64,000 nt of DNA, from positions 1 through 64,000 of IMG/VR virus record IMGVR_UViG_3300009008_000008. One strand, written 5' to 3'. Each line of letters opens with the position of its first letter. Positions within the stretch are counted from its first letter, which is position 1. The translations under genes were made by a program, and so were the position numbers. This document shows positions 1 to 64,000 of this stretch, one piece after another. The notes beneath the pieces are model-generated. The model was not told the DNA's origin. It worked only from the letters and a program-made list of their open reading frames with translations, and made no database searches. Source of the stretch: an uncultured virus (IMG/VR IMGVR_UViG_3300009008_000008) (Duplodnaviria; Heunggongvirae; Uroviricota; Caudoviricetes).

Positions 1-76
1 GGTAGTAAAGGTAGTATCCGTATGGCTGAACAATGTAAGACTTTCCCACCCACAACAACAAGAGAGGAAAGAGTAG

Positions 77-472
77 ATGAGTGCGTTGAATGCAATTTAT
101 GAAACCGTTGGCGACCTTCAGGATGACCTGTTACAAGCTGCGTTGGTCCAAAACAATCTGACCTTAGTCAAGGAGATTGGTCGGAAGGCTGACCTGGACC
201 AAGGGTTGGAGTGGAAGGATGTGGCAGGCATCTTGGGGAAGTTGGTCCCTGAATTGATGGATGTGGCCACCACTTTCAAAGAACTGGAAGGACAAGCCAA
301 GAGAGAGTTCGTTGTGGACTGTCTGTGGGTCTTGTATAAGACCATAGACCCTAACATCCCTTGGATTCCAGAGCCAATGGAAACTAAGCTCGAACGATTG
401 GTAGTTACTCGCCTGGGTGAGGCAGCCGTGGAGGCCGCCTACACCCTTGGTAAGATGGTGGGACGGTTCTGA
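77..472 (+). CDS. hypothetical protein (131 aa, helical)
   Basis: ORF with AGAGGA SD upstream, followed by a terminator. Confidence 0.75.
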   Translation: MSALNAIYETVGDLQDDLLQAALVQNNLTLVKEIGRKADLDQGLEWKDVAGILGKLVPELMDVATTFKELEGQAKREFVVDCLWVLYKTIDPNIPWIPEPMETKLERLVVTRLGEAAVEAAYTLGKMVGRF

Positions 473-509
473 CTCCTTGCTTTCTACCCCCTGATGGTTC
501 GACTATTCT

Positions 510-536
510 TGGGGACCTTTGCGGTCCCCACTTTTG
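510..536 (+). terminator. intrinsic terminator
   Basis: TGGGGACC-TTTGC-GGTCCCCA stem-loop followed by CTTTTG. Confidence 0.7.
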
Positions 537-547
537 CGTCCAGATGC

Positions 548-576
548 TTGACAAATCCATTCAGATGTGGTATACT
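548..576 (+). promoter_or_regulatory. sigma70-type early promoter
   Basis: TTGACA (548-553), 17-nt spacer, TATACT (571-576) preceded by TGn extended -10. Confidence 0.85.
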
Positions 577-628
577 ATAAGTATAGGGTGCGTATTGGGC
601 GCGCTCTACACAGAACTAACCAAACCCG

Positions 629-1597
629 ATGGAGGGTAATATGAACAAGAACAACAAAGACAAAGACCGAATCCTGCTGTTTGATCTCTTATGTAGTACA
701 CAATTAAAGTTCGGTAAGCTTTTGAAGAAACAAGAGCGTGATGTAGACCTGGACCTAGGTAACACATTGAGACAGTGCGCCTTGTTTGACGTTGACTCCA
801 CCTTCCCTGGGAAGTTTGATGAGAACACCCAACAGATGTTAGAAGAAGTAGTACTACCCTTCCCAGTTACAGGTGTACAGTTCGATGTGGACAACAAGCC
901 GTTGGTACTCTTACGTGATACCGAAGTAGATGCCAAAGGCTTCAACACCACCAGGCTTCATATAGAGATAGGTCCCATGCAAGACGATGGCTTACCTTTC
1001 CGTCAACAGGGCCTCACAATCTATTATCTGGCCCTATCAAAGGTACTTACAAGTTTGAATCTAAAAGAGGACGAAGTTAGTATAAATGTACTATACCTAT
1101 CAGAGTACGTTATAGGGGCCAAGGGTACCACGGCTAAAGCTCTCGACCGCCCTACTTTTTACAACGCAGATGGAACGGTGGATCATATGGATCCTGATAG
1201 TGTGTGGTCTGTCAAAAGTTCGATAGTAAAGACAATGGGGACTATTGCTAGGATCGGAGATATGAGGCGTTTTATTGTGGAGTCAGAGGTTAGTGCTAAG
1301 CCGTTGTCCTATCGACGTAGACCCGCTGCGAAATTCGGGCAAAAGAAGGTCTTCCGCAGCCTTACCCTACCAGAAGTACACACGTTAGGTTTGGGTCAAC
1401 AGAAAGATCAGAACCCTGACACCCCGTCAAAACAACGGACAATTGCCCCTCACCCAAGGCGTCGTCATAAACGTGTACTTCGTAGTCCTAGGTGGGGTAA
1501 ACGACAAGGTGAGGTGATTGATGTAAAGGCTTGCTGGGTGGGACCTACTGAAATCAAGGACCGTCATGTCATCCACAAGGTAAGGATTGACTTGTAA
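629..1597 (+). CDS. hypothetical early protein with C-terminal basic PHPRRRHKR...CWVG motif
   Basis: 322-aa ORF directly downstream of a consensus promoter; the H-x-RR-x-H-x-R tail recurs in uncharacterised phage proteins. Confidence 0.75.
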   Translation: MEGNMNKNNKDKDRILLFDLLCSTQLKFGKLLKKQERDVDLDLGNTLRQCALFDVDSTFPGKFDENTQQMLEEVVLPFPVTGVQFDVDNKPLVLLRDTEVDAKGFNTTRLHIEIGPMQDDGLPFRQQGLTIYYLALSKVLTSLNLKEDEVSINVLYLSEYVIGAKGTTAKALDRPTFYNADGTVDHMDPDSVWSVKSSIVKTMGTIARIGDMRRFIVESEVSAKPLSYRRRPAAKFGQKKVFRSLTLPEVHTLGLGQQKDQNPDTPSKQRTIAPHPRRRHKRVLRSPRWGKRQGEVIDVKACWVGPTEIKDRHVIHKVRIDL

Positions 1598-1705
1598 ATA
1601 GGTATAAAGCCATCAGACCTATTTGTGTGCTCGGACTTAGCCTGCCTCCTACTGGCTAAGAGGCTAATTTTGGTCAATGACCACCAACACTAAAGGGAAG
1701 AGGGG

Positions 1706-2332
1706 ATGAGCAGAAGCGGCAAATTTGATAAGATCAAGATTAGTCTTCAGGAATGGCTTCGCGGCCAAACATTCACCCGTGCCCTTGAGGCTCTGGAGTG
1801 TGGGCTATCCTTCCACACAGGTACACGCAAGGACGGCCACACTCCAGAGTTCAGCCATCAGCTAGAGATTGCTCACTATATAAGAACCTTACCTCTTGGG
1901 GAGAACCTGGAAAACTGCTTGATTGTGGCGTTCCTACATGATGTTGTTGAAGACCACTACACAACCTTGGATGCGCTGGAAGCCAGGTTCGGACCCTTCA
2001 TTCGAGAATGTGTGGATGTCCTTACCAAACAGGGTCGATGGACGGACAAAGCTAGGCGAGAGTATTACAGGAGGCTAGGCACCAATTGTGTGTCCTCTGT
2101 GGTTAAAGGCGTGGATCGTATGCACAACGTCCAGTCTATGCAACATGTGTTTACCGTCAATAAGCAACAGAGGTACCTCCGGGAAGTGGAGAGGTGGGTG
2201 CTTCCAATGCTAAGACAAGCACACAAAGCCTACCCTTCTCAAGAAGCAGCCTACGAGAACATCATGTTTGTTCTGCAAGGTCAAATTGATCTCATCCGTC
2301 ACATACATGTAGCCCAAGCCAAAGCTCGCTAG
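1706..2332 (+). CDS. HD-domain protein, RelA/SpoT hydrolase-like (small alarmone hydrolase/Mesh1-like)
   Basis: RKDGHTPEFSH, AFLHDVVED and VKGVDRMHN motifs of SpoT-type HD domains. Confidence 0.85.
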   Translation: MSRSGKFDKIKISLQEWLRGQTFTRALEALECGLSFHTGTRKDGHTPEFSHQLEIAHYIRTLPLGENLENCLIVAFLHDVVEDHYTTLDALEARFGPFIRECVDVLTKQGRWTDKARREYYRRLGTNCVSSVVKGVDRMHNVQSMQHVFTVNKQQRYLREVERWVLPMLRQAHKAYPSQEAAYENIMFVLQGQIDLIRHIHVAQAKAR

Positions 2333-2377
2333 GCACCATACTCCTGGCTCTTGTAAATATAGCTGAAGGAGGACCAA

Positions 2378-2533
2378 ATGAATATAAACCGATTTTTCTG
2401 TTGGATTGGGTGGCACGAATGGAAGTACCAGTATCAAGTAGGCCCAGAACCAGCCGACCGTCAATGTTTGCGGTGTGGGCGGTTCCAATACTTTGACGAC
2501 TTTGACGACACTTACAAGGACTACACGACATGA
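2378..2533 (+). CDS. small Cys/His putative Zn-binding protein (51 aa; not in ORF track)
   Basis: GAAGGAGG SD; MNINRFFCWIGWHEW...RQCLRCG pattern. Confidence 0.65.
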   Translation: MNINRFFCWIGWHEWKYQYQVGPEPADRQCLRCGRFQYFDDFDDTYKDYTT

Positions 2534-2644
2534 CCATTACTGAATTTATCCAGTACCTGAACCGTGAATTCCGTGAAGGCGCGGGCAAGACCCTGATAAA
2601 CAGGTAGGACATGCCCCGGAACCAGATTCCACGGGCTTTGTTTG

Positions 2645-2653
2645 TGATATAAT
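2645..2653 (+). promoter_or_regulatory. extended -10 promoter
   Basis: TGaTATAAT in intergenic DNA upstream of 2729; no clear -35. Confidence 0.5.
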
Positions 2654-2728
2654 GCTTTACAGCCCTTTGTGGGTGTTGGTGGCCAAAGACCTAAGGGGTG
2701 CCCATCTTAGGAACCTGGCTCTTGAACA

Positions 2729-2923
2729 GTGTCCACCCAAACTACCATGAGGACCACTGTCCTGACCCTGGTGATAGGGTCAATCTTACTCAGCGCCTTC
2801 CATTGGTTAGTGCCTGAAACACCTATTACAGAGGTGGGGGTTGTTGTAACCCCGATTGCCGTAGCCCTGGCTTGGGCCATAAACCATTACTGGAACCAAT
2901 ATGACAAAGATAACCCACATTAA
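2729..2923 (+). CDS. small two-TM membrane protein
   Basis: two hydrophobic segments in 64 aa. Confidence 0.55.
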   Translation: MSTQTTMRTTVLTLVIGSILLSAFHWLVPETPITEVGVVVTPIAVALAWAINHYWNQYDKDNPH

Positions 2924-2948
2924 CATAACTGTTCATTGAGAGGTTGCC

Positions 2949-3794
2949 ATGACTACCTGGTGGAAAGTTGGTGTAATTTTGATGGTAATGATGTTCGTGG
3001 TGGTGGCCTGTATGTCTGCTGTGGACATGAGACGGACAGTTCCCGTGATGGCCCCTCCCGACCATCCTCCCCAAACGGCTCCTATTGGAGGTGGCCAAGG
3101 TGGAGCCGGGACTCCTGGGGCTTGGCCAGAAGAAGCCATGGAAGGAGAGGCAAGCCCTGAGTACGAACCACCGCCCAGCATGGAAGACCAAGGTTACTCG
3201 CCGCCAAATCATCACGTATGGAGTTACTTAAAGGCTTATGATTCCGAGCCTGCAGGGTACGCCATGTACACTTATGTCCTGGCCGCCCGTAAAGTAATAG
3301 AGGGCCAGCCTGCCCAGGTGCGGTTACAGGCTCTTGTCGAAGCAGTACAGGCATCCACTACTAGCGACGAAATGTCCCGAATAGCTTTGGACCATGCAAA
3401 TCTTTTTCTAATACCAGGAGGCGATTACTACCACTATGATCTTTCTTTGTTAGTGTTACAACAATTCCGCATTACGATGAGTTCCCTTGGTAAAAAGCTG
3501 GATCGAGCCGGTCCTTACTTGGTGTCGGTCATCTACCCAGCATCCCATGTAGTTGAGCAGACCCTCATGCGGAGACCTGTGGAGACGCCCATCCTGATTG
3601 CGGACCTGTCCAACACTAGTCCCGCTGTTATGCGAGACCTTGTAAGGATGTATAAGTCTCGACTCAGCGGACCAATGTTAACCCAACCTGTAAATGAATT
3701 TAAGAGTTTGAGGCTTCAACTAGCCTCTATACTGACCACCGCCGATGACTACCTGTTATTGATCGGCAAGCACCTGAAGGAGATAAAGGGATGA
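2949..3794 (+). CDS. membrane-anchored hypothetical protein with Pro/Gly-rich linker
   Basis: GAGAGG SD; N-terminal hydrophobic helix, linker, globular C-domain. Confidence 0.7.
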   Translation: MTTWWKVGVILMVMMFVVVACMSAVDMRRTVPVMAPPDHPPQTAPIGGGQGGAGTPGAWPEEAMEGEASPEYEPPPSMEDQGYSPPNHHVWSYLKAYDSEPAGYAMYTYVLAARKVIEGQPAQVRLQALVEAVQASTTSDEMSRIALDHANLFLIPGGDYYHYDLSLLVLQQFRITMSSLGKKLDRAGPYLVSVIYPASHVVEQTLMRRPVETPILIADLSNTSPAVMRDLVRMYKSRLSGPMLTQPVNEFKSLRLQLASILTTADDYLLLIGKHLKEIKG

Positions 3795-4213
3795 AGATCC
3801 TGAAGTTTGAAGAGGTAACGGACGAAATGATGCCTGACCTGGACCACCTGGAAGCCATCCATTTGGTGGCTTTTGACATGGGGTACCTAATGGGTAACAT
3901 GTTGGAAGACCAAGGGTTGTTGTTGCAGGCCGAAGGAACCTACGACAAGGAACAGGGTATCTTTTCTATCAAGGAACCCTTTGTCTTCTGCCACTCCATG
4001 TTCCAACCACTTGATGGGGCCAAGGTTCACGATGGTGTGATACGACTGGCTTTCCAAGGGACCTATGCTTGGGGTTGGAAACTTACCTTCGAAGATAACG
4101 CCGAGGCGATCCTGGTTCACAACGATGGACCACGAAAGCAGGCGTTCAACCATAAAACCGGATACGTTACGGTGGCTCCTGATGATACCAACTTTCGATC
4201 AACCGTTCATTGA
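3791..4213 (+). CDS. hypothetical protein
   Basis: ATGA overlap with the upstream gene. Confidence 0.7.
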   Translation: MKILKFEEVTDEMMPDLDHLEAIHLVAFDMGYLMGNMLEDQGLLLQAEGTYDKEQGIFSIKEPFVFCHSMFQPLDGAKVHDGVIRLAFQGTYAWGWKLTFEDNAEAILVHNDGPRKQAFNHKTGYVTVAPDDTNFRSTVH

Positions 4214-4784
4214 TCAACACGGGTGGGTGGCAGGTGTTGATGAAGCCGGTCGTGGTCCATGGGCTGGTCCTATCGTGGTAGCGGTAGCCGATATAGGAGG
4301 TCAACAGTTTACGGGCCTGGACGATTCCAAAAAACTTAAAGAACACCAACGCGAGCGCCTATATGAGGAGCTAGGTCGCAAGAAGGATGTTCGGTGGGCT
4401 TGGGCTCAGGTATCAGCCCGACGTATTGACAAGATAGGCATCGACCCTGCCACCCGTAGGGCCTTAAAAGAGGCTTACCAAGATTTCCGGCCACCTTTCC
4501 TTATGATTGATGAGATGTCTATCGACGTGCCAGCACCTCATCAATTCTTCATTAAAGGGGATACTCAAAGCCCATCCATTGCAGCCGCTTCTATTGTAGC
4601 CAAAGTGGTGCGTGACAGGATGATGCTGGAACTGCACAAAGAATTCCCACAATATGGGTTTGACCGACACAAAGGGTACGGGACCGAACTCCATCGGAAA
4701 ATGATTGTGAAGCATGGACTCTGTAGAGCCCACCGGAGGTCCTACAAACCCATTAAACGGTATCTGGGTGGGTTTACACCCTGA
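4182..4784 (+). CDS. rnhB: ribonuclease HII
   Basis: GVDEAGRGPWAGP, LDDSKKL, KGD..SPSIAAASIVAKV.RD, HKGYGT, HRRSY; start placed at ATG 4182. Confidence 0.95.
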   Translation: MIPTFDQPFIDQHGWVAGVDEAGRGPWAGPIVVAVADIGGQQFTGLDDSKKLKEHQRERLYEELGRKKDVRWAWAQVSARRIDKIGIDPATRRALKEAYQDFRPPFLMIDEMSIDVPAPHQFFIKGDTQSPSIAAASIVAKVVRDRMMLELHKEFPQYGFDRHKGYGTELHRKMIVKHGLCRAHRRSYKPIKRYLGGFTP

Positions 4785-4832
4785 CCAACTAGGACCTCCC
4801 GTAGGTCCTTACACAGCAAGGAGCCGAATAAA

Positions 4833-5804
4833 ATGTTACGAGAAGCCATTGACCGCCTCGACGATCAGATTTCATCCATTGGGTTTGGTGGAGATTTCTC
4901 TCCCGTCTGCCACCAACTCGCCCAGTTGGTTACACAGGTGTGGCCTGAACGAGATAACGTTCCTCGGGACCAACTCCAAGACCTTTCTGGCCTTTGCCTG
5001 GAAATGTTGGATCGAGGTGCCGTCAAGATCTCGGAACCAGACCCCAGCGGGCACAAACATGACAACGGGATACCATCCTACGTCATCAATGATTGGCCCA
5101 AGCTTGGTATCTTGATGTGGTTCAAGAGCCATGACATGGAGGTGATGCGCACCAAGTCTACTTCGGGACCCGGTATGCAGGCGATCGACCAGATTGCCTA
5201 CGACAAAGTACCACTCAAAACCAGTCGGTGGGGTAAACAGGATTTTGAAGCCCATGGCTTCCGCGTGGTTCCCGGAGGTGTTATCCGTTACGGAGCCTAT
5301 ATAGCACCCAACGTTATCCTGATGCCGTCTTTTATTAACCTGGGGGCCTACGTTGACAGCGGTACCATGATTGATACCTGGGCCACTGTCGGGTCCTGCG
5401 CTCAGGTCGGGAAGAACTGCCACATTAGTGGTGGTGCCGGTCTTGGAGGGGTACTGGAGCCCATTAACGCACGTCCTGTTATTGTTGAGGACGATTGCTT
5501 TATCGGTGCCCGGTCAGAGGTTGCGGAAGGGGTGGTGGTCGGCCGTGGATCGGTGTTGAGTATGGGTGTCTATATTGGCGCCTCCACGCCGATCCTGAAC
5601 CGTAAGACGGGCGAGATCACTACTGGTTATGTGCCACCCTACTCGGTGGTGATTCCAGGGGCTCTACACAAAGGCCAATGTGGGCCCTCCGAAACGATGC
5701 GTGGCCTTTATATTGATTACTCTACCTATGCCGCAGTTATCGTCAAGACCGTAGACGAAAAGACACGGGCATGTACTAGTATCAACGACCTACTGAGGGA
5801 CTAA
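4833..5804 (+). CDS. dapD: tetrahydrodipicolinate N-succinyltransferase
   Basis: DKVP, LMPSFINLGAYVDSGTMIDTWATVGSCAQVGKNCHISGG..GGVLEP, C-terminal SINDLLRD. Confidence 0.95.
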   Translation: MLREAIDRLDDQISSIGFGGDFSPVCHQLAQLVTQVWPERDNVPRDQLQDLSGLCLEMLDRGAVKISEPDPSGHKHDNGIPSYVINDWPKLGILMWFKSHDMEVMRTKSTSGPGMQAIDQIAYDKVPLKTSRWGKQDFEAHGFRVVPGGVIRYGAYIAPNVILMPSFINLGAYVDSGTMIDTWATVGSCAQVGKNCHISGGAGLGGVLEPINARPVIVEDDCFIGARSEVAEGVVVGRGSVLSMGVYIGASTPILNRKTGEITTGYVPPYSVVIPGALHKGQCGPSETMRGLYIDYSTYAAVIVKTVDEKTRACTSINDLLRD

Positions 5805-5806
5805 TC

Positions 5807-6019
5807 ATGACCACACAAGAAGACCTGAACAACCGATTTACCTACCATCCACCCAAGCCAGGGCAGGCGGATCGTTATGTCAAGATTCGAGACACTGCCC
5901 ACGAATTTGCCTCCTTGCTCAACGACGAATGCCCAGATAGCCGGGAGAAGTCGGTGGCTTTCACCAAGTTGGAGGAGGCCGTTATGTGGGCTAACGCCTC
6001 GATCGCGAGGAACGAGTAA
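5807..6019 (+). CDS. Acb2/Tad1-family nucleotide-signal sponge (anti-defence) candidate
   Basis: 70 aa; FTYHPP...CPDSREKSVAFTKLEEAVMWANASIAR helical-hairpin signature. Confidence 0.75.
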   Translation: MTTQEDLNNRFTYHPPKPGQADRYVKIRDTAHEFASLLNDECPDSREKSVAFTKLEEAVMWANASIARNE

Positions 6020-6375
6020 TGTCCAAGACCTTGACCAAAGCCGCCTTGACCTACATCGGGGAAGCCATTCGAGCCACCATGCAGAGCATGGGTGCCTTCA
6101 TTGGTGACGACGTAGGCTACCAGCGGTTCAAACAAACAGCCGTCCAGCACTTGGGGACCACTGCCCGCTTACCTCAGAATTGGGGCTGGCGTGTATCTAT
6201 CCCTGAGGACCTTAATACGCCAGAGGTCAAGGACAAACATGAAATGTGGGTCCTTGTCCGCATCACCACCGACGATGGAGTAGTTCATCCTGTCCGAGTA
6301 CATGTGGCACCTCGCTATGGGGACGTACTCGGAATCAACCCTGTTATTCAAGTCAAGTACACACCAAAGGAGTAA
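6019..6375 (+). CDS. hypothetical protein
   Basis: TAATG coupling; AGGAG-like SD. Confidence 0.7.
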   Translation: MSKTLTKAALTYIGEAIRATMQSMGAFIGDDVGYQRFKQTAVQHLGTTARLPQNWGWRVSIPEDLNTPEVKDKHEMWVLVRITTDDGVVHPVRVHVAPRYGDVLGINPVIQVKYTPKE

Positions 6376-6379
6376 ACAC

Positions 6380-6580
6380 ATGGCCCTCGTAGCAGTCGTA
6401 GTAAAATACAACAAAGAAGGCGCTCTCAGCGGTCCGCATAAGGAACGCCTGGCCTACCTACAAGGTCAGGTTTTGCCGGGCCCGAATGGCGAACCCCCGA
6501 CAAGCCAGGACCTACATGTACATGTCCACAACCACCGAACCGACACTCTGGATTCTGAACTCAAGGAGGCCTCCCTATGA
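6380..6580 (+). CDS. hypothetical protein
   Basis: AAGGAG SD before ATG 6380; stop overlaps the next ATG. Confidence 0.6.
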   Translation: MALVAVVVKYNKEGALSGPHKERLAYLQGQVLPGPNGEPPTSQDLHVHVHNHRTDTLDSELKEASL

Positions 6581-7080
6581 CCATCAAACGTGTACCGCTT
6601 TTAACCCGCTCCGGTTACGGTTTGTGGAGTGCTTTCGTTAACCTGTTATACTGGGGGTTCAACTTCTACCGGTTACCAGGAGCCCTCAAGGAGCTCAAGC
6701 ACATCGATTCACGTGTGACCGGTCCGCGGGCTACCACAAACATTGAAGCCTATATGCGGGGCTTCCAGTGGACGGAAGACAAACCCACCGATTGGAAGCC
6801 CTGGGTTATCACGATCTTGGCCCGCAAGTTGAAGGATGACTGTGATGGCGCCGCCACTTTGGGTAAATACCTGTTCGACCAAGGTGGGCGTCCTGCGAGC
6901 CTGTTTTTGTTGAAAGGGCCTGACGGCAACCACATGGTGGCGGTCACAGATGACAGTAACTTTATGGTGTCGAACGCCAATGTGGTAAAGTTACACGACG
7001 TAATTGGTCCATACCAAGAGCCCTATCAGAAGGTCCTTGGCTACCACAATGGCCAATACACTTCCATCCAAAAGTGGTAA
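6577..7080 (+). CDS. putative transglutaminase-like cysteine-protease-fold protein
   Basis: DDCDGAA plus downstream HMVAV resemble a Cys-His catalytic pair. Confidence 0.45.
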   Translation: MTIKRVPLLTRSGYGLWSAFVNLLYWGFNFYRLPGALKELKHIDSRVTGPRATTNIEAYMRGFQWTEDKPTDWKPWVITILARKLKDDCDGAATLGKYLFDQGGRPASLFLLKGPDGNHMVAVTDDSNFMVSNANVVKLHDVIGPYQEPYQKVLGYHNGQYTSIQKW

Positions 7081-7093
7081 GAGGGAGGCAGTG

Positions 7094-7615
7094 ATGACCC
7101 TTGGTCACCCGAGAATCATGGTTTTTATTGACGGGTCCAATTTCCATTCTACTTTAAAGGCTCTTAACCTAGACATCTGTTACAAACGTTTACATGCGTA
7201 CTTGAGTGACCAAGGGGTCGTTCAACGCATCTACTATTATACCGCGTTGGATGAGGGTGATTACAATCCCCTTAAACCCTTGGTAGACTGGATGCACTAC
7301 AACGGTTATCACATTGTGTCCAAACCAGTAAAAACCTGGAAAGCCCCTAATGGTGACGTCCGCCGTAAGGGTAACATGGATGTGGAGATGGCTGTAGACA
7401 TGCAATCTTTCGCTGATAATTATGACACGGCTTTCCTGTTTACCGGGGATGGGGACTTTCGGTACCTGGTTGACAAACTACAACAACTAGGTAAGAAGGT
7501 AGTTGTTGTGTCTACCAAGAAAACGGACCCTCCAATAGCGGCGGACGAACTACGTCGCCAAGCCGATGAGTTCCGCGACCTGGTGGAAATTAAAGATAAC
7601 CTTGTCAAGAAATGA
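7094..7615 (+). CDS. NYN/LabA-DUF88 (PIN-like) domain protein
   Basis: FIDGSNF, KGNMDVEMAVD, TGDGDF, ADELRRQADEF; GGAGG SD. Confidence 0.92.
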   Translation: MTLGHPRIMVFIDGSNFHSTLKALNLDICYKRLHAYLSDQGVVQRIYYYTALDEGDYNPLKPLVDWMHYNGYHIVSKPVKTWKAPNGDVRRKGNMDVEMAVDMQSFADNYDTAFLFTGDGDFRYLVDKLQQLGKKVVVVSTKKTDPPIAADELRRQADEFRDLVEIKDNLVKK

Positions 7616-7781
7616 GGGCCCGAGATATAAGTGCCTTCATTGGTATACTGAGGGACCACTGGGACCTCTTTTGCCAGGACTGTAAATGGTTTAAGAGAGA
7701 CGCACAACATTCCTGCACTGGTTGGTGCACCAAATTTGACAAATTCGTAACCCTACACTGGGGTTGCCGAGGAGACTATAA

Positions 7782-8543
7782 ATGACACTATTATACAAGG
7801 GTAAAGCAAAGGAACTTCATACCGTGAAAGACGCGGGCTTGTTGCGGATGTTGTTCTGTGATGACACCAGTGCCTTTGATGGCAAAAAGACAGACCAGCT
7901 GGCAGGCAAAGGTCGGTTGAACGGCCTGTTCAACTGGCATATTATGCAGCTTCTGCGGAGTAACAACGTCCATACCTGCATGGTGGACAAGTTATCTGAC
8001 ACGGAATACCTGGTAGCCCAGCTGAAGATGTTTAAAGTAGAAGTCATCGTACGTAACGATGCGACCGGTTCTTTCTGTCGGCGTTACGGCTCAGAATTTG
8101 AGCTCACCCAGTTCGACCCTCCACTGGTAGAGTTCTGTTACAAGTCCGACGAACACGGTGACCCTTTGATCAACATGCCGGCCATTGTGGCCCTGGGCTT
8201 GGCGACCAAAGAAGAATTACTTACCATGCAAGACCTGGCCCTCCACATCAACAGTGTCCTCCGCCGTTTCTTTGGTCAACGAAAGCTGAACCTCGTCGAC
8301 TTCAAGTTGGAGTTTGGCACTACCACACACCCATACAAGGTACAAGGCGAGGACAGGGCTCCTGCTGGGTTTGGGTGGACAGAGGATGTATTGATGCTGG
8401 GTGACGAGTTCTCCCTTGACAGTTGCCGCCTGTGGACCAAAGAAGGCAGAGGCGAACGGTGGTGGCGGTGGATCCGTCACGACCTAGGGCCGGTCATTGA
8501 GGGTTACCAAGAGGCACTCGATGCTGTCACAGGAGGCCTATAA
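7782..8543 (+). CDS. purC: SAICAR synthetase
   Basis: LLYKGKAK, SAFDG, EVIVRN..TGS, KSDEHGDP, LVDFKLEFG, DEFSLDSCRLW. Confidence 0.92.
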   Translation: MTLLYKGKAKELHTVKDAGLLRMLFCDDTSAFDGKKTDQLAGKGRLNGLFNWHIMQLLRSNNVHTCMVDKLSDTEYLVAQLKMFKVEVIVRNDATGSFCRRYGSEFELTQFDPPLVEFCYKSDEHGDPLINMPAIVALGLATKEELLTMQDLALHINSVLRRFFGQRKLNLVDFKLEFGTTTHPYKVQGEDRAPAGFGWTEDVLMLGDEFSLDSCRLWTKEGRGERWWRWIRHDLGPVIEGYQEALDAVTGGL

Positions 8544-8932
8544 TGTTAGAAGCTCTAAACTGCCCTGCTTGTGGTGGCTATGCCATTACCTCCAACGACC
8601 TCGAGGGACAACGATTCTCGGTCCAAGTGATGTGTGATGATCCTGTGGACTGCGGGGTTGCGGGCCCTGTGGCTTATGACACGATACCTGCTGAGGAATC
8701 TGTGTCCAACAATATGCTGGACCACAAGTTGGAGCACGGGCACTGGCCTCAGAACATGACTCATGTCACCCAAGCCGCAATCGAACGGTGGAATAAGATG
8801 GTGGGCCAAGACAAGCAAGAAGTTATGGTCCTACGTCAGTATGGTAACAAAGATTGTACTATAATGGCGGATGAACACCTTACAAAGCTGAGGGATCAAG
8901 GTAACTATACTGACATGGAGGACAGGGCATGA
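8543..8932 (+). CDS. Lar-family (restriction alleviation-like) zinc-ribbon protein
   Basis: CPACGG...C....C..GP...AIERWN. Confidence 0.6.
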   Translation: MLEALNCPACGGYAITSNDLEGQRFSVQVMCDDPVDCGVAGPVAYDTIPAEESVSNNMLDHKLEHGHWPQNMTHVTQAAIERWNKMVGQDKQEVMVLRQYGNKDCTIMADEHLTKLRDQGNYTDMEDRA

Positions 8933-9123
8933 CGCGGGAAGAACTACAAAAAGCCGCCGACAACAAGGTTCCTGCCCAGGTAGGCTCTAAATCAGGTAGA
9001 GTCCATGCCTACGATATTGCAAGGGATCGGGTTGCTATCCAACTGGATGATGAACAAGACCTACACTGGGAACCTATTCGAAACGTCCTGGTGATTCGCG
9101 GTATCCTGAGAGTGGTGACATGA
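8929..9123 (+). CDS. hypothetical protein
   Basis: ATGA overlaps at both ends. Confidence 0.65.
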   Translation: MTREELQKAADNKVPAQVGSKSGRVHAYDIARDRVAIQLDDEQDLHWEPIRNVLVIRGILRVVT

Positions 9124-9376
9124 CTACCCATAAGCTTCCTGACGGTCCTGTTCCGGGGACCTCCACACACCAGACTCCTTAGGTGGAGAATGGTTATGGC
9201 GGGTTGGGAAGGATGGAGTAGGTCAATGGAAACCGGTTATAACCGACCTCGAGCTCGAAACATCCTTTCCCAAAGAGCCAGTAATGGGCCAAGCCCATGA
9301 GGACAAGGCGGGTAGAATATGGACATGGACCCCGACAACGGACGATAATATTTGCAGATGGAGGTACCTGAAATGA
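9120..9376 (+). pseudogene. frameshifted small gene with internal repeat
   Basis: ATG 9120 frame stops at 9182; the -1 frame (from about 9158) runs to TGA 9374-9376 overlapping the next ATG. Confidence 0.6.
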
Positions 9377-9939
9377 CTACCTACCCTTGGAGTCTTGAGG
9401 AAACTATCAGGAACCTCAAGAGAGGTTCCCAAAGTCCTACCCTAATCCAACAGTTGGTCGAAGCCTATGAAAAACTGTTGGGTAATGGCAGGCGCCCCTC
9501 TTGGGACCAACACTGGATGAATGCTGCTCACATGGCCAAGCAGATGTGTACCTGTCAATCCAGAGCTGTAGGGGCAGTATTCGTCCAAGATAAACGTCTG
9601 TTAGTATCAGGGTTTAACGGGGTGCCTGCCAAGTACCCACACCCAACAAGCTGTTTGCGTAAAGACCGAGGGTTCAAGACTGGCGAAGCTTTACACCTTT
9701 GTCCTTGTATGCACGCGGAACAAAACGGTATCTCCAATGCTGCCCGACATGGTATTGAGTTGAAGGACAGTACGGTATACGTGACTTGTATGCCCTGTCA
9801 GATGTGTATGGGTATGCTGGCAAACGTAGGCATTAAACGGGTGGTGTATGACGGGGAGTATCCTGCAGCCGAAACGAGGGATGCTATTGCCAACTATGCA
9901 AGCATCCAACTCCAACAATTAGGTGATCTCAATGAGTAG
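9373..9939 (+). CDS. dCMP deaminase (ComEB family)
   Basis: RPSWD, VGAVFV, SGFNG, HAEQN, PCQMC. Confidence 0.93.
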   Translation: MTTYPWSLEETIRNLKRGSQSPTLIQQLVEAYEKLLGNGRRPSWDQHWMNAAHMAKQMCTCQSRAVGAVFVQDKRLLVSGFNGVPAKYPHPTSCLRKDRGFKTGEALHLCPCMHAEQNGISNAARHGIELKDSTVYVTCMPCQMCMGMLANVGIKRVVYDGEYPAAETRDAIANYASIQLQQLGDLNE

Positions 9940-10885
9940 GATCTGGGACTGGATATGTGGACGGCCTCGCTGGCCTCCCAAGAACTGGAAGGGAACCAAA
10001 GTCAAGGGAATGGTGGGAAAGACCTACGGCCAATTAACGGTGTTGGAAGAAAGCCCTGAGAGGGCCTCCAACGGGGCTATAATATATTTGTGTCTTTGCG
10101 TATGCGGAAAACGTTTGGAGGTCATAGGCACGGTACTCCGGCGTAAGAAATGGCCAAAGCATCACTGTGGGTGCCTGAAAAAACCCAGAGTTGTGGTAAA
10201 GCAGGGACCGAAAAAAGAGTCCCTCGCCCAAGAGATCGTTCCTAAGTTCGATCTGCCTGCCATTAACGATGGGTACCCTATGCCTACCCATCACAGTGGG
10301 GCCAAACGACCTGTTATCCGAGAACGACCGGAAGAGACCCGTGTACTGGACACCACTAAGCAAAAGCTAGCTGTTTTGCAAAAGGTGACAGGACAAACCA
10401 CCGTCACCGCAGAGTCCCCTGTACAAAGAAAAAGACGCCAACAAGCCGTTTGGCAGGCCATGGAAAACAGGTGGAGGATAGAGAAGTCCGAGGACTTCAA
10501 AATGGGGATCAACCAAAACCATCGGATACGTCTCCACACGGAGCCCTGCGTAGCTTACTTTATGTGCCCAAATTGTGGGCAGTCCCTGGCAGATCAGTGC
10601 GACACAGGATACCCACAACTGCGACTTGACCAAATGATGGGCCCTTACCTTGAGGTTGTTGCCATGGGCAGAGAATCAAATTGCTGTAAGTTTGGTTTCA
10701 TGGTCCTGGTAGCGATCCAGTCTCAAGAGGATGGTACTCTTTTCAAAGGCCACAGCCGCCGTTGTCAACCGACAAGAACACCAACGATTACTGGAGCAAC
10801 AGGATGGCTCGAAACAAGGATAACACCAATTTACCCACCCGTGATTTTTATACATGCAGAAACTGTAATCAGAAGCTTATGTTAA
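9932..10885 (+). CDS. hypothetical protein with N-terminal Cys-rich domain (GKTYGQLTV...CLCVCG...HCGC); 3' end uncertain
   Basis: N-domain resembles the DNA-binding module of HNH/AP2 phage proteins; possible +1 shift at 10745-10747. Confidence 0.65.
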   Translation: MSRIWDWICGRPRWPPKNWKGTKVKGMVGKTYGQLTVLEESPERASNGAIIYLCLCVCGKRLEVIGTVLRRKKWPKHHCGCLKKPRVVVKQGPKKESLAQEIVPKFDLPAINDGYPMPTHHSGAKRPVIRERPEETRVLDTTKQKLAVLQKVTGQTTVTAESPVQRKRRQQAVWQAMENRWRIEKSEDFKMGINQNHRIRLHTEPCVAYFMCPNCGQSLADQCDTGYPQLRLDQMMGPYLEVVAMGRESNCCKFGFMVLVAIQSQEDGTLFKGHSRRCQPTRTPTITGATGWLETRITPIYPPVIFIHAETVIRSLC

Positions 10886-11007
10886 GCGGCCCTGAGAGGC
10901 GGCAGGGCACCAGGCAGGTATTCTTATACAGAAACCAATTCTCTCATAAGTGCGTCGATGGTAAGTACGGCATACTTGAACTCCAATACTACGAAATGCA
11001 GGGATAA
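10804..11007 (+). CDS. small zinc-ribbon-like hypothetical protein
   Basis: GGAG SD, CRNC...HKC; ends just before pyrE. Confidence 0.55.
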   Translation: MARNKDNTNLPTRDFYTCRNCNQKLMLSGPERRQGTRQVFLYRNQFSHKCVDGKYGILELQYYEMQG

Positions 11008-11010
11008 ACA

Positions 11011-11664
11011 ATGTTGAGTCCACTACGCAAACCCGAGTTTTTTCGTTTCTGCATGGAACACAAAGCGCTCCGTTTTGGAAACGTCACCCTACCATCTGGT
11101 ACAGTATCCCCTTATATCTTCAACCCTGGCGAGATTCTCAATGGGTTCGGGTTATCGGTCTGGGGTAAGTTTATGGCCGAAGGTCTGGACGCTGACTGGG
11201 GTATCGGTCAAGACTTTAACCTAGTGTGGAGTCCGACTGGTGGGGTTCCGCACCTCATTTCTACCGTCATTGGCATCAACGACCTCCACGCCTTTCGTAT
11301 GACCTACAGCTTTGGAGATGAACAAGGTTTCCATGGTGATCCTCAGATTTATGGGTCCAAGGTCGTCCTGTTGTTCGATCAGATTACTGATGGTAAGGAG
11401 ATTGAGGAAGCCCTGAAATGGATGCGTCCACATGGGTGTAAGCCTGTTGGTGTGTTGGTAGCCCTTGACAGAAGGGAACGAGTTCCGAATGGGCACACAC
11501 AACACGCGTCCATCATTGAGATGGAGGTTAAGACTAAGGTCCCCGTCAAGTGCTTGGTGACGTTTAACGACATGATCAGGTTTGTGCGTGAACAACTAGG
11601 GCCTGAGTCTCCACAGTACAGAAGCCTAGTCACACATAAAGCCAATCAAGGGATTGACAAATGA
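11011..11664 (+). CDS. pyrE: orotate phosphoribosyltransferase-like protein (degenerate motifs)
   Basis: ALRFG..TLPSG..SPYIFN, VGVLVALDRRE; PRPP loop reads LFDQITDG. Confidence 0.8.
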   Translation: MLSPLRKPEFFRFCMEHKALRFGNVTLPSGTVSPYIFNPGEILNGFGLSVWGKFMAEGLDADWGIGQDFNLVWSPTGGVPHLISTVIGINDLHAFRMTYSFGDEQGFHGDPQIYGSKVVLLFDQITDGKEIEEALKWMRPHGCKPVGVLVALDRRERVPNGHTQHASIIEMEVKTKVPVKCLVTFNDMIRFVREQLGPESPQYRSLVTHKANQGIDK

Positions 11665-12005
11665 AAATCTGGTTGGATGACGAACGCCCTGTTCCTGATT
11701 CCAGCTGGAAAGCCGTGCGTTGGCCCGAAGAAGTTATTGCCCTCTTGGAGCAACATGGACCAAACGTTTTAAAGATTAGCCTGGACCATGATCTTGGTGA
11801 CGTTGGATCCAACAAGGAACGAACAGGTAAACAGGTTCTCGATTGGATCGAGGAACAAGTAGTATTGTACGGGTACCATCCACCTCTGATATACGTTCAC
11901 ACAGCCAATCCAGTAGCAAGGCAAGTGATGTGTGATATAGTGGCCAGGATTTATGCAGTGGCCACCTTATTAATGGACAAAGGAGGCGGTTGTGAATCAA
12001 TATAA
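11661..12005 (+). CDS. cyclic-phosphate-processing receiver (cREC)-like domain protein
   Basis: IWLDDERP, ISLDHDLG, HTANPVA. Confidence 0.8.
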   Translation: MKIWLDDERPVPDSSWKAVRWPEEVIALLEQHGPNVLKISLDHDLGDVGSNKERTGKQVLDWIEEQVVLYGYHPPLIYVHTANPVARQVMCDIVARIYAVATLLMDKGGGCESI

Positions 12006-12294
12006 GAGGGAACCAGAGGTCCCGGCTTTCCCAACCTTTGGGCTGTATGCCTGTCATCTTTGTGATAAGAAATGGGCAGCCTCTGGATCAGATATGGTTG
12101 GTCATAGGGAGACATCCATGGAGAATGGCACTGTAAGGCATAATTGTCAGGATGGGGAACGTGGGTACGTAAGGATAACCAAGGCATGGAGGAACATATC
12201 AGACGAAGAAGTAGAATCCCTCCGATCCCTGTACTCCACCTATGGGCAGCAACAACACCAGTATACGCTGGATCTTGGTAGCGGAGGAATTTAG
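11992..12294 (+). CDS. hypothetical protein
   Basis: AAGGAGG SD before GTG; CHLC...HNC. Confidence 0.6.
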   Translation: MNQYKREPEVPAFPTFGLYACHLCDKKWAASGSDMVGHRETSMENGTVRHNCQDGERGYVRITKAWRNISDEEVESLRSLYSTYGQQQHQYTLDLGSGGI

Positions 12295-12351
12295 GGAACC
12301 TTATATCTGTTGGCAGGAAGTAGGAAACACATTCTTTAAACGGAGTAACAG

Positions 12352-13743
12352 ATGAAAATTACCCTTTATGACGGACAGGATTATGACCCCGAGACCTTGG
12401 CTATGTTACAGGCTTTCTATAGCCGGAGCCCAAAACCGATTGCCGATCGGGTTGCAGCCATGGAGAAGGACCCAAGACCTTTGATGGACCAGTACTATGT
12501 GGGGTATGGCCACCGTTCTATTGGTGACTGTGGAACCACTACGGTCTTCATGGAAGGTGTGTCCATGTTATTCGCCAAAGCCATCCAGGACTGGCCCCTC
12601 TACAGTGGGCAAGAAGGCTCGACCCGTTACATGGACTTTGGTAAAGGTGGTTGCGTCAATCCAGTAGGGTCGGCAGATGGGATGCAGATCCAACAAGGGT
12701 GGTTTGCCTTGTACAACCGTTATATGCCTCTGGTACGTGAGGCCTTGGCCAAACGTCACCTCTTCGAGTTCAAAGGGCAGGAGAACCCTGGTACGGCAAG
12801 GAAAGAGCATAATAGATCTATCAGTGCCCGGGCTTTCGACATTTGCCGTAGCCTCCTTCCATGTGGAACGCTCACTCAACTATCTTGGACGACAAACCTC
12901 CGACAAGCCAACGACCACCTAATGAGGCTGAGAGCACATCCGTTGGAGGAAGTACGCGAGACATCGGCCAAGGTGTACCTACAATTGGCGGAAAAGTACC
13001 CGCATAGTTTCAGCCCTGACCATTACGCTGGCGCTAATTTTAATTCAGGCGCGTTTAAGGGTGTGAGCAGCCAACAACATCTGGAGTACCACCAAAAGTA
13101 CCCTGGGATCTTCTACGGAAATCCAGAATTGGATACGTTTTCCAGTAACGATCTGAAAAACGGTGGGCTGGAATGTAGTACCGAACTTCTGGACTTTTCG
13201 GGTCTTTCCCATGCCCAAGGGGCACTGGAAGATCGACCTCGAGGTACAGAGGTACCACGGTATTTTGATCAATTCGGTGTCCTACGTTTTGGGTTCCTGT
13301 TGGATTTCGGATCCTTCCGGGACATCCAGCGCCATCGTAACGGTGTGATTCGTATGCCTGTAGTAACAAGAGCTTATGATCTCCACCCTTGGTACTGGGG
13401 TCAGTACCAAGACCTTTTGAGTGGGTCCTTATTTACAGGTCTATGCTCACATATCCAGGATCTCTTGGCGCGGGCGGAAAGGCTCCAAGCAGAACCTAGA
13501 GTAGAACAATACTACCTACCTATGGGGCTTCAGGTTCCAGTGTTTGTTACCTGGACCGTACCTCAATTGGCGTATGTGGCTGAGTTACGTTCGGGTCGTG
13601 CGGTACATCCAACGTTACGTGTAGTAGCCCATCGTATTGGGCAATGGGCGCAAGAAAACATTCCAGGTTTAAAGCTCTACCTCGATAACGAACCTGACGG
13701 GTTCCAACCTGTACGAGGAGGGCAAACCATCGAGAGGAAATAA
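12352..13743 (+). CDS. thyX: FAD-dependent thymidylate synthase-like protein (tandem ThyX type)
   Basis: GYGHRSIGD, STRYMDF, RSLLP, DFGSFRDIQRHR, ELRS...HP. Confidence 0.85.
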   Translation: MKITLYDGQDYDPETLAMLQAFYSRSPKPIADRVAAMEKDPRPLMDQYYVGYGHRSIGDCGTTTVFMEGVSMLFAKAIQDWPLYSGQEGSTRYMDFGKGGCVNPVGSADGMQIQQGWFALYNRYMPLVREALAKRHLFEFKGQENPGTARKEHNRSISARAFDICRSLLPCGTLTQLSWTTNLRQANDHLMRLRAHPLEEVRETSAKVYLQLAEKYPHSFSPDHYAGANFNSGAFKGVSSQQHLEYHQKYPGIFYGNPELDTFSSNDLKNGGLECSTELLDFSGLSHAQGALEDRPRGTEVPRYFDQFGVLRFGFLLDFGSFRDIQRHRNGVIRMPVVTRAYDLHPWYWGQYQDLLSGSLFTGLCSHIQDLLARAERLQAEPRVEQYYLPMGLQVPVFVTWTVPQLAYVAELRSGRAVHPTLRVVAHRIGQWAQENIPGLKLYLDNEPDGFQPVRGGQTIERK

Positions 13744-14021
13744 TGCAAATCGGTCCACCAGTTTTCCCACATGAAAAAGCGGAATGGGAAAAGCCTACCC
13801 GCATTATTCAACGTCAGGATCCGGATACTGGGTGGTTCATCACGATCCCTATGGATGAGTTAAGGGCAGGGGACGTATTCAGGCACTATGAACCTGACGG
13901 CAGGCTTATCGTGGATAAATATGGTCGCAGCCAGTTTATCACCACGGAAGACCCACGACCAGTGGATCCACATAACGTGTTTGAGTTCACCGTCAACATC
14001 AAACACTGGGAAAACGCTTAG
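13743..14021 (+). CDS. hypothetical protein
   Basis: TAATG coupling, GAGG SD. Confidence 0.65.
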   Translation: MQIGPPVFPHEKAEWEKPTRIIQRQDPDTGWFITIPMDELRAGDVFRHYEPDGRLIVDKYGRSQFITTEDPRPVDPHNVFEFTVNIKHWENA

Positions 14022-14027
14022 GAGCCG

Positions 14028-14306
14028 ATGATGACAGGAACCAGAAAAGACTTCGCGCCAACCATTCATTCTAAGGACTGGGAATCCGCCGACAATGAAC
14101 TGGTGTTAAACAAAGGAGAGGCAGGGGATGGTATTACTACGGGCTTTGGGGGTATCCGTATCCTGCGCGGTACAAAGCCTGATTTTTTGATCAGATTTAC
14201 CGAGAGTGGCCAACGCCAGCCAAATTATTGGCTCTTAAACCTTGGAACCACAAGAAGGTATAAACCAGGGCCACAAGTACCCTTCGTGTTAACAGAGCCG
14301 AGATAA
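14028..14306 (+). CDS. hypothetical protein resembling a short tail-fibre-type module
   Basis: DNELVLNKGEAGDGIT...GIRILRGT; AGGAG SD. Confidence 0.55.
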   Translation: MMTGTRKDFAPTIHSKDWESADNELVLNKGEAGDGITTGFGGIRILRGTKPDFLIRFTESGQRQPNYWLLNLGTTRRYKPGPQVPFVLTEPR

Positions 14307-14317
14307 GGAACAATATA

Positions 14318-14539
14318 ATGGATTCTGAACCCTTGCTCGCTCTCCTGAGAGAATGTAACAATGCTCTTACCTTATTCCGCAAAACTAAGTACGAGGGCAG
14401 TGACCTTGAGCTACGCGTCCGACGCCAATTAGGTCTCCCTATCCGGAGAGTCTCTACCATGGCTTGTACGAGTCCTACTGAAAGTTGCAGTCCAGGAAGC
14501 GTTGTTGTCCCACCACATATGAGACCAAGGAGCACGTAG
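14318..14539 (+). CDS. hypothetical protein
   Basis: AAGGA SD, in operon. Confidence 0.55.
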   Translation: MDSEPLLALLRECNNALTLFRKTKYEGSDLELRVRRQLGLPIRRVSTMACTSPTESCSPGSVVVPPHMRPRST

Positions 14540-14540
14540 C

Positions 14541-15065
14541 ATGATTTTCGGACGCCAGGACTATAACCGCCGGATTGTGGATAAAGCTGGTTTAATCCCC
14601 GAGGATGAACCGGTATTCTTGATTCGAGGGCAGGATCCAGTAGCTGTAAAGGTGGTAAAATACTGGGCTCAAGTCACTGCCAACCGAAACCGGGGACCTT
14701 CTGATGTAACCCAGAACGCTCTCCAACAAGCAGAAAGGATTGTTCTCTGGGCCAACAAAAAGCCGGTGGATATACCCACACCAGAACCAGAGGAAGACCT
14801 ATCCTATCTGGAACCATTCTCCACTGATGGGTGTTCAATGTTTCCGGATGGTAAGTGGAGAGAGTGTTGTGTGGAACATGACAAGGCATATTGGAAAGGT
14901 GACCCCGAGGATAAAGAGGGTCGCCGCAAAGCAGACTTAGAATTGATGGCGTGTGTTGCCAGGAAGGGATACCCCTTCACCGCGTTCATCATGTACGTGG
15001 GAGTTAGAATAGGTGGGAGTTCCTGGTGGCCCACCTCTTGGCGTTGGGGTTACGGGAGAAAATGA
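14541..15065 (+). CDS. two-domain protein: DEPVFLIRGQD domain plus phospholipase A2-like C-domain
   Basis: TDGCS...CCVEHDKAY...ADLELMACV. Confidence 0.6.
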   Translation: MIFGRQDYNRRIVDKAGLIPEDEPVFLIRGQDPVAVKVVKYWAQVTANRNRGPSDVTQNALQQAERIVLWANKKPVDIPTPEPEEDLSYLEPFSTDGCSMFPDGKWRECCVEHDKAYWKGDPEDKEGRRKADLELMACVARKGYPFTAFIMYVGVRIGGSSWWPTSWRWGYGRK

Positions 15066-15523
15066 AGACAACGACGAAGGTACAACATTTGGTAGTAGTA
15101 CCCTACCGATTTAAGGACGAAGCCCTTGAATTCCTCGTCTGTATTGAGGACCATCCAGTGTGCGAGGTAGAACCTCTCTGTGCTATCCTCAAGGAGTTGG
15201 AACCCTCAGATTCTTGTACCCGCGAGGTAGCCCTGTCCACGTTTGACACGATGGGCTATGACTTCCCGATCGAGGCCATGATTCCTCTTGGTAAATGTTG
15301 GTTGTCCAAAACAGAAACAACCATCTGCCATTTATACACGGTTAACCTGACCGACAAAACCCCAGTTTCAAAAGGGGACTGTAAATGGATATCAGAAAAG
15401 TCGGTCGTGGCATCGCCCGACCCTTTGGTACACATTACAATCAATAAATTGCGGAACCTACCACCAGGAGTAAAAGGAGATGATTCGCTGGTTGAAGAAG
15501 ACGGTCAGGAGCCGATTATCTGA
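15062..15523 (+). CDS. degenerate Nudix-fold-like protein
   Basis: VVVPYR...FLV, helix at the Nudix-box position lacking REUxEE, CKWIS. Confidence 0.45.
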   Translation: MKTTTKVQHLVVVPYRFKDEALEFLVCIEDHPVCEVEPLCAILKELEPSDSCTREVALSTFDTMGYDFPIEAMIPLGKCWLSKTETTICHLYTVNLTDKTPVSKGDCKWISEKSVVASPDPLVHITINKLRNLPPGVKGDDSLVEEDGQEPII

Positions 15524-15818
15524 CCGACGACCCAAGGTGATTGAAGACTGGTGTCAACAATTTGGCATCGCATTAGTGACCCAATACCACATGCCCTTTC
15601 ATTGTGGTCAACTGGCACAATTAGCCTACTCCTCAATACCAAACAAGAGCTGCAGTAGCCTAGTGTGCTCGAACTGTGGTCTGCAATTAACGCAGGTCGA
15701 GAACAACCTGTGGATGTTGAAACACCGACCTACTGTTAAGAAAGTGCGTCCAAACCCTGACCAGGAAGAATTACACCAGATGGCTATGGCATACTTCCCC
15801 TATGAAGAACAATATTGA
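15480..15818 (+). CDS. hypothetical protein with HCG...CSNC
   Basis: AGGAG SD, fills the operon. Confidence 0.6.
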   Translation: MIRWLKKTVRSRLSDRRPKVIEDWCQQFGIALVTQYHMPFHCGQLAQLAYSSIPNKSCSSLVCSNCGLQLTQVENNLWMLKHRPTVKKVRPNPDQEELHQMAMAYFPYEEQY

Positions 15819-15836
15819 CCATTAGGAGCCGATTTA

Positions 15837-17987
15837 ATGGATTACCAACCCGCATCTCAAGATACCATTGAGAAGAAATACCTGCTTCGAGACCACCAGA
15901 ACCGACCAGTAGAAGACATACCAGGCCTTCACTTCAGGGTAGCCAAGGCATTGGCGGGCCAAGAGACAGAAGACAAGAAAGACTACTGGGAAGAACGGTT
16001 TCTCTGGGCTCTTGAAAACGGTGCAGTTCCCGGTGGAAGGATTATTGCCAACGCAGGCGCCCAAGACTACAAACCAGCTACGTCCCTCATCAATTGCACG
16101 ATGAGTGGGACTATCCTGGATGATATGGATTCTATTCTATCATTGGTCCGTGAAGCGGGATTAACCCTCAAGGCTGGGTGTGGAATCGGATACGACTGGA
16201 GTTGCTTGCGACCATCAGGGGCCTTTGTCGGAGGGGCAGGCGCCTACACCAGCGGGCCCATATCTTTCATGCACATTTATGACAGTATGTGCCGCACTAT
16301 CAGCTCTGCAGGGGACCGCCGAGGAGCCCAGATGGCGACCATGGATATCCGGCACCCCGACATTGAAGCCTACATCCGTGCCAAGCGGGAGCCTGGTGTC
16401 CTAACACAGTTTAACCTGTCTGTGTTGTTTACACAGGACTTCATGCAGGCAGTTGAAGAAGACAAAGACTGGAACCTGATTTTTCCTGTTCATTCTGGAG
16501 AATGGTGGGACCAAGAATACTTAGGTACTTGTGCCGTTGACAGAGATCCCCCACCCCCTATCGAATACGACTGGGTATGGGCACACTGGCCGGGCACGGA
16601 AGACCATCCCCATAAAAACCGGAATGGTGGGGGGACCGTCCCATGTAAGATTTACCGAATGATTAGGGCCCGTGACCTATGGCAAACGGTCATGCAGTCT
16701 GCCTATGACTTTGCAGAGCCAGGATTTATGCTGGTTGACAGACTGAACGACCAGAACAACCTGTGGTGGTTGGAAGAAATCCGTGGAACCAACCCATGTG
16801 GAGAACAACCCTTGCCGCCGTATGGTGCCTGCCTGTTGGGATCCATCCTCTTGACAATGTTTGTAGACAACCCATTCACTGACAAAGCTACGTTTAACTT
16901 TGAAGGGTTCAAGGAGGTAGTACGGGTATTCACTCGTATGTTGGACAACGTGGTGGACATCTCTGGGCTCCCGTTGGAGAAACAGCGAGAAGAAATTCTC
17001 GCCAAACGTAGGCATGGTATGGGGTTTATGGGTCTGGGTTCTGCTTTAGCTATGATGGGTGTTCCTTACGGATCGGAAAAAGCCCAGGCTTTCACCGAGG
17101 AGGTTGCCAAGACAATGGCAATCACTGGGTGGGAAGTAGGGGTAGAGCTGGCGAAAGAGAAGGGCGTGGCCCCTGTGCTGGACCAGGAATATGAAATCAC
17201 TGCCGAAATACGTCATCGGCTGAAAGATTACCTAGGTGGGGATTTACGAATAGGGGACAAAGTAAACGGCTCTCTTTTACTTGCATATGGGTCCCGATAC
17301 CTGGCCCAGTTCCCAAAGGAACTCAGGGCCGCCATTGAAAACCACGGATCTCGGTTTACCCACCACACGTCCATCGCACCAACAGGGACCATCAGTTTAG
17401 GGTTTGGTAACAATTGTTCAAACGGTATCGAGCCAACGTTTGCCCAACGATATGGTCGCAACATCACGCAACCAGATGGGTCCAAGAAGAAGGTGAAGGT
17501 ATACTCAGCAGAGTTGATGGCGTATGCTAAATACATGACACGATCCAGAGGTGACGCGGTTTATGAACCTGATGACCTCCTGGACTACCCCAACGAGGTA
17601 GGAAACAAGCTACCGAAAGGATTCGTTGACACCGCTACCATTACGCCGGAACAACACTTGCGGATGCAGGCAGCAGCCCAAAAGTGGGTGGACTCCAGTA
17701 TATCCAAGACCATCAACGTACCAGAAGACTTTCCGTTCGAGGACTTTAAGGGTGCGTATTTGTTGGCCCACCAACTAGGCCTAAAGGGTTGTACCATGTA
17801 CCGCCCGAACCCAGACCGTGGTGAGGCTATACTGGTGCGTGAAGAGGAGACTCCGGCTATCATTGTGTTTGAGACAGAAGCCGGACCAGTAGAGGTACCA
17901 CGAAACCAGATGATCGACTACCAAGGTGAGCAAGTATTGGCCCAGGAATTGTGGCAACGCCTGCGACAAGAAACCCAAACAACATGA
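15837..17987 (+). CDS. nrdJa: class II (AdoCbl) ribonucleotide reductase, catalytic subunit NrdJa
   Basis: PGGRI, SLINC, RRGAQM, TNPCGEQPLPPYGACLLGS, IAPTGT, SISKTIN, KGCTMYR; lacks the TSCPD tail. Confidence 0.95.
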   Translation: MDYQPASQDTIEKKYLLRDHQNRPVEDIPGLHFRVAKALAGQETEDKKDYWEERFLWALENGAVPGGRIIANAGAQDYKPATSLINCTMSGTILDDMDSILSLVREAGLTLKAGCGIGYDWSCLRPSGAFVGGAGAYTSGPISFMHIYDSMCRTISSAGDRRGAQMATMDIRHPDIEAYIRAKREPGVLTQFNLSVLFTQDFMQAVEEDKDWNLIFPVHSGEWWDQEYLGTCAVDRDPPPPIEYDWVWAHWPGTEDHPHKNRNGGGTVPCKIYRMIRARDLWQTVMQSAYDFAEPGFMLVDRLNDQNNLWWLEEIRGTNPCGEQPLPPYGACLLGSILLTMFVDNPFTDKATFNFEGFKEVVRVFTRMLDNVVDISGLPLEKQREEILAKRRHGMGFMGLGSALAMMGVPYGSEKAQAFTEEVAKTMAITGWEVGVELAKEKGVAPVLDQEYEITAEIRHRLKDYLGGDLRIGDKVNGSLLLAYGSRYLAQFPKELRAAIENHGSRFTHHTSIAPTGTISLGFGNNCSNGIEPTFAQRYGRNITQPDGSKKKVKVYSAELMAYAKYMTRSRGDAVYEPDDLLDYPNEVGNKLPKGFVDTATITPEQHLRMQAAAQKWVDSSISKTINVPEDFPFEDFKGAYLLAHQLGLKGCTMYRPNPDRGEAILVREEETPAIIVFETEAGPVEVPRNQMIDYQGEQVLAQELWQRLRQETQTT

Positions 17988-18008
17988 CCTGTTTGATAAG
18001 GAAGTAGC

Positions 18009-18233
18009 ATGGTGTCATTTATACAACGGTGTACCCATCGTGAATGTCCTGATGGTAAGGTAGGGGAGCCCGCGTCTTATGTTGTTTGTCAAAGATGTTG
18101 GAGGGGGTCCATTTGCCGTACATGTAAATACGCGGAAGACAGACCATACGTGAATCGTTGTACCACGGCACTAGCTTTGGTACTGTCAGGACTAGGGATT
18201 CACCTTTTAATTACATTGGGTACATCCCTTTAA
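18009..18233 (+). CDS. small Cys-rich protein with C-terminal TM
   Basis: AAGGA SD; CxxC pairs. Confidence 0.5.
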   Translation: MVSFIQRCTHRECPDGKVGEPASYVVCQRCWRGSICRTCKYAEDRPYVNRCTTALALVLSGLGIHLLITLGTSL

Positions 18234-18252
18234 CGTAACCAAGAGGGCCGAC

Positions 18253-19173
18253 ATGGATAATACAGAACGACCAACCGGTAATTTGGCACAACAAGCGGAG
18301 GGCATGTCTTTCCGCCTCCCAGACCTGATCAACCAACGAGGTCAGATTGTACCGCGTAACAAGAGTGAGGAGGTAGAACTCCAACAGCTCTACAAAGCGT
18401 TCGGTGTAGAACCCCTTGGCAAGAAATACCGCAAACGCCAGGAAGCCATCAACAAAGTCGAGAAGGACATGCCGATCCTGGCCTGTACGATTGTTTCTGT
18501 TGGTCAAGCAATGACCATCAAGGGCATCTGTCGGTTGGTAAACAAGCAAGACTTATGGCCCCTCTACCAACGGATGAAAACCAACCGTGAGAAGGTACGC
18601 ATCCAACAAGAACAAGAACTGGTGATAAAGCAGCAGCAAGCGGCTTTGGCCAAGCATCGCCAGAAACAAGGTACGACACAGATTCCTGAAGGCATCCCTG
18701 TGAAAGAGGGTGACGGGGTTGTCAGTATTAGTTTGGACCAACCCATCATGCCACAGGCAGACGAGCCCCTCGAGTTTGAGGACCAAGAGGGATTACCAGA
18801 GGAACCGACACCCGAAGAGTTGAAGCAACTTGTAGGAGAAACCTTGGGTATGAATCCTGACGAGGTTGTTCTACCGATAGAGCCTGAAGGTATTGCGGAG
18901 GAAGATCCAGGTGAGGTAGTTGAGTTCGCCGACAAGATGGGCACCCAAGACACCATAGAGATAGAGATGGATGGTAATGACGTGTCTGGCCAGGAATTCG
19001 GTCAGGATGTTCCACCTGTGTCGTTGGAGACTCCTGTAGATCCAGAACCTCTTAAAAAGGTGACGGTCGAAGAGGTGGCACCCGCCGTAACCATCACACG
19101 ACCTGGCGAAGAGGCCAAACAATTTCCTGATGCCTCCAGCAACCAAGCTGTTCAGTGGGGTACACCGAAATGA
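18253..19173 (+). CDS. hypothetical protein with acidic disordered C-terminus
   Basis: 306-aa ORF, GAGGG SD. Confidence 0.75.
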   Translation: MDNTERPTGNLAQQAEGMSFRLPDLINQRGQIVPRNKSEEVELQQLYKAFGVEPLGKKYRKRQEAINKVEKDMPILACTIVSVGQAMTIKGICRLVNKQDLWPLYQRMKTNREKVRIQQEQELVIKQQQAALAKHRQKQGTTQIPEGIPVKEGDGVVSISLDQPIMPQADEPLEFEDQEGLPEEPTPEELKQLVGETLGMNPDEVVLPIEPEGIAEEDPGEVVEFADKMGTQDTIEIEMDGNDVSGQEFGQDVPPVSLETPVDPEPLKKVTVEEVAPAVTITRPGEEAKQFPDASSNQAVQWGTPK

Positions 19174-19935
19174 GTATCCAAATGATGATAGACCTGGAGA
19201 CGTTAGGTTTGGAACCCGGCTCCGTTATCTTGTCCATTGGTGCCGTTGTATTTGATCCCAATGCAGGATGGGTTCCTGATTTACCCCCCTATTCCAGAGG
19301 ATCCCAATTCCATTAACGAAGTCCCTGGCTATTTTTACGCCAACATTGATCCGGAGGACGCCCAACAACAAGGCTTGACAGTGGATGCCGGGACCGTCAA
19401 ATGGTGGATGAGACAATCCAAGGAAGCCAGCTCTTACTTGGAGGTAAACCAACGTCCTCTCCAAGACGTGCTCCATGACCTATACTATTTCTGCCTGAAG
19501 ACAGCCCATGAGGCTCGGGCATCAGCCCCTCAATTCCTGCATAATGGAAAACCTATCGAGGTGCAAGACATAAAATATTTACGGGTATGGGGACATGGGG
19601 CGGACTTTGATCCTGTGCTATTGCAACAGGCCTTCCGTCTGTTTAAGGGTAGCGAGATTTCCCGCCCTTGGGGTCACCGGATGGCCCGTGATACCCGCAC
19701 TGTTTTTGACCAGGTATGGCCCCAACTCGGAGGGCAGTACCCACACAATACCCTACTTCCGGGTACAAACCACCTTCGACATATTGCGTGGGTAGACGCA
19801 TGGCGACAAGCCCATGCAGTGTGTTGTGCTTACCACCAACTAGGGCTGACAAATCAAGAATGCCCCTGTGACCGCCAAGCCGACTGTTTGGACGTAAACG
19901 AGGAATCTCATGGAAACACAAACAACCAAACCTAG
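19170..19935 (+). pseudogene. DEDDh 3'-5' exo(ribo)nuclease, frameshifted at a C6 run
   Basis: MIDLETLG...ILSIGAVVFD in the 19170 frame (stop 19316); TVKWW, WGHGADFD, RDTRT, HIAWVDA in the +1 frame. Confidence 0.85.
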
Positions 19936-20122
19936 ACTACCTTCCCGAAACGACGGTCGGTATTATATTCAGCAATGGGACGCTGGACACGCTGTTATCG
20001 ACAAGGATAGGGGAGAGACAGAACCGGTCCTTATTACCGACAGTTACGAAAGAGCCTGTGATTTCATTGAAGGGCTTTGGGGAGAACAAGATGCAGAGGA
20101 GGAACCGACGGATGGACCTTAA
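19910..20122 (+). CDS. hypothetical protein
   Basis: GAGGA SD. Confidence 0.55.
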   Translation: METQTTKPRLPSRNDGRYYIQQWDAGHAVIDKDRGETEPVLITDSYERACDFIEGLWGEQDAEEEPTDGP

Positions 20123-20287
20123 GGAGATGCGCGAATTTTGGCACGCAAAGAACCCTTCCAGACCTTTGCGTGCCCCCAAACCCGAGGATATTCCTCAACC
20201 AAAGAAACCTGATAGAGGGTCGCTCCTGGTCCACAGTCGGCACCTATGTGGATGTGACATGGGCAGACCTTGCGAAACAGTGTGACC

Positions 20288-20629
20288 ATGGCTGAATGTG
20301 TTTTCCCTGATGAAGGCGTAACATTGGTACCGACCCTTGAGGAGTATATTATCCAAGAGGGTTACGTTGATGGTACCTGTTTTCCCAACACGTTTTTCGT
20401 AAACATCCTGTGCTGTGCTCAACACTACATTGCCGACATGGAAGACTGGATGGAAGCTCATACTAATGGGGAGCCTGTGGGTACGAAAGCGTTTGGGGGC
20501 CTCAAGGGAATGTGGGTGACAGGATGGACAGGAAAACAAGCGTCCGGTGATATGAATTTTCGCCGGTATGCCATCCGGTATGCGGGTCCTTCTGGGGACC
20601 CATGGGAGTTCAATTCATTTGTAGTATAA
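20288..20629 (+). CDS. hypothetical protein
   Basis: ORF filling the operon before pyrF. Confidence 0.6.
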   Translation: MAECVFPDEGVTLVPTLEEYIIQEGYVDGTCFPNTFFVNILCCAQHYIADMEDWMEAHTNGEPVGTKAFGGLKGMWVTGWTGKQASGDMNFRRYAIRYAGPSGDPWEFNSFVV

Positions 20630-20639
20630 GGGGCCGAGT

Positions 20640-21746
20640 ATGTTTGCAAAGAGAATGGTGGAAAGGGCACAAGAGATTGACAGCCGGGTAATCATAGGTC
20701 TGGATCCAGATCTGTCCAAGATGCCGCCAGAAGTACAAAAAGAAGCCCAAGAAAATGGAGTAGGGCTTTCCTCTGTCATTGGGTCCTATCTTCGGCAGGT
20801 TATTGAAGCCACCCGCCAACACGCGGTGGCGTTCAAGCCTCAAGCTACTTTCTACGAACAATTCCAACGGGATGGTCTGGAGGTCTTGGAATACGTGATC
20901 GAAAGCCTCCGGGAACTTGGTCAGATTGTCATCTTGGACGCCAAGCGGAATGACATTGGCAACACCGCAGCCGCTTATGGAAGAGCTTGGTTAAACTCCC
21001 GGTCAACTCATGGTTTTCCCAACCCTTGGATGGTTGATGCAATTACAGTAGCACCTTACATGGGCAAGGATTCTGTTCTTCCTTTCCTGGACGCCAACAG
21101 GGATGCTGGAGTGTCCCTCCTCTGTCGGACCTCCAACTCTGGGGCCGATGACTTTCAGGACTTTTCTGACAACATGGGTGGGTGTTTATATGAAAGGGTG
21201 GCAGAAAAAGCACATGACTGGGGGAAGGACTATCGACCCCTCCATTGTAAATACTCCAATCTTGGGCTTGTTGTAGGGGCCACCAAAGACATACGAGAGG
21301 TGCGATCGATCCGGCAGTTTAATAAACGGGCTTTGTTCTTGATGCCTGGTATTGGTGTTCAAGGAGGATCGATCGAAACGATCGTAGCTGGGGCAGGACC
21401 TGACTTACTAGGCGCCTATGCGGCAGCGTCACGGTCGGTATTGTATCCAAAGAGAAGGACTAAAGAGGAACAAGCGTTGTGGGACGGAGAGAACTGGCCA
21501 GAGTTTATCCGTCTTCGGTGTGAAGAGGAAGCTCGTCTGTTGAAGGAAGCCATCCAAAAGCGGTTCGCACTTGAAAGGTGGCGGAACAACTTAAAGAGCA
21601 AGGATATCGTGGTACACAACGGGCAACAAGAAGTGCTGGAAGGAGTTTACACCTCTCAGGATACCTTGATGGGCAGGATCCGCAAGTCAGGAGCCAAGGT
21701 CATCAATGTCCCAGTGTCAGAGTTTAATCCAGTTTCACAAGGTTAA
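20640..21746 (+). CDS. pyrF: orotidine-5'-phosphate decarboxylase with C-terminal extension
   Basis: IGLDP, FKPQ, ILDAKRNDIGNT, RTSN, GLVVGAT, LMPGIGVQGG, SRSV. Confidence 0.95.
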   Translation: MFAKRMVERAQEIDSRVIIGLDPDLSKMPPEVQKEAQENGVGLSSVIGSYLRQVIEATRQHAVAFKPQATFYEQFQRDGLEVLEYVIESLRELGQIVILDAKRNDIGNTAAAYGRAWLNSRSTHGFPNPWMVDAITVAPYMGKDSVLPFLDANRDAGVSLLCRTSNSGADDFQDFSDNMGGCLYERVAEKAHDWGKDYRPLHCKYSNLGLVVGATKDIREVRSIRQFNKRALFLMPGIGVQGGSIETIVAGAGPDLLGAYAAASRSVLYPKRRTKEEQALWDGENWPEFIRLRCEEEARLLKEAIQKRFALERWRNNLKSKDIVVHNGQQEVLEGVYTSQDTLMGRIRKSGAKVINVPVSEFNPVSQG

Positions 21747-21755
21747 CTGTAAATA
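21746..21755 (+). promoter_or_regulatory. ACTGTAAATA phage promoter-like motif
   Basis: exact copy about 45 nt upstream of 21799. Confidence 0.55.
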
Positions 21756-21798
21756 AACCCTGAGCGTTCACCCAACTATTACCAGAAGGAGAAGTACT

Positions 21799-22176
21799 AT
21801 GGCCGATGAGCCGAAGACCGAAACACCCCAACCCCCTGCGCCCACAGTAACTGCCCTGCCCGGAGAGAACGGGATCCAGCCGCCAGAGCCGATGGGAGCA
21901 CGCCCACAAGGCCCCACGATTACCATGCCCATCGTCGAGCTGGCGGAAGCCTTGACCACCGCTTATGTTGACGGATTCAACTCAGCCGCGGCAGGCGTTA
22001 CCTTAATCAGCCGGAAGTTCAACCGCGAACAGCATAAGCAAGCCACGATCGTGCGAATTGCCAAAGCGGTCGGCGCCATCAAAGAGCCGGTTAAGGAAGC
22101 CCCTCCAGAGGGCCAGCCTGCCACTGACGCTCCGGCTGAGGCCAATGCCGAGGCAAAACCCCCGCAACAGGAATAA
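21799..22176 (+). CDS. hypothetical Pro/Ala-rich protein
   Basis: GAAGGAG SD; last gene of the + block. Confidence 0.75.
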   Translation: MADEPKTETPQPPAPTVTALPGENGIQPPEPMGARPQGPTITMPIVELAEALTTAYVDGFNSAAAGVTLISRKFNREQHKQATIVRIAKAVGAIKEPVKEAPPEGQPATDAPAEANAEAKPPQQE

Positions 22177-23449
22177 AATCATCTGGGCGTTTCAACTCAC
22201 CTTTATGTTCCCAACGGACAAGGGCTTCGACTGCTTCTACCTTGTTGGCCCCCAGGTTTATTTTAGGTTGGTATACCAGATAAAACTCACCTTTTTCCAG
22301 ACCTTCACGGACGGAGGCTTCTATTTCAACACGACGGCAAGCTTTCTCTTGCATTTCTGGATGATAAAAGTGGAAGGTACCACGTCCAGCATTCTTGGAT
22401 TCATACATTGCACTGTCGGCACTCTTGAGCAGGTCTTCTTGGAGTTCTGCGTCGTCTGGGTAGACTGAGATACCGATTGAACAGGAGATGAAAATGTTCT
22501 GCCCACACAGCTGGAAGGGTAACGTTAACTGTTCCAGAATCTTACGGGCAACCAACTCAACATAACAGGGATGGGTGATACCTGTCAGGATAGTAGTGAA
22601 TTCATCCCCTCCAAGACGGGCTACAGTATCCGACTGCCGCACGCAACTCTTGATACGGATGGCTACCTCCCGCAGCAAGTCATCCCCTGCGTCGTGTCCG
22701 AGAGTGTCATTCACCCACTTGAAACGATCCAGGTCAATAAACATTAACACAACCTGTTCTCTGTGCCTCTTGGCGGCATACATAGACTGTGACAAACGGT
22801 CCAAAAATAGGCTGCGGTTGGGTAACCCTGTCAGTTTGTCCCTCTCTACCTGGAGTTTTAGCTGGTGTTCCAAATACCTCCGTTTGATTAAACACGCGAC
22901 TGTCGAAGCTACCACGCCAAGGAAATCCTGTTCTTCCTTATTCACAGGATGCCCTTCTTCCAGATATAGGTTAAGTACTCCCAAGAGCTTATCAGCATCC
23001 ATGATGGGCACTACATAATGCCCATGAGGAACCATGCCCTCGAATGTAAAGTCATGTTGGTGGTCCACTTTATCGGCGAAGAGGAGGCTCTGTGATTGCA
23101 GTACTCTACCACACAGACAATCCCCTAGTTTTATAACCGCGCATTGTACCTTCTGCTCTTCCAGGAACCCTTGCTGTGCCATCAAGTGTAGGTGACCTGA
23201 CTGTTCGTCTACCAGGAACACTCCTCCTTTTGGCACCAGTTTAAACCAAGGTATGTCCAGGATGATCTTTAAAAACTCTTGTAACTGGGATTTCAAAGGC
23301 ATCTGGTCAAGCGAGGTCAACAACAGACGGTTAAGTACCATCACCGAGTTAAATTTTTGTTGGTTAGAAATATTAGGCTCCTGTTGCATAAACCAAGCGG
23401 CGGATGGTGTCACCCCACAATCTTGTACGGCTGGTTTTTCTGTTAACAT
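22091..23449 (-). CDS. GAF-GGDEF diguanylate cyclase with truncated EAL domain
   Basis: GAF (CLCG...HGHY...GVLNLY), DKLTGLPNR, FIDLDRFK.VND..GH..GD, RQSD I-site, RLGGDEF, ADSAMY; YQPK...EALVRW...FIPVA, then homology stops. Confidence 0.92.
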   Translation of the reverse strand: MLTEKPAVQDCGVTPSAAWFMQQEPNISNQQKFNSVMVLNRLLLTSLDQMPLKSQLQEFLKIILDIPWFKLVPKGGVFLVDEQSGHLHLMAQQGFLEEQKVQCAVIKLGDCLCGRVLQSQSLLFADKVDHQHDFTFEGMVPHGHYVVPIMDADKLLGVLNLYLEEGHPVNKEEQDFLGVVASTVACLIKRRYLEHQLKLQVERDKLTGLPNRSLFLDRLSQSMYAAKRHREQVVLMFIDLDRFKWVNDTLGHDAGDDLLREVAIRIKSCVRQSDTVARLGGDEFTTILTGITHPCYVELVARKILEQLTLPFQLCGQNIFISCSIGISVYPDDAELQEDLLKSADSAMYESKNAGRGTFHFYHPEMQEKACRRVEIEASVREGLEKGEFYLVYQPKINLGANKVEAVEALVRWEHKGELKRPDDFIPVAGVLPRHWPQPERQWQAGPLEGLP

Positions 23450-23848
23450 TCATCTATCACGACCCCCCAACACCTGTTCCTGGCGTAGGAGACGGTCGAG
23501 CCTCCTTTGGTTGTACTTGAGTAATCTGTGGTCATTGTCATTAGCCTCACCTCTCTGTACACGGTCTTCCAAATACTCAATATAACCAGTCACACTCTCA
23601 ATTTTATACGCCAGGAGTTCTCGCTCGACCGCGAGAATACGGGATGCCACACCTGCCTCGATAACCTGACGCTCTTCTGCCAAGGCTTCTTTGGTCACGA
23701 TGTTATTGGCAACCCACCAAACCCCACCTACCAAGGGTATAATCACAGATAAAACAGCACTTACCTTTTGCCAGCCAAACTTCCTGTCCAGTTTCTCACG
23801 CACCTCTTTATCCACCAGCTCTTCCACATCCACATCGTTGTCACCCAC
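23450..23848 (-). CDS. single-TM coiled-coil protein
   Basis: GAGGA SD before GTG; TM followed by a helical tail. Confidence 0.7.
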   Translation of the reverse strand: MGDNDVDVEELVDKEVREKLDRKFGWQKVSAVLSVIIPLVGGVWWVANNIVTKEALAEERQVIEAGVASRILAVERELLAYKIESVTGYIEYLEDRVQRGEANDNDHRLLKYNQRRLDRLLRQEQVLGGRDR

Positions 23849-23898
23849 GGTACTATCCTCCTCTTTACCCCCTAGAAAGGGACATAAATAGCCGGTAT

Positions 23899-23997
23899 TT
23901 AAAATATTCTGGCCGTTAAATCTATGACAGCGACAGACACTCCGAGCACTACGGCCAGAATCAAAAATTGAAAAAGCACTAGGGCCGCATCAACCAA
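23899..23997 (-). CDS. 32-aa hydrophobic peptide (not in ORF track)
   Basis: GGAGG SD, TTG start, VDAALVLFQFLILAVVLGVSVAVIDLTARIF. Confidence 0.5.
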   Translation of the reverse strand: MVDAALVLFQFLILAVVLGVSVAVIDLTARIF

Positions 23998-24010
23998 GCG
24001 GTCCCTCCAA

Positions 24011-24334
24011 TTACGCGGTGGGTCCTCCAGGTTTTTCATTTTGTTTATCTGCCGAGCCGGATCTCTTTGTGAATCCCTTCAACATTGTGCTGGCGTTGAC
24101 ATAAAAGGCAAATAAAGGAGCGGCGAAACCAACAACAGCCGCCACTACCCCAGCTTGTTGTGTGCTGATATCGGGCAACCCTTTTGCCCACGTAATGGTA
24201 TCGTACACCAGCCACATGTATCCAAAGATTACAACACGCGGTACGATACGCAATCGATCAAAGAAGTACCCAATGAGGTCAATGTTGACCTTCACAAGGT
24301 ACTCGACGTTCTCTACGTTAAACGGGTTAGTCAT
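24011..24334 (-). CDS. holin-like two-TM protein
   Basis: RIVPR-TM1-short loop-TM2-basic tail; GGAG SD. Confidence 0.55.
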   Translation of the reverse strand: MTNPFNVENVEYLVKVNIDLIGYFFDRLRIVPRVVIFGYMWLVYDTITWAKGLPDISTQQAGVVAAVVGFAAPLFAFYVNASTMLKGFTKRSGSADKQNEKPGGPTA

Positions 24335-24671
24335 AGTTAAACTCCAATTGGAACGTACATGCGCCGCACTCCTTATGGATGCCAAAGTATTCCACCTCGG
24401 TAGAGTACCGCCTAGTTTTCTTGGTAGGGGTAGGCCCACCTTTCGACGTCTCCAGGTACCTTATTTGACGATGGGGTTCATCAGTATCCCAGATACAAAG
24501 GTCGAATATGTATACTGCATTTGTTTTTTGGACGGCCCGCATTAGTGCCCGTGAGAGGAACCTCAATAGATGGGCGTTGGCCTCGATGGAACTACATTTA
24601 GAGAGGGCGTTGGCAATATCGTTAATATAGAGTTGCATTGGAGTCACTCCTCGGTTTTCAGTACATGACAC
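24327..24671 (-). CDS. hypothetical protein with C...CGAC
   Basis: AGGAGGTGA SD. Confidence 0.6.
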   Translation of the reverse strand: MSCTENRGVTPMQLYINDIANALSKCSSIEANAHLLRFLSRALMRAVQKTNAVYIFDLCIWDTDEPHRQIRYLETSKGGPTPTKKTRRYSTEVEYFGIHKECGACTFQLEFNYD

Positions 24672-24701
24672 TCACCTCCTCATGCTCGCGCCCAACCACA
24701 C

Positions 24702-24881
24702 TTAACCATCCCACTCCTTCTCAATTTCATTGAAAAACTTCTTCCGTTCCTCGACACTCAAATCCGCGGGACTGGAGGCATCCCACTCATCCAATTTTTT
24801 GTTGAAAAACGCCTGGTATTCCCTTTGCTTATCACTCTGGGCACAGACACTAGGCGTTCGTGTGGCAAGTTCTTTAATCAT
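24702..24881 (-). CDS. small protein resembling head/prohead-core-associated helical domains of large myophages
   Basis: YQAFFNKKL...SPADLS.EERKKFFNEIEKEW; AGAGGA SD before ATG 24881. Confidence 0.6.
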   Translation of the reverse strand: MIKELATRTPSVCAQSDKQREYQAFFNKKLDEWDASSPADLSVEERKKFFNEIEKEWDG

Positions 24882-24918
24882 GGTATCCTCTTTGGTATAC
24901 TCCGCGATCTGTTCCCAC

Positions 24919-24945
24919 AATAAAACGTAGGCAGGCCTACCTACG
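24919..24945 (-). terminator. intrinsic terminator
   Basis: CGTAGGTAG-GC-CTGCCTACG hairpin then TTTTATT on the - strand. Confidence 0.55.
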
Positions 24946-25066
24946 CGATCATGAAAACTTGGTGGTGGGGCGAGCGGTCAGTCCGAATCCCCAACCCCAG
25001 AGTCCCGGAAACTCGATAGGGCGGATAACACCACACTTGCAGCCCTTATACAACTACCTTCTGAAG

Positions 25067-25861
25067 TTACTCCACTGAAAGTAAGCTAGAGTCCTCCTGG
25101 ATAGCACTGTAAAACGCGGGAGAACTTACAGCACTGGTTTCAAAACCTTGGACCCCATGTACCTGCCGATACACCAGCCTGTTACCTTTCTTGTAGAAAT
25201 CAACAGGCCGGTTGGCAGATATATGACTACAATGCCCCAGTTCCTTCCCACAGTAGGAACAACTGTACTGGTCTACGTAGGCACCCATGGAATAACTGTT
25301 CATCTGCCCACTAAGGATATCCTTCACCAGGTCAGGATCCTTAGTGCGGTCAAACGCCAAGAGCTCCAGGAACTTCCAGACCTTTCCTTGACCGAACTCC
25401 GGCATCTTACGGAGGTAGGTATCGGCGATAACACCACGGGCTTTTGACAGAACAGTGTTCTTATGTTCAACAAAACATGGTTTCCCTTTAAACGTCTTGA
25501 ACGCCTGCATCCCTGCTTCAGGGTTGAACGCTACCATTGATGCCAGCGGGAACGCCACACCATTCCTGTTTGGTAAGTCTGTTGGAATCGTAATAACCGG
25601 CACCATCACAAAGTCCTCGAGGTTGTCAGAGATCTCGTAGGTTTTGCTGGCAAAAGGTAACCATTGGCTGATGTCTAGCGAGGTATCTCCGCTTTCCATT
25701 CCAAGGACCTCATTCCGCATTACGACCCTGCCCGAGGCTAAGGTCACATCTTTTCGTTTGACCGCCTGGTGGACCTCCAGAGGGTTGCAAAGGGCTCTTC
25801 CACCGAGATCATAGTTGGCTGTCTTGTTCACAGGACGCCGACCTGGCAAAAATTGTGTCAT
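25067..25861 (-). CDS. putative prohead (capsid maturation) protease
   Basis: directly after portal; PNRNG..F, FVEH, YSMGA, CSYC..C.H, FETSAVSSPA. Confidence 0.75.
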   Translation of the reverse strand: MTQFLPGRRPVNKTANYDLGGRALCNPLEVHQAVKRKDVTLASGRVVMRNEVLGMESGDTSLDISQWLPFASKTYEISDNLEDFVMVPVITIPTDLPNRNGVAFPLASMVAFNPEAGMQAFKTFKGKPCFVEHKNTVLSKARGVIADTYLRKMPEFGQGKVWKFLELLAFDRTKDPDLVKDILSGQMNSYSMGAYVDQYSCSYCGKELGHCSHISANRPVDFYKKGNRLVYRQVHGVQGFETSAVSSPAFYSAIQEDSSLLSVE

Positions 25862-28800
25862 GACACGTCTCCATAGGGATTCCGACGACCAATAAAACGC
25901 TGTGCCATTCGTTGTCGGCGTTTGTTGTTGGGTTCCTTGGCAATCTCACGGACCGCCTTGATTATCTTATCATTGATGGCTTTGTTGGCACGTGTTTGGT
26001 TGAACACGTGCCGTTTCTTGCCAGCTTTGTCGGTCGTAGACAACTCTGCGAGGTCTCCGAAATCCCTGTCCGTAAGGGTCTGGCGTTTGATAGACCGCAG
26101 ACCAGAGAAGGAAAAATCATCGTCGTCCTCGTCATCACCTCCACCTTTAAGTTCCTTGATTCGGTCCTTAATCTCCGCGTCTTCCTCAAGGTCACTCATC
26201 AGGCTGTCAACAGATAGACCACCGGCAGCAGCCCACATCCGCAGAGGGACCGGCACTCCCTTCTCGGTCAGGGTCTCCAATACTGTCAGGTACTCGGTGT
26301 CCGCCTCAGGCCGAAGGGCTTTATGCCAGTGCATGGTTGGAATAACCAGTTTACTGGTATCAGCCGTATACCACTGTACCATGTCGGTTGTCAACATAGG
26401 AGTTGTCCGACGGGCCGCCGACTCCTCAGGTGTCCTGTGTCGATAGTAAGGGTTAGGCTTTGGAGCATCCTCTTCCTTCTCAAAGCCATTGATAACCGAG
26501 ATCAATGGAAACAGCTTGTTGTAAAACACCCTGTGGGTGGTCATGTCACGGAACGCCCGCATGTGTTCAATAAACACTGACAACGCTACTTCCATCGTTC
26601 CATACGACATGTCTCCACTGTTATGTACCACGATACCGTTAGACACAAAGGCAGGTGCCACTTTGTGTTCCATGGTCAGGTCATACAAATGGGAAGTTCC
26701 AGCTGGTTTTACCTCCTGTACCGGGTCAAAGAAGTACTGGAGTTCAGACAAGCGCACCAATCGTCTGACAACTACAGGATCAATTTGTTCCAGGATATCC
26801 AATAAATCGGAGTATAGACCTTTCTCAAAGTTAGAGTAGGGCAGGACTCCATCTCGATGTTTACCCTTCCCAACCGTTGATCCCAAGTATTTTGAGGTGC
26901 GGTGACCAAAGCCTTCAATTAAAACTGGTTGGCCTTCCGCATTTTCAAACCACTCACCAACATTGGTTTCTCTGCGGATCCAACGGGATGCCAAGAAGTT
27001 TCGGATAGGTGGTATAGGTACCCCGAATGTACGTCCTTGTAAATCCGCTTCACGTACATCGTACTGGTTTTTTTCAGTATGGGCCAACCAAGGACGTAGA
27101 CGCCTGTAAAATTTGTTCCCAAAATACCGAATAACACTTAACCATTTGGGGTGGTCAGTCATCCGAAAGCTGGGTACCCCGAGGTCCGCCAATAGTATCT
27201 GCATTTGGTCCAACAATTGGCCACTACTACTGCAAAAACGCAGAGCCACAGTATCTTTCCTTTGGGCAACAGAGCCATCACCGTCAAGAAAAGCGGCAAT
27301 GAAAGCCAATCGGCATTCCGTCGGGGCCTGAAGGATGGACCAAGGTACTACTCTGTAGGCAGACGGATTGTTCACCTCGGATTTCCGTTTCTGTACGACC
27401 CCGAGTTCCTTCAACCAATGTACGACCTTTACCTCCTCGAAGGACATCTTGTAAACATCCGAATTGGAGGTACCCGTCACACCCTTAATGTTATACCTAC
27501 GACCTTTCGGGCTACTTAAGGTCCGTTCAGGAACCACACCAAAAACAGAGGTAAAAGCCTCTTGGTATCGGTCAAGGACTCCCAGATTCGAATTCGTGAT
27601 CGAAACCACGTTTTTCTTCTTAAGTGTGCCCTCAGACACGATAAGTCCTAACACATAGGCCAAATCGGGTGTCATTTCTGTCGGTTTGGTTGCAGCTTTT
27701 TGGGACCAACCTCCTTTAACCAGATAATCTGTGAGGTTCAGCCTCAGGGGTTCCGTCGCCTCCTGCCCCTGTGTGTCAATGCACAGGTAATCGGATTTTT
27801 GAAGGCGCTTCACAGGAACCCATTCCGGACGTAGGTCTTGTCCCAAAGTCAGTACCTCATGCTTCTTTGTTGTTGTGACATTATACCCGGATTGTGTAGT
27901 GGTTTTGACAACAGGTGATTTACCCCGGTACCACCAATGAATGGCTTTTGCAAACTCTCCAGAACGCCCCTTGACCAACAAATCTGTGGTGTACCCTTGG
28001 TCTTTACGTAGGCCCCTACGATCATACAATTGGTCAATAGGAATTAGGCCACGTTCCGTGTGAACATACGAGCCTTCCGCCAAACACAAAAAGCCCTCAT
28101 TTATCCCAAGAGCCTGCATCTTGAGGTTGGAGGTCTCTGGAATAGTATCCGTCCATTTCCAGGAGTCACCGCCGCTCCTGATTTCATTGGTATTCACATC
28201 ATCACGTGTGGCAATCATGGCACCAACAGGATCTAAGTCCGCTTGTTGGAACAGGGCTACGATAGCCTTGAGCTCCTCATCCGTGGGTTCCCAATCCTCA
28301 TCCCCTGCCACGATATGCAGGATCGACCGTTGCCTCTTTGCTGCCTCTGTCAGTGTACCCCTGTACAGGATCTTCTCCAGAAAGTAAATAGGCAGCAGCC
28401 GATGATACAACGAGGTACCACGATTGTTAAAGGTAAAGCTGCGCCTGGGTACATAAAGCGTGGTCAACGGATCGAGCGTCACCTCTGGGGCTCGCATGGC
28501 TCTCAGCATACCCGGGGACAGTCGTTCCTTCAGACGTTCGATGTGCGGTTCCCGGCTGTTGATGAACTCCTTCATGTCGGCCCCAATTTTCATCTTAATC
28601 AGAGGATCGGTGCCATACAAGGGAGTCGGAATCACAGTACAGTCGGCTATGTTCTGTGGTATCAAATCAGTAAATAATTTCTCCGCCTTTTTAAACACGA
28701 GGGTGGATACGAAGGTGCCGAGCACGAGGTAATCTACACTCATTTCAGGCATTAGACTACGCATGTTCAGGCGGTCCAAATTGGACTCGAACACCTCCAG

Positions 28801-29109
28801 TTGCCTCTCATCGGCTCCGCTAAGAGTCCAATCACTGAAGGGTAGGGTACTCATGAGGTCTACAGCCGCGCCGGCGATAGGGTCGTGGTAGTAGATATCC
28901 GTGTAAATGTCAAACAGTTGGCGAGGGTCGGAGGGTATTACACCATCCAGCATACCGTCCTTGATGGCTCCGAGTCCGGTATAACCCATCTGCATGTTGA
29001 CATTACCACCACCCATACCAAAGGGTGACATCTGATAACTGGATCTTACCTGAGGACGTTGGTCTGTCACAGATGCCCGTACGGCTATCTTCCGGCTACT
29101 TTGAAACAC
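25858..29109 (-). CDS. portal protein containing an intein
   Basis: between terminase and protease; YYHDPIAGAAVDLMSTLPF portal-like N-region; about 594-aa extein. Confidence 0.8.
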   Translation of the reverse strand: MFQSSRKIAVRASVTDQRPQVRSSYQMSPFGMGGGNVNMQMGYTGLGAIKDGMLDGVIPSDPRQLFDIYTDIYYHDPIAGAAVDLMSTLPFSDWTLSGADERQLEVFESNLDRLNMRSLMPEMSVDYLVLGTFVSTLVFKKAEKLFTDLIPQNIADCTVIPTPLYGTDPLIKMKIGADMKEFINSREPHIERLKERLSPGMLRAMRAPEVTLDPLTTLYVPRRSFTFNNRGTSLYHRLLPIYFLEKILYRGTLTEAAKRQRSILHIVAGDEDWEPTDEELKAIVALFQQADLDPVGAMIATRDDVNTNEIRSGGDSWKWTDTIPETSNLKMQALGINEGFLCLAEGSYVHTERGLIPIDQLYDRRGLRKDQGYTTDLLVKGRSGEFAKAIHWWYRGKSPVVKTTTQSGYNVTTTKKHEVLTLGQDLRPEWVPVKRLQKSDYLCIDTQGQEATEPLRLNLTDYLVKGGWSQKAATKPTEMTPDLAYVLGLIVSEGTLKKKNVVSITNSNLGVLDRYQEAFTSVFGVVPERTLSSPKGRRYNIKGVTGTSNSDVYKMSFEEVKVVHWLKELGVVQKRKSEVNNPSAYRVVPWSILQAPTECRLAFIAAFLDGDGSVAQRKDTVALRFCSSSGQLLDQMQILLADLGVPSFRMTDHPKWLSVIRYFGNKFYRRLRPWLAHTEKNQYDVREADLQGRTFGVPIPPIRNFLASRWIRRETNVGEWFENAEGQPVLIEGFGHRTSKYLGSTVGKGKHRDGVLPYSNFEKGLYSDLLDILEQIDPVVVRRLVRLSELQYFFDPVQEVKPAGTSHLYDLTMEHKVAPAFVSNGIVVHNSGDMSYGTMEVALSVFIEHMRAFRDMTTHRVFYNKLFPLISVINGFEKEEDAPKPNPYYRHRTPEESAARRTTPMLTTDMVQWYTADTSKLVIPTMHWHKALRPEADTEYLTVLETLTEKGVPVPLRMWAAAGGLSVDSLMSDLEEDAEIKDRIKELKGGGDDEDDDDFSFSGLRSIKRQTLTDRDFGDLAELSTTDKAGKKRHVFNQTRANKAINDKIIKAVREIAKEPNNKRRQRMAQRFIGRRNPYGDVS
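26620..28086 (-). mobile_element. 489-aa intein with LAGLIDADG endonuclease domain
   Basis: L|CLAEGS (block A), TTKKHEV (block B), LGLIVSEG and IAAFLDGDG, YDLTM...FVSNGIVVHN|S. Confidence 0.95.
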
Positions 29110-29335
29110 GGCTGTTCTCCACAGGGAGGGCTACGCGGTGACCGAGACAAACATAGGCAGGAATGTTATCAGCACATTCCAAAACCTCCATCTGTTTGCC
29201 ACACCCAGGCACAGGGCAGACCCCTGCTTCAGTATTGGAGACACGGGCCATCTCTTTCTTGGCACCATCGGTTGACGCGGTGGCCACATTTGGCACGCGT
29301 GGTGGTGCCAGCGGGTTTTTCAGGTCACGTTTCAT
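29096..29335 (-). CDS. small zinc-finger-like protein
   Basis: CPVPGC...CLGHR; AAGGA SD. Confidence 0.65.
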   Translation of the reverse strand: MKRDLKNPLAPPRVPNVATASTDGAKKEMARVSNTEAGVCPVPGCGKQMEVLECADNIPAYVCLGHRVALPVENSRVSK

Positions 29336-29401
29336 ATCGGTATCCTTTTCGGATTAACGTTCCAATAAAATTAGTGTGGGCTATAGGTGGGAGAGTACTA
29401 C

Positions 29402-31645
29402 CTATCTTCTTCTTTGAGCAATGGCCCCTTGGTTGTTCCTACTTGGATCCTGTGCTAAGGTTCCAGAATTCGTTGACAGTGCACCTATACCTTCTGCCAC
29501 CCCGATAGGTTGCCGAAGTGGAGTTCCGAGTACACCTACCCCGCGTCTACGGCTTCGGTCCTTGTTCAACAGGTGGCGTTTTACCAAGTCTTCATCAAAT
29601 AGTTGTGACAGGCACAGGGCAGCCGCTCGGAACAAGTCGTCCGTCAGGTTCATGCCTTTGGTGACGGTTTTTCCAGTATCGTTGACGGTTAAACACTGGA
29701 AATAAAAGTGACTGACAGGCTTGTACCGAAAGCATTTTGGGTACGTTCCTTGATCAATTTCCAGGATATCTTTGGTTGGCATCTCTGCCCTCGGTAAGAC
29801 TACCTTTGGTTGCTCATCCTCTAGGTAGTCGCGGACATACACAAAGTCAGGGTACTTCATGCTATACTGGAACGCCAAGATACCAAGCTCTTCCTCCACA
29901 TCGTGCAAGAGTTTCAAGCTATTCCATCGGTCGGCCACCACTATACCGACATTGAGTTCCTTGATAAGTGGATAAATGAGATCTCGGGCCAGCTTCGAGT
30001 AGTTTAGTACCACCAAGTCTTTTGTCGGCGCCACCTCCACAAAAGTGTCAAGGTGGTATGTAACCTCCCCATCCAGTGACTCCCGCGGGTGTCCGATAAC
30101 AAGGGCAAAGCTGTTGTTGGAGAATCCTGCGTCGATAGCAAGGAGACTACGCCTTACCTTGGACTCGGTACGAACGTTTTCGACCGATGCTGCCCGCATA
30201 CGGCGTCCTGCTTGGTCTTTTTTGTGCATATATTGGTATTGTACTCTATTGGTTCCACTGGCTAGCCTATACAGCAACTGGCCGTTATGTATGAAGGGGT
30301 TTTCGTTTAGGGGAGGGTTGGCACCGTAATCCCGTTCTGCTTTCATGGGATTTTCTTGGTACACTTTCTGGATATCAGGAGAGTCCTGTGGAAGGTCAGG
30401 ATTCATTTCCCAGGTAGGGAGGTGAACAGTAAACACCTGACTTGAGTTAGCGTGGTCTCGTACCAACGTCATAATCCTATCACGTGGATGGCTTGGGCTG
30501 CTAATGTTAAAAGCATAGGCAGTAGGGACGTTGTGGTACCCTTGTTCCAACAACCGACGGGCCTTGGCTCGGATAGTCAACAACGACCTGTCCAGAGCCG
30601 TATAGATTTCGTCGGCACCCGCACGTTCCTTACTATCACTATCCCCTTCATTCAGGAACCACCCAAGCTCGTCAATCGCGGTTAAAAATCGGGTATCCCC
30701 ACGAAGAGTCCTTTTATTGGGTCCAGAAGGATACATAACAAGTGACCGGTGTGGGTACTCCACGATCTGGTCCTTTAGCTTGTACACCTCCTCGCCATAC
30801 TTTTGACCGTAATAGTCTAGTACCTCATGGTAAGCCTGGAACCAAGGGCTGCCTGTAAGGTGATTGTGAAGAGGTGCCCAGAGAAGACGGAGAGCACGAT
30901 TGAACGTCAGGGCAACAAAGGTGGCGGTCAAGATAGAACCGCGCATGAGGCCAAAGACCTCAAGAGGTTTCTGGAGCTTGAGGTACTTATGAATCAGGTA
31001 GGCAGAGAATAGTGCCACAGCACTCGACTTGCCCGCCCTTTGACCAACGCACGCCGCCAACTCCGCATAAGAGTGAAGCCGGTTCCTTCTTACCCATCCA
31101 CGCTTAGTATGCCCACACTTAGGACACGTACCATGCTTCAACATCGTGATCTTGTCAGGAAAGTCGGCAGCGGGGAAATCCACAGGGACGTTGGTGATGT
31201 CCATGAACCGAGGACTACTACACCTTTTATTTGGACACCACTCTCCAAACAGGTGTAGGCCAATAGCTAACTGACGGGCAAAGGGCGGGGTATCCAAACC
31301 ATCTTTGGACATACAGAACTCAAAGAAGTTTGGAAACTCTGGTACATCTCGGTCATCGATGCGGATATCAGGTGGTACCTTGTTATGCGAAGCAAAGGCT
31401 TGATCCAGCATTTTGACCAGTTGGAGTTCCTGGCCATGAGCTTCACCGTCCGACATATTAAGCCCTTCCTGGACCTCTGTGGACCTCCTCCGCCCTTTTC
31501 TCTTTTTTCCCGGCATTTGCATATCCAGCAGTTCTGCGATGCTGGAGACTGTCTCTCGACCCTCGTACCGATCACATAGGTGTTGGTGGCTTTTGTCGGG
31601 GTCCCGACAACTCACGTACAAGACACAGGATAGGCAACTACTCAC
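29402..31645 (-). CDS. terL: terminase large subunit
   Basis: GQRAGKS Walker A, AIDELG Walker B, ISSP, AIDAG nuclease Asp, TDDL. Confidence 0.88.
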   Translation of the reverse strand: MSSCLSCVLYVSCRDPDKSHQHLCDRYEGRETVSSIAELLDMQMPGKKRKGRRRSTEVQEGLNMSDGEAHGQELQLVKMLDQAFASHNKVPPDIRIDDRDVPEFPNFFEFCMSKDGLDTPPFARQLAIGLHLFGEWCPNKRCSSPRFMDITNVPVDFPAADFPDKITMLKHGTCPKCGHTKRGWVRRNRLHSYAELAACVGQRAGKSSAVALFSAYLIHKYLKLQKPLEVFGLMRGSILTATFVALTFNRALRLLWAPLHNHLTGSPWFQAYHEVLDYYGQKYGEEVYKLKDQIVEYPHRSLVMYPSGPNKRTLRGDTRFLTAIDELGWFLNEGDSDSKERAGADEIYTALDRSLLTIRAKARRLLEQGYHNVPTAYAFNISSPSHPRDRIMTLVRDHANSSQVFTVHLPTWEMNPDLPQDSPDIQKVYQENPMKAERDYGANPPLNENPFIHNGQLLYRLASGTNRVQYQYMHKKDQAGRRMRAASVENVRTESKVRRSLLAIDAGFSNNSFALVIGHPRESLDGEVTYHLDTFVEVAPTKDLVVLNYSKLARDLIYPLIKELNVGIVVADRWNSLKLLHDVEEELGILAFQYSMKYPDFVYVRDYLEDEQPKVVLPRAEMPTKDILEIDQGTYPKCFRYKPVSHFYFQCLTVNDTGKTVTKGMNLTDDLFRAAALCLSQLFDEDLVKRHLLNKDRSRRRGVGVLGTPLRQPIGVAEGIGALSTNSGTLAQDPSRNNQGAIAQRRR

Positions 31646-32237
31646 TTTTTTGTTCCTGCATCATCTTAGTTAACCGAGTCAATGTATCTGGTTTGGCTTT
31701 CCCTGACGGAGGCGCGTGCTGACGTCCTAACCAAGATTCCAGAAATTTATCGCGCACTCGGTTGTCAAGCGCCAATAAATCCGCCAGCTTATGGATGACC
31801 TTCAGGACCACCAACTGAGAGGTAACTTCCCGTATCTTCCCTACGGATGCCTGTACACCACTGTCATCCGTCATCATGTTAAGGGTTTGCTGGGCGGCGG
31901 ATATCGCAGGTTCAAGGGCCATGGAGATTGTACTAATGTCATGGATCAGGAACTCACGGAGCTCAGAGATGGTTGAGTCCAGGCCATCCACCCACTCCTT
32001 CCGGTCTTTTTCCGGTACTTTAATGGTATCAACAACCCGATCCTGGATGTTATGTAGGGGCGAACCTGTTCCTGCCCGAAGCTTTATAGGTCGCCTTTTG
32101 TCGGTGATAAAAGGGTTGTAGGCTCTTCGTTTTATAAAACAGGAGCCTCCCTCGGCAGAGTCTGGAACCGACCCCATGTATTGTTGCTCAAGACGGTCGA
32201 GGATTCCCTCTTGGTCAGTCTTCTCCCTCGTCGCCAT
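31638..32237 (-). CDS. hypothetical protein
   Basis: GAGGA SD; overlaps both neighbours. Confidence 0.7.
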   Translation of the reverse strand: MATREKTDQEGILDRLEQQYMGSVPDSAEGGSCFIKRRAYNPFITDKRRPIKLRAGTGSPLHNIQDRVVDTIKVPEKDRKEWVDGLDSTISELREFLIHDISTISMALEPAISAAQQTLNMMTDDSGVQASVGKIREVTSQLVVLKVIHKLADLLALDNRVRDKFLESWLGRQHAPPSGKAKPDTLTRLTKMMQEQKSE

Positions 32238-33564
32238 CTGATATATCCTCTAGGTAGGTATCTAGGTTTTGCCGTTTCTTCTCGCCCTCATCAGTAGCCA
32301 ACTCCTGGGCTTCTCCGGCTTTTAAATCCCGGACCCGCATACGCTTAAAGTCTTGCGCCAACTGGAACGAGAAAGGATCCTGATTACGGGCTTTGGCTTG
32401 TCGGATATCAAGGATACCCGTCTCACGGTTCTCATCGGTCATCACCCAGAACCAAGCATTGTTGCTGTGTTCCACGATGGACCGAGCGTACCGGATCTCA
32501 CCTTCCTTGTTAAGCTGTGCCAACAGGACGATGATGATCTTGTGGGTCTCTGCAAATATCTTACAAAATCGGGCTACCTTACCCAGCTGTTGCCAGCTAT
32601 CATCCCCGTCCACCCCTTTGAGGAGGGAGATATAATCAATAATGATTACCTGGTACCCGTAAGGTTTCAGGATAAACAGTATTTCTTCGACGGTCAGGTC
32701 TTCCTGTGGTTTGAAAATCGAGTACCTGGTTTCGCTGGCTCGGAGGGCATCAACATACTTTCGGTACGCCCTGGTGGTTTTTCTGTTCTCCCTCTTTGTA
32801 ACCTTGCGTAACATGTACTTGGTTACCTCGACCCCGGATAAGGAACTCATCAGACGGGCGGTAGACTCCTCCTCTGACATTTCAAGGGGAACCAAAGCAC
32901 AGTCATGACCAGCCAACGTCATGTTGATCAACAATTGGCCTGCCAACGTGGTTTTACCACCACCTGTTGTTGAGGCGATCGTCATCAAGGAACCCTGAAA
33001 AATACCACCATTCCTTTTATCAAAGGTGCGGAATCCTGTAGGTACCAACGGGGCCCTATCATTAGACAACAAGGCTTTCACTACACGGGAGCTGTTGTTT
33101 TCCCGACCAAAATGGAGTAAGTGGTGTTCGGACCCTGTAGAGCGGGCCCTCATAAGTGCCCGACTGTTCTTCTCCAAGATAATGTCAAGGTCCAACTTTT
33201 TCTCTGTCAGAGCCTCGATGGTTTTTTCTGCGTTGTGGAACAACAGGCGTAGCTTACGGTACTTCTCCAAAGCACTTACCATGCTGTCCAGCTTTTCTTT
33301 GCTTTGGGCCTCTCGTTGTTTACTGGCCAAGAGGATTTGCCTGTTATCTTCAGGTATGACAGGATCCGCGCATATCTCACTGTAATCAGGTATGGTACCT
33401 TTTGTGCGTACAAGGGAGGACAGGCGCCTATAGGCAGCACGGGTGGGCTCATAGAAAAAGTGTTCGTCAGACACTCTTCCCAGTAGGATGGAGGCCAAAC
33501 TGTCGGGAGACTGGCAAATGGACAGGATGGTCTTGAGCTCTAGTTCGACGGATAGTAGCTTCAT
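32215..33564 (-). CDS. dnaB: DnaB-like replicative helicase
   Basis: ASTTGGGKT, LEMS, IIIDYISLL, LAQLN, KARN. Confidence 0.92.
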   Translation of the reverse strand: MKLLSVELELKTILSICQSPDSLASILLGRVSDEHFFYEPTRAAYRRLSSLVRTKGTIPDYSEICADPVIPEDNRQILLASKQREAQSKEKLDSMVSALEKYRKLRLLFHNAEKTIEALTEKKLDLDIILEKNSRALMRARSTGSEHHLLHFGRENNSSRVVKALLSNDRAPLVPTGFRTFDKRNGGIFQGSLMTIASTTGGGKTTLAGQLLINMTLAGHDCALVPLEMSEEESTARLMSSLSGVEVTKYMLRKVTKRENRKTTRAYRKYVDALRASETRYSIFKPQEDLTVEEILFILKPYGYQVIIIDYISLLKGVDGDDSWQQLGKVARFCKIFAETHKIIIVLLAQLNKEGEIRYARSIVEHSNNAWFWVMTDENRETGILDIRQAKARNQDPFSFQLAQDFKRMRVRDLKAGEAQELATDEGEKKRQNLDTYLEDISDGDEGED

Positions 33565-34226
33565 AGGACTTCCCTATTAACCGTCAAATAGGCGGAAAAA
33601 TGGAGTGGGTAAAATAATTGGCGCCTAAAGAAGGAAATGGGGTCGGTACCTGTAGTTACAACGATCCTTGGAATCTCACCGTATAACTCCAGTATGTCAC
33701 GTAACTTTTCCAGCTTGGTCTGAGTCGAGTTGACGGTCACGTTACTCAACACCAATAGGGAAGGCTTGGCTTTGGTGTCCCGTAACTTATCACCGAACCC
33801 CCCAAGTAACGTGTGCCACAATGGAAGGTCCCTGCCTGACAAGGTTTCATTAAGTGGGTGTGGTTCTTCATCGCCATTGGACTCCCTTACTTGGTTGTGT
33901 ATGCTCAATGCTTGTATCATCAGACGGAGAGCCACCAATTTTGCCTGACTATCGTTGGTGGCTCCACTAATACAATAAATGTATGGTTTTTTGAAAGGTT
34001 CTACAAAAATGCGCTTGTAGTACAGGAGTTGCTTATCCTTGTTGACCCTAACTGGTTTACGCCCTTCTACTCCAGAGGTGATGGGAGTGATATACCCAGG
34101 TAACTGGAAGGGCTTCGTTCGTAGCGTCTGCCAGCTAGCACCACGAGACACCGCCTGGTTAACAAGCGTAGTCCTCCTGTGGTCCACCCCGACATACAGC
34201 TTGTTCCTGAGAGTTCTCTGTGTCAT
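33561..34226 (-). CDS. hypothetical protein, possibly a degenerate DnaC-like helicase loader
   Basis: precedes dnaB; LLVLSNV...PRIVVTT resembles a loader core with no intact Walker motifs. Confidence 0.5.
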   Translation of the reverse strand: MTQRTLRNKLYVGVDHRRTTLVNQAVSRGASWQTLRTKPFQLPGYITPITSGVEGRKPVRVNKDKQLLYYKRIFVEPFKKPYIYCISGATNDSQAKLVALRLMIQALSIHNQVRESNGDEEPHPLNETLSGRDLPLWHTLLGGFGDKLRDTKAKPSLLVLSNVTVNSTQTKLEKLRDILELYGEIPRIVVTTGTDPISFFRRQLFYPLHFSAYLTVNREVL

Positions 34227-34328
34227 ATCACCACTATCAGTAAGGTTACACCAAAGACCAGTAAGGTGGTCCAGCGGTATTGGAAGTCAGTGAGCTCTGG
34301 ATCCTTGTTTAGATTCACGGTATACCCC

Positions 34329-34338
34329 TATTTACAGT
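34329..34338 (-). promoter_or_regulatory. ACTGTAAATA phage promoter-like motif
   Basis: exact copy upstream of the dnaB-terL-portal run. Confidence 0.5.
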
Positions 34339-34532
34339 ATGTTCTTCAAGTCCTACCAGTAAACAGAGACCTAGATAGGGCAGAAACAACCACACACCAC
34401 AGCATTTAAGCGGGAAGCCTAGGCCCCATTGTCGGCTGACGCCTCGGTGGATGAAATCCCCGTCATAGGAAAAGCGGAGACCTATCTGGAACACTGGAGT
34501 TGTAAGCCGTACCAACCATATACCACTTTCCA

Positions 34533-36065
34533 TCAAAATCTCCTGCCTATCGCGGACCTGCGTGGTTTGAGATCATCATCCAATGGCTCTTCGGCTCCAA
34601 ACTTAGGTCTGAGCTGAGCCAAATGATGGCGCATGATACCTCGGTCCCTGTCAGTCCACCGAAACTTGAGCTTCTTGAAGGTCGCACAACAGGTACGAAA
34701 ACAGTGTCGTGTCAACGACATGTTGTCAATGAAGAACTTAACCTTCGGTGTCTTCTTGCCCTCCATTGGTGTGCAGATCCGTTGTACTTCCTGTTCATAA
34801 TTCGGCGGGTTGGAGATCGGCATGATACCATAGATGGTGTCCCATCGAGGTACGTTTATCCCGGTCAACATAGTACGGCGTGCAACCACCACCCGGATCT
34901 CCCCTGTCCTGGCTTTCTCAATGATCTCCCTACGCTTTTTCTTGGATTGCTTACCAGTGAATGCCCACGCTGTCTGTTCTCCAGTAGCTTTGTTAATACG
35001 GTCCACCAGGCTGTTTATATGACTGATATGCCAACTTGGGATCAGGATATGCCGACCCTTCTGGAGGTCTCTCACCACGTGCTTAACAATCAAGCGGTCA
35101 CGACCTCGCACCTTTTCAAGAAAACGGAGGGCATAGTGCCAAAGCTTGTACTCTTTACCTTCGATGCCTGTCTCAACCATACGGACCCAAGGAATCAAGG
35201 TTTTGGTGTTAACGTCATAAGACACAGGACCCAACACGGCTGCCATAATGAAGTGCTTGAGATCCTTCCGTTCAGGTGTTGCCGTCAGCCCTACCTTGTA
35301 CCGGCTGTTGAGGCTGGCAATCACTCGGGAATACTCTAAGGCATTCCCACGATGTACCTCATCAATGATCACCAGCCCGAACATATCCCGGATCGCTTTT
35401 AATCGCTTAGGGTGCCTCAGGAAGCCCTGGTAGGTGGTGATGCATACGTCATGACGCTTGAAGTCCTCGAAGGTCTTACAGAGTCCTACAAGGGGGCGGC
35501 CCTCGAATTTTTCCACCGCCTGGATATCCGTGAACTCTGGATCATGAAAGGTCTCAAGAAATTGGAGGGCTAAGTCGTGCTGGTGGACCAAAATCAGGGT
35601 CTTAAACCCCAGACGGGCTGTTAGATCTGCCGCCATGACCGTCTTACCAGTTCTGGGCGGGGCTTTCAGGATACCGCGTTTTTTCTTTTCGAGAGCATTA
35701 ACGGCAGGCACTTGGTCAGGCCTCAATGTACCGCAAAACTCGAACGATGTTTGAGCCTTTGCCGTGGACCGGAGGTCCTTCATAGGACGTTGACGGAACT
35801 TGGGCACTACATGGGCAATCTTTTGTCGGTCCCCAGGAGGGAGACCATAATACCAAACGCCTTTTACTTGTTTACGTCGGTAAAGGGTAAACAAGCCCTT
35901 ATAAGCGGGGCATGTATCACAGACCTCGTTAGGACGATCATCCTTGTGCTCACACTTGACACACCCCTTTTCCTCGAACATGTGAGTGGTATAGGCTTTC
36001 TTCAGACGGTCGCGGTCCACCCATTGCTTAGGCACCCACACACGCTCACGGAGGACGATGTTCAT
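34533..36065 (-). CDS. superfamily 2 DNA helicase (UvsW/DEAD-like)
   Basis: APPRTGKT, IIDEVH, GLTATP, TGINVP, QEVQR. Confidence 0.9.
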   Translation of the reverse strand: MNIVLRERVWVPKQWVDRDRLKKAYTTHMFEEKGCVKCEHKDDRPNEVCDTCPAYKGLFTLYRRKQVKGVWYYGLPPGDRQKIAHVVPKFRQRPMKDLRSTAKAQTSFEFCGTLRPDQVPAVNALEKKKRGILKAPPRTGKTVMAADLTARLGFKTLILVHQHDLALQFLETFHDPEFTDIQAVEKFEGRPLVGLCKTFEDFKRHDVCITTYQGFLRHPKRLKAIRDMFGLVIIDEVHRGNALEYSRVIASLNSRYKVGLTATPERKDLKHFIMAAVLGPVSYDVNTKTLIPWVRMVETGIEGKEYKLWHYALRFLEKVRGRDRLIVKHVVRDLQKGRHILIPSWHISHINSLVDRINKATGEQTAWAFTGKQSKKKRREIIEKARTGEIRVVVARRTMLTGINVPRWDTIYGIMPISNPPNYEQEVQRICTPMEGKKTPKVKFFIDNMSLTRHCFRTCCATFKKLKFRWTDRDRGIMRHHLAQLRPKFGAEEPLDDDLKPRRSAIGRRF

Positions 36066-36208
36066 ACCAGTCGGATACCTTTTTCGTCAGGAACCATTTC
36101 CCACACCAACGTGTCCCTGCAATTTGGACAGGTCCGCGGTGGTTGGTCATCAGATAGGTCAAACCGAATAGGCCACCCACAATAGGGACATTCCTCTTCT
36201 ATTATCAT
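36062..36208 (-). CDS. small zinc-ribbon protein
   Basis: CPYC...CPNC. Confidence 0.55.
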   Translation of the reverse strand: MIIEEECPYCGWPIRFDLSDDQPPRTCPNCRDTLVWEMVPDEKGIRLV

Positions 36209-36435
36209 AACACCCTCATACCTTTGAAGCCACAAGCCGTGCAATGGACGGGGGTGGTATACACAGGTTCCCGTCCCTGCTCAAGATCATCCACAAACCG
36301 CTTTTCCAATATACCGTTGGTGTCACAAAGTTGCCCCTGGCAATTCGGGCAGGTCAACGGGATTGCCCGAGGGTATCGGCGACCGCTCCATTGGCGGTAG
36401 GTGTTCTCGCGGTTGTTTTGTTCAAGTGATTGCAT
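36205..36435 (-). CDS. small zinc-ribbon protein
   Basis: CPNC...CTAC; GGAGG SD. Confidence 0.6.
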   Translation of the reverse strand: MQSLEQNNRENTYRQWSGRRYPRAIPLTCPNCQGQLCDTNGILEKRFVDDLEQGREPVYTTPVHCTACGFKGMRVL

Positions 36436-36436
36436 G

Positions 36437-36916
36437 TCATGCCTCCCACAAACTAAAGTTGGCAAAGTACTCGGGTACAAAATAGTTACCGACTCCTGTA
36501 GATGAGGATAAAAACCCCAAAGGAAGGACTTTGGTATAATAGTGTTCATTCGCAATAATTGCGGCAATGAGGATGCCGACCGGAAAATCTACACCCGTTT
36601 CTCTTTGGGATACCTGGTGTAACTGGGTCAAAGGTACGTCCATGTTAAGGGTCTTACGTGGACGACAGGTTCTTACCCAGGCGGAAGCCCGTAAAAAACA
36701 CTGGAACCACTTATCGTCCAACGTCATGGCTGTACGGTCTTTATCCTGACGTTTTTGGGCCTTCTTTAACTTTTTCTCCTTATGGGTATTAGGACGTACC
36801 CAGAAACCCTCAAATGTCAGAAGGGGCTCGCTTTCCATGGCAAACATAAGGAGATTTTCCATCTTGGATTGCTGACCGGATAGTTTTTCATACTCTGCTT
36901 GGATCTTAGGTGTCAT
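36437..36916 (-). CDS. hypothetical protein
   Basis: GAGGA SD, operon context. Confidence 0.65.
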   Translation of the reverse strand: MTPKIQAEYEKLSGQQSKMENLLMFAMESEPLLTFEGFWVRPNTHKEKKLKKAQKRQDKDRTAMTLDDKWFQCFLRASAWVRTCRPRKTLNMDVPLTQLHQVSQRETGVDFPVGILIAAIIANEHYYTKVLPLGFLSSSTGVGNYFVPEYFANFSLWEA

Positions 36917-36918
36917 GG

Positions 36919-37443
36919 CTATTCCTCTGTAATAGGTGTGCAGGTCACCAACTCCAACTCTACGGCAATAACCTTGGTAACCAATAATTGGACCCAGCCA
37001 AACTCGTCTATGGCCTGAGCTCTTTTTACATGTTCGGGAATGTTAAGCACCACCGACTTCTTGTGTGCGGGTTGCCCGAACAATACCTGTTGGCCCACCA
37101 ATGTCCCGACAACATTCCAACCTTTGTCGTCAGGATACAGGAAGCCCTTACCGCGCCATCCCAGTTCGTTCAAACCTGCGTCTGACAAGTAGATGCGTGT
37201 GTAGTTACCAACAGGTTCGTCGTGAAGGGTAAACTGCCTGTTGATAGCGGTTGGTGTTTGGGCCCCGGCAGGAATGAACAAGAACTGGTGGTCGCTTACG
37301 ATACCCTTCACCCACACCAGCGGTTCAGGCATCACGCAAAGGGGTTCTGTTTGGACCTCTGCTTTGACAGTGTTTTGCCCTTTAATAGGTCGCCAGGCTT
37401 CTTCAGAAAATTGGGTGGCGAGGGCCATCACGTTGGGTTTCAT
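36919..37443 (-). CDS. hypothetical protein
   Basis: ATGA overlap with nrdJb. Confidence 0.65.
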   Translation of the reverse strand: MKPNVMALATQFSEEAWRPIKGQNTVKAEVQTEPLCVMPEPLVWVKGIVSDHQFLFIPAGAQTPTAINRQFTLHDEPVGNYTRIYLSDAGLNELGWRGKGFLYPDDKGWNVVGTLVGQQVLFGQPAHKKSVVLNIPEHVKRAQAIDEFGWVQLLVTKVIAVELELVTCTPITEE

Positions 37444-38060
37444 GGGCTCTCACACCTATCATATGGACAGTTAAGACAATGCTCGCAGTTCTGCTCTACC
37501 ACGAGGGCTATGTGGTGGCACTTTGGACACTCGACACAATTGGTAGGAAAGTCCCCTACCTCATCCAACGCCAGTTTACCTGCCCGTTTAGCGTAGCCTA
37601 TCTTGTGGAGGTGTTCCTCCACAATGTACCCGAGTTCTGCCACCACAGAAGGCATCCGCCGCGACCCCTGCATGTAACCACCACGAGGATCAAAAATGGC
37701 CGCCAGCTCTTCGACCACAAAGCTGACGTTACCTCCATTGCGGAACACTGCACTCACCATACGGGTAAGGGCAACGATCCACACAAAGTACTCCATATTC
37801 TTGGAGTTGATGAAAATCTCGAATGGTCGGCGGTGTTCGTGTTGGGTGCCTTCATCCAACAGAATATCATTGATCGTGACGTAGAAGGCGTGCTCAGACC
37901 AAGGCGGTTTAAAATAATAGGTTTCCCCGGGTAGAACACGAGGTCGTTTAATCTTTTCGTGCATCTGGGTAGGCTCTAGCCCAAGGTCTTCCTCTTTCTT
38001 GGCCTCTGACTTACCATGGGTTCCTGTAATAAGGGCCTTGATTACAACCGGTTCACTCAT
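37440..38060 (-). CDS. nrdJb: class II RNR C-terminal subunit NrdJb (TSCPD-domain-like)
   Basis: YVTIND, RRPFEIFINSKNM, ALTRMVSAVFR.GG, FDPRGGY, C-terminal CPKC...CLNC. Confidence 0.88.
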   Translation of the reverse strand: MSEPVVIKALITGTHGKSEAKKEEDLGLEPTQMHEKIKRPRVLPGETYYFKPPWSEHAFYVTINDILLDEGTQHEHRRPFEIFINSKNMEYFVWIVALTRMVSAVFRNGGNVSFVVEELAAIFDPRGGYMQGSRRMPSVVAELGYIVEEHLHKIGYAKRAGKLALDEVGDFPTNCVECPKCHHIALVVEQNCEHCLNCPYDRCESP

Positions 38061-38067
38061 CTTATCC

Positions 38068-38577
38068 TCACACAATATGTTCGCGTTTCGTTCGCATCTC
38101 CAGACCTTTGACAGCGGTGGAGAGTGCCCAAGCACACTTGTCTATATCAGTTAAAACGTGGTCACAGGCTTCGATGGTGGTCTTCAGCCTGTTTAAAGCA
38201 CTGTACCCCGTCTCCAACAGGGTCTTCACGTAGGTCACCTTGTCTGTCTTGGTGGTATACGGAAGCTGGCGGCCATATTGGACAAGGATATAATTGTGGA
38301 GCCCGTCAGTGGCGGCCAGTAGATGGTTATAAGTGCGACTGGTCTTCACCAAGAGGGAGACGATACGGCTCCGATAGGACTGATCCTTTGTCGAGGCGTC
38401 AATAATGGACGCCGCGTCACGAGCTTCGATAAGGTGGCCCGTGGTCGATGCCCGTAGTTTATGAAGCTCCATCACCTCGTCTATGCCACGCTCAGCAAGC
38501 ACCTTCTCTGCTTGCTGCCGAATACGGCGCCACTTGAGATATGTTTGGTCCTTACGGAGCAAAGGTTTGATTGACAT
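38068..38577 (-). CDS. helical hypothetical protein
   Basis: 169-aa ORF in operon. Confidence 0.7.
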   Translation of the reverse strand: MSIKPLLRKDQTYLKWRRIRQQAEKVLAERGIDEVMELHKLRASTTGHLIEARDAASIIDASTKDQSYRSRIVSLLVKTSRTYNHLLAATDGLHNYILVQYGRQLPYTTKTDKVTYVKTLLETGYSALNRLKTTIEACDHVLTDIDKCAWALSTAVKGLEMRTKREHIV

Positions 38578-38834
38578 TAGGTAAGTCTCAACAAAGGATG
38601 TTGGCTAGCTTTCATACGATGGATAACACCAAACTCCACGATATAGAGGAATCGTTCACCAGTATCAGGATCCTCCTTATAATCAATCTGGGAGTCTGGT
38701 TGGATGGGCACAATATTAACCGACTCACACCCATGGCAATTCACCATCAACAAAACCTCCGGGTCAGGGTCCTGCTGGTCAGCAAGAGCTTTTTGGGCGG
38801 CCTGTAGTGCCCCAATCATCTCAGATAATTTCAT
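38577..38834 (-). CDS. hypothetical protein
   Basis: TAATG couplings. Confidence 0.65.
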   Translation of the reverse strand: MKLSEMIGALQAAQKALADQQDPDPEVLLMVNCHGCESVNIVPIQPDSQIDYKEDPDTGERFLYIVEFGVIHRMKASQHPLLRLT

Positions 38835-39037
38835 TAGTTGGCCTCTGGTAATGGATATCTTGATATTAAAGCGTGGTCAGGTGCGGAACCAGGGGCTGTA
38901 CCAACGTCCCAGTTAGGACTGACGGACTCCACAGGTTCTGCAAAACCTTCGGCGTCATATCCCGCCCCATATACCTCTAGGTCTCCATGGTTGTCCAGAA
39001 TAATCTGAAGCTGGGCTATTAATCGGGACGCCTTCAT
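38834..39037 (-). CDS. hypothetical protein
   Basis: MKASRLIAQLQ...HGDLEV typical small phage protein. Confidence 0.65.
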   Translation of the reverse strand: MKASRLIAQLQIILDNHGDLEVYGAGYDAEGFAEPVESVSPNWDVGTAPGSAPDHALISRYPLPEAN

Positions 39038-39270
39038 CGAGTGGGCCCGTCCAAGATGTAGTCACCAGGGCATCCAAGCCGAGTGTTCCAACGCCTGACA
39101 GCTAGTTGCTGGCGTGTATCCTGGTTCTCGTGTTGTACGGCAGGACCCATAGCCTGACAATCTATATTCCGGCAAGCTACAAAAGCACATAGTGGGCCGT
39201 CCCTGAGACCATCATCTATCTCTGGGTCTGGGTCCCTGCAAAACACACATGGTTCAGGTTTTGTCATCAT
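39034..39270 (-). CDS. Lar-family zinc-ribbon protein
   Basis: PCVFC...C....C..GP...AVRRWNTR. Confidence 0.65.
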   Translation of the reverse strand: MMTKPEPCVFCRDPDPEIDDGLRDGPLCAFVACRNIDCQAMGPAVQHENQDTRQQLAVRRWNTRLGCPGDYILDGPTR

Positions 39271-39856
39271 GTTTCCCTCGTTTAATTGCCCGTCGTATAT
39301 CAGTTACAGCTGTCTGGATTTCCTGCCTGCCGTTTGGACGCATCAGGTAAGATGGATGGAACGTCGGCATCACAGGAATCGCCCTTGTTGGACCTGTAGA
39401 TACCCTAGGCTCGTATTTCTTCCATTGGCCTCGCACTTGCCCCATCTTGGCTCTCTGGCCTGTCAGGCGCTCGTAGGCGGACAATCCGAGGGTAACGATA
39501 ACCCTAGGTCGGATGATCGACAATTGTTGGTCCAAAAAGTGGGCACATGCCTCCGCTTCCTCCGTCTTGGGTACCCTGTTGTTTGGGGGCCTGCATTTCA
39601 GGACGTTAGCCACAAACACCGCGTTACGGTGGAGACTAGACTCATCCAACATACGGCTTAGCATCTTACCCGCTCTGCCAACAAAAGGTAAACCAGTTTC
39701 GTCTTCGTCGGCCCCAGGTGCCTCGCCCAAAAAGAACAGACGGGCTCCTGGGTACCCAATACCCGGAACAACCAGGGTCCGTGTAAGACCTAGTTCACAG
39801 ACCTTACACCCGGCAATCTGGCGGTTTAGCTGATGGAGTTGTTGGCTGCGGCTCAT
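39254..39856 (-). CDS. uracil-DNA glycosylase, family 4
   Basis: CKVC, GEAPG.DED..G.PFVG, NVLKCRPPNNR, FHPSY. Confidence 0.95.
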   Translation of the reverse strand: MSRSQQLHQLNRQIAGCKVCELGLTRTLVVPGIGYPGARLFFLGEAPGADEDETGLPFVGRAGKMLSRMLDESSLHRNAVFVANVLKCRPPNNRVPKTEEAEACAHFLDQQLSIIRPRVIVTLGLSAYERLTGQRAKMGQVRGQWKKYEPRVSTGPTRAIPVMPTFHPSYLMRPNGRQEIQTAVTDIRRAIKRGKHDDKT

Positions 39857-40110
39857 TGTTGTGGCCGGAAGTAAGGTCCCTTTGGATCATGCTTGACGAA
39901 GAAACGGTGGGCTCTGCAGATCATAACCTTGGCCCGCTTCTTGCCTTTTTTCTTCTGGCTGAGGCAGTACATAGGAGCCTCAGACTCAGTGAGGTTGTCA
40001 GAAGCAGTAGTCTGGATCTGCGGTTCAAGTTTGGTGCCGACGGCAAGCATACAGCTTGCAAAGTGAGCACAGGTATCTCGTTCACAAATGTGGTTATAAT
40101 GGTTGGTCAT
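39853..40110 (-). CDS. small Cys-rich hypothetical protein
   Basis: AAGGA SD; ATGA overlap. Confidence 0.6.
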   Translation of the reverse strand: MTNHYNHICERDTCAHFASCMLAVGTKLEPQIQTTASDNLTESEAPMYCLSQKKKGKKRAKVMICRAHRFFVKHDPKGPYFRPQQ

Positions 40111-40129
40111 CTGTTAATCCTTTTGATGG

Positions 40130-40693
40130 TTACCATAAAAGTGTGATGCCCCTGATTTCGCTGAGTACCAAACTCAGGCTTATGTTCTCTGATTCGATGT
40201 GGCTTTCCCACCAACAGTACTTACAGGGGCAATCCTTGACATGATGGCGCCCGGTTTGCATCAAGTGGGTGGTTTTTTCATGACGGATCCATTGCAGGAT
40301 CCTCTTCTTGGTCTGCTTCTCCGTCAACTCTGGACCGTCGTCAGTATATCGCGAGTACAGAACCGGATAGAATTGGTACTCTGGATGTTCGCAATATTGT
40401 TCCTGGTGTACGATGGTACAAACACCATCGCCACAAAACTTGGTAACAGCTCTAGCAAGGTTGGCGGTATAGAGGGATTTACCTTCCTCCTCCATGTTTG
40501 GAAACACGGTGTTAAACAGGATCTTGCCCAGGCTTTTGGATTTACCGGTTTCCCTTACATGTAGAAGGACAGGCAGGATAAACATACCATCTGGGTCACA
40601 AGGACCTTCCGCTGTAAGAGAAAACCAATTACCTTTACCTAGCATGAAAGCTTGCTTGGTGTCGGTATTCAAAAGTACAAATTCAACGCCCAT
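40130..40693 (-). CDS. hypothetical protein
   Basis: GAGGTG SD. Confidence 0.65.
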   Translation of the reverse strand: MGVEFVLLNTDTKQAFMLGKGNWFSLTAEGPCDPDGMFILPVLLHVRETGKSKSLGKILFNTVFPNMEEEGKSLYTANLARAVTKFCGDGVCTIVHQEQYCEHPEYQFYPVLYSRYTDDGPELTEKQTKKRILQWIRHEKTTHLMQTGRHHVKDCPCKYCWWESHIESENISLSLVLSEIRGITLLW

Positions 40694-40745
40694 AACATCA
40701 CCTCACATTGGATGGTCGTTATACCGATCCATCAGGACCCAGGCA

Positions 40746-41498
40746 TCACCGACCATTATAAAAGCCGCTACGAGCATGAACGTCCCAAACACGAGCATGC
40801 AGAGTGGGATTGCCAACAAAAGTTCCTGAAAAGAAGTCGTATGTCGTATCACTCTCATTTTCAACACCCCTACATTTCATACACAGATGGACACCGGAGG
40901 TTACGGCCATCACACCATCCACTTTAATAGCCTTGCGGTGGTCCACAGGAAGCCCTACCTGCCCTCCGATAACCTGGTCTTGCATAACCGTAACAAGATC
41001 CTTGCAATACTGTTCCTGTATCACAGGACGCCGTGCCAACAGCTCTGCGATGCGGGTAAGTTTGGACAAGCCAATAACCCGAGCACCATCCCCTGACAAG
41101 TAGGCATAGGTGACCTTGTATAGGACGGGAAGGAAGTGGTGGGGGCATAGGCCGTGAGCTGGAATCGGTGACTGGATAGTCAACCCACCCATAGCGTAAG
41201 GCCCTTTAACAGGGCGTGTTTCTGTTAAACCACCCATTGGTGGGCCTGTAACCACTTCCTTGGGAATACCAGAAACCGGGAACGTCCTGATCAAAAGACC
41301 AGACACCTCCCCAAGGATACGTTCGACGGGTAACGCCATCTCAGACATCAAAGCCTTGGACGCCCGCTCCCCACTTCCTTCGAGATTGGATCGGTCATCC
41401 TCAGTAAAGCAGCAATGCTGTCGGAAGTACTCAGCAATAACGTTGTAGGCTTCGACAACCTTTTTCTGGTCGGCGTTAGGGGTAAATTCAATAGGCAT
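40746..41498 (-). CDS. folE: GTP cyclohydrolase I
   Basis: LCPHHFLP, IGLSKL.R, RRPVIQE, HLCMKCRGV. Confidence 0.9.
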   Translation of the reverse strand: MPIEFTPNADQKKVVEAYNVIAEYFRQHCCFTEDDRSNLEGSGERASKALMSEMALPVERILGEVSGLLIRTFPVSGIPKEVVTGPPMGGLTETRPVKGPYAMGGLTIQSPIPAHGLCPHHFLPVLYKVTYAYLSGDGARVIGLSKLTRIAELLARRPVIQEQYCKDLVTVMQDQVIGGQVGLPVDHRKAIKVDGVMAVTSGVHLCMKCRGVENESDTTYDFFSGTFVGNPTLHARVWDVHARSGFYNGR

Positions 41499-41506
41499 TT
41501 CGGCTC

Positions 41507-41938
41507 CTAATCAAGAAAACGTGTTACAGTGGATGGGACCTCGGCAGCGGTCACAAGTACGGCAGAGTCTCCAAAAGTGAAGATGCGCACCATAGGCAAG
41601 CGGCACCGCAACTCCGCTTGCTGGTGTTTCATTAATCTAGCTGGTGTTTGTTGGTAAAACTGTTCACGGTACGCCAAAAGATATGAGGCTTCCATGCGGT
41701 ACTTAGGGCCCACCCTCAAAACGTATCCCACATGGTGACCGACATCCACCATTAAACGCAGGTCATACACATGTAGTATTCCAATCCGTAGGTCTTTGTT
41801 CCTCACTGCTACCAACGTATTGGACATATGTACCTTCTTGGTCAGGAACGTGAAGTGTTTGGGCATACCCGGTATCGGGTTAAATGTATGAAGCAAGAAG
41901 TGCGTCAGGTCGCTCGCATGAAGTTCCAGATGACCCAT
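41507..41938 (-). CDS. hypothetical protein
   Basis: fills the operon between clamp and folE. Confidence 0.65.
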   Translation of the reverse strand: MGHLELHASDLTHFLLHTFNPIPGMPKHFTFLTKKVHMSNTLVAVRNKDLRIGILHVYDLRLMVDVGHHVGYVLRVGPKYRMEASYLLAYREQFYQQTPARLMKHQQAELRCRLPMVRIFTFGDSAVLVTAAEVPSTVTRFLD

Positions 41939-41939
41939 A

Positions 41940-43118
41940 TCACTTGGAAACCGCGGGTAACAGGTAACAAGCGTATAACGTGTGCCCTTCCCCTGTCGGT
42001 ACCTCAGTAGACAACACCCAAGGGATGGTGTTCCCTGTTGAGTCTTCCTTGAGATGGAAATTAATCTCTATCAGCTGGTTCGGGACCAACGACAGCATGT
42101 CACGTAGAGTATAAGGATCCAATGCAAACACCATCCCCTTGTCACCAGTCTGGGCCTTTACCTGGCGTTTGTCCTGTGCTTTACCATAATTCGTTTCGAT
42201 GGCAAAGGTAACGTGGCCCTTGGCCTCAAACTTAACGGTCACAGGCACACCGCGCTCAAAGATGGCATCAAAATTACCGATGATTGTTTGGAAATCGGAG
42301 GAGTTGATCTCCAATGACGCAAAGGGCGTGCCCTCCAATTGTTTGGATATGTGCTGAATGTTGGCAAAGGCAAAGGCAGCCTCAGTGGACAAGGCCTCTG
42401 TGGAGAACTGAAAGGTTTTACCTGAGGCGTAGACATGGGCAACCCCCAGCCTCAGCATGTACTTGGTACCTTGTGCAAGGGCTTCAATAGTATTCATGGT
42501 TTGCTGGGCAAGGGTAAACTCCAGCTTGTCCTCCACCGTGGCATCATGGTTGCTGTGGAAGGCAATGTGATAAGCATCACCACAAGCAACGAACGTCCCG
42601 GCGGCTCCCATGTGAGCAGACACTGACAAAACAGTGTCGTCCTTTGCATGTTGAGGTGTCAAGGACACCGCTTTTAAAACCCGTTCCATCGAGGACTCTT
42701 CCGACTGGTCGTCGTTCATGTAGAAAAACGGACCTTCAGTAGGCACCTCGAAAGATAACTTCTCGAAAGGCAGTACCACGACGTACCCAGTGTACCGAGA
42801 GGACTTGGATTGTGGGGCCCTGAAAAATAACTTTTCTGCTGAGTTGGCCGGGTCATGCTTGAGTAGCAGTTGCTTGCGCCCCTTCAACAACTTTTGGAGG
42901 ATCTCAATGCGAACGATGAATCTTCCCCTACTATACTCCTCAATCTTGGCATCCGGAAGGTAACAAGCAAGGACCGTTCCCTCCCCGGAACCACCAAAAC
43001 ACAACTTCATTTTGTCCTTACGCTTTTCGATAAACACCCGCACGTCTTCGGTCTTGGCGTAGTCCACTATCTGTTTGAGGACCGCCAGCACCTCTTTACA
43101 ATCGATTTGTACCCTCAT
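41940..43118 (-). CDS. DNA polymerase III beta-like sliding clamp
   Basis: 392 aa, three-domain periodicity; VACGDAYHIA (cf. VATDGHRLA), ALDPYTLRDML (cf. FNxxYLxDAL). Confidence 0.6.
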   Translation of the reverse strand: MRVQIDCKEVLAVLKQIVDYAKTEDVRVFIEKRKDKMKLCFGGSGEGTVLACYLPDAKIEEYSRGRFIVRIEILQKLLKGRKQLLLKHDPANSAEKLFFRAPQSKSSRYTGYVVVLPFEKLSFEVPTEGPFFYMNDDQSEESSMERVLKAVSLTPQHAKDDTVLSVSAHMGAAGTFVACGDAYHIAFHSNHDATVEDKLEFTLAQQTMNTIEALAQGTKYMLRLGVAHVYASGKTFQFSTEALSTEAAFAFANIQHISKQLEGTPFASLEINSSDFQTIIGNFDAIFERGVPVTVKFEAKGHVTFAIETNYGKAQDKRQVKAQTGDKGMVFALDPYTLRDMLSLVPNQLIEINFHLKEDSTGNTIPWVLSTEVPTGEGHTLYACYLLPAVSK

Positions 43119-43840
43119 CCGTTTACTCCTCTGTTATGTCGTGCTGTCCTCTGTAGGTACCGTTGTAGGGCCCCAACAGCAGGAAAAGTTTGCCCACCAT
43201 TAGCCGCCATCCATCCATTGAATTTGGTCTCCAAGAATAACGTTTGAAGAACCAAAGACTGGTTCCTCAGCGTTATCAAAGGGACTTCCATCACCCTGTT
43301 TTGCTCCCTGGCTCCCGCTTTATTTACAAAATTGGGATCATAAGGACTCCAATAAAGTATATGCACACCCTTATACCACACCAGGTATAAACAAAGTGGT
43401 TTGTCTCCTGAAGACAGGATAAAATTAGACCGAGGGCCTAGGTAAAAAGCCGACAACAAACGACTTTGGGCAGGGAACCTGCTTATCAACGCTGCCACCG
43501 CGTCAGTGTAAGGAACACTGGTAGTATCCAGTTGGGCGAAACCCTCCAAGAATTCTGACAGGTGCTCGGTATTCCTGGTAAAAACGGAGTGGGCGGCGAG
43601 TATGTAACCACCTCTCTGTGGTATGTGTAAGTCCTGTGACCCTGAAGAGATGCAAAAGTCCACGGGTGAAGGGCCCGGTAATTCCCTGAGACCTTCCTTG
43701 TTTTTAACCGACCCGCCTACCATCGGTCGGCTAGGAGGGCCCTGAAGGTCAGTAAAGAATAATCGGTGGATCTCCAGTTTCCGGTCTTCCGTTACAACGT
43801 AGTCTTTTACCGGAAGGATCCAGTAACCAAGAGTTCTCAT
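43115..43840 (-). CDS. hypothetical protein, possibly a degenerate class-II glutamine amidotransferase fold
   Basis: coupled to queE; weak resemblance (AAHS...N, TD, DKPL, YWS); no N-terminal Cys. Confidence 0.45.
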   Translation of the reverse strand: MRTLGYWILPVKDYVVTEDRKLEIHRLFFTDLQGPPSRPMVGGSVKNKEGLRELPGPSPVDFCISSGSQDLHIPQRGGYILAAHSVFTRNTEHLSEFLEGFAQLDTTSVPYTDAVAALISRFPAQSRLLSAFYLGPRSNFILSSGDKPLCLYLVWYKGVHILYWSPYDPNFVNKAGAREQNRVMEVPLITLRNQSLVLQTLFLETKFNGWMAANGGQTFPAVGALQRYLQRTARHNRGVNG

Positions 43841-44613
43841 TAGTAGTACCCTAACAGTTTATGTTGTTGAGCAACCACCCGGATGTTATATCCTTGGTTC
43901 CAGTTCAGGATCATCTGGGTGATGCGTTGGAGTTCCTTAGTAGGAACAGGGCCCTTGGTGTTGTCAGCACAGGGCGTAAGGATGATTGGGTGTGACATAA
44001 AAGCGTGGTCTTGTAACAACCCACTGAAATGTTGTAATAACCAATCCAGGTCTTCTTGGTCTCGTACCACTGCCTTGGCATATACCTGGGGCATCTTCTC
44101 GATAACTTGGTAAAGGGCTGCCAGCACGTCGGCCCCCAATTCGACACCTGTATTTGGCGTCTTGATATCCAACGACACCTGATCAAAACAGTTAAAGGCT
44201 TGGCTGTCAATGATAGTACCGCTAGTCTCCAGGTTTGTTCGCAACCCTCGCCGTCGAAGTAAAGTCGAAAGGCGGGTTACTTGGGGGCGGTAGTGGAGAG
44301 GTTCGCCCCCTGTAATGGAAACCTCCACCACTTTACCTTTGACTATCTTTACCAATCGGTCCGCAAGCGAGGAGACCTCAGCCAAGGGGTGTTCTCCTAC
44401 TGCCCAACTATCCTTGGTATCACAAGTAGTGCAGCCTACAGCACATCCGGATACACGGATAAATAGCCTGGGTACCCCTATGTTTATACCCTCCCCCTCC
44501 AAAGTCTCCTGGATTTCCATCACAGGGAGAACATCGTCGGGCACCTCATGGATTCCCAGTTTCAAGAGGTTACACTTAAACTTGGGTACCACCACATTGA
44601 TCGGCTTAATCAT
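43840..44613 (-). CDS. queE: 7-carboxy-7-deazaguanine synthase-like radical SAM protein
   Basis: EIQETLEGEG...FIRVSGCAVGCTTCDT, ITGGEP, ETSG, QQHK. Confidence 0.85.
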   Translation of the reverse strand: MIKPINVVVPKFKCNLLKLGIHEVPDDVLPVMEIQETLEGEGINIGVPRLFIRVSGCAVGCTTCDTKDSWAVGEHPLAEVSSLADRLVKIVKGKVVEVSITGGEPLHYRPQVTRLSTLLRRRGLRTNLETSGTIIDSQAFNCFDQVSLDIKTPNTGVELGADVLAALYQVIEKMPQVYAKAVVRDQEDLDWLLQHFSGLLQDHAFMSHPIILTPCADNTKGPVPTKELQRITQMILNWNQGYNIRVVAQQHKLLGYY

Positions 44614-46682
44614 CCTTCGACTCCTTCATAAAATTCAGTGTTCAGCGGGAAGTGTTCGTCCAACCAAGGTTGTATCCGTTTGCCTTCCGCACGAATCATT
44701 GCCATTGTCTCTTCTACATTTACATTGTAGCCAATTTCATCGCGTTGACGTTCTAACGCCGACCGGATGTTGTGCAGGAGGTTTTTCTTGGTGTAATCCC
44801 ACTTTTGCATGGCGTCCCCGGAAGCCCCTATGTCAAAGTCTACCGCTAGCCCTACGTTAAACTGGAAATGAAACGTCTCTGCCACTTTCTGCTCAACGCC
44901 GACTGTAGTACACCACTCCAGCAATCGGAGGACCAAAGGAATATACCGATAGTTCACCTCCACTTCAACGCTGTCATGGACCATCATGGACGGGTAAAGG
45001 TTCGTTGGAACCCCTATCGACTGGAGTTCTTCCCCGTCAGGATCCAGCCCATATAAGTCCTGTAAGCTTTCCCACAGTTTTTCACTGTACAGGCGTGCAG
45101 CAAGGAATCCCAACTGGCTGGCGAATCCCTGAATAGGGCTGTTGGCCGCCCGTCGTTTCATGGCGGACACCAGACCAGGAACCTCTGTCATGTAAGCAAA
45201 CAGGTTTCGCTTGAACCCCAGAGGGTTGTAGGTGTACAAACGGTCGGCACTAAAATCGCATGTCCACTGGATCCAGTTGCCTGCCTTGAAAAACTTGGCA
45301 AAGAAACCGCCCTTCACCTTTTTCATCTCAGCTTCTGACTTTCCAGTGTCCCGAGCCAAAGACCTATCCGACTTACCATACATGGTCCCAAAGGTAATCA
45401 CCTTTGAATCCTGCCGTTGTTCCTTTGTCACCTTCTCTACAGGTGTGCCAGTAAAGAACTGGTAGTTAAGTTTGTGGGGGTCGCCCTTCTCTTTTAAGTC
45501 GTCTCTGTGCCGAGCGGTCGGTTGCTGGCGGAACCGCAGACGGAGGTTGTGCACAACCTTAAACATCATGGCCAGCACGGCATCCTTGCTGATGATACCC
45601 CAACAACGCACCTCATGAGCGGCATAATCAAGCTTAATAACCAAACAACCCACACGGGCAGTGAATGAACGTTTGATAAACTTGGCATCAGGACCGTGTT
45701 GGGGTGTTTGTTGGAGGCTTGGTTCTGAGCTATTACTGCGCCCTGTCACAACATCCTTAAATCCATACTGCGGACGTAACCTGTGGTCCACCTTCCCGTC
45801 ACGGGATTTACCAATCTTCTTGTAGAAGGCGTTGACATAGGATGTGAGCAACTTCTTGAGCTTGGACAAGGTGGTGAAGTCAGCCACCTCTGGATGTTCT
45901 TTGTACTTTTTCTGGAATGCGGCGTCTATTGAAGCGGCATCATCCTTACCTGTTGACAGAGGTTCCAGCCCCATCACCTGGATAAACAACATCTGTTTGT
46001 GGGCGGCTTTATTGGGATCAAATACCCAAGCCTGGGTGTTACCAAATATACCACCGCCTGGGGGAACCCCTTGTACTTCACACAACAATCGGTTGGCGGT
46101 CTGGACATGTTCTGACTCTCTCATCTGAGCCGCGAGTTCCTTCCGTTTGGCCAGCACTGGGGACCGTCGGCGGTCGCGGAGCAACAACAGGTATTCGATA
46201 TCCAGATGGGCTCCTGTTTGTTCCATGCCACTCATCACATGGACAGTATCCGACATCTGAGTAAGCAATAAGCGCCTATAAAACCTTCTGTAGTTGTGTT
46301 TACCTACCCGTTGGAGGGCCGCCCTTTCTTGCTGGAGTTCATGGACACGGAAGCAAGCTTGAGTATCCATTGCACAATAGTCTAATACCTCGTCAGACAG
46401 GTCTCTGTTGGCTATGTCTTGACGGTCATCTTTAGAAAACCTGGCGTCATAGTAAAAGGCGTTCCCATAGTAGGCCAATATTTGTGCCAACCCATAAGCT
46501 GGTGTACCGTACAGCATCAACACCTTCATGTTCTCGTCAAGGCAATTGTGAACCAAAACTGGTTTATCACTAATTTCATTACAAATAAATAGGTTGTGAT
46601 TATCCTGTACCGTAACATCACATACCATAGGTGGGGAGTCAACCACCTTTACCGACTTAACTCTTACAGTTCGGGTAACCAT
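44610..46682 (-). CDS. polA: family A DNA polymerase, C-terminal part, with N-terminal split-intein C fragment
   Basis: YCAMD, TGRSNSSEPSLQQ, LDYAAHEVR, RQDSKVITFGTMYG, NSPIQG, VHDS. Confidence 0.93.
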   Translation of the reverse strand: MVTRTVRVKSVKVVDSPPMVCDVTVQDNHNLFICNEISDKPVLVHNCLDENMKVLMLYGTPAYGLAQILAYYGNAFYYDARFSKDDRQDIANRDLSDEVLDYCAMDTQACFRVHELQQERAALQRVGKHNYRRFYRRLLLTQMSDTVHVMSGMEQTGAHLDIEYLLLLRDRRRSPVLAKRKELAAQMRESEHVQTANRLLCEVQGVPPGGGIFGNTQAWVFDPNKAAHKQMLFIQVMGLEPLSTGKDDAASIDAAFQKKYKEHPEVADFTTLSKLKKLLTSYVNAFYKKIGKSRDGKVDHRLRPQYGFKDVVTGRSNSSEPSLQQTPQHGPDAKFIKRSFTARVGCLVIKLDYAAHEVRCWGIISKDAVLAMMFKVVHNLRLRFRQQPTARHRDDLKEKGDPHKLNYQFFTGTPVEKVTKEQRQDSKVITFGTMYGKSDRSLARDTGKSEAEMKKVKGGFFAKFFKAGNWIQWTCDFSADRLYTYNPLGFKRNLFAYMTEVPGLVSAMKRRAANSPIQGFASQLGFLAARLYSEKLWESLQDLYGLDPDGEELQSIGVPTNLYPSMMVHDSVEVEVNYRYIPLVLRLLEWCTTVGVEQKVAETFHFQFNVGLAVDFDIGASGDAMQKWDYTKKNLLHNIRSALERQRDEIGYNVNVEETMAMIRAEGKRIQPWLDEHFPLNTEFYEGVEG
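46545..46682 (-). mobile_element. split intein C-terminal fragment (46 aa)
   Basis: MVTRTVRVKSV...VCDVTVQDNHNLF...VLVHN|C. Confidence 0.92.
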
Positions 46683-47741
46683 ATGAAGACCTCAGAAATA
46701 CGTATGTTAGTGGAGCGGCGAGTGTTTGACCAAAAAATAAAGTTAACTCAAAAATTTGTACGAGACATGTCACCAAAACTCTTAGGATATTGCCAAAAGG
46801 AAGCTCTGCGAATTTATGGAGGTAAATACCCACCCTGGTGGGCTATTCTCTATAAAGTTATTTACAAGGACCACTATCGGTGCCGGTGTGGGTCCGAAAA
46901 ACTAGCTTGGCAGGGTTGGGAAGGCGGTCTGGCGGAATACTGTTCCTGTAAATGTGCAGGGGCCTCTCCGGATGTTTTGAAAAAGAGGGAACATACTTGC
47001 CAACAAAAGTACGGTACTAAACATGTACAATCGGTACCTAGTATACGTGCTAAATTTAAACAGTCTATGGTACGAAACCAAGGAGTAGAATACACAGCCC
47101 AAAGCCCACGCTTAAAAAAGAAGATGCGTAAAACACTCAAAAAGAACCATGGAGTCGAAGAAACTTTCCATTCCATGGTTCTTTATGGTAAAGCAAAGGC
47201 CACCATGTTACAGAAATATGGTGCTGAGCATAACCAACAGGTCCCCCACCTGTTTGAACAACAACAAAGGTCAGGTTTTAAAATACGTACCATAAAAGTT
47301 AATGGGAAACGGTTTAGGGTACGTGGAGGGGAAGGTCATGCTATAAAATACCTTGTCCACGAACTTGGGTGTTCTATAGACGAAATTTACACGACGGCGG
47401 TACAAGGTAAGCCATCCATCCCTTGGTATGACAATAAAAACAAGTACCACATATATCACCCTGACATCTATGCCAAAGTTAAAGGGCGATGGTTTATTAT
47501 TGAAGTCAAAAGCACGTATACAGCGGGTATAACCACCAAGTCTGGGGCTGAGTTTTACCGGCTACGTATGAAGGCAAAGGGTGTGGAAGAGGCCGGTTAC
47601 AATTTCAGGACACTCCTTGTCCATTATGGACGGTCCCTCCCTCTTGACTACCGTCCACTTGTTATTAAAGACATACACCAAAAGACCAGAAAACAGGTTA
47701 GGTCTGAAGTAAAACTTCATCGTCAGAGGTTAGGTTCTTAG
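46683..47741 (+). mobile_element. free-standing putative homing endonuclease, PD-(D/E)xK (TnsA-like) C-domain
   Basis: KYG repeats; YHPDIY...IIEVKS; visibly AT-richer; lone + gene inside a - strand operon. Confidence 0.8.
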
Positions 47742-49092
47742 CTTTTACATAGGAACCTCGGGTAACCGACCAAACCTCATGGTCTTCAGTAACGCGAATG
47801 GATCCCCCTTCATAGGATATTTCCACCATTCGTTGGTCTGTTGGGTGGGTAGAAGTAGCTAAAAGTGGTTTATATTCTTCCTGTTGTGTTTTATGGTTAT
47901 ATGATAAAACCTGAGGAGGATTCCCCATAACCACCAAGTCTTTCATTTGTACCATACCACGTTCCGTTACCACCCAAGACTCTGGGTGTATACAGAACTC
48001 ACCGGCAATGGTGTCCCAAACAGGCCAATAAATGAATGGGAGATCGAACTCCTGACGTATAATACGAAGGTCAAATTTGGCGTTGTGCATAACCAAATAA
48101 CGAGGGGATTTAGGCTGCCATTCCACTCGTTGCCCAAAGTAGGCACGTAGTTCCTTAAATATTGTGCGGAACTCTGATCCTGAGAATGGGGTATCACGAT
48201 GGTGTACAGGGAGGATAAAAGCCCTGTCGGGATTGTCTGAGAATTGGAGGGTCTGGAGTTGGTTATGATGAACGGACAGGTTCTTGGTCTCTGAGTCAAC
48301 GGAAACCACGGGAGCCCGTTTAATGACCCTCATCATACGCTTAAACTTGCTCAACGTATCGATGAGGATTGGATTTGGCCGCACCTCGGAGGCCGTAAAT
48401 GGGAGTCGGTCCAAAAACGCCGACATGAGAGTGCGTCCGATATATCCAAGAATATTGGCCTGGGTGATGGCTTCATCCATCTTTGTCTGACTCTCGGCAT
48501 CGGAGTCATTGTCCATGTCGGTACCACGCAAAAAATAGGTGTGGTCGTACCGTATGGTGTTGGTGACCAGGACAGGCTTCCCTCGCACTTTGATAGCATG
48601 GGGCCAACCCCTTTTATGTGAAATGTCATCCACCCGGGGTAACAGGGATTCTGCCGCTTCATCCCCAAATACTATCACGTTCGTCGGATCCATCTTGCGA
48701 ACAAACGCCTTTACTCGCTTAGAAGCAGCATCATTGGCGTGCTTACGTCGGGCACCTTTGAGGTGGTAGGTCTTGAAGAAATTGAAGTTGATGGTGGCAT
48801 AAGCCACCGATTCCTCAATGGATTCTGGGTTGACAAGAGCACATTGTCGGCGGGCAAATTGTAGGAGGTTCGTGACAACGGTGGCGCCGGTTCCTCGATC
48901 CAATAACGCCTTTTCCTTGAGGTCTTTACCATCCACATGTTCTACCACCAGAATAACACGGCGCCTGGCGGTCTTCCAGTTTTTCGTTATAGGGATAGCT
49001 ACGTCAAATGCGGGGCATTCCTTTGGGCTCCAACCCTCTGGAAGATCGTTTTGGAAAGTCACATAACGCATCTGCCGGCGGTCTGTTATCAC
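47698..49092 (-). CDS. polA: family A DNA polymerase, N-terminal part (UDG-like + 3'-5' exonuclease) with C-terminal split-intein N fragment
   Basis: VSVDSET (Exo I), HNAKFD (Exo II), WDTIAGEF|CIHP. Confidence 0.9.
   Translation of the reverse strand: MITDRRQMRYVTFQNDLPEGWSPKECPAFDVAIPITKNWKTARRRVILVVEHVDGKDLKEKALLDRGTGATVVTNLLQFARRQCALVNPESIEESVAYATINFNFFKTYHLKGARRKHANDAASKRVKAFVRKMDPTNVIVFGDEAAESLLPRVDDISHKRGWPHAIKVRGKPVLVTNTIRYDHTYFLRGTDMDNDSDAESQTKMDEAITQANILGYIGRTLMSAFLDRLPFTASEVRPNPILIDTLSKFKRMMRVIKRAPVVSVDSETKNLSVHHNQLQTLQFSDNPDRAFILPVHHRDTPFSGSEFRTIFKELRAYFGQRVEWQPKSPRYLVMHNAKFDLRIIRQEFDLPFIYWPVWDTIAGEFCIHPESWVVTERGMVQMKDLVVMGNPPQVLSYNHKTQQEEYKPLLATSTHPTDQRMVEISYEGGSIRVTEDHEVWSVTRGSYVKAKNLTSDDEVLLQT
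47701..47994 (-). mobile_element. split intein N-terminal fragment (98 aa)
   Basis: CIHPESWVVTERG (block A), IRVTEDHEV (block B), YVKAKNLTSDDEV then stop. Confidence 0.92.
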
Positions 49093-49733
49093 TGGCGTGC
49101 TCCCAGTTGAGGGTGTTTTTGGATGGCAGACTGGGCGGCTGCCAGTATATCTTCTGGTGGTTGGTCGGCATTGATTTGGTCTACTGACCTGCCCCTGAAC
49201 AAGGGAGATCGGTGTAGGTTCTCAAAGTTGTAGGCTACGCGGTCGAAGAAAGCCCGATCCTCTTGTTCCATTCGATCCAACCCACGTTCAATCCTGGCCA
49301 TTGCTTTAACCGGATCCATCAGCAACAAAAGAGTCAGGTGTGGGAACACTCCCTGGACGGCCATGGCAGAAGCGGCCCGAAAATTGTCAACTGAAGTACG
49401 GCGACCACCTACTTGGTAAGCGAACGTACTGTCAATAAACCTATCACAGATAACCCAGTCTCCTCGGTCCAAAGCAGGCTGGATTACCTGGTGTACGTGT
49501 TGACAACGAGCGGCTGACACCAACAATAACTCGGCATCCCCACATAGGTCAGTCTCTGGGTCCAGAAGGATACTACGCATCCTTTCTCCAGCGGGAGTCC
49601 CGCCAGGTTCCCTTGTCACGACTACCTCCACCCCTTGGGTCTCTTTAACCCAAGGGATCAGACCTTTCAAAAGGGTGGTCTTCCCTGTACCTTCACCACC
49701 CTCAATAGCAATAAACCTTCCGCTCATAGCCAT
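49089..49733 (-). CDS. tmk: thymidylate kinase
   Basis: FIAIEGGEGTGKTT, TREPGG, CDRF, AYQ. Confidence 0.95.
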   Translation of the reverse strand: MAMSGRFIAIEGGEGTGKTTLLKGLIPWVKETQGVEVVVTREPGGTPAGERMRSILLDPETDLCGDAELLLVSAARCQHVHQVIQPALDRGDWVICDRFIDSTFAYQVGGRRTSVDNFRAASAMAVQGVFPHLTLLLLMDPVKAMARIERGLDRMEQEDRAFFDRVAYNFENLHRSPLFRGRSVDQINADQPPEDILAAAQSAIQKHPQLGARQ

Positions 49734-49773
49734 GCTCCTTCTTTGTACCTGTGATGGTCATTTCCTTGAATTC

Positions 49774-49783
49774 TATTTACAGT
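49774..49783 (-). promoter_or_regulatory. ACTGTAAATA phage promoter-like motif
   Basis: exact copy just after a terminator, about 40 nt upstream of tmk. Confidence 0.6.
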
Positions 49784-49785
49784 TC

Positions 49786-49811
49786 AAAAAAAGAGGCCCG
49801 CGAAGGGCCCC
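49786..49811 (-). terminator. intrinsic terminator
   Basis: GGGGCCC-TTCGC-GGGCCTC followed by T7. Confidence 0.9.
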
Positions 49812-49843
49812 AGTATAACATCCAAGGAAAGGAGAGTGGTTGG

Positions 49844-50377
49844 TCAGTCAGGACGCGTGTTTTCTTCGGTCGGCTCGTCGGCCCGTATGAGACCTACCTG
49901 GGAGGCAGTCACAGAAGCGGGATGTGGGTGGGCTTGCTGTTTCTCAGGTCGGGCATCCGGATCCACCGACTTGGGCTTTTGCTGGACCGCTTTGGGTTCT
50001 CCCTCGGGTTTTTCTTGGCGTCGGGGGCCTTTGCCTTTCCGAGAACCAGGAGGGGTTACAGGACCGCTGGAGGGAGGTCGAATGGTGGCCGCCGTTTTGG
50101 GTGGCATGATGGGTTTGGGTGTCGCTTTGGCAGGAGCCGGATCTGGTTTCGCAGCAGGTTCTTCCACCAGCAAGCCTCGCAAAACAGGTTCTAGGCTTTC
50201 CATGTTGACAGGTTGAGAATTACGAACCAACCGAGAGGCGCCCTGCGCAGCACACCAACCAAAGTAGGCTTTACTTGTTACGTGGTCCCAGATTCCCGTG
50301 GTTTTGCCTGATAGGAATCCCTTATCAATCAACACCTGTTGGATCTGGGTGATTTCTTTGTGTCCAATGTCGGTCAT
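49844..50377 (-). CDS. peptidoglycan-binding-like N-domain plus Pro/Lys-rich tail
   Basis: IQQVLIDKGF...TGIWDHVT.KA. Confidence 0.55.
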   Translation of the reverse strand: MTDIGHKEITQIQQVLIDKGFLSGKTTGIWDHVTSKAYFGWCAAQGASRLVRNSQPVNMESLEPVLRGLLVEEPAAKPDPAPAKATPKPIMPPKTAATIRPPSSGPVTPPGSRKGKGPRRQEKPEGEPKAVQQKPKSVDPDARPEKQQAHPHPASVTASQVGLIRADEPTEENTRPD

Positions 50378-50378
50378 G

Positions 50379-53300
50379 TTATTCGTTGCCTCCTGAGTCT
50401 TGTTTGGTAACCTTGAGTTGTTTATACTCTTCCTTCACTTGGTCGAGGTTACGAATATCATAACCTGCATCTACCATCTCCTTTACCTTGTCCTTGGCAT
50501 CGTTCTTGGACTTGGCGAAGTAGAACCACTCTCCATTGGAACGCTCCCACTTGACTCCCGGTACCTTGGCTTTCTGCCTCAGCGTCTTGGAAGCAGGTTG
50601 GGTGGGAATCGTAGCACAGATAAAGAGCTGGCCGTCTTGGATAACCGGGTACGGCCGCAGTATGGTTGGTTTTCCAACAGGGCGGAACCGCATACGGAAG
50701 AAGTTCTTGATATCCATCTGAGTGGCTTTAGGTACGTTCAACAGGCGTCCTTTGCCTTGGTCAAATGCCTGTTGAAGGCGACGAAGGGTACGGACGAAAC
50801 TGCTCCGCATTTCGTAACCCTCGACTAAGGCATCCACCATAAGCGCCATCTTTTGCTTGTTCGGGATATAGGCAAAAGCGTAAGCCGGGATCAGATGGAA
50901 CCCAAGATCCTGCATCTCACTTGCAGGCGGAGCATCAGGGTCGTCGTCATCAACGGTCACACAAATGATGTTGTTGGCGACCGTCAAGAACGCCTCAAAG
51001 CCATTACCTGCCTGCTTGTCACCTGTTGGAACAGGCTTCCGAACTTGGTCCCCACTTGGGCCCACCGGCTGTTCATCCTGGTCTTCGACTACCTCTGTGG
51101 GATCAACATCCATGCGGGGTTCTTCTTCGGCAGGAGGCTCTTCTTCCATCTGTTGTTGGGCATCATCCATGAGATCTTCAACATGGTCTTCTGCCTGCTT
51201 CTTAAGCTGGTCTTTATGGTCCTCGGCTTGTTTCTGTTCTTCCTCCTCATTGGTGGGCTCCTGTTCAACCTTAAGTTCCTTGATACCCTCACCTTCCGGC
51301 TGTTCGTCTGTAGGTGGAAGTCCTTCGTCCACCGGAGCCTCTGGAGTCTCCTCTGGTCCCATCTCTTGCGTTTGTTTCATAACCCGACGTAGGCGCCTAC
51401 GTTCACGCCGCAATTCCTTTTCCAGTTCCTCGTTACCTTCTTGTACAGCCTGCTTGATCTTGACGGCAGTTTGTTTAATCTCCATCTGGAGTTCTTCAAC
51501 CGTACGCCCGTCAGGCACCAAAGCACGCCGACGTTTTTGTTGACGTGAGGCTTTACCCGCTTTGGTCGCCGGGGCATTGGTTTTGTCACGCTGGACCTGA
51601 GCGTCAGAGCCAGTGTCTGGAACATTAACGGGCTCACCAACATCAATAACCCCTACCGTGGGTAAGCCTAGCAAACCAACCAGACGTTCTTGGACCGGAG
51701 CGGTATCCTCAGACTGGATGATAAAACTCCGCATCTTGAAAGCCGACACTGTTTGACCACTTGCCAGCTTGACCCTGATCTTGTTCTTAGTACCCCCAAC
51801 AATAACACCATCCCCGAACTCTGTGTGGACACGGGCATTCACCGGGGTGAAATCATCCAACTCTTGCCCGTTGTCCTCCGCATAGTTGGCAAACGTCGAT
51901 ACCCCGAGTTCGTCCATGTATGGCAACACCTGCCCGTCAATGTAGGGCACACCTACCATATACTGAGAACCCTCGAGGTCTGGGGCCGTAGCCACCAACC
52001 TTGGCTTTTTGTGGTGCTTGGGGTTGTTCTTATAGTTCTGGAAGTCCTTATGCTCTGCCTCCTTGTATGTGTGGAAGCCTTCCAGATACTGAGACAGGTT
52101 GGTCTCGAAATCGTTCTTCTCAGTGATCGAATCCAGTGTCATCGACACCAGTGGAAGGTTCGGTACTCCATCGTACAGCGGGTTACCTTGCTCATCGAAA
52201 CGAACCTTGGCCAACATTTTGGAGATCAAGCGGCTGATCTTGGTGACATCAATGGATTGGTCACAAATCACCCAGTCAAAGTACACTTTGTCACGCTCGG
52301 CAAACTGCCCTTTCGGATCCGGCCGGAAGATACGCGACTCTGCCTGGTCCAACGCTCCGGGGCTCCACACCGACTCAACCCTAATCAACCGACTCGCCAT
52401 TTGGAGGTTGAGGCCTTCCTCCAGAGACTTGCCCACACCGATCAGGATCTGGATACGGTCATCCTTCATGAACTGGGCGACATGCTTGGCTTTCTCCGAA
52501 GCATGGTACCGAAGGGCCCGGCTCTGCAAGTCAGGAGGCAGGCCCTCGTACATGGCATCTGCTGATCGGTTGTAACCGCAGAACACCAGAATCTTGCCCG
52601 GGATACCCTGGCTGATGTGCTGGTTGCACAGCTTCGTAACCTGCATGGCTTTGGGGCTGACCTGGTCTGCGGGGTCCTTCAGGAGGGCTTCACCATCGTG
52701 GTCCATCGCAGGCGCCGACAGGAACTTTTCCATCCGTTGCATGTAGGGCCGTAGCAAAAACTCGATGTTCTCAGCTTCTACTTCATCACCAGACCTCAAC
52801 TTGGACAAGAGGTCTTCGTTTTGGGCGATGAGCTCCAACGTCTGCTTGAGGATCGAATCGTAGACCGTCCGTTGGTTGGGCCTCATCTTGACAAAGTGGA
52901 AGTTCTCCACACGCTTTGGCAGGAGAGCCGCCCATTCCTTCCTCTTAATGGTAACAAGGTTGGAAAACTGGCCTACTCGTTGGGCGATCTTCCGCTCAGC
53001 GTCAGGCTTCCAGCTCAAGACCTTTCCACCACGCCAATCCGAGGCATAGGCTTCGATGAACTTTTTCCTATTGCCAAAGGTAGCGGGGTCGATCATGTTA
53101 AACTGACCGACAATATCCGTCATCTGGTCAGTAACAAAGGTACCAGTTGCCAGCCTACGATAAGGGATATCTGCCGCTAGCCGTTGAGTAACCTGGCTAC
53201 GAGTGGACGCTGGGTTCTTGACATTGTGGCTTTCATCCAGCGCGATGTAGTCGAACCCAAAGGACCGCAGCATCTCGCTGTTGTCACCAATCTTAATCGG

Positions 53301-55784
53301 TTCTGGACCGTAGGACTCTTCGCGGACACGACCCTTGATGAAGTCGTAGTCAGATACCACGATGGTATTCCGAGGTGCCTGTTCCAGGACTTTCTGGAGG
53401 CCTTCCTCTCCATATTGACGGAAAGTCTGGGTGGTGATTGGGATCATGTTCATCTTCCCTTTGAACAGGAAGACGCCATCCTCAATGTAGTTCCGCACCA
53501 AGTACCCAGGACACAAGATAATACCTCGCGTTACCTTGCCAGCCTGGACCAACCGAATCAGGTCCGTCAAGATCAAAATCGTTTTTCCGCCCCCCGGCGA
53601 CACATCCAGGATCGCAAACTGCGGATCCTGCACAAGATAGTTCTGGGTCTTCATCTGATGAGGCAGGAACGAAAACCCTTCGACATAAGGGAGAGCCGTA
53701 GGCTCTGCGTTGGGGTCGATCTGTGGATCGATGTAGGGTTGGCGCCTCTTGAGGTCAGCAGCAACCACCTGGTCATACTTGGAAGCGTACTTGGCAATAC
53801 ACAGGAGTTGGGCAACCTCTTTCATACCGTTTAGTACCGAACGCCCTGAGAGGGCCGCTGTCGGGTCCCCCTCAACCAACTTCCAAGCGGCTTCGACCAT
53901 ACGCCCGAGGGGACGGAGGGCCGGGACAGGGCTGTTGGAGGACACCAGGTGGAGTTTCCAGTCATCCATGGACGAATGTTGTTCCACCCATTCAGGCACA
54001 TCAGCGGGGTTGGCAGACCGATCGTAGTCGTAGTAGGTCTTCAGATCGCGGACTGCGGAGTGTACTTTCCTGACGATCTCCCCTGGCGACATGTCAAAAT
54101 AACCTCCTAGGATGTTGCGGAGACCCCAAGGTACACTGTACTTGTCGTCAGGGCTGTACTTTTCTGCCTGGGCAGGGTTCAGCAAAGACAAGAGTTCATC
54201 CGACTGACCAACGGGACCATCACCCATGAAAGAGTTAAGGTCGGTACCTCCGTCAGTCAAACGGTTGGCGGCGCGGCCGAGGTTCTCTAAGAGTTCTTCT
54301 TCCTCGTTATATCCAAACAACGGACGCTCCAACAAAGAAGCAATCGCGGTAGACTGGCCACTGGCAAAGCCTTCCAGGCTCCAGATTTTGAGAGCCGCAC
54401 TCGTATCAGTGTAAGCAAGCCGGTTGTTTACCCAGTCTGTGTACACCAACATATTGGCGGGGAGTTTCTTTGGCTTGACGGGTTCTTCACCTTCATCCAC
54501 AGATACTCGACGGCGCCGACCAGATGGTTGTTTGACATCCTGGAAGGTGACTTCTTCCCCACCATGTTGGGAAGCAAAATCTTTCACTTCCTGGTCATAG
54601 GCGTCAACGTTATCAGATGTTGGAATCCAAACCAAATCCCCTTGGAAGGTGATGGACAGACCATCCTCGTTAACACGAGGCTTCACATCACCCTGCACAT
54701 CGCTGTTAGAGTCACGGATGTTGCGGATGGGGTTCATCCGCGGTTGCCACTTTTCACCCTTCTTGAACAACCCTTGGATCCATTGTTGACTCCACAAGAG
54801 CATGTCACTGGCTTCTGCCTGGGCAAAGGGCGTTTGGATTATGTACTCCGCGTACTCAGCAGGAACGTGCAACACCATTGATGTAAAGAAGTCCCGAGAG
54901 TTCAATGCCTGTGCGGCGAATCCAATTGGATTGGCGGCGTCTTTGATGCTGGTCAGTGGACTCTCTTTGTTGATGTCGGACTCATTGTATAGACCGCCAC
55001 CATACCCCAAATCCTTGGCATCCAACGGAGGTGACATGAGGCGGATCATCTTGACGTATTTTTTGAACAACGCCAGAGAGTCCTTGGAAACCGCCAAATC
55101 AGAATGGGTGGGGTCGAACCAAGGGCTTGTCTCAACAGCATCAGACGCCCTGTAGGTGTGATCGACTGCTTGGGATATGTCGAAGAGGGCAGGACCTGGG
55201 AATTTATTCAACGCCTCAATCATTTGTTGTTTAAGTGCGTTGGCCTCTGGGTTGTTGTCACCCCAAGGCATATAGGTATCAACACTGCGTGCGATGCTGG
55301 AGAAATCAAAAGCGGCCCCAATGGTACCACCAAGAGGGATCGTAAGGAGGAAACCATCATCGGCTTTTTTGACACGAATCTGGTTGGTTTTCTCTGCAAT
55401 GGCTGCATGAGAGGCATCAGAAATTGCTAACCTTGGGTTCGGCTCCTTGGGCTCGTCCCGCTGTACCTGGAGGTTATCCATAAAATGAGTAATGAATTCG
55501 TTCTGGGCCCCACTTACTGCCAGCCGAACAAACTCCCCAAACTTATGCAGGACAGGCTTCAAAAAAGCCTTCTTGAAAGACTTGGGCTCAGGCACTGCCG
55601 CCTGGAGTTGGCTGCGAACGCCTGCTTCTTCCAAATAATGGAAGGGTTTGACCTTGGACACCAATGGAACCGGGCGTTGCCAGCTGGAACGTGTGTTAAC
55701 ACGCCCGGTCACGCCGTTACGGCGTTGTACCTTCAGGCCCTTTATGACTTTACGGTTCGGGATCCTTAGTTTCAGTCGTCGCAT
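50379..55784 (-). CDS. large SNF2-family ATPase/helicase (1801 aa)
   Basis: LPHQ, SPGGGKT, LDESH, ATGT, EGLNLQ, QAESRIFR. Confidence 0.9.
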   Translation of the reverse strand: MRRLKLRIPNRKVIKGLKVQRRNGVTGRVNTRSSWQRPVPLVSKVKPFHYLEEAGVRSQLQAAVPEPKSFKKAFLKPVLHKFGEFVRLAVSGAQNEFITHFMDNLQVQRDEPKEPNPRLAISDASHAAIAEKTNQIRVKKADDGFLLTIPLGGTIGAAFDFSSIARSVDTYMPWGDNNPEANALKQQMIEALNKFPGPALFDISQAVDHTYRASDAVETSPWFDPTHSDLAVSKDSLALFKKYVKMIRLMSPPLDAKDLGYGGGLYNESDINKESPLTSIKDAANPIGFAAQALNSRDFFTSMVLHVPAEYAEYIIQTPFAQAEASDMLLWSQQWIQGLFKKGEKWQPRMNPIRNIRDSNSDVQGDVKPRVNEDGLSITFQGDLVWIPTSDNVDAYDQEVKDFASQHGGEEVTFQDVKQPSGRRRRVSVDEGEEPVKPKKLPANMLVYTDWVNNRLAYTDTSAALKIWSLEGFASGQSTAIASLLERPLFGYNEEEELLENLGRAANRLTDGGTDLNSFMGDGPVGQSDELLSLLNPAQAEKYSPDDKYSVPWGLRNILGGYFDMSPGEIVRKVHSAVRDLKTYYDYDRSANPADVPEWVEQHSSMDDWKLHLVSSNSPVPALRPLGRMVEAAWKLVEGDPTAALSGRSVLNGMKEVAQLLCIAKYASKYDQVVAADLKRRQPYIDPQIDPNAEPTALPYVEGFSFLPHQMKTQNYLVQDPQFAILDVSPGGGKTILILTDLIRLVQAGKVTRGIILCPGYLVRNYIEDGVFLFKGKMNMIPITTQTFRQYGEEGLQKVLEQAPRNTIVVSDYDFIKGRVREESYGPEPIKIGDNSEMLRSFGFDYIALDESHNVKNPASTRSQVTQRLAADIPYRRLATGTFVTDQMTDIVGQFNMIDPATFGNRKKFIEAYASDWRGGKVLSWKPDAERKIAQRVGQFSNLVTIKRKEWAALLPKRVENFHFVKMRPNQRTVYDSILKQTLELIAQNEDLLSKLRSGDEVEAENIEFLLRPYMQRMEKFLSAPAMDHDGEALLKDPADQVSPKAMQVTKLCNQHISQGIPGKILVFCGYNRSADAMYEGLPPDLQSRALRYHASEKAKHVAQFMKDDRIQILIGVGKSLEEGLNLQMASRLIRVESVWSPGALDQAESRIFRPDPKGQFAERDKVYFDWVICDQSIDVTKISRLISKMLAKVRFDEQGNPLYDGVPNLPLVSMTLDSITEKNDFETNLSQYLEGFHTYKEAEHKDFQNYKNNPKHHKKPRLVATAPDLEGSQYMVGVPYIDGQVLPYMDELGVSTFANYAEDNGQELDDFTPVNARVHTEFGDGVIVGGTKNKIRVKLASGQTVSAFKMRSFIIQSEDTAPVQERLVGLLGLPTVGVIDVGEPVNVPDTGSDAQVQRDKTNAPATKAGKASRQQKRRRALVPDGRTVEELQMEIKQTAVKIKQAVQEGNEELEKELRRERRRLRRVMKQTQEMGPEETPEAPVDEGLPPTDEQPEGEGIKELKVEQEPTNEEEEQKQAEDHKDQLKKQAEDHVEDLMDDAQQQMEEEPPAEEEPRMDVDPTEVVEDQDEQPVGPSGDQVRKPVPTGDKQAGNGFEAFLTVANNIICVTVDDDDPDAPPASEMQDLGFHLIPAYAFAYIPNKQKMALMVDALVEGYEMRSSFVRTLRRLQQAFDQGKGRLLNVPKATQMDIKNFFRMRFRPVGKPTILRPYPVIQDGQLFICATIPTQPASKTLRQKAKVPGVKWERSNGEWFYFAKSKNDAKDKVKEMVDAGYDIRNLDQVKEEYKQLKVTKQDSGGNE

Positions 55785-55805
55785 GTCACTTGTCCTCTAT
55801 TATGC

Positions 55806-56240
55806 TTATTCAGCCGCCCGTTCCCAGACACGGTAGGCGCCGGATGGACCAAAATGGTTCAGGAGTGCTTCTGCCAATTGCCGTGCAAATGTTCGGTCTT
55901 CTTGTTGTTGGAAAAAATCTTGGTTATACATACGGGTGGCCCGTTCAAACCCAGCAGGCTGGCCCATGTCTTTTAGGTCGGAAACAATACGACCAATGGT
56001 ACGATCACGCTCTTCATCGGTAAACGACACCAATTGCATGTACTTGGCGTGTAACTTATCGTATGCCTCTGACAAAGAGTCCATTTGTTGGTTCAGGCGG
56101 GCATTGCGGGCATCCACCTGGTCCTCTGTCATGCCAGGGTCATACCCCTGTTTGAGGTCCTGCCGCAGTTCTGCCAACTCTTTGCCCATCTCATGGACTG
56201 GCTGTTGGAGGCCGATGATCCTAAGGGACTTTATGGTCAT
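55806..56240 (-). CDS. coiled-coil hypothetical protein
   Basis: AGGAG SD. Confidence 0.7.
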   Translation of the reverse strand: MTIKSLRIIGLQQPVHEMGKELAELRQDLKQGYDPGMTEDQVDARNARLNQQMDSLSEAYDKLHAKYMQLVSFTDEERDRTIGRIVSDLKDMGQPAGFERATRMYNQDFFQQQEDRTFARQLAEALLNHFGPSGAYRVWERAAE

Positions 56241-56268
56241 TTCTCATGCTCCTGTTCTACCGTGAATT

Positions 56269-56278
56269 TATTTACAGT
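56269..56278 (-). promoter_or_regulatory. ACTGTAAATA phage promoter-like motif
   Basis: exact intergenic copy about 30 nt upstream of 56240, after a hairpin at about 56279-56307. Confidence 0.6.
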
Positions 56279-56313
56279 AGAACCATATGAAATTAGCGTA
56301 TGGTTCTTGTGGT

Positions 56314-57054
56314 TCAGAATAAACTCTTGGGGTTTTTGAGGGTCTTGAAGCGGTTCGCCCTCACAACTGGCAACCAAAGGCGCCGTTCAACAAAGGATAG
56401 GAACTGCTTCTTTGACACTACCCCATTACCCCTTACCCGAATAACCGGGTCCTGGTGGACCTCCACGGTGTAGGACAGGGTTGGACGACGATTGAGCTGT
56501 ACACGTACCCCAGGGCAGACCTGACGCTGGAGGGACCCTCCCCTGGGCATTGTGAACCCATGACCAGATAACTGTTTCACCAGGTCCCCGTACGCCGATA
56601 GAGTAGGGACCTTCAATTCGGCAGAGCTGGTGATCAGGAACCCAGAGTTTCGTTGAGCAACCAACCGATGAGGTTTCATCAAGCGAGCCGTTGACAGGAG
56701 CCCTGTTTTATCCAGAGCCGCCACCAGTTTACGCCGACCGTTGCCAAGGTAGTTCTCAATACGTTTGTTGGCCGATGCCCCTGAGGTATCCTGAACAGCC
56801 ACCACATTGGCGTTCCGTGCCCGTTTCATGAACTCGGAGAGCGCCATCCGCCATTGGCTTTCGGGTGTTCCCAGGGCCCCCATCATCCCCAAGAACTCCT
56901 TGGACGCCATCATCTTGTCCCAGATTTTCCGGGCATCAGGGTTAAACCGTGGAGGATAAGCAGATTTGGTAGGACGTTTACCATGGTGGCGTGCTGCTAC
57001 CCCAAGAGACTGGAGGTTAACCGAACCCTCCTCAATGTGTGTAAGTTCTTTCAT
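56314..57054 (-). CDS. basic hypothetical protein
   Basis: 246-aa ORF, GAGGG SD. Confidence 0.7.
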   Translation of the reverse strand: MKELTHIEEGSVNLQSLGVAARHHGKRPTKSAYPPRFNPDARKIWDKMMASKEFLGMMGALGTPESQWRMALSEFMKRARNANVVAVQDTSGASANKRIENYLGNGRRKLVAALDKTGLLSTARLMKPHRLVAQRNSGFLITSSAELKVPTLSAYGDLVKQLSGHGFTMPRGGSLQRQVCPGVRVQLNRRPTLSYTVEVHQDPVIRVRGNGVVSKKQFLSFVERRLWLPVVRANRFKTLKNPKSLF

Positions 57055-57061
57055 AGGGCCC

Positions 57062-57586
57062 TCACTTAATACCTGTCATGTCTACGAGGTCCCAGATGGT
57101 TTGGACCTGTTGAGTGGTAAAAGAATAATTTGGTATATCTTTGGCAGCCCATTCCCTTAAGGAGGTTCCTAATTCCAGGGACATGCCACCTCAGTCTGCA
57201 ACCATGTCCACCAAATCCACATCTTGCATCCTGTCGTCCGCTCCATGGGCCTCGGGGTGGTGTAAGTTCATCCGCACATGGTGCTCAGAAGCACGATGAG
57301 TCCAGGCTTCAATCCCAGGAGGGTACTCATAAGGTGTAGGGGTGTCCTTGTGCTTATACCACCAGGAAATGAAGATGTAGGGCACCCGCTCTTGAGGGCC
57401 ATACTTGGTACGATCATGGCCCTTCAGACGCTGCTTGAACAACGTAAGGTCCTCTGGATCAGCAAAGAACCTGAACAAAGAGGTGCCAGCCCGTTGTACT
57501 AACTTAATGTGTCGGGCCGTCCGATGCTCAAACCACCGCTCCATCTCTGCGGTGTATGTAGGAACCTTTACCGCCAACTCCTTCAC
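57062..57586 (-). pseudogene. HD-like (HD...HH...HHPE, DUF5662-like) protein interrupted by in-frame TGA
   Basis: HDRTK, HHVRMNLHHPE, DMVAD-TGA(57191-57193)-GGMSLELG...; the same frame stays open to 57062. Confidence 0.6.
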
Positions 57587-57888
57587 CGTGAGCCTCTCAT
57601 GTGTTTGTGTTTACGGACGTGGCACCGATCACACACGGCCATCAAGTTACTCATGGAATCGGAACCTCCCCTAGACTTTGGGCGAATATGGTGGGCTTCT
57701 AACTTCCCACCTCGCGCCTTACGGGCTGACGCGGTCTCACCACATGACCGACAAGTGTGGTTATCTCGTTCACGAACACGGGCTGATAACTGGGCCCACT
57801 GGGACCCATACCCAGGACGTTGGATACGGGTCACCCCACCGGATTTACGATAAAAGCGTGTCATCCTTGTAACCACCAAGGTAGGCAC
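57583..57888 (-). CDS. small HNH endonuclease
   Basis: RDNHTCRSCG, AHHI.P.SRGG, NL..VCDRCH. Confidence 0.9.
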   Translation of the reverse strand: MPTLVVTRMTRFYRKSGGVTRIQRPGYGSQWAQLSARVRERDNHTCRSCGETASARKARGGKLEAHHIRPKSRGGSDSMSNLMAVCDRCHVRKHKHMRGSR

Positions 57889-57910
57889 CCGAGGTATCCA
57901 TCCATACCGT

Positions 57911-58558
57911 TTACTCCATTGATTCGACCATCTTTTCCTTTATGTGCCCTCGCTGTGACTCAATGTATCGAGCAATCGTACCGGCACTCTCACGCGCCAA
58001 ATTGTTCAATTGAGGATGCCTGTGCTCTGGCACATAGGTTTCCAATGATCTCTTGAGATTGTGTAAGCTATCAATCACCACCTGCGCGATACCGATAAAG
58101 GCGGGATCGATTATTTCCGATGACAGTTGCAGAGCCAGTTGCCTACCATCCCTCTCTGCCTGCATGTCTGCAATTAGCTCCCTTGCTTGGGAAACCAGAC
58201 TGTTTAAGGCATAGGCAGCCCTCTCTGAACCCTCCTGCCTGTACTTGTCTTCTGCTATGGGTATCAGGTCCATCAGGGACTTCAACATAGTACGCTGAAA
58301 CCGATTGACCGCGCTCTCTGTCTGCTGGTCTTCCAGTAGGGATGCGATTTCTGTTACGTCATCCTTAAACAAAGAACGCAGGTTCTTCAAACGACGTGCT
58401 TGTTGACGCTGTTTCTTGGTCAAGCCGCTAGACGGGGGCCTCCCCTCTTTATGAGAGGAAGAGACCTTGCCCGCCCGCGATTTTTTTAACCGCTGCGACT
58501 TAACATGTGATACAGCCACATCCCGACGTTGGGCATATTGCTTACCCCTGACTGTCAT
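57911..58558 (-). CDS. helical protein with basic N-terminus (possible terminase small subunit)
   Basis: GGAGG SD; function only inferred from size and HNH neighbour. Confidence 0.55.
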   Translation of the reverse strand: MTVRGKQYAQRRDVAVSHVKSQRLKKSRAGKVSSSHKEGRPPSSGLTKKQRQQARRLKNLRSLFKDDVTEIASLLEDQQTESAVNRFQRTMLKSLMDLIPIAEDKYRQEGSERAAYALNSLVSQARELIADMQAERDGRQLALQLSSEIIDPAFIGIAQVVIDSLHNLKRSLETYVPEHRHPQLNNLARESAGTIARYIESQRGHIKEKMVESME

Positions 58559-58720
58559 TAGGCTCCCTCCAGTTAATATTCAGGATGTGTTGGACCCTTA
58601 CCAATCAGAGAGATAGTTTATGCCCGTGTCCTGACGGCCACAACTACACTGGTACCCGGAAACAGGTAACCCACACGAAATCCCATTGTTACAAACCCAG
58701 TCTCAAATCTCATAAATAAT

Positions 58721-59083
58721 TTACATTGGTCCCACATAGATGGTCTTTGAGTGCGGAGACAGCACGATACCGTTGTATTCCCCGGACTTCCCAAAGGTTG
58801 GCGGAACAATATAATATTCTGGACCATTCCCCATATTAACATCCGGGAAGTCCGTGTCCTCGTCAGGAGTGGGTTTCCACTTGGCGGCCCTCATCGCCTT
58901 TTTGAGAGCACCCTCACCAGCAAAACGTAGGAGCTTGTAGGTATCCATAGTACCGGTAACCTTGGGCCCGATCTTGAAACCATTGGCCACCAGTTGTTCC
59001 ACCATCACCTCGTAAGGTTCGCCCCAAGGTTCATCCTCGGCTGTTTCTTTAAGACGAGCCAGTGCCTGTTGGTGGGTGTTCAT
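58721..59083 (-). CDS. hypothetical protein with MNTHQQALARLKETA leader
   Basis: GGAG SD; leader shared with the 60336 ORF. Confidence 0.7.
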   Translation of the reverse strand: MNTHQQALARLKETAEDEPWGEPYEVMVEQLVANGFKIGPKVTGTMDTYKLLRFAGEGALKKAMRAAKWKPTPDEDTDFPDVNMGNGPEYYIVPPTFGKSGEYNGIVLSPHSKTIYVGPM

Positions 59084-59085
59084 GG

Positions 59086-59382
59086 TCACTCCATCTTGAA
59101 AAGTTTTTGAAAGTTGGCTACTTCCAGTATTCTACGGACGCCAGGACGTGCGTGACGTAATACTACACGCTTGGGTCCTAGCTTTTCGTTGGCTATTAAC
59201 AGAATACCAAGGGCAGCACTATCAATGTACCTGGCATGTCTTAGGTCAACCACAAGATTCTGGTCGGGTTTAACCTGGTCCATAGCCTTCCGAAACATAC
59301 CATGACATTCAAATTGGAAGGTACTGGGTGGTACAAACACCACTTCCTTACTATCCGAGTGTATTTTGCACTCCTGTTCCAC
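59086..59382 (-). CDS. STAS-domain anti-sigma-factor antagonist-like protein
   Basis: VVDLRHARYIDSAALGILL with conserved phospho-Ser; VRRILEVANF..LF. Confidence 0.88.
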   Translation of the reverse strand: MEQECKIHSDSKEVVFVPPSTFQFECHGMFRKAMDQVKPDQNLVVDLRHARYIDSAALGILLIANEKLGPKRVVLRHARPGVRRILEVANFQKLFKME

Positions 59383-60086
59383 TATGATACTCCACTTGCG
59401 AAGTCTATTGCCATCTGCTTCGCGTCATCCATCGTTTCCGCCTGCCACTCCCCACGCCCTCTGTTAAACTGCTCAACATGGTCTGTATAGATGACCTGAC
59501 TTTCATCACCTTTTGGCCAAATTTCATAGGATACATGGATGTTTACACTGTCACCGTCCTCGTGGAGAGTGATCTCTTTGTTCTGGTACATGTCATCTGA
59601 GTACCATGCCTCAACGTCCTCGAGGAATTCCTGTGGGTCGGAAGGGTGAAAAGCACAATCACCTTTCTTGACTTTGGAGCCGACTCCAAACCCATACATG
59701 GCGCGGTGACTCCACCCATACCACTTTTGTTTGGCCTCACAGTATCCAACAGAGCAGACATTGTGGTCGGGTGCTGACAGTTCGGGTACGATTCCTCGTT
59801 TTGCCAAAGAGGCAGCGAACTCGGGATCCCCTATATAATCCCCATCTAGGTTGTATGCACTCTTCATCTCCAGCGGCTTATTGGAACCCGACTCTCCAGG
59901 CGGAATCTCTTCGGTCCTCACTTGGTAAGTAGGGAACGTCTGTATGCTTAGGACCTTTCGCAAACTCGACAAGGAGAGCCGGGCTAGGGCCTGAAACCTC
60001 AGGCCCTTGCTAGGCACCATGGCACAAACTTGGCCGCGGTGTATTACTGGAATACGTGGAAGCAGGACAACCCGTAGGGATTTCAT
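59382..60086 (-). CDS. hypothetical phage protein
   Basis: KWYGWSHRAMYGFGVG...AKQMAIDFA domain. Confidence 0.7.
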   Translation of the reverse strand: MKSLRVVLLPRIPVIHRGQVCAMVPSKGLRFQALARLSLSSLRKVLSIQTFPTYQVRTEEIPPGESGSNKPLEMKSAYNLDGDYIGDPEFAASLAKRGIVPELSAPDHNVCSVGYCEAKQKWYGWSHRAMYGFGVGSKVKKGDCAFHPSDPQEFLEDVEAWYSDDMYQNKEITLHEDGDSVNIHVSYEIWPKGDESQVIYTDHVEQFNRGRGEWQAETMDDAKQMAIDFASGVS

Positions 60087-60089
60087 AAA

Positions 60090-60336
60090 TCAGGCTTGGA
60101 ACAAGGCATTACCCTTACCCTTCATATCACGCATGGAATCGGAATATTGGCCTTTACGGCGGAGCAAGGACCAGAAAGCTTTGGCTTTCTTCCGGTCACC
60201 GTCAGGGAGCGGCGTAAACAACAGTTGTTCGAAGAACACCAGGTCTTCAGGGATTTGGAGTTCATTGCGTGTATGTTCGTAGGAAGTCGCCTGCTGTTTC
60301 CTGAAGGCGAGCCAACGCCTGTTGGTGGATGTTCAT
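60090..60336 (-). pseudogene. frameshifted small gene with MNIHQQALARLQETA leader
   Basis: frame 0 stops at 60262; the +1 frame continues ATSYEHTRNELQIPED... to TGA 60090; 247 nt = 82 codons + 1. Confidence 0.6.
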
Positions 60337-60338
60337 GG

Positions 60339-60512
60339 TTATTTCCTCTTGGCACGCCGCACAGCAATCTTTTTCTTGTTCTTCTTGCGGTACTGTTGCT
60401 GCTGCTTCTGGATCTTGGCCTTGTTCTTTTGGTAGTACTTCTGGCGGGCCTTCTTCTTGGCCGGATTTTTCTCAGGCTTCCGCTTGGGCTTCAGGGCAGT
60501 GACGGTGGGCAT
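60339..60512 (-). CDS. 57-aa highly basic protein (not in ORF track)
   Basis: AAGGAG SD; 25 of 57 residues K/R, one acidic. Confidence 0.75.
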   Translation of the reverse strand: MPTVTALKPKRKPEKNPAKKKARQKYYQKNKAKIQKQQQQYRKKNKKKIAVRRAKRK

Positions 60513-60517
60513 CTGCT

Positions 60518-60625
60518 TTACTCCTTAACTTGAGTGGTTTTACGTTCGTGATTACGTACCGCCATATCATTGGCAGCACTCCAGGCCTGACGCAGCCGGG
60601 CCAATGCTTCTTTGTGTGGGTCCAT
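60518..60625 (-). CDS. 35-aa peptide MDPHKEALARLRQAWSA... (not in ORF track)
   Basis: GGGAGGT SD; leader-like N-terminus. Confidence 0.55.
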   Translation of the reverse strand: MDPHKEALARLRQAWSAANDMAVRNHERKTTQVKE

Positions 60626-60827
60626 TGAGACCTCCCTTTTTGAAAAGTTGACGCCAAGATACGTTACAGCTCAAGACGCCGCTGATAAAACCAATGGTTA
60701 AAGCCGGCATTCCAATAATGATGAGTGCCGAAACAAGGTCGAGGGGCGGAATAAAATCAAACATGGCGGGCCTCCAATTGATGGGTCCACCATTCACATT
60801 CCCAGCAACAGCCTCATTTTTACCCAT
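60567..60827 (-). CDS. small membrane protein
   Basis: hydrophobic segment; start uncertain. Confidence 0.45.
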   Translation of the reverse strand: MGKNEAVAGNVNGGPINWRPAMFDFIPPLDLVSALIIIGMPALTIGFISGVLSCNVSWRQLFKKGGLNGPTQRSIGPAASGLECCQ

Positions 60828-60909
60828 GCAAAAAACATCGCACCACCTACTATATACAGTAATCCCATAAAGAACAGCTCTTCCTTCCAGTGAGGGCCCC
60901 TTGGATCTT

Positions 60910-61878
60910 TCATTTTTCTAGGTTGAACGTCTCAACCAGCTCTTCCCTAGTCATGATCTTGATGCCAAGGTTAACCGCTTTCCGCTCCTTGGAACTGCCA
61001 GTACCTTTAAGTTTCATCACCAGGACTGTCACTTTCCTGGAGATGCCGCTGGCGATAGTACCGCCCTCACGTTCGATTTGTTCTTGTAAGTCTTTATCCC
61101 TGAAGCCGGTAAACACCACAATCTCACCCGACATCTTGTCACCCTCTGGAGGAGCCACAGGACCTAGTGTTTCAATGGTAATCAGGCGTTTGATGGGTTT
61201 TACGAAGGCCTGGAATTTGGGAAATCCTTGGGCAAACTGCTTGGCACGCTTACTGCTGAACCCAGATACAGACAGGGCCATATGCTCCAAGTCCCGAGGG
61301 TTAGGTCTGTTAAGATCCATGATCTGCGGGTATTTCTCAACCAGTGGTGTTAACTGCCGTACACCAAAGCCAGGACCGAATACCCCAGAAGCCGCCATCA
61401 ATACGGGCAGAGACACTGGATTCAAAGCTTTCTTAATCCCGGTGACGATGGTGGTGGCCGTTTTATCCTGGATGCCAGGAACCGCCATCAAGTCTTTTTT
61501 CGTGGCTCGGATAACGGCTTCGATGGAGTCGATTCCATGAGTAGCCAACCGTTGGATTGTACCTTGAGCAAAGTTTTCGACTTCAATGGCCTTAAAAAAC
61601 CAAGCAATTTGTTTTACCAACTGTTCGTCGGTGTCCCCCGTGGCGCGTATATCGACACCAGAGGAAGTCCATTCAAAGTTACCGTCTTCCGGTAATCCTG
61701 CCTTGCGGCTAGGAGCAACAACCTCCAAAATATGCGGGATAACATCTCCACTCCTTGTAATCTTGAGGACCGCACCAGGCCCTACCTTGTTGTCGTTGAT
61801 GAACTTGGCATTGAAACCAGTTACCCGACGGATAGTTACCCCTCCCAATCTAACACCAGGACGTACACTTTTAGCCAT
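60910..61878 (-). CDS. ligA: NAD-dependent DNA ligase, C-terminal part (rest of OB fold, HhH, BRCT)
   Basis: VRLGGVTIRRVTGFN, ITRSGDVIPHI, VVFTGFRD...GG BRCT; own AAAGGGG SD. Confidence 0.9.
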   Translation of the reverse strand: MAKSVRPGVRLGGVTIRRVTGFNAKFINDNKVGPGAVLKITRSGDVIPHILEVVAPSRKAGLPEDGNFEWTSSGVDIRATGDTDEQLVKQIAWFFKAIEVENFAQGTIQRLATHGIDSIEAVIRATKKDLMAVPGIQDKTATTIVTGIKKALNPVSLPVLMAASGVFGPGFGVRQLTPLVEKYPQIMDLNRPNPRDLEHMALSVSGFSSKRAKQFAQGFPKFQAFVKPIKRLITIETLGPVAPPEGDKMSGEIVVFTGFRDKDLQEQIEREGGTIASGISRKVTVLVMKLKGTGSSKERKAVNLGIKIMTREELVETFNLEK

Positions 61879-62908
61879 GGTGTATCCCCTTTAAAATCTG
61901 AGTGCGTGTCTTCCGATACCAACCTCGTGGCAAAACTATGCGTTTGGGGGAGCCGTTATCATTTTGCATAACCAAAAGTCGAAAGATAAAACCATCCTTC
62001 ATTGTCTGTCGGGCTTTAGCACACAAAATGTGCCATAAACGGTCAGGGGAGCTTTTATGTAATCTATGGTTTGTTAATCCTGCCGTGTGTAAAGACTTTA
62101 CTTCTATAAGTATGTTACGGTCCGGGAGGAACAAATCGGGGTAGTACCTACGGTTCTTTCCGTCAAGTTGGTAATATACAACCGGCACTTCGCGGTCACT
62201 AAATACTCGGATCCTTGAAGGATCCACCCCTTTTTTGTGGAGTAACCAATCCAATGCTAGGTCTTCATATCCTTGTACCTGAACGACCCGGGAACCTAAC
62301 GTATAAGAATGATAAAATCTTGTGCTGGAACAAGCATTACATGCCAAGCCTCGTTTAGCCAACACGGAAGAAGGGCGGGCCGTAAATAAGGCACCGCAAG
62401 AAAGGCATTTATGTTCTATTGGAACACTAATACCCTTATACACTCCTATAGGCTGTAGGGCTTTACCTAATTTCTCCAACCTCTCACCGTATCTCTCTGT
62501 GGTATGTAGGCCATGTTTTGACGGGTTGCATGATCGACAACCAACACCACGTTTAACAGCCTCTGTGGTATACCAATCCTGGGTATTACAAAACTTACAT
62601 TGATACAGGTTTTTGGCATTCTTCAACCGACGATAACCTTCCATAACATAAAAGGAAGAGTTACGGATTTCTGTCATATGGTTGCACATCGAATGGAAAT
62701 TCTGCAACCTATCAGAGCAGGCAGGGCAGTTAAGGAACCCGTTTTTCGTGGTCCTGGGTTTAGTTATAAACCCATTACCGCAGATCTTACAATAATGGCT
62801 ACAAGGTACGTGAACACCGGAATACCCGGAAAGGTACCCTACCAAAGTAGAATCCAAGGATTTAATATACTCTTGTTCTCTTACCTCGAGAGATTTAGAC
62901 ATACCCAT
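61871..62908 (-). mobile_element. free-standing putative homing endonuclease, zinc ribbons + PD-(D/E)xK (TnsA-like) domain
   Basis: repeated CxxC pairs; QGYE, YYPDLF...LIEVKS; visibly AT-richer. Confidence 0.82.
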
Positions 62909-63891
62909 TACATCGGTTCCACTATGACAGTAGGTTTCAAAATACCATGCTTAGACACGTTCCATTCTACACTCACCACCCTACATTTCACTATCTGATC
63001 CTCCATCAACATCTTGAAGGCTACGCTGTACCGAGGGTTGCCAGATGTGGCGCGTTTGTATATTGAGTCCTGTGTGACCACCAGACCGTCTATGGCAAAC
63101 TTAGAGCTCTTCCGCCTCGCAATGAGTCTGTCAGAGAGTGTCTGGGCGTCCAGGACCTTATAGGCCTTGGCAGGAGCGACCGTGAATCCAAGCTGGTGTT
63201 TCAGGTAGTTGAGCTGTTCGGAGGGTTTCTTGCGTGGAACGATGAGTTCGTAGCACACCAAGGTGGCGTCTTTGAGGGCAGGGCTGACATCCGGGCGGTT
63301 GACCAACCCACCCATGAAATTCCGTGGGTTTGCGAAGTCCTTGGCGTACTTCTTGAACGCCGTCTCGGACATGATGATCTCGGCCCGTACCGCGAAGGTG
63401 TCCTGTGTCTTGGGAAGCCCAAGAATTGGCACCATGGACGTTACATCCTGTCCGACCTTACCGTTACCTCGGGTAAACAGTTGGTACCGGCCCTTGGTAC
63501 AGATGATAAGCATTGAGATGCCGTCCATCTTGTCCGACACCACGTAGGGCCCTGGGTTGGCGTCAAACCAACGGTCAAGGTCTGGAGTGTTGGGTTTGAT
63601 CTTGTCGAGGGAACCCATCCAATAGGGCAGTTTTTGTTTCTTACCCTGATCGACAGGAGCGCCTACTTTTTGGAGCAAAGGGCTGTCAGGGAACCTCTGG
63701 CGGAACGTATCCTCAATCGCGTCAAACTCGGCGTCTGACAAGAAAGGGCTTCCCTTGTAGTACGTGTTCTTGGCCCGGCGGTATAACTGACGTAGCAGCC
63801 GAGCGGACAACTTTGAGGCATAACCTCCAGGGTCTGCCTTTAGGGCTGTCAAATCGAACTCATACGCTGCCACTTCCCTCAACCTTTTCAT
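62908..63891 (-). CDS. ligA: NAD-dependent DNA ligase, N-terminal part (Ia + adenylation + start of OB)
   Basis: YY...SDAEFD, MGSLDK, KMDG, TRGNG, NPRN, IDGLVV, AFK, VEWNVSKHGILKP..IVEP then stop. Confidence 0.92.
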   Translation of the reverse strand: MKRLREVAAYEFDLTALKADPGGYASKLSARLLRQLYRRAKNTYYKGSPFLSDAEFDAIEDTFRQRFPDSPLLQKVGAPVDQGKKQKLPYWMGSLDKIKPNTPDLDRWFDANPGPYVVSDKMDGISMLIICTKGRYQLFTRGNGKVGQDVTSMVPILGLPKTQDTFAVRAEIIMSETAFKKYAKDFANPRNFMGGLVNRPDVSPALKDATLVCYELIVPRKKPSEQLNYLKHQLGFTVAPAKAYKVLDAQTLSDRLIARRKSSKFAIDGLVVTQDSIYKRATSGNPRYSVAFKMLMEDQIVKCRVVSVEWNVSKHGILKPTVIVEPM

Positions 63892-64000
63892 CCGTCCAGT
63901 ACCTGCTCTGTGGATGACTCATCATAATCTTCGTCCGCGTCACCAGCCTGACTTACCTCCATCTCCATGTCTTCCAACAAGGAACTTGCTTGGCTGAGCA
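63888..64000 (-). CDS. 3' end of an acidic protein (partial, runs off the window)
   Basis: open frame ...EDMEMEVSQAGDADEDYDESSTEQVLDG* with ATGA overlap onto ligA. Confidence 0.55.
   Translation of the reverse strand, partial: LSQASSLLEDMEMEVSQAGDADEDYDESSTEQVLDG

Follow-up and report, generated by a model that had tools for sequence, protein, structure and literature searches.

In Aeromonas phage Aeh1, nrdA is split by the free-standing gene mobE, and the two polypeptides that result assemble non-covalently, as described by Crona et al. 2011 (PMC3045599). The NAD+-dependent DNA ligase of phage T5 is encoded by two genes, dnlj1 and dnlj2, which are termed the ligA and ligB subunits in PMC3632103, and a LigA pair of the T5 A+B type is present in the Protein Data Bank (PDB) as 9HU3 and 9I5I (chains A and B), entries for which a literature search returned no paper. 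Fractured genes have also been described by Dassa et al. 2009, whose article reports one DNA ligase that is fractured by a split intein and one SbcD-like gene without an intein that is split by a Vsr-like endonuclease, and cites the Aeh1 nrdA/mobE case as well (PMC2677866). The principle of a two-chain or endonuclease-split gene is already established by Aeh1 NrdA, T5 LigA/LigB, and the cases of Dassa et al., so that the locus described here represents a gain in detail rather than in kind. A preliminary description of the locus had stated that no LigA example was known; that statement does not hold, since the T5 gene pair (PMC3632103), the 9HU3/9I5I entries, and the ligase of Dassa et al. (PMC2677866) precede it. 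A search of openly accessible journals found no published phage LigA with a break inside the OB fold.

Here, we describe a locus within a 64,000-nucleotide stretch of DNA from an uncultured marine phage (the window), in which the gene for the NAD+-dependent ligase LigA is interrupted by a free-standing endonuclease gene. No recognisable intron or intein accompanies the break, which recurs in diverged phages. The locus resembles Aeh1 nrdA/mobE in that a free-standing homing endonuclease gene divides an essential gene of DNA metabolism into two ORFs, neither intron nor intein being present, and the insertion leaves short tails; here too, the endonuclease ORF fills the gap without an intron, and no intein pieces are attached to the halves. 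It differs from Aeh1 in the host gene, which is LigA and not NrdA, in the nuclease, which is a restriction-endonuclease-like DUF7487 protein and not an HNH enzyme, and in the tails, which are very short in LigA (1 and 8 residues); furthermore, active assembly of the LigA pieces is a prediction.

As in T5, a phage NAD+ ligase is encoded by two adjacent genes that jointly cover the full LigA. In T5, however, the break lies after the OB fold, with dnlj1 extending to about residue 390 of E. coli LigA and dnlj2 starting from about residue 402, and the spacer between the genes, 202 bp long, carries promoters but no endonuclease. The break in the window lies inside the barrel, ~50 residues earlier. 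Because it interrupts a β-barrel and is not placed at a domain hinge, reassembly would be more demanding than in T5. As in the fractured genes of Dassa et al., which come from environmental phage-like DNA, the two halves of a gene for replication or repair flank a free-standing endonuclease gene (Vsr-like/GIY-YIG in that work). Unlike the ligase reported there, the window LigA has no split intein, and the insert carries a canonical D...ExK triad in contrast to the His-based site of the Vsr-like enzyme (PMC2677866). It is the DNA polymerase gene of the window, and not its ligase gene, that fits the fractured-gene arrangement as presented there.

Results

The Two Halves Are Continuous as a Single LigA

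On the minus strand of the window, a LigA N-half, the nuclease gene, and a LigA C-half follow one another in this order (Table 1). The N-half ends in GILKPTVIVEPM-stop and contains the adenylation domain (PF01653, E 7.3e-17, over the cut-off of 27 bits). Its KxDG lysine is K121 (in DKMDG); K121, D123, and G124 are invariant among 13 aligned sequences, and the other invariant positions of the adenylation domain are likewise retained. Residues 13-344 of Thermus LigA (1dgs) align with the N-half. The alignment begins at residue 13, and the N-half contains the stretch YY..SPFLSDAEFD in what we take to be domain Ia, the N-terminal domain of LigA that is needed for NAD+.

Table 1. Features of the interrupted ligase locus, with positions in the window
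Feature	Position	Strand	Description
LigA N-half	62908-63891	minus	ORF, 327 aa; presumed domain Ia, adenylation domain, first third of OB fold
TAATG overlap	62906-62910	minus	read directly; last base of the N-half stop TAA is also the A of the first endonuclease ATG
Free-standing homing-type endonuclease gene	61871-62908	minus	ORF, 345 aa; frame differs from both ligase halves
Three CxxC...CxxC zinc-finger-like modules	62330-62794	minus	endonuclease residues about 39-193
Catalytic domain, predicted restriction-endonuclease-like PD-(D/E)XK fold	61907-62338	minus	endonuclease residues 191-334, motif ...YYPD...ILIEVKS
AAAGGGG, Shine-Dalgarno-like	61886-61892	minus	within the last endonuclease codons, 7 nt upstream of the C-half ATG (61878)
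Eight-codon leader MAKSVRPG of the C-half	61855-61878	minus	not ligase; first codons overlap the endonuclease stop
LigA C-half	60910-61878	minus	ORF, 322 aa; remaining two thirds of OB fold, helix-hairpin-helix region, BRCT

The C-half starts with MAKSVRPGVRLGGVTIRRVTGFN. Its match to the OB-fold profile (PF03120) is entered at C-half residue 9 and covers positions 26-76 of 79 (E 9e-10), the first 25 positions being located on the N-half. RSGDVIP is present in this part of the OB fold, and the helix-hairpin-helix region (PF14520, E 7.6e-9) and the BRCT domain (PF00533, E 8.7e-8) are both recognised. The Cys4 zinc-finger domain (PF03119), which is situated between the OB and helix-hairpin-helix regions, was not among the matches at E <= 0.1. 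Since it was seen in only 1 of the 80 listed relatives (P0078), the zinc finger would appear not to be required in this phage clade.

The profile of PHROG 3869 (656 positions) is covered from 7 to 335 by the N-half and from 336 to 654 by the C-half, and N-half residue 327 and C-half residue 9 correspond to the same codon in 59 of 77 unbroken relatives (tblastn). Because PHROG 3869, the OB profile, and the unbroken relatives agree, residues 1-326 of the N-half and 9-322 of the C-half are taken to make up one complete LigA; judged by these alignments, the continuity of the halves is real. The preliminary description had held that the joined halves give an uninterrupted LigA sequence, which is borne out by the adjoining PHROG coordinates and by the comparison with uninterrupted phage ligases, in which the halves meet at one codon. 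Its further claim that both halves are otherwise intact agrees with the retention of KxDG, the adenylation-domain invariants, and RSGDVIP. The break is located about one third into the OB fold, following its first two strands, at a point equivalent to about residue 344-345 in bacterial LigA. No single polypeptide is encoded: the two ORFs share a reading frame 1032 nt apart, and this joining frame holds many stops across the insert.

The Insert Encodes a DUF7487 Protein with a Predicted Nuclease Fold

The G+C content of the insert is 0.41-0.46, compared with 0.52-0.57 in the N-half. Its product matches DUF7487 (PF24308; E 6.4e-14, 52.8 bits against a gathering cut-off of 27) and PHROG 559 (E 3.7e-19), for which "HNH endonuclease" is the library's own label. 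An exhaustive search returned 3491 representative relatives at E <= 1e-3, compared with just 3 in a word-based search. The three CxxC...CxxC modules are presumed to form the DNA-recognition part of the enzyme; in an alignment of 41 homologues, C124, C127, C171, C190, and C193 vary little or not at all. A match to the treble-clef family DUF4379 is weak in this protein (E 0.022) and reaches E 2.4e-22 in the paralogue of L094.

The predicted structure of the catalytic domain has a mean pLDDT of 90.9. Structural comparison with VIA-align paired it with Vsr (1cw0; Z 7.8, rmsd 4.2, 122 aligned), TnsA (1t0f; Z 7.5, rmsd 3.1, 108 aligned), and I-Bth0305I (3r3p; Z 5.5, rmsd 4.2, 86 aligned), at Z values too low to tell kinship from a shared arrangement. 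The predicted domain has a restriction-endonuclease-like core and no sequence match to any PDB chain, the comparison with PDB sequences having returned nothing below E 0.3. A search of NCBIfam gave no match, and Foldseek gave none at E <= 0.001, the best being RecE at 0.014. D258, E269, and K271 are invariant in the 41 sequences, and this triad, together with the fold matches, makes the nuclease look active. That a free-standing endonuclease gene fractures LigA within the OB fold, as originally described, follows from the position of its ORF and from the entry into the OB profile at position 26 of 79.

The Insert Supplies the Inner Ends of Both Ligase ORFs

Homology of the C-half to ligases begins at residue 9 by each of the comparisons made (PHROG 3869, the Pfam OB profile, 1dgs, and tblastn against the 77 unbroken loci). 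One non-ligase residue is found on the N side of the break and eight are found on the C side; the insert supplies the N-half with Met327 and its stop codon, and the C-half with its eight-residue leader. The endonuclease stop TAA (61873-61871) falls within the first codons of the C-half, and AAAGGGG presumably acts as the ribosome-binding site. The endonuclease gene is coupled on both sides, in keeping with the initial claim, by TAATG at one end and by AAAGGGG and the stop that overlaps the C-half start at the other. A promoter scan returned 1 sigma-70-like site versus 4.2 expected, and 6 terminator-like sites were found versus 3.2 expected, with 0 at gene ends; neither set gave a usable signal.

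The Same Codon Is Broken in Diverged Ligases

Among 80 related viral loci, 77 are unbroken and the remaining 3 represent the same phage. At least five diverged environmental ligases are broken at the same codon, one of them by an unrelated gene that looks HNH-like. In the C-halves P0082, P0083, P0084, and P0086, a short foreign leader immediately precedes (V/I)xLxGV; these are the 4 non-self cases among the 105 matches examined, and they are known from the C-half sequences alone. A further N-half, P0008, ends in ...YLKPVVIVEE. Its locus was not found in viral contigs and was recovered from a metagenome collection as two contig ends (L089 and L090). The order in L090 is an N-half terminating in GAA-TAA, a 356-aa ORF, and a C-half beginning MSKG-VKLGGV, where the hyphen marks the end of the leader. 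The 356-aa ORF is unrelated to the DUF7487 insert (BLASTP best E 3.7) and looks like a protein with HTH and HNH-like parts, as suggested by weak PHROG matches and by an atlas feature match of 0.91 that serves as a lead only. The ligases of the window and L090 share 47% protein identity, and their synonymous sites are saturated.

Among six split C-halves (37-44% identity), RSGDVIP and 45 other columns are invariant. The split ligase P0084 is sister to the unbroken ligase L012 (SH-aLRT 94), with which it is 65% identical, and the corresponding branch lengths of 0.22 and 0.26 reveal no rate acceleration in the split lineage. Occupied and empty alleles are intermixed among the relatives. A quick tree needs 5 changes between the split and unbroken states, of which the well-supported branches force only 1; the phylogeny is compatible with one old split or with repeated invasions and cannot separate the two. 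A basic [RK]R pair located three residues past the junction is present in 6 of 7 split sequences versus 8 of 64 unbroken ones. Every C-half leader ends in Gly, and the tails are otherwise not conserved.

The Predicted Complex Rebuilds the OB Barrel

Co-folding of the two chains, which had been proposed at the outset as a check on reassembly, rebuilt the OB barrel in the predicted complex. The score was 0.71 (0.71, 0.73, and 0.70 in the individual runs) and the best of 3 controls reached 0.00, a result that indicates likeness and not binding since a model that has learned the solved structures of full-length LigA may pass such a test. The mark used was attained by 116 of 157 solved complexes and by 2 of 215 mismatched pairs. 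The runs shared at least 68% of contacts, with a partner pLDDT of at least 79. The predicted interface consists of exactly the two OB pieces, residues 299-327 of the N-half with residues 7-79 of the C-half.

Discussion

In the model that we favour, a mobile, free-standing DUF7487 nuclease gene would have inserted into the only DNA ligase gene detected, contributing the stop codon for the upstream half and the ribosome-binding site, start codon, and eight-residue leader for the downstream half. With these signals supplied by the insert, one coupled transcript would yield the ligase as two polypeptides. The chains would then reassemble non-covalently by completing the OB barrel, and the assembled pair would be an active NAD+-dependent nick-sealing enzyme, as with the Aeh1 NrdA pieces and T5 LigA/LigB. 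Homing is most likely directed to the conserved EP-(V/I)-x-LGGV stretch, and this would account for the presence of unrelated endonucleases at the same codon. That an endonuclease-split LigA works here as two non-covalently assembled chains is, in our judgement, probable. This part of the preliminary description stands as the best-supported reading, drawn from the intact halves, the recurrent break, and the co-fold; the splicing or bypass route that had been offered beside it does not.

Covalent rejoining of the halves by unrecognised RNA splicing, protein splicing, or a long translational bypass (from ATG to the ATG at 61878) could be suspected from their common frame and from the ATG-TAA end of the N-half and the ATG start of the C-half, which superficially recall take-off and landing codons. 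Several results oppose it. An Rfam scan at E <= 10 found no intron family, its sole match being a chance lncRNA at E 2.4, and the insert is occupied end to end by one ORF that fills the entire gap and overlaps both halves. Hint/intein families were absent from both ligase halves in a Pfam-type profile search, and intein pieces are excluded at the break because the 1 + 8 extra residues are too few to hold them, whereas the genuine split intein of the polymerase, also in the window, can be recognised by simple inspection. The earlier observation of no intein motif and no non-coding space for a ribozyme is thus upheld. A hop of 1 kb would span about twenty times the distance known for bypassing (T4 gene 60), and the matched-ATG pattern is lacking in L090, whose N-half ends differently; we consider rejoining very improbable. 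An assembly chimera, to which the insert G+C below that of the flanks might point, is scarcely credible. The arrangement is common to four IMG/VR records, the three others being 99.88-100% identical over 6 kb. Long contigs of three public runs, some of which may be the source of this DNA, cross the whole stretch without a joint, and a 157-nt contig of a second study crosses the endonuclease/C-half junction. The junctions are in-phase gene overlaps, and the same site is occupied in L090. The further records and spanning contigs indicate that the insertion is real and not an assembly product. The insert-less form is absent among the contigs matching the stretch, a type of data from which rare variants are dropped; no RNA run is listed as containing the stretch, and megablast of the 3.2-kb region against isolated phages revealed no close DNA relative.

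If the insertion had instead inactivated the ligase, the ORFs would be intact remnants and the phage would use host LigA or a ligase from a region of its genome that was not sequenced. Because many phages get by on the ligase of their host, loss of the function would be tolerable. No ATP-dependent ligase domain was found in the 128-kb record, which has a single LigA adenylation domain, or in the 168.9-kb sister record; because both are incomplete (estimated at 50% and 65%), a further ligase may be encoded elsewhere. Inactivation would also fit a break within a folded domain and near-identical copies that represent a young sampled population, in which decay might not show yet. The within-population differences in these genes are 1 synonymous change in the endonuclease and 1 non-synonymous change in the C-half (Q223R), the sole ligase substitution; they are too few for a selection test. 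On the other hand, the same break is kept, with all conserved motifs and at full length, in lineages at 37-47% identity, the split lineage is no faster than its unbroken sister (0.22 versus 0.26), and the signals needed on both sides (start codon, ribosome-binding site, and stop) are supplied precisely; overall, inactivation appears unlikely. The products might alternatively have separate roles, with the N-half serving as an adenylyltransferase and the C-half as a DNA-binding/BRCT scaffold and no ligase being rebuilt. Half-size LigA-derived proteins and odd fusions do occur in metagenomes, and an adenylation domain is fused to a polymerase-beta domain in P0006, P0026, P0068, P0073, and P0075. 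Such a division of labour is nevertheless improbable for the window, where the OB pieces are conserved on both chains though neither alone can fold into a barrel, the genes remain adjacent and coupled, and the predicted co-fold interface is the OB fold itself.

Read as a two-chain enzyme, the locus would join, with a LigA cut in the OB fold, the few essential phage genes that apparently survive homing-endonuclease invasion in pieces without a splicing element. If the chains are active, the OB barrel would tolerate being built from two polypeptides, its natural break could guide where engineered split ligases are divided, and unrelated mobile nucleases would share one conserved protein motif as their landing site. 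It is tempting, but on present evidence somewhat doubtful, to extend this reading and regard the codon that follows EP in the OB fold of LigA as a long-lived endonuclease slot; a whole group of marine phage ligases would then have long been two-chain enzymes, the β-barrel completed across the subunit boundary, with unrelated endonucleases (DUF7487 in the window, HNH-like in L090) replacing each other in the gap. Split alleles may have adapted to the break, as the [RK]R pair and the Gly-ending leaders suggest.

Two-chain assembly of the ligase would also mean that one genome holds two solutions to gene fracture, a split intein in the polymerase versus plain reassembly in the ligase, and provides a natural side-by-side comparison. 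The DNA polymerase gene of the window (44610-49092) is itself split by a paralogous nuclease gene together with a true split intein at 46682/47698, one half ending in CIHPESWVV...TEDHEVW and the other starting with ...VLVHN directly before the cysteine of the polymerase.

A ligase gene interrupted within the OB fold

The window covers the first half of an IMG/VR virus record of 128 kb (estimated completeness about 50%), and the sequencing runs containing the stretch are labeled as marine or seawater metagenomes. On its minus strand, ORFs for the N-half of an NAD-dependent DNA ligase (LigA), an endonuclease, and the LigA C-half adjoin one another. The N-half carries the adenylation domain (PF01653, E 7.3e-17), and the C-half completes the OB fold (PF03120 positions 26–76 of 79) and also has a helix-hairpin-helix region and a BRCT domain. 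In the 656-position phage ligase profile PHROG 3869, the halves cover positions 7–335 and 336–654, and in an alignment with Thermus LigA (1dgs) the N-half stops at residue 344, where residue 9 of the C-half begins. The split LigA noted in the preliminary description was correctly observed, as were the details of its junctions: a TAATG overlap at 62910–62906, an AAAGGGG run 7 nt ahead of the ATG at 61878, and an endonuclease stop within the first codons of the C-half.

Coordinates of the split genes and of the ORF downstream of the ligase
Feature	Position	Strand	Type
LigA N-half	62908-63891	-	ORF, 327 aa
Endonuclease	61871-62908	-	ORF, 345 aa
LigA C-half	60910-61878	-	ORF, 322 aa
Tad6-matching gene	59382-60086	-	ORF, 234 aa
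Family-A DNA polymerase, exonuclease half (upstream)	47698-49092	-	ORF
Paralogous DUF7487 endonuclease gene between the polymerase halves	46596-47741	+ (opposite strand)	
Family-A DNA polymerase, polymerase half (downstream)	44610-46682	-	ORF

The same 6 kb, insert included, is present in three other IMG/VR records at 99.88–100% identity, with only two differences in the three genes, one synonymous in the endonuclease and the other Q223R in the C-half. Contigs of three runs, some of which may be the record's own source, span the whole stretch with no joint, and a 157-nt contig of a second study crosses the endonuclease/C-half junction. No insert-free form was seen among the contigs covering the stretch, a set that may miss rare variants.

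Absence of a visible rejoining device

The N-half and C-half share a reading frame that contains many stops over the intervening 1032 nt, and the gap is wholly occupied by the endonuclease ORF in a different frame. A Rfam scan (E ≤ 10) returned no intron family in the ligase region, and neither half matched Hint or intein families. Relative to 77 unbroken relatives, only 1 non-ligase residue is found on the N side of the break and 8 on the C side, too few for the pieces of a split intein. No covalent repair device is visible in the ligase, in agreement with the earlier proposal that neither intein nor intron is involved.

The family-A DNA polymerase of the same window differs in this respect. 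Its upstream half has a plain intein-N at the C terminus (CIHPESWVV...TEDHEVW...), and its downstream half starts with an intein-C that ends in ...VLVHN and is followed by Cys. The polymerase at 44610–49092 has the split-intein "fractured gene" arrangement outlined by Dassa et al. 2009 (PMC2677866), whereas the ligase lacks the split intein of that arrangement.

Precedents for a divided ligase

The claim that a split LigA is without precedent does not hold. The NAD+ ligase of T5 is encoded by dnlj1 (324 aa) and dnlj2 (260 aa), separated by a 202-bp spacer and named as ligA and ligB subunits in PMC3632103. Chains A and B of PDB entries 9HU3/9I5I are close relatives of dnlj1 (E 9.4e-104) and dnlj2 (E 7.6e-79), and the second chain is titled "DNA ligase subunit B"; a literature search, subscription journals aside, found no paper on these entries. 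The T5-type break corresponds to about residues 390–402 of the E. coli enzyme, past the OB fold and some 50 residues beyond the break in the window. Literature searches of the same scope returned no publication that describes a LigA break within the OB fold. Free-standing endonucleases have also been described as splitting genes that lack inteins: in Aeh1 nrdA the insertion creates tails that are essential (PMC3045599), and PMC2677866 cites the cases of gene 43 in phage 25 and of an SbcD-like gene.

Unbroken and split relatives

Ligases of isolated phages, such as GR11A, Lauda, PaBG, and phiRSL1, are continuous and 30–39% identical. A scan of viral contigs with the C-half alignment yielded 80 loci, three of which are the phage of the window itself; each of the other 77 has its N-half and C-half matches in a single frame, −42 to +51 nt apart, and in 59 of them the matches meet at the same codon. 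The junction motif is present in 100 of 105 C-half hits in the protein collection, and 14 hits begin no more than 20 residues from it. Four of these other than the window protein (P0082, P0083, P0084, and P0086; 37–44% identity, contigs up to 23 kb) have a short foreign leader immediately before (V/I)xLxGV. The starts of P0098 and P0155 (MP|VKLGGV) and of P0085, which begins two residues later, are ambiguous, and the remaining six open with ligase sequence and appear to be truncated calls.

On the N side, a scripted count found ends within 12 residues past the KP motif in 2 of 80 hits, the window protein and P0008 (47% identity, C terminus ...YLKPVVIVEE); P0012 (35.6-kb contig), which escaped the script, stops at ...YLKPSPD. 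Like P0012, the half-size LigA N-parts P0002 (8-kb contig) and P0015 (27-kb contig) terminate at other points of the OB fold, in their case some 30 residues farther on, past ...NKIG/NLG. The endings of these two and of P0012 may mark further endonuclease sites in the OB fold. Seven metagenomic proteins (P0006, P0026, P0055, P0068, P0071, P0073, and P0075) combine the LigA adenylation domain with DNA polymerase beta-like domains (PF14791, PF14792) in a single chain, an unusual ligase–polymerase X fusion.

The metagenome locus of P0008, L090, is broken at the same point; its gap contains an ORF of 356 aa, and its C-half begins MSKG|VKLGGV. BLASTP detected no similarity of this ORF to the window endonuclease (best E 3.7). 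It has helix-turn-helix matches, weak matches to PHROG "HNH endonuclease" profiles, an H...N...N motif seen by eye, and an atlas feature neighbor (HNH in 86% of members) whose score of 0.91 serves as a lead only. Its weak structural neighbors include DUF7487 clusters (TM 0.29–0.30), so that a very distant relation to this family is conceivable.

A quick maximum-likelihood tree was built from the C-parts of 64 unbroken and 7 split sequences (71 in all), leaving out L009–L011 (the same phage), L039 (stop in match), L064 (short match), and 11 identical duplicates. All split rows except L090, six in number, cluster with four unbroken rows in a group of ten that has weak support. The split label needs five changes, one of them forced by well-supported branches, and 7 of 500 shuffles were equally low. 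Split P0084 is sister to the unbroken relative L012 (SH-aLRT 94; 65% identical), and their branches of 0.22 and 0.26 show no acceleration in the split lineage. Occupied and empty alleles are therefore intermingled in sequences that are fairly closely related, a pattern to be expected from a homing element. The split could stem from one old event or from several invasions, and the tree favors neither.

A two-chain ligase as the best reading

The mechanism put forward in the preliminary description, a two-chain LigA that would assemble non-covalently, is the best reading, and the support for it is indirect. Both halves are full length and keep the conserved motifs, and the break inside the OB fold persists over deep divergence. 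No other ligase domain was found in either of the two incomplete records, PF01068 being absent from both, and the 128-kb record has one PF01653. Co-folding of the halves scored 0.71 (runs 0.71, 0.73, and 0.70; best control 0.00). Solved complexes reached this mark in 116 of 157 cases and mismatched pairs in 2 of 215. The runs share at least 68% of contacts with partner pLDDT of at least 79, and the interface joins N-half residues 295 and 299–327 to C-half residues 7–79, both parts of the OB fold. The PDB contains structures of full-length LigA, so this pass may reflect the model's memory of them; the co-fold suggested earlier indicates that the pieces fit the known LigA fold, and does not speak to binding.

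Three residues past the junction, an [RK]R pair (C-half residues 17–18, window about 61825–61830) is found in six of the seven split rows, compared with KR in 8 of 64 unbroken rows, in 10 of which the script found no motif; most unbroken rows have E/Q/T and then an aromatic residue. The pair could reflect adaptation, common descent, or flanking sequence carried along by co-conversion. All six leaders abutting the junction (window, P0082, P0083, P0084, P0086, and L090) end in Gly.

The inserted endonuclease

The 345-aa insert protein exceeds the cut-off of DUF7487 (PF24308; 52.8 versus 27 bits), and an exhaustive search returned 3491 representatives at E ≤ 1e-3, 721 of them at E ≤ 1e-10. In its structure model (mean pLDDT 90.9, based on 41 sequences), residues 191–334 resemble nucleases of the restriction-endonuclease fold, namely Vsr (1cw0; Z 7.8, rmsd 4.2, 122 aligned residues), TnsA (1t0f; Z 7.5, rmsd 3.1, 108 residues), and I-Bth0305I (3r3p; Z 5.5, rmsd 4.2, 86 residues), a range of Z that would support a common arrangement only. 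The best Foldseek matches are weak and of the same superfamily, with RecE at E 0.014. D258, E269, and K271, a canonical D...ExK motif, are invariant in the 41-sequence alignment, and three CxxC...CxxC modules occupy the N-terminal two thirds. The G+C content of the insert is 0.41–0.46, versus 0.52–0.57 in the N-half. The insert is read as an intact homing-type endonuclease with predicted cleavage activity.

A sister record (G001, 168.9 kb) has three DUF7487 genes, one in the ligase, one in the polymerase, and one intergenic. The last (L094 1393–2691, minus strand) splits no recognizable gene; its neighbors are a PTPS/QueD-like gene on one side and a phosphoribosyltransferase gene on the other, and its product combines DUF7487 with a CapR-homology domain and four treble-clef fingers of DUF4379.

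Neighboring genes

Window genes in 43840–44613, 49089–49733, and 50379–55784 include those for a QueE-like radical-SAM protein, a thymidylate kinase, and an 1801-aa ORF. Directly downstream of the ligase lies an ORF that matches Pfam Tad6 (Type I Thoeris inhibitor, E 1.7e-48) and is likely an anti-defence gene.
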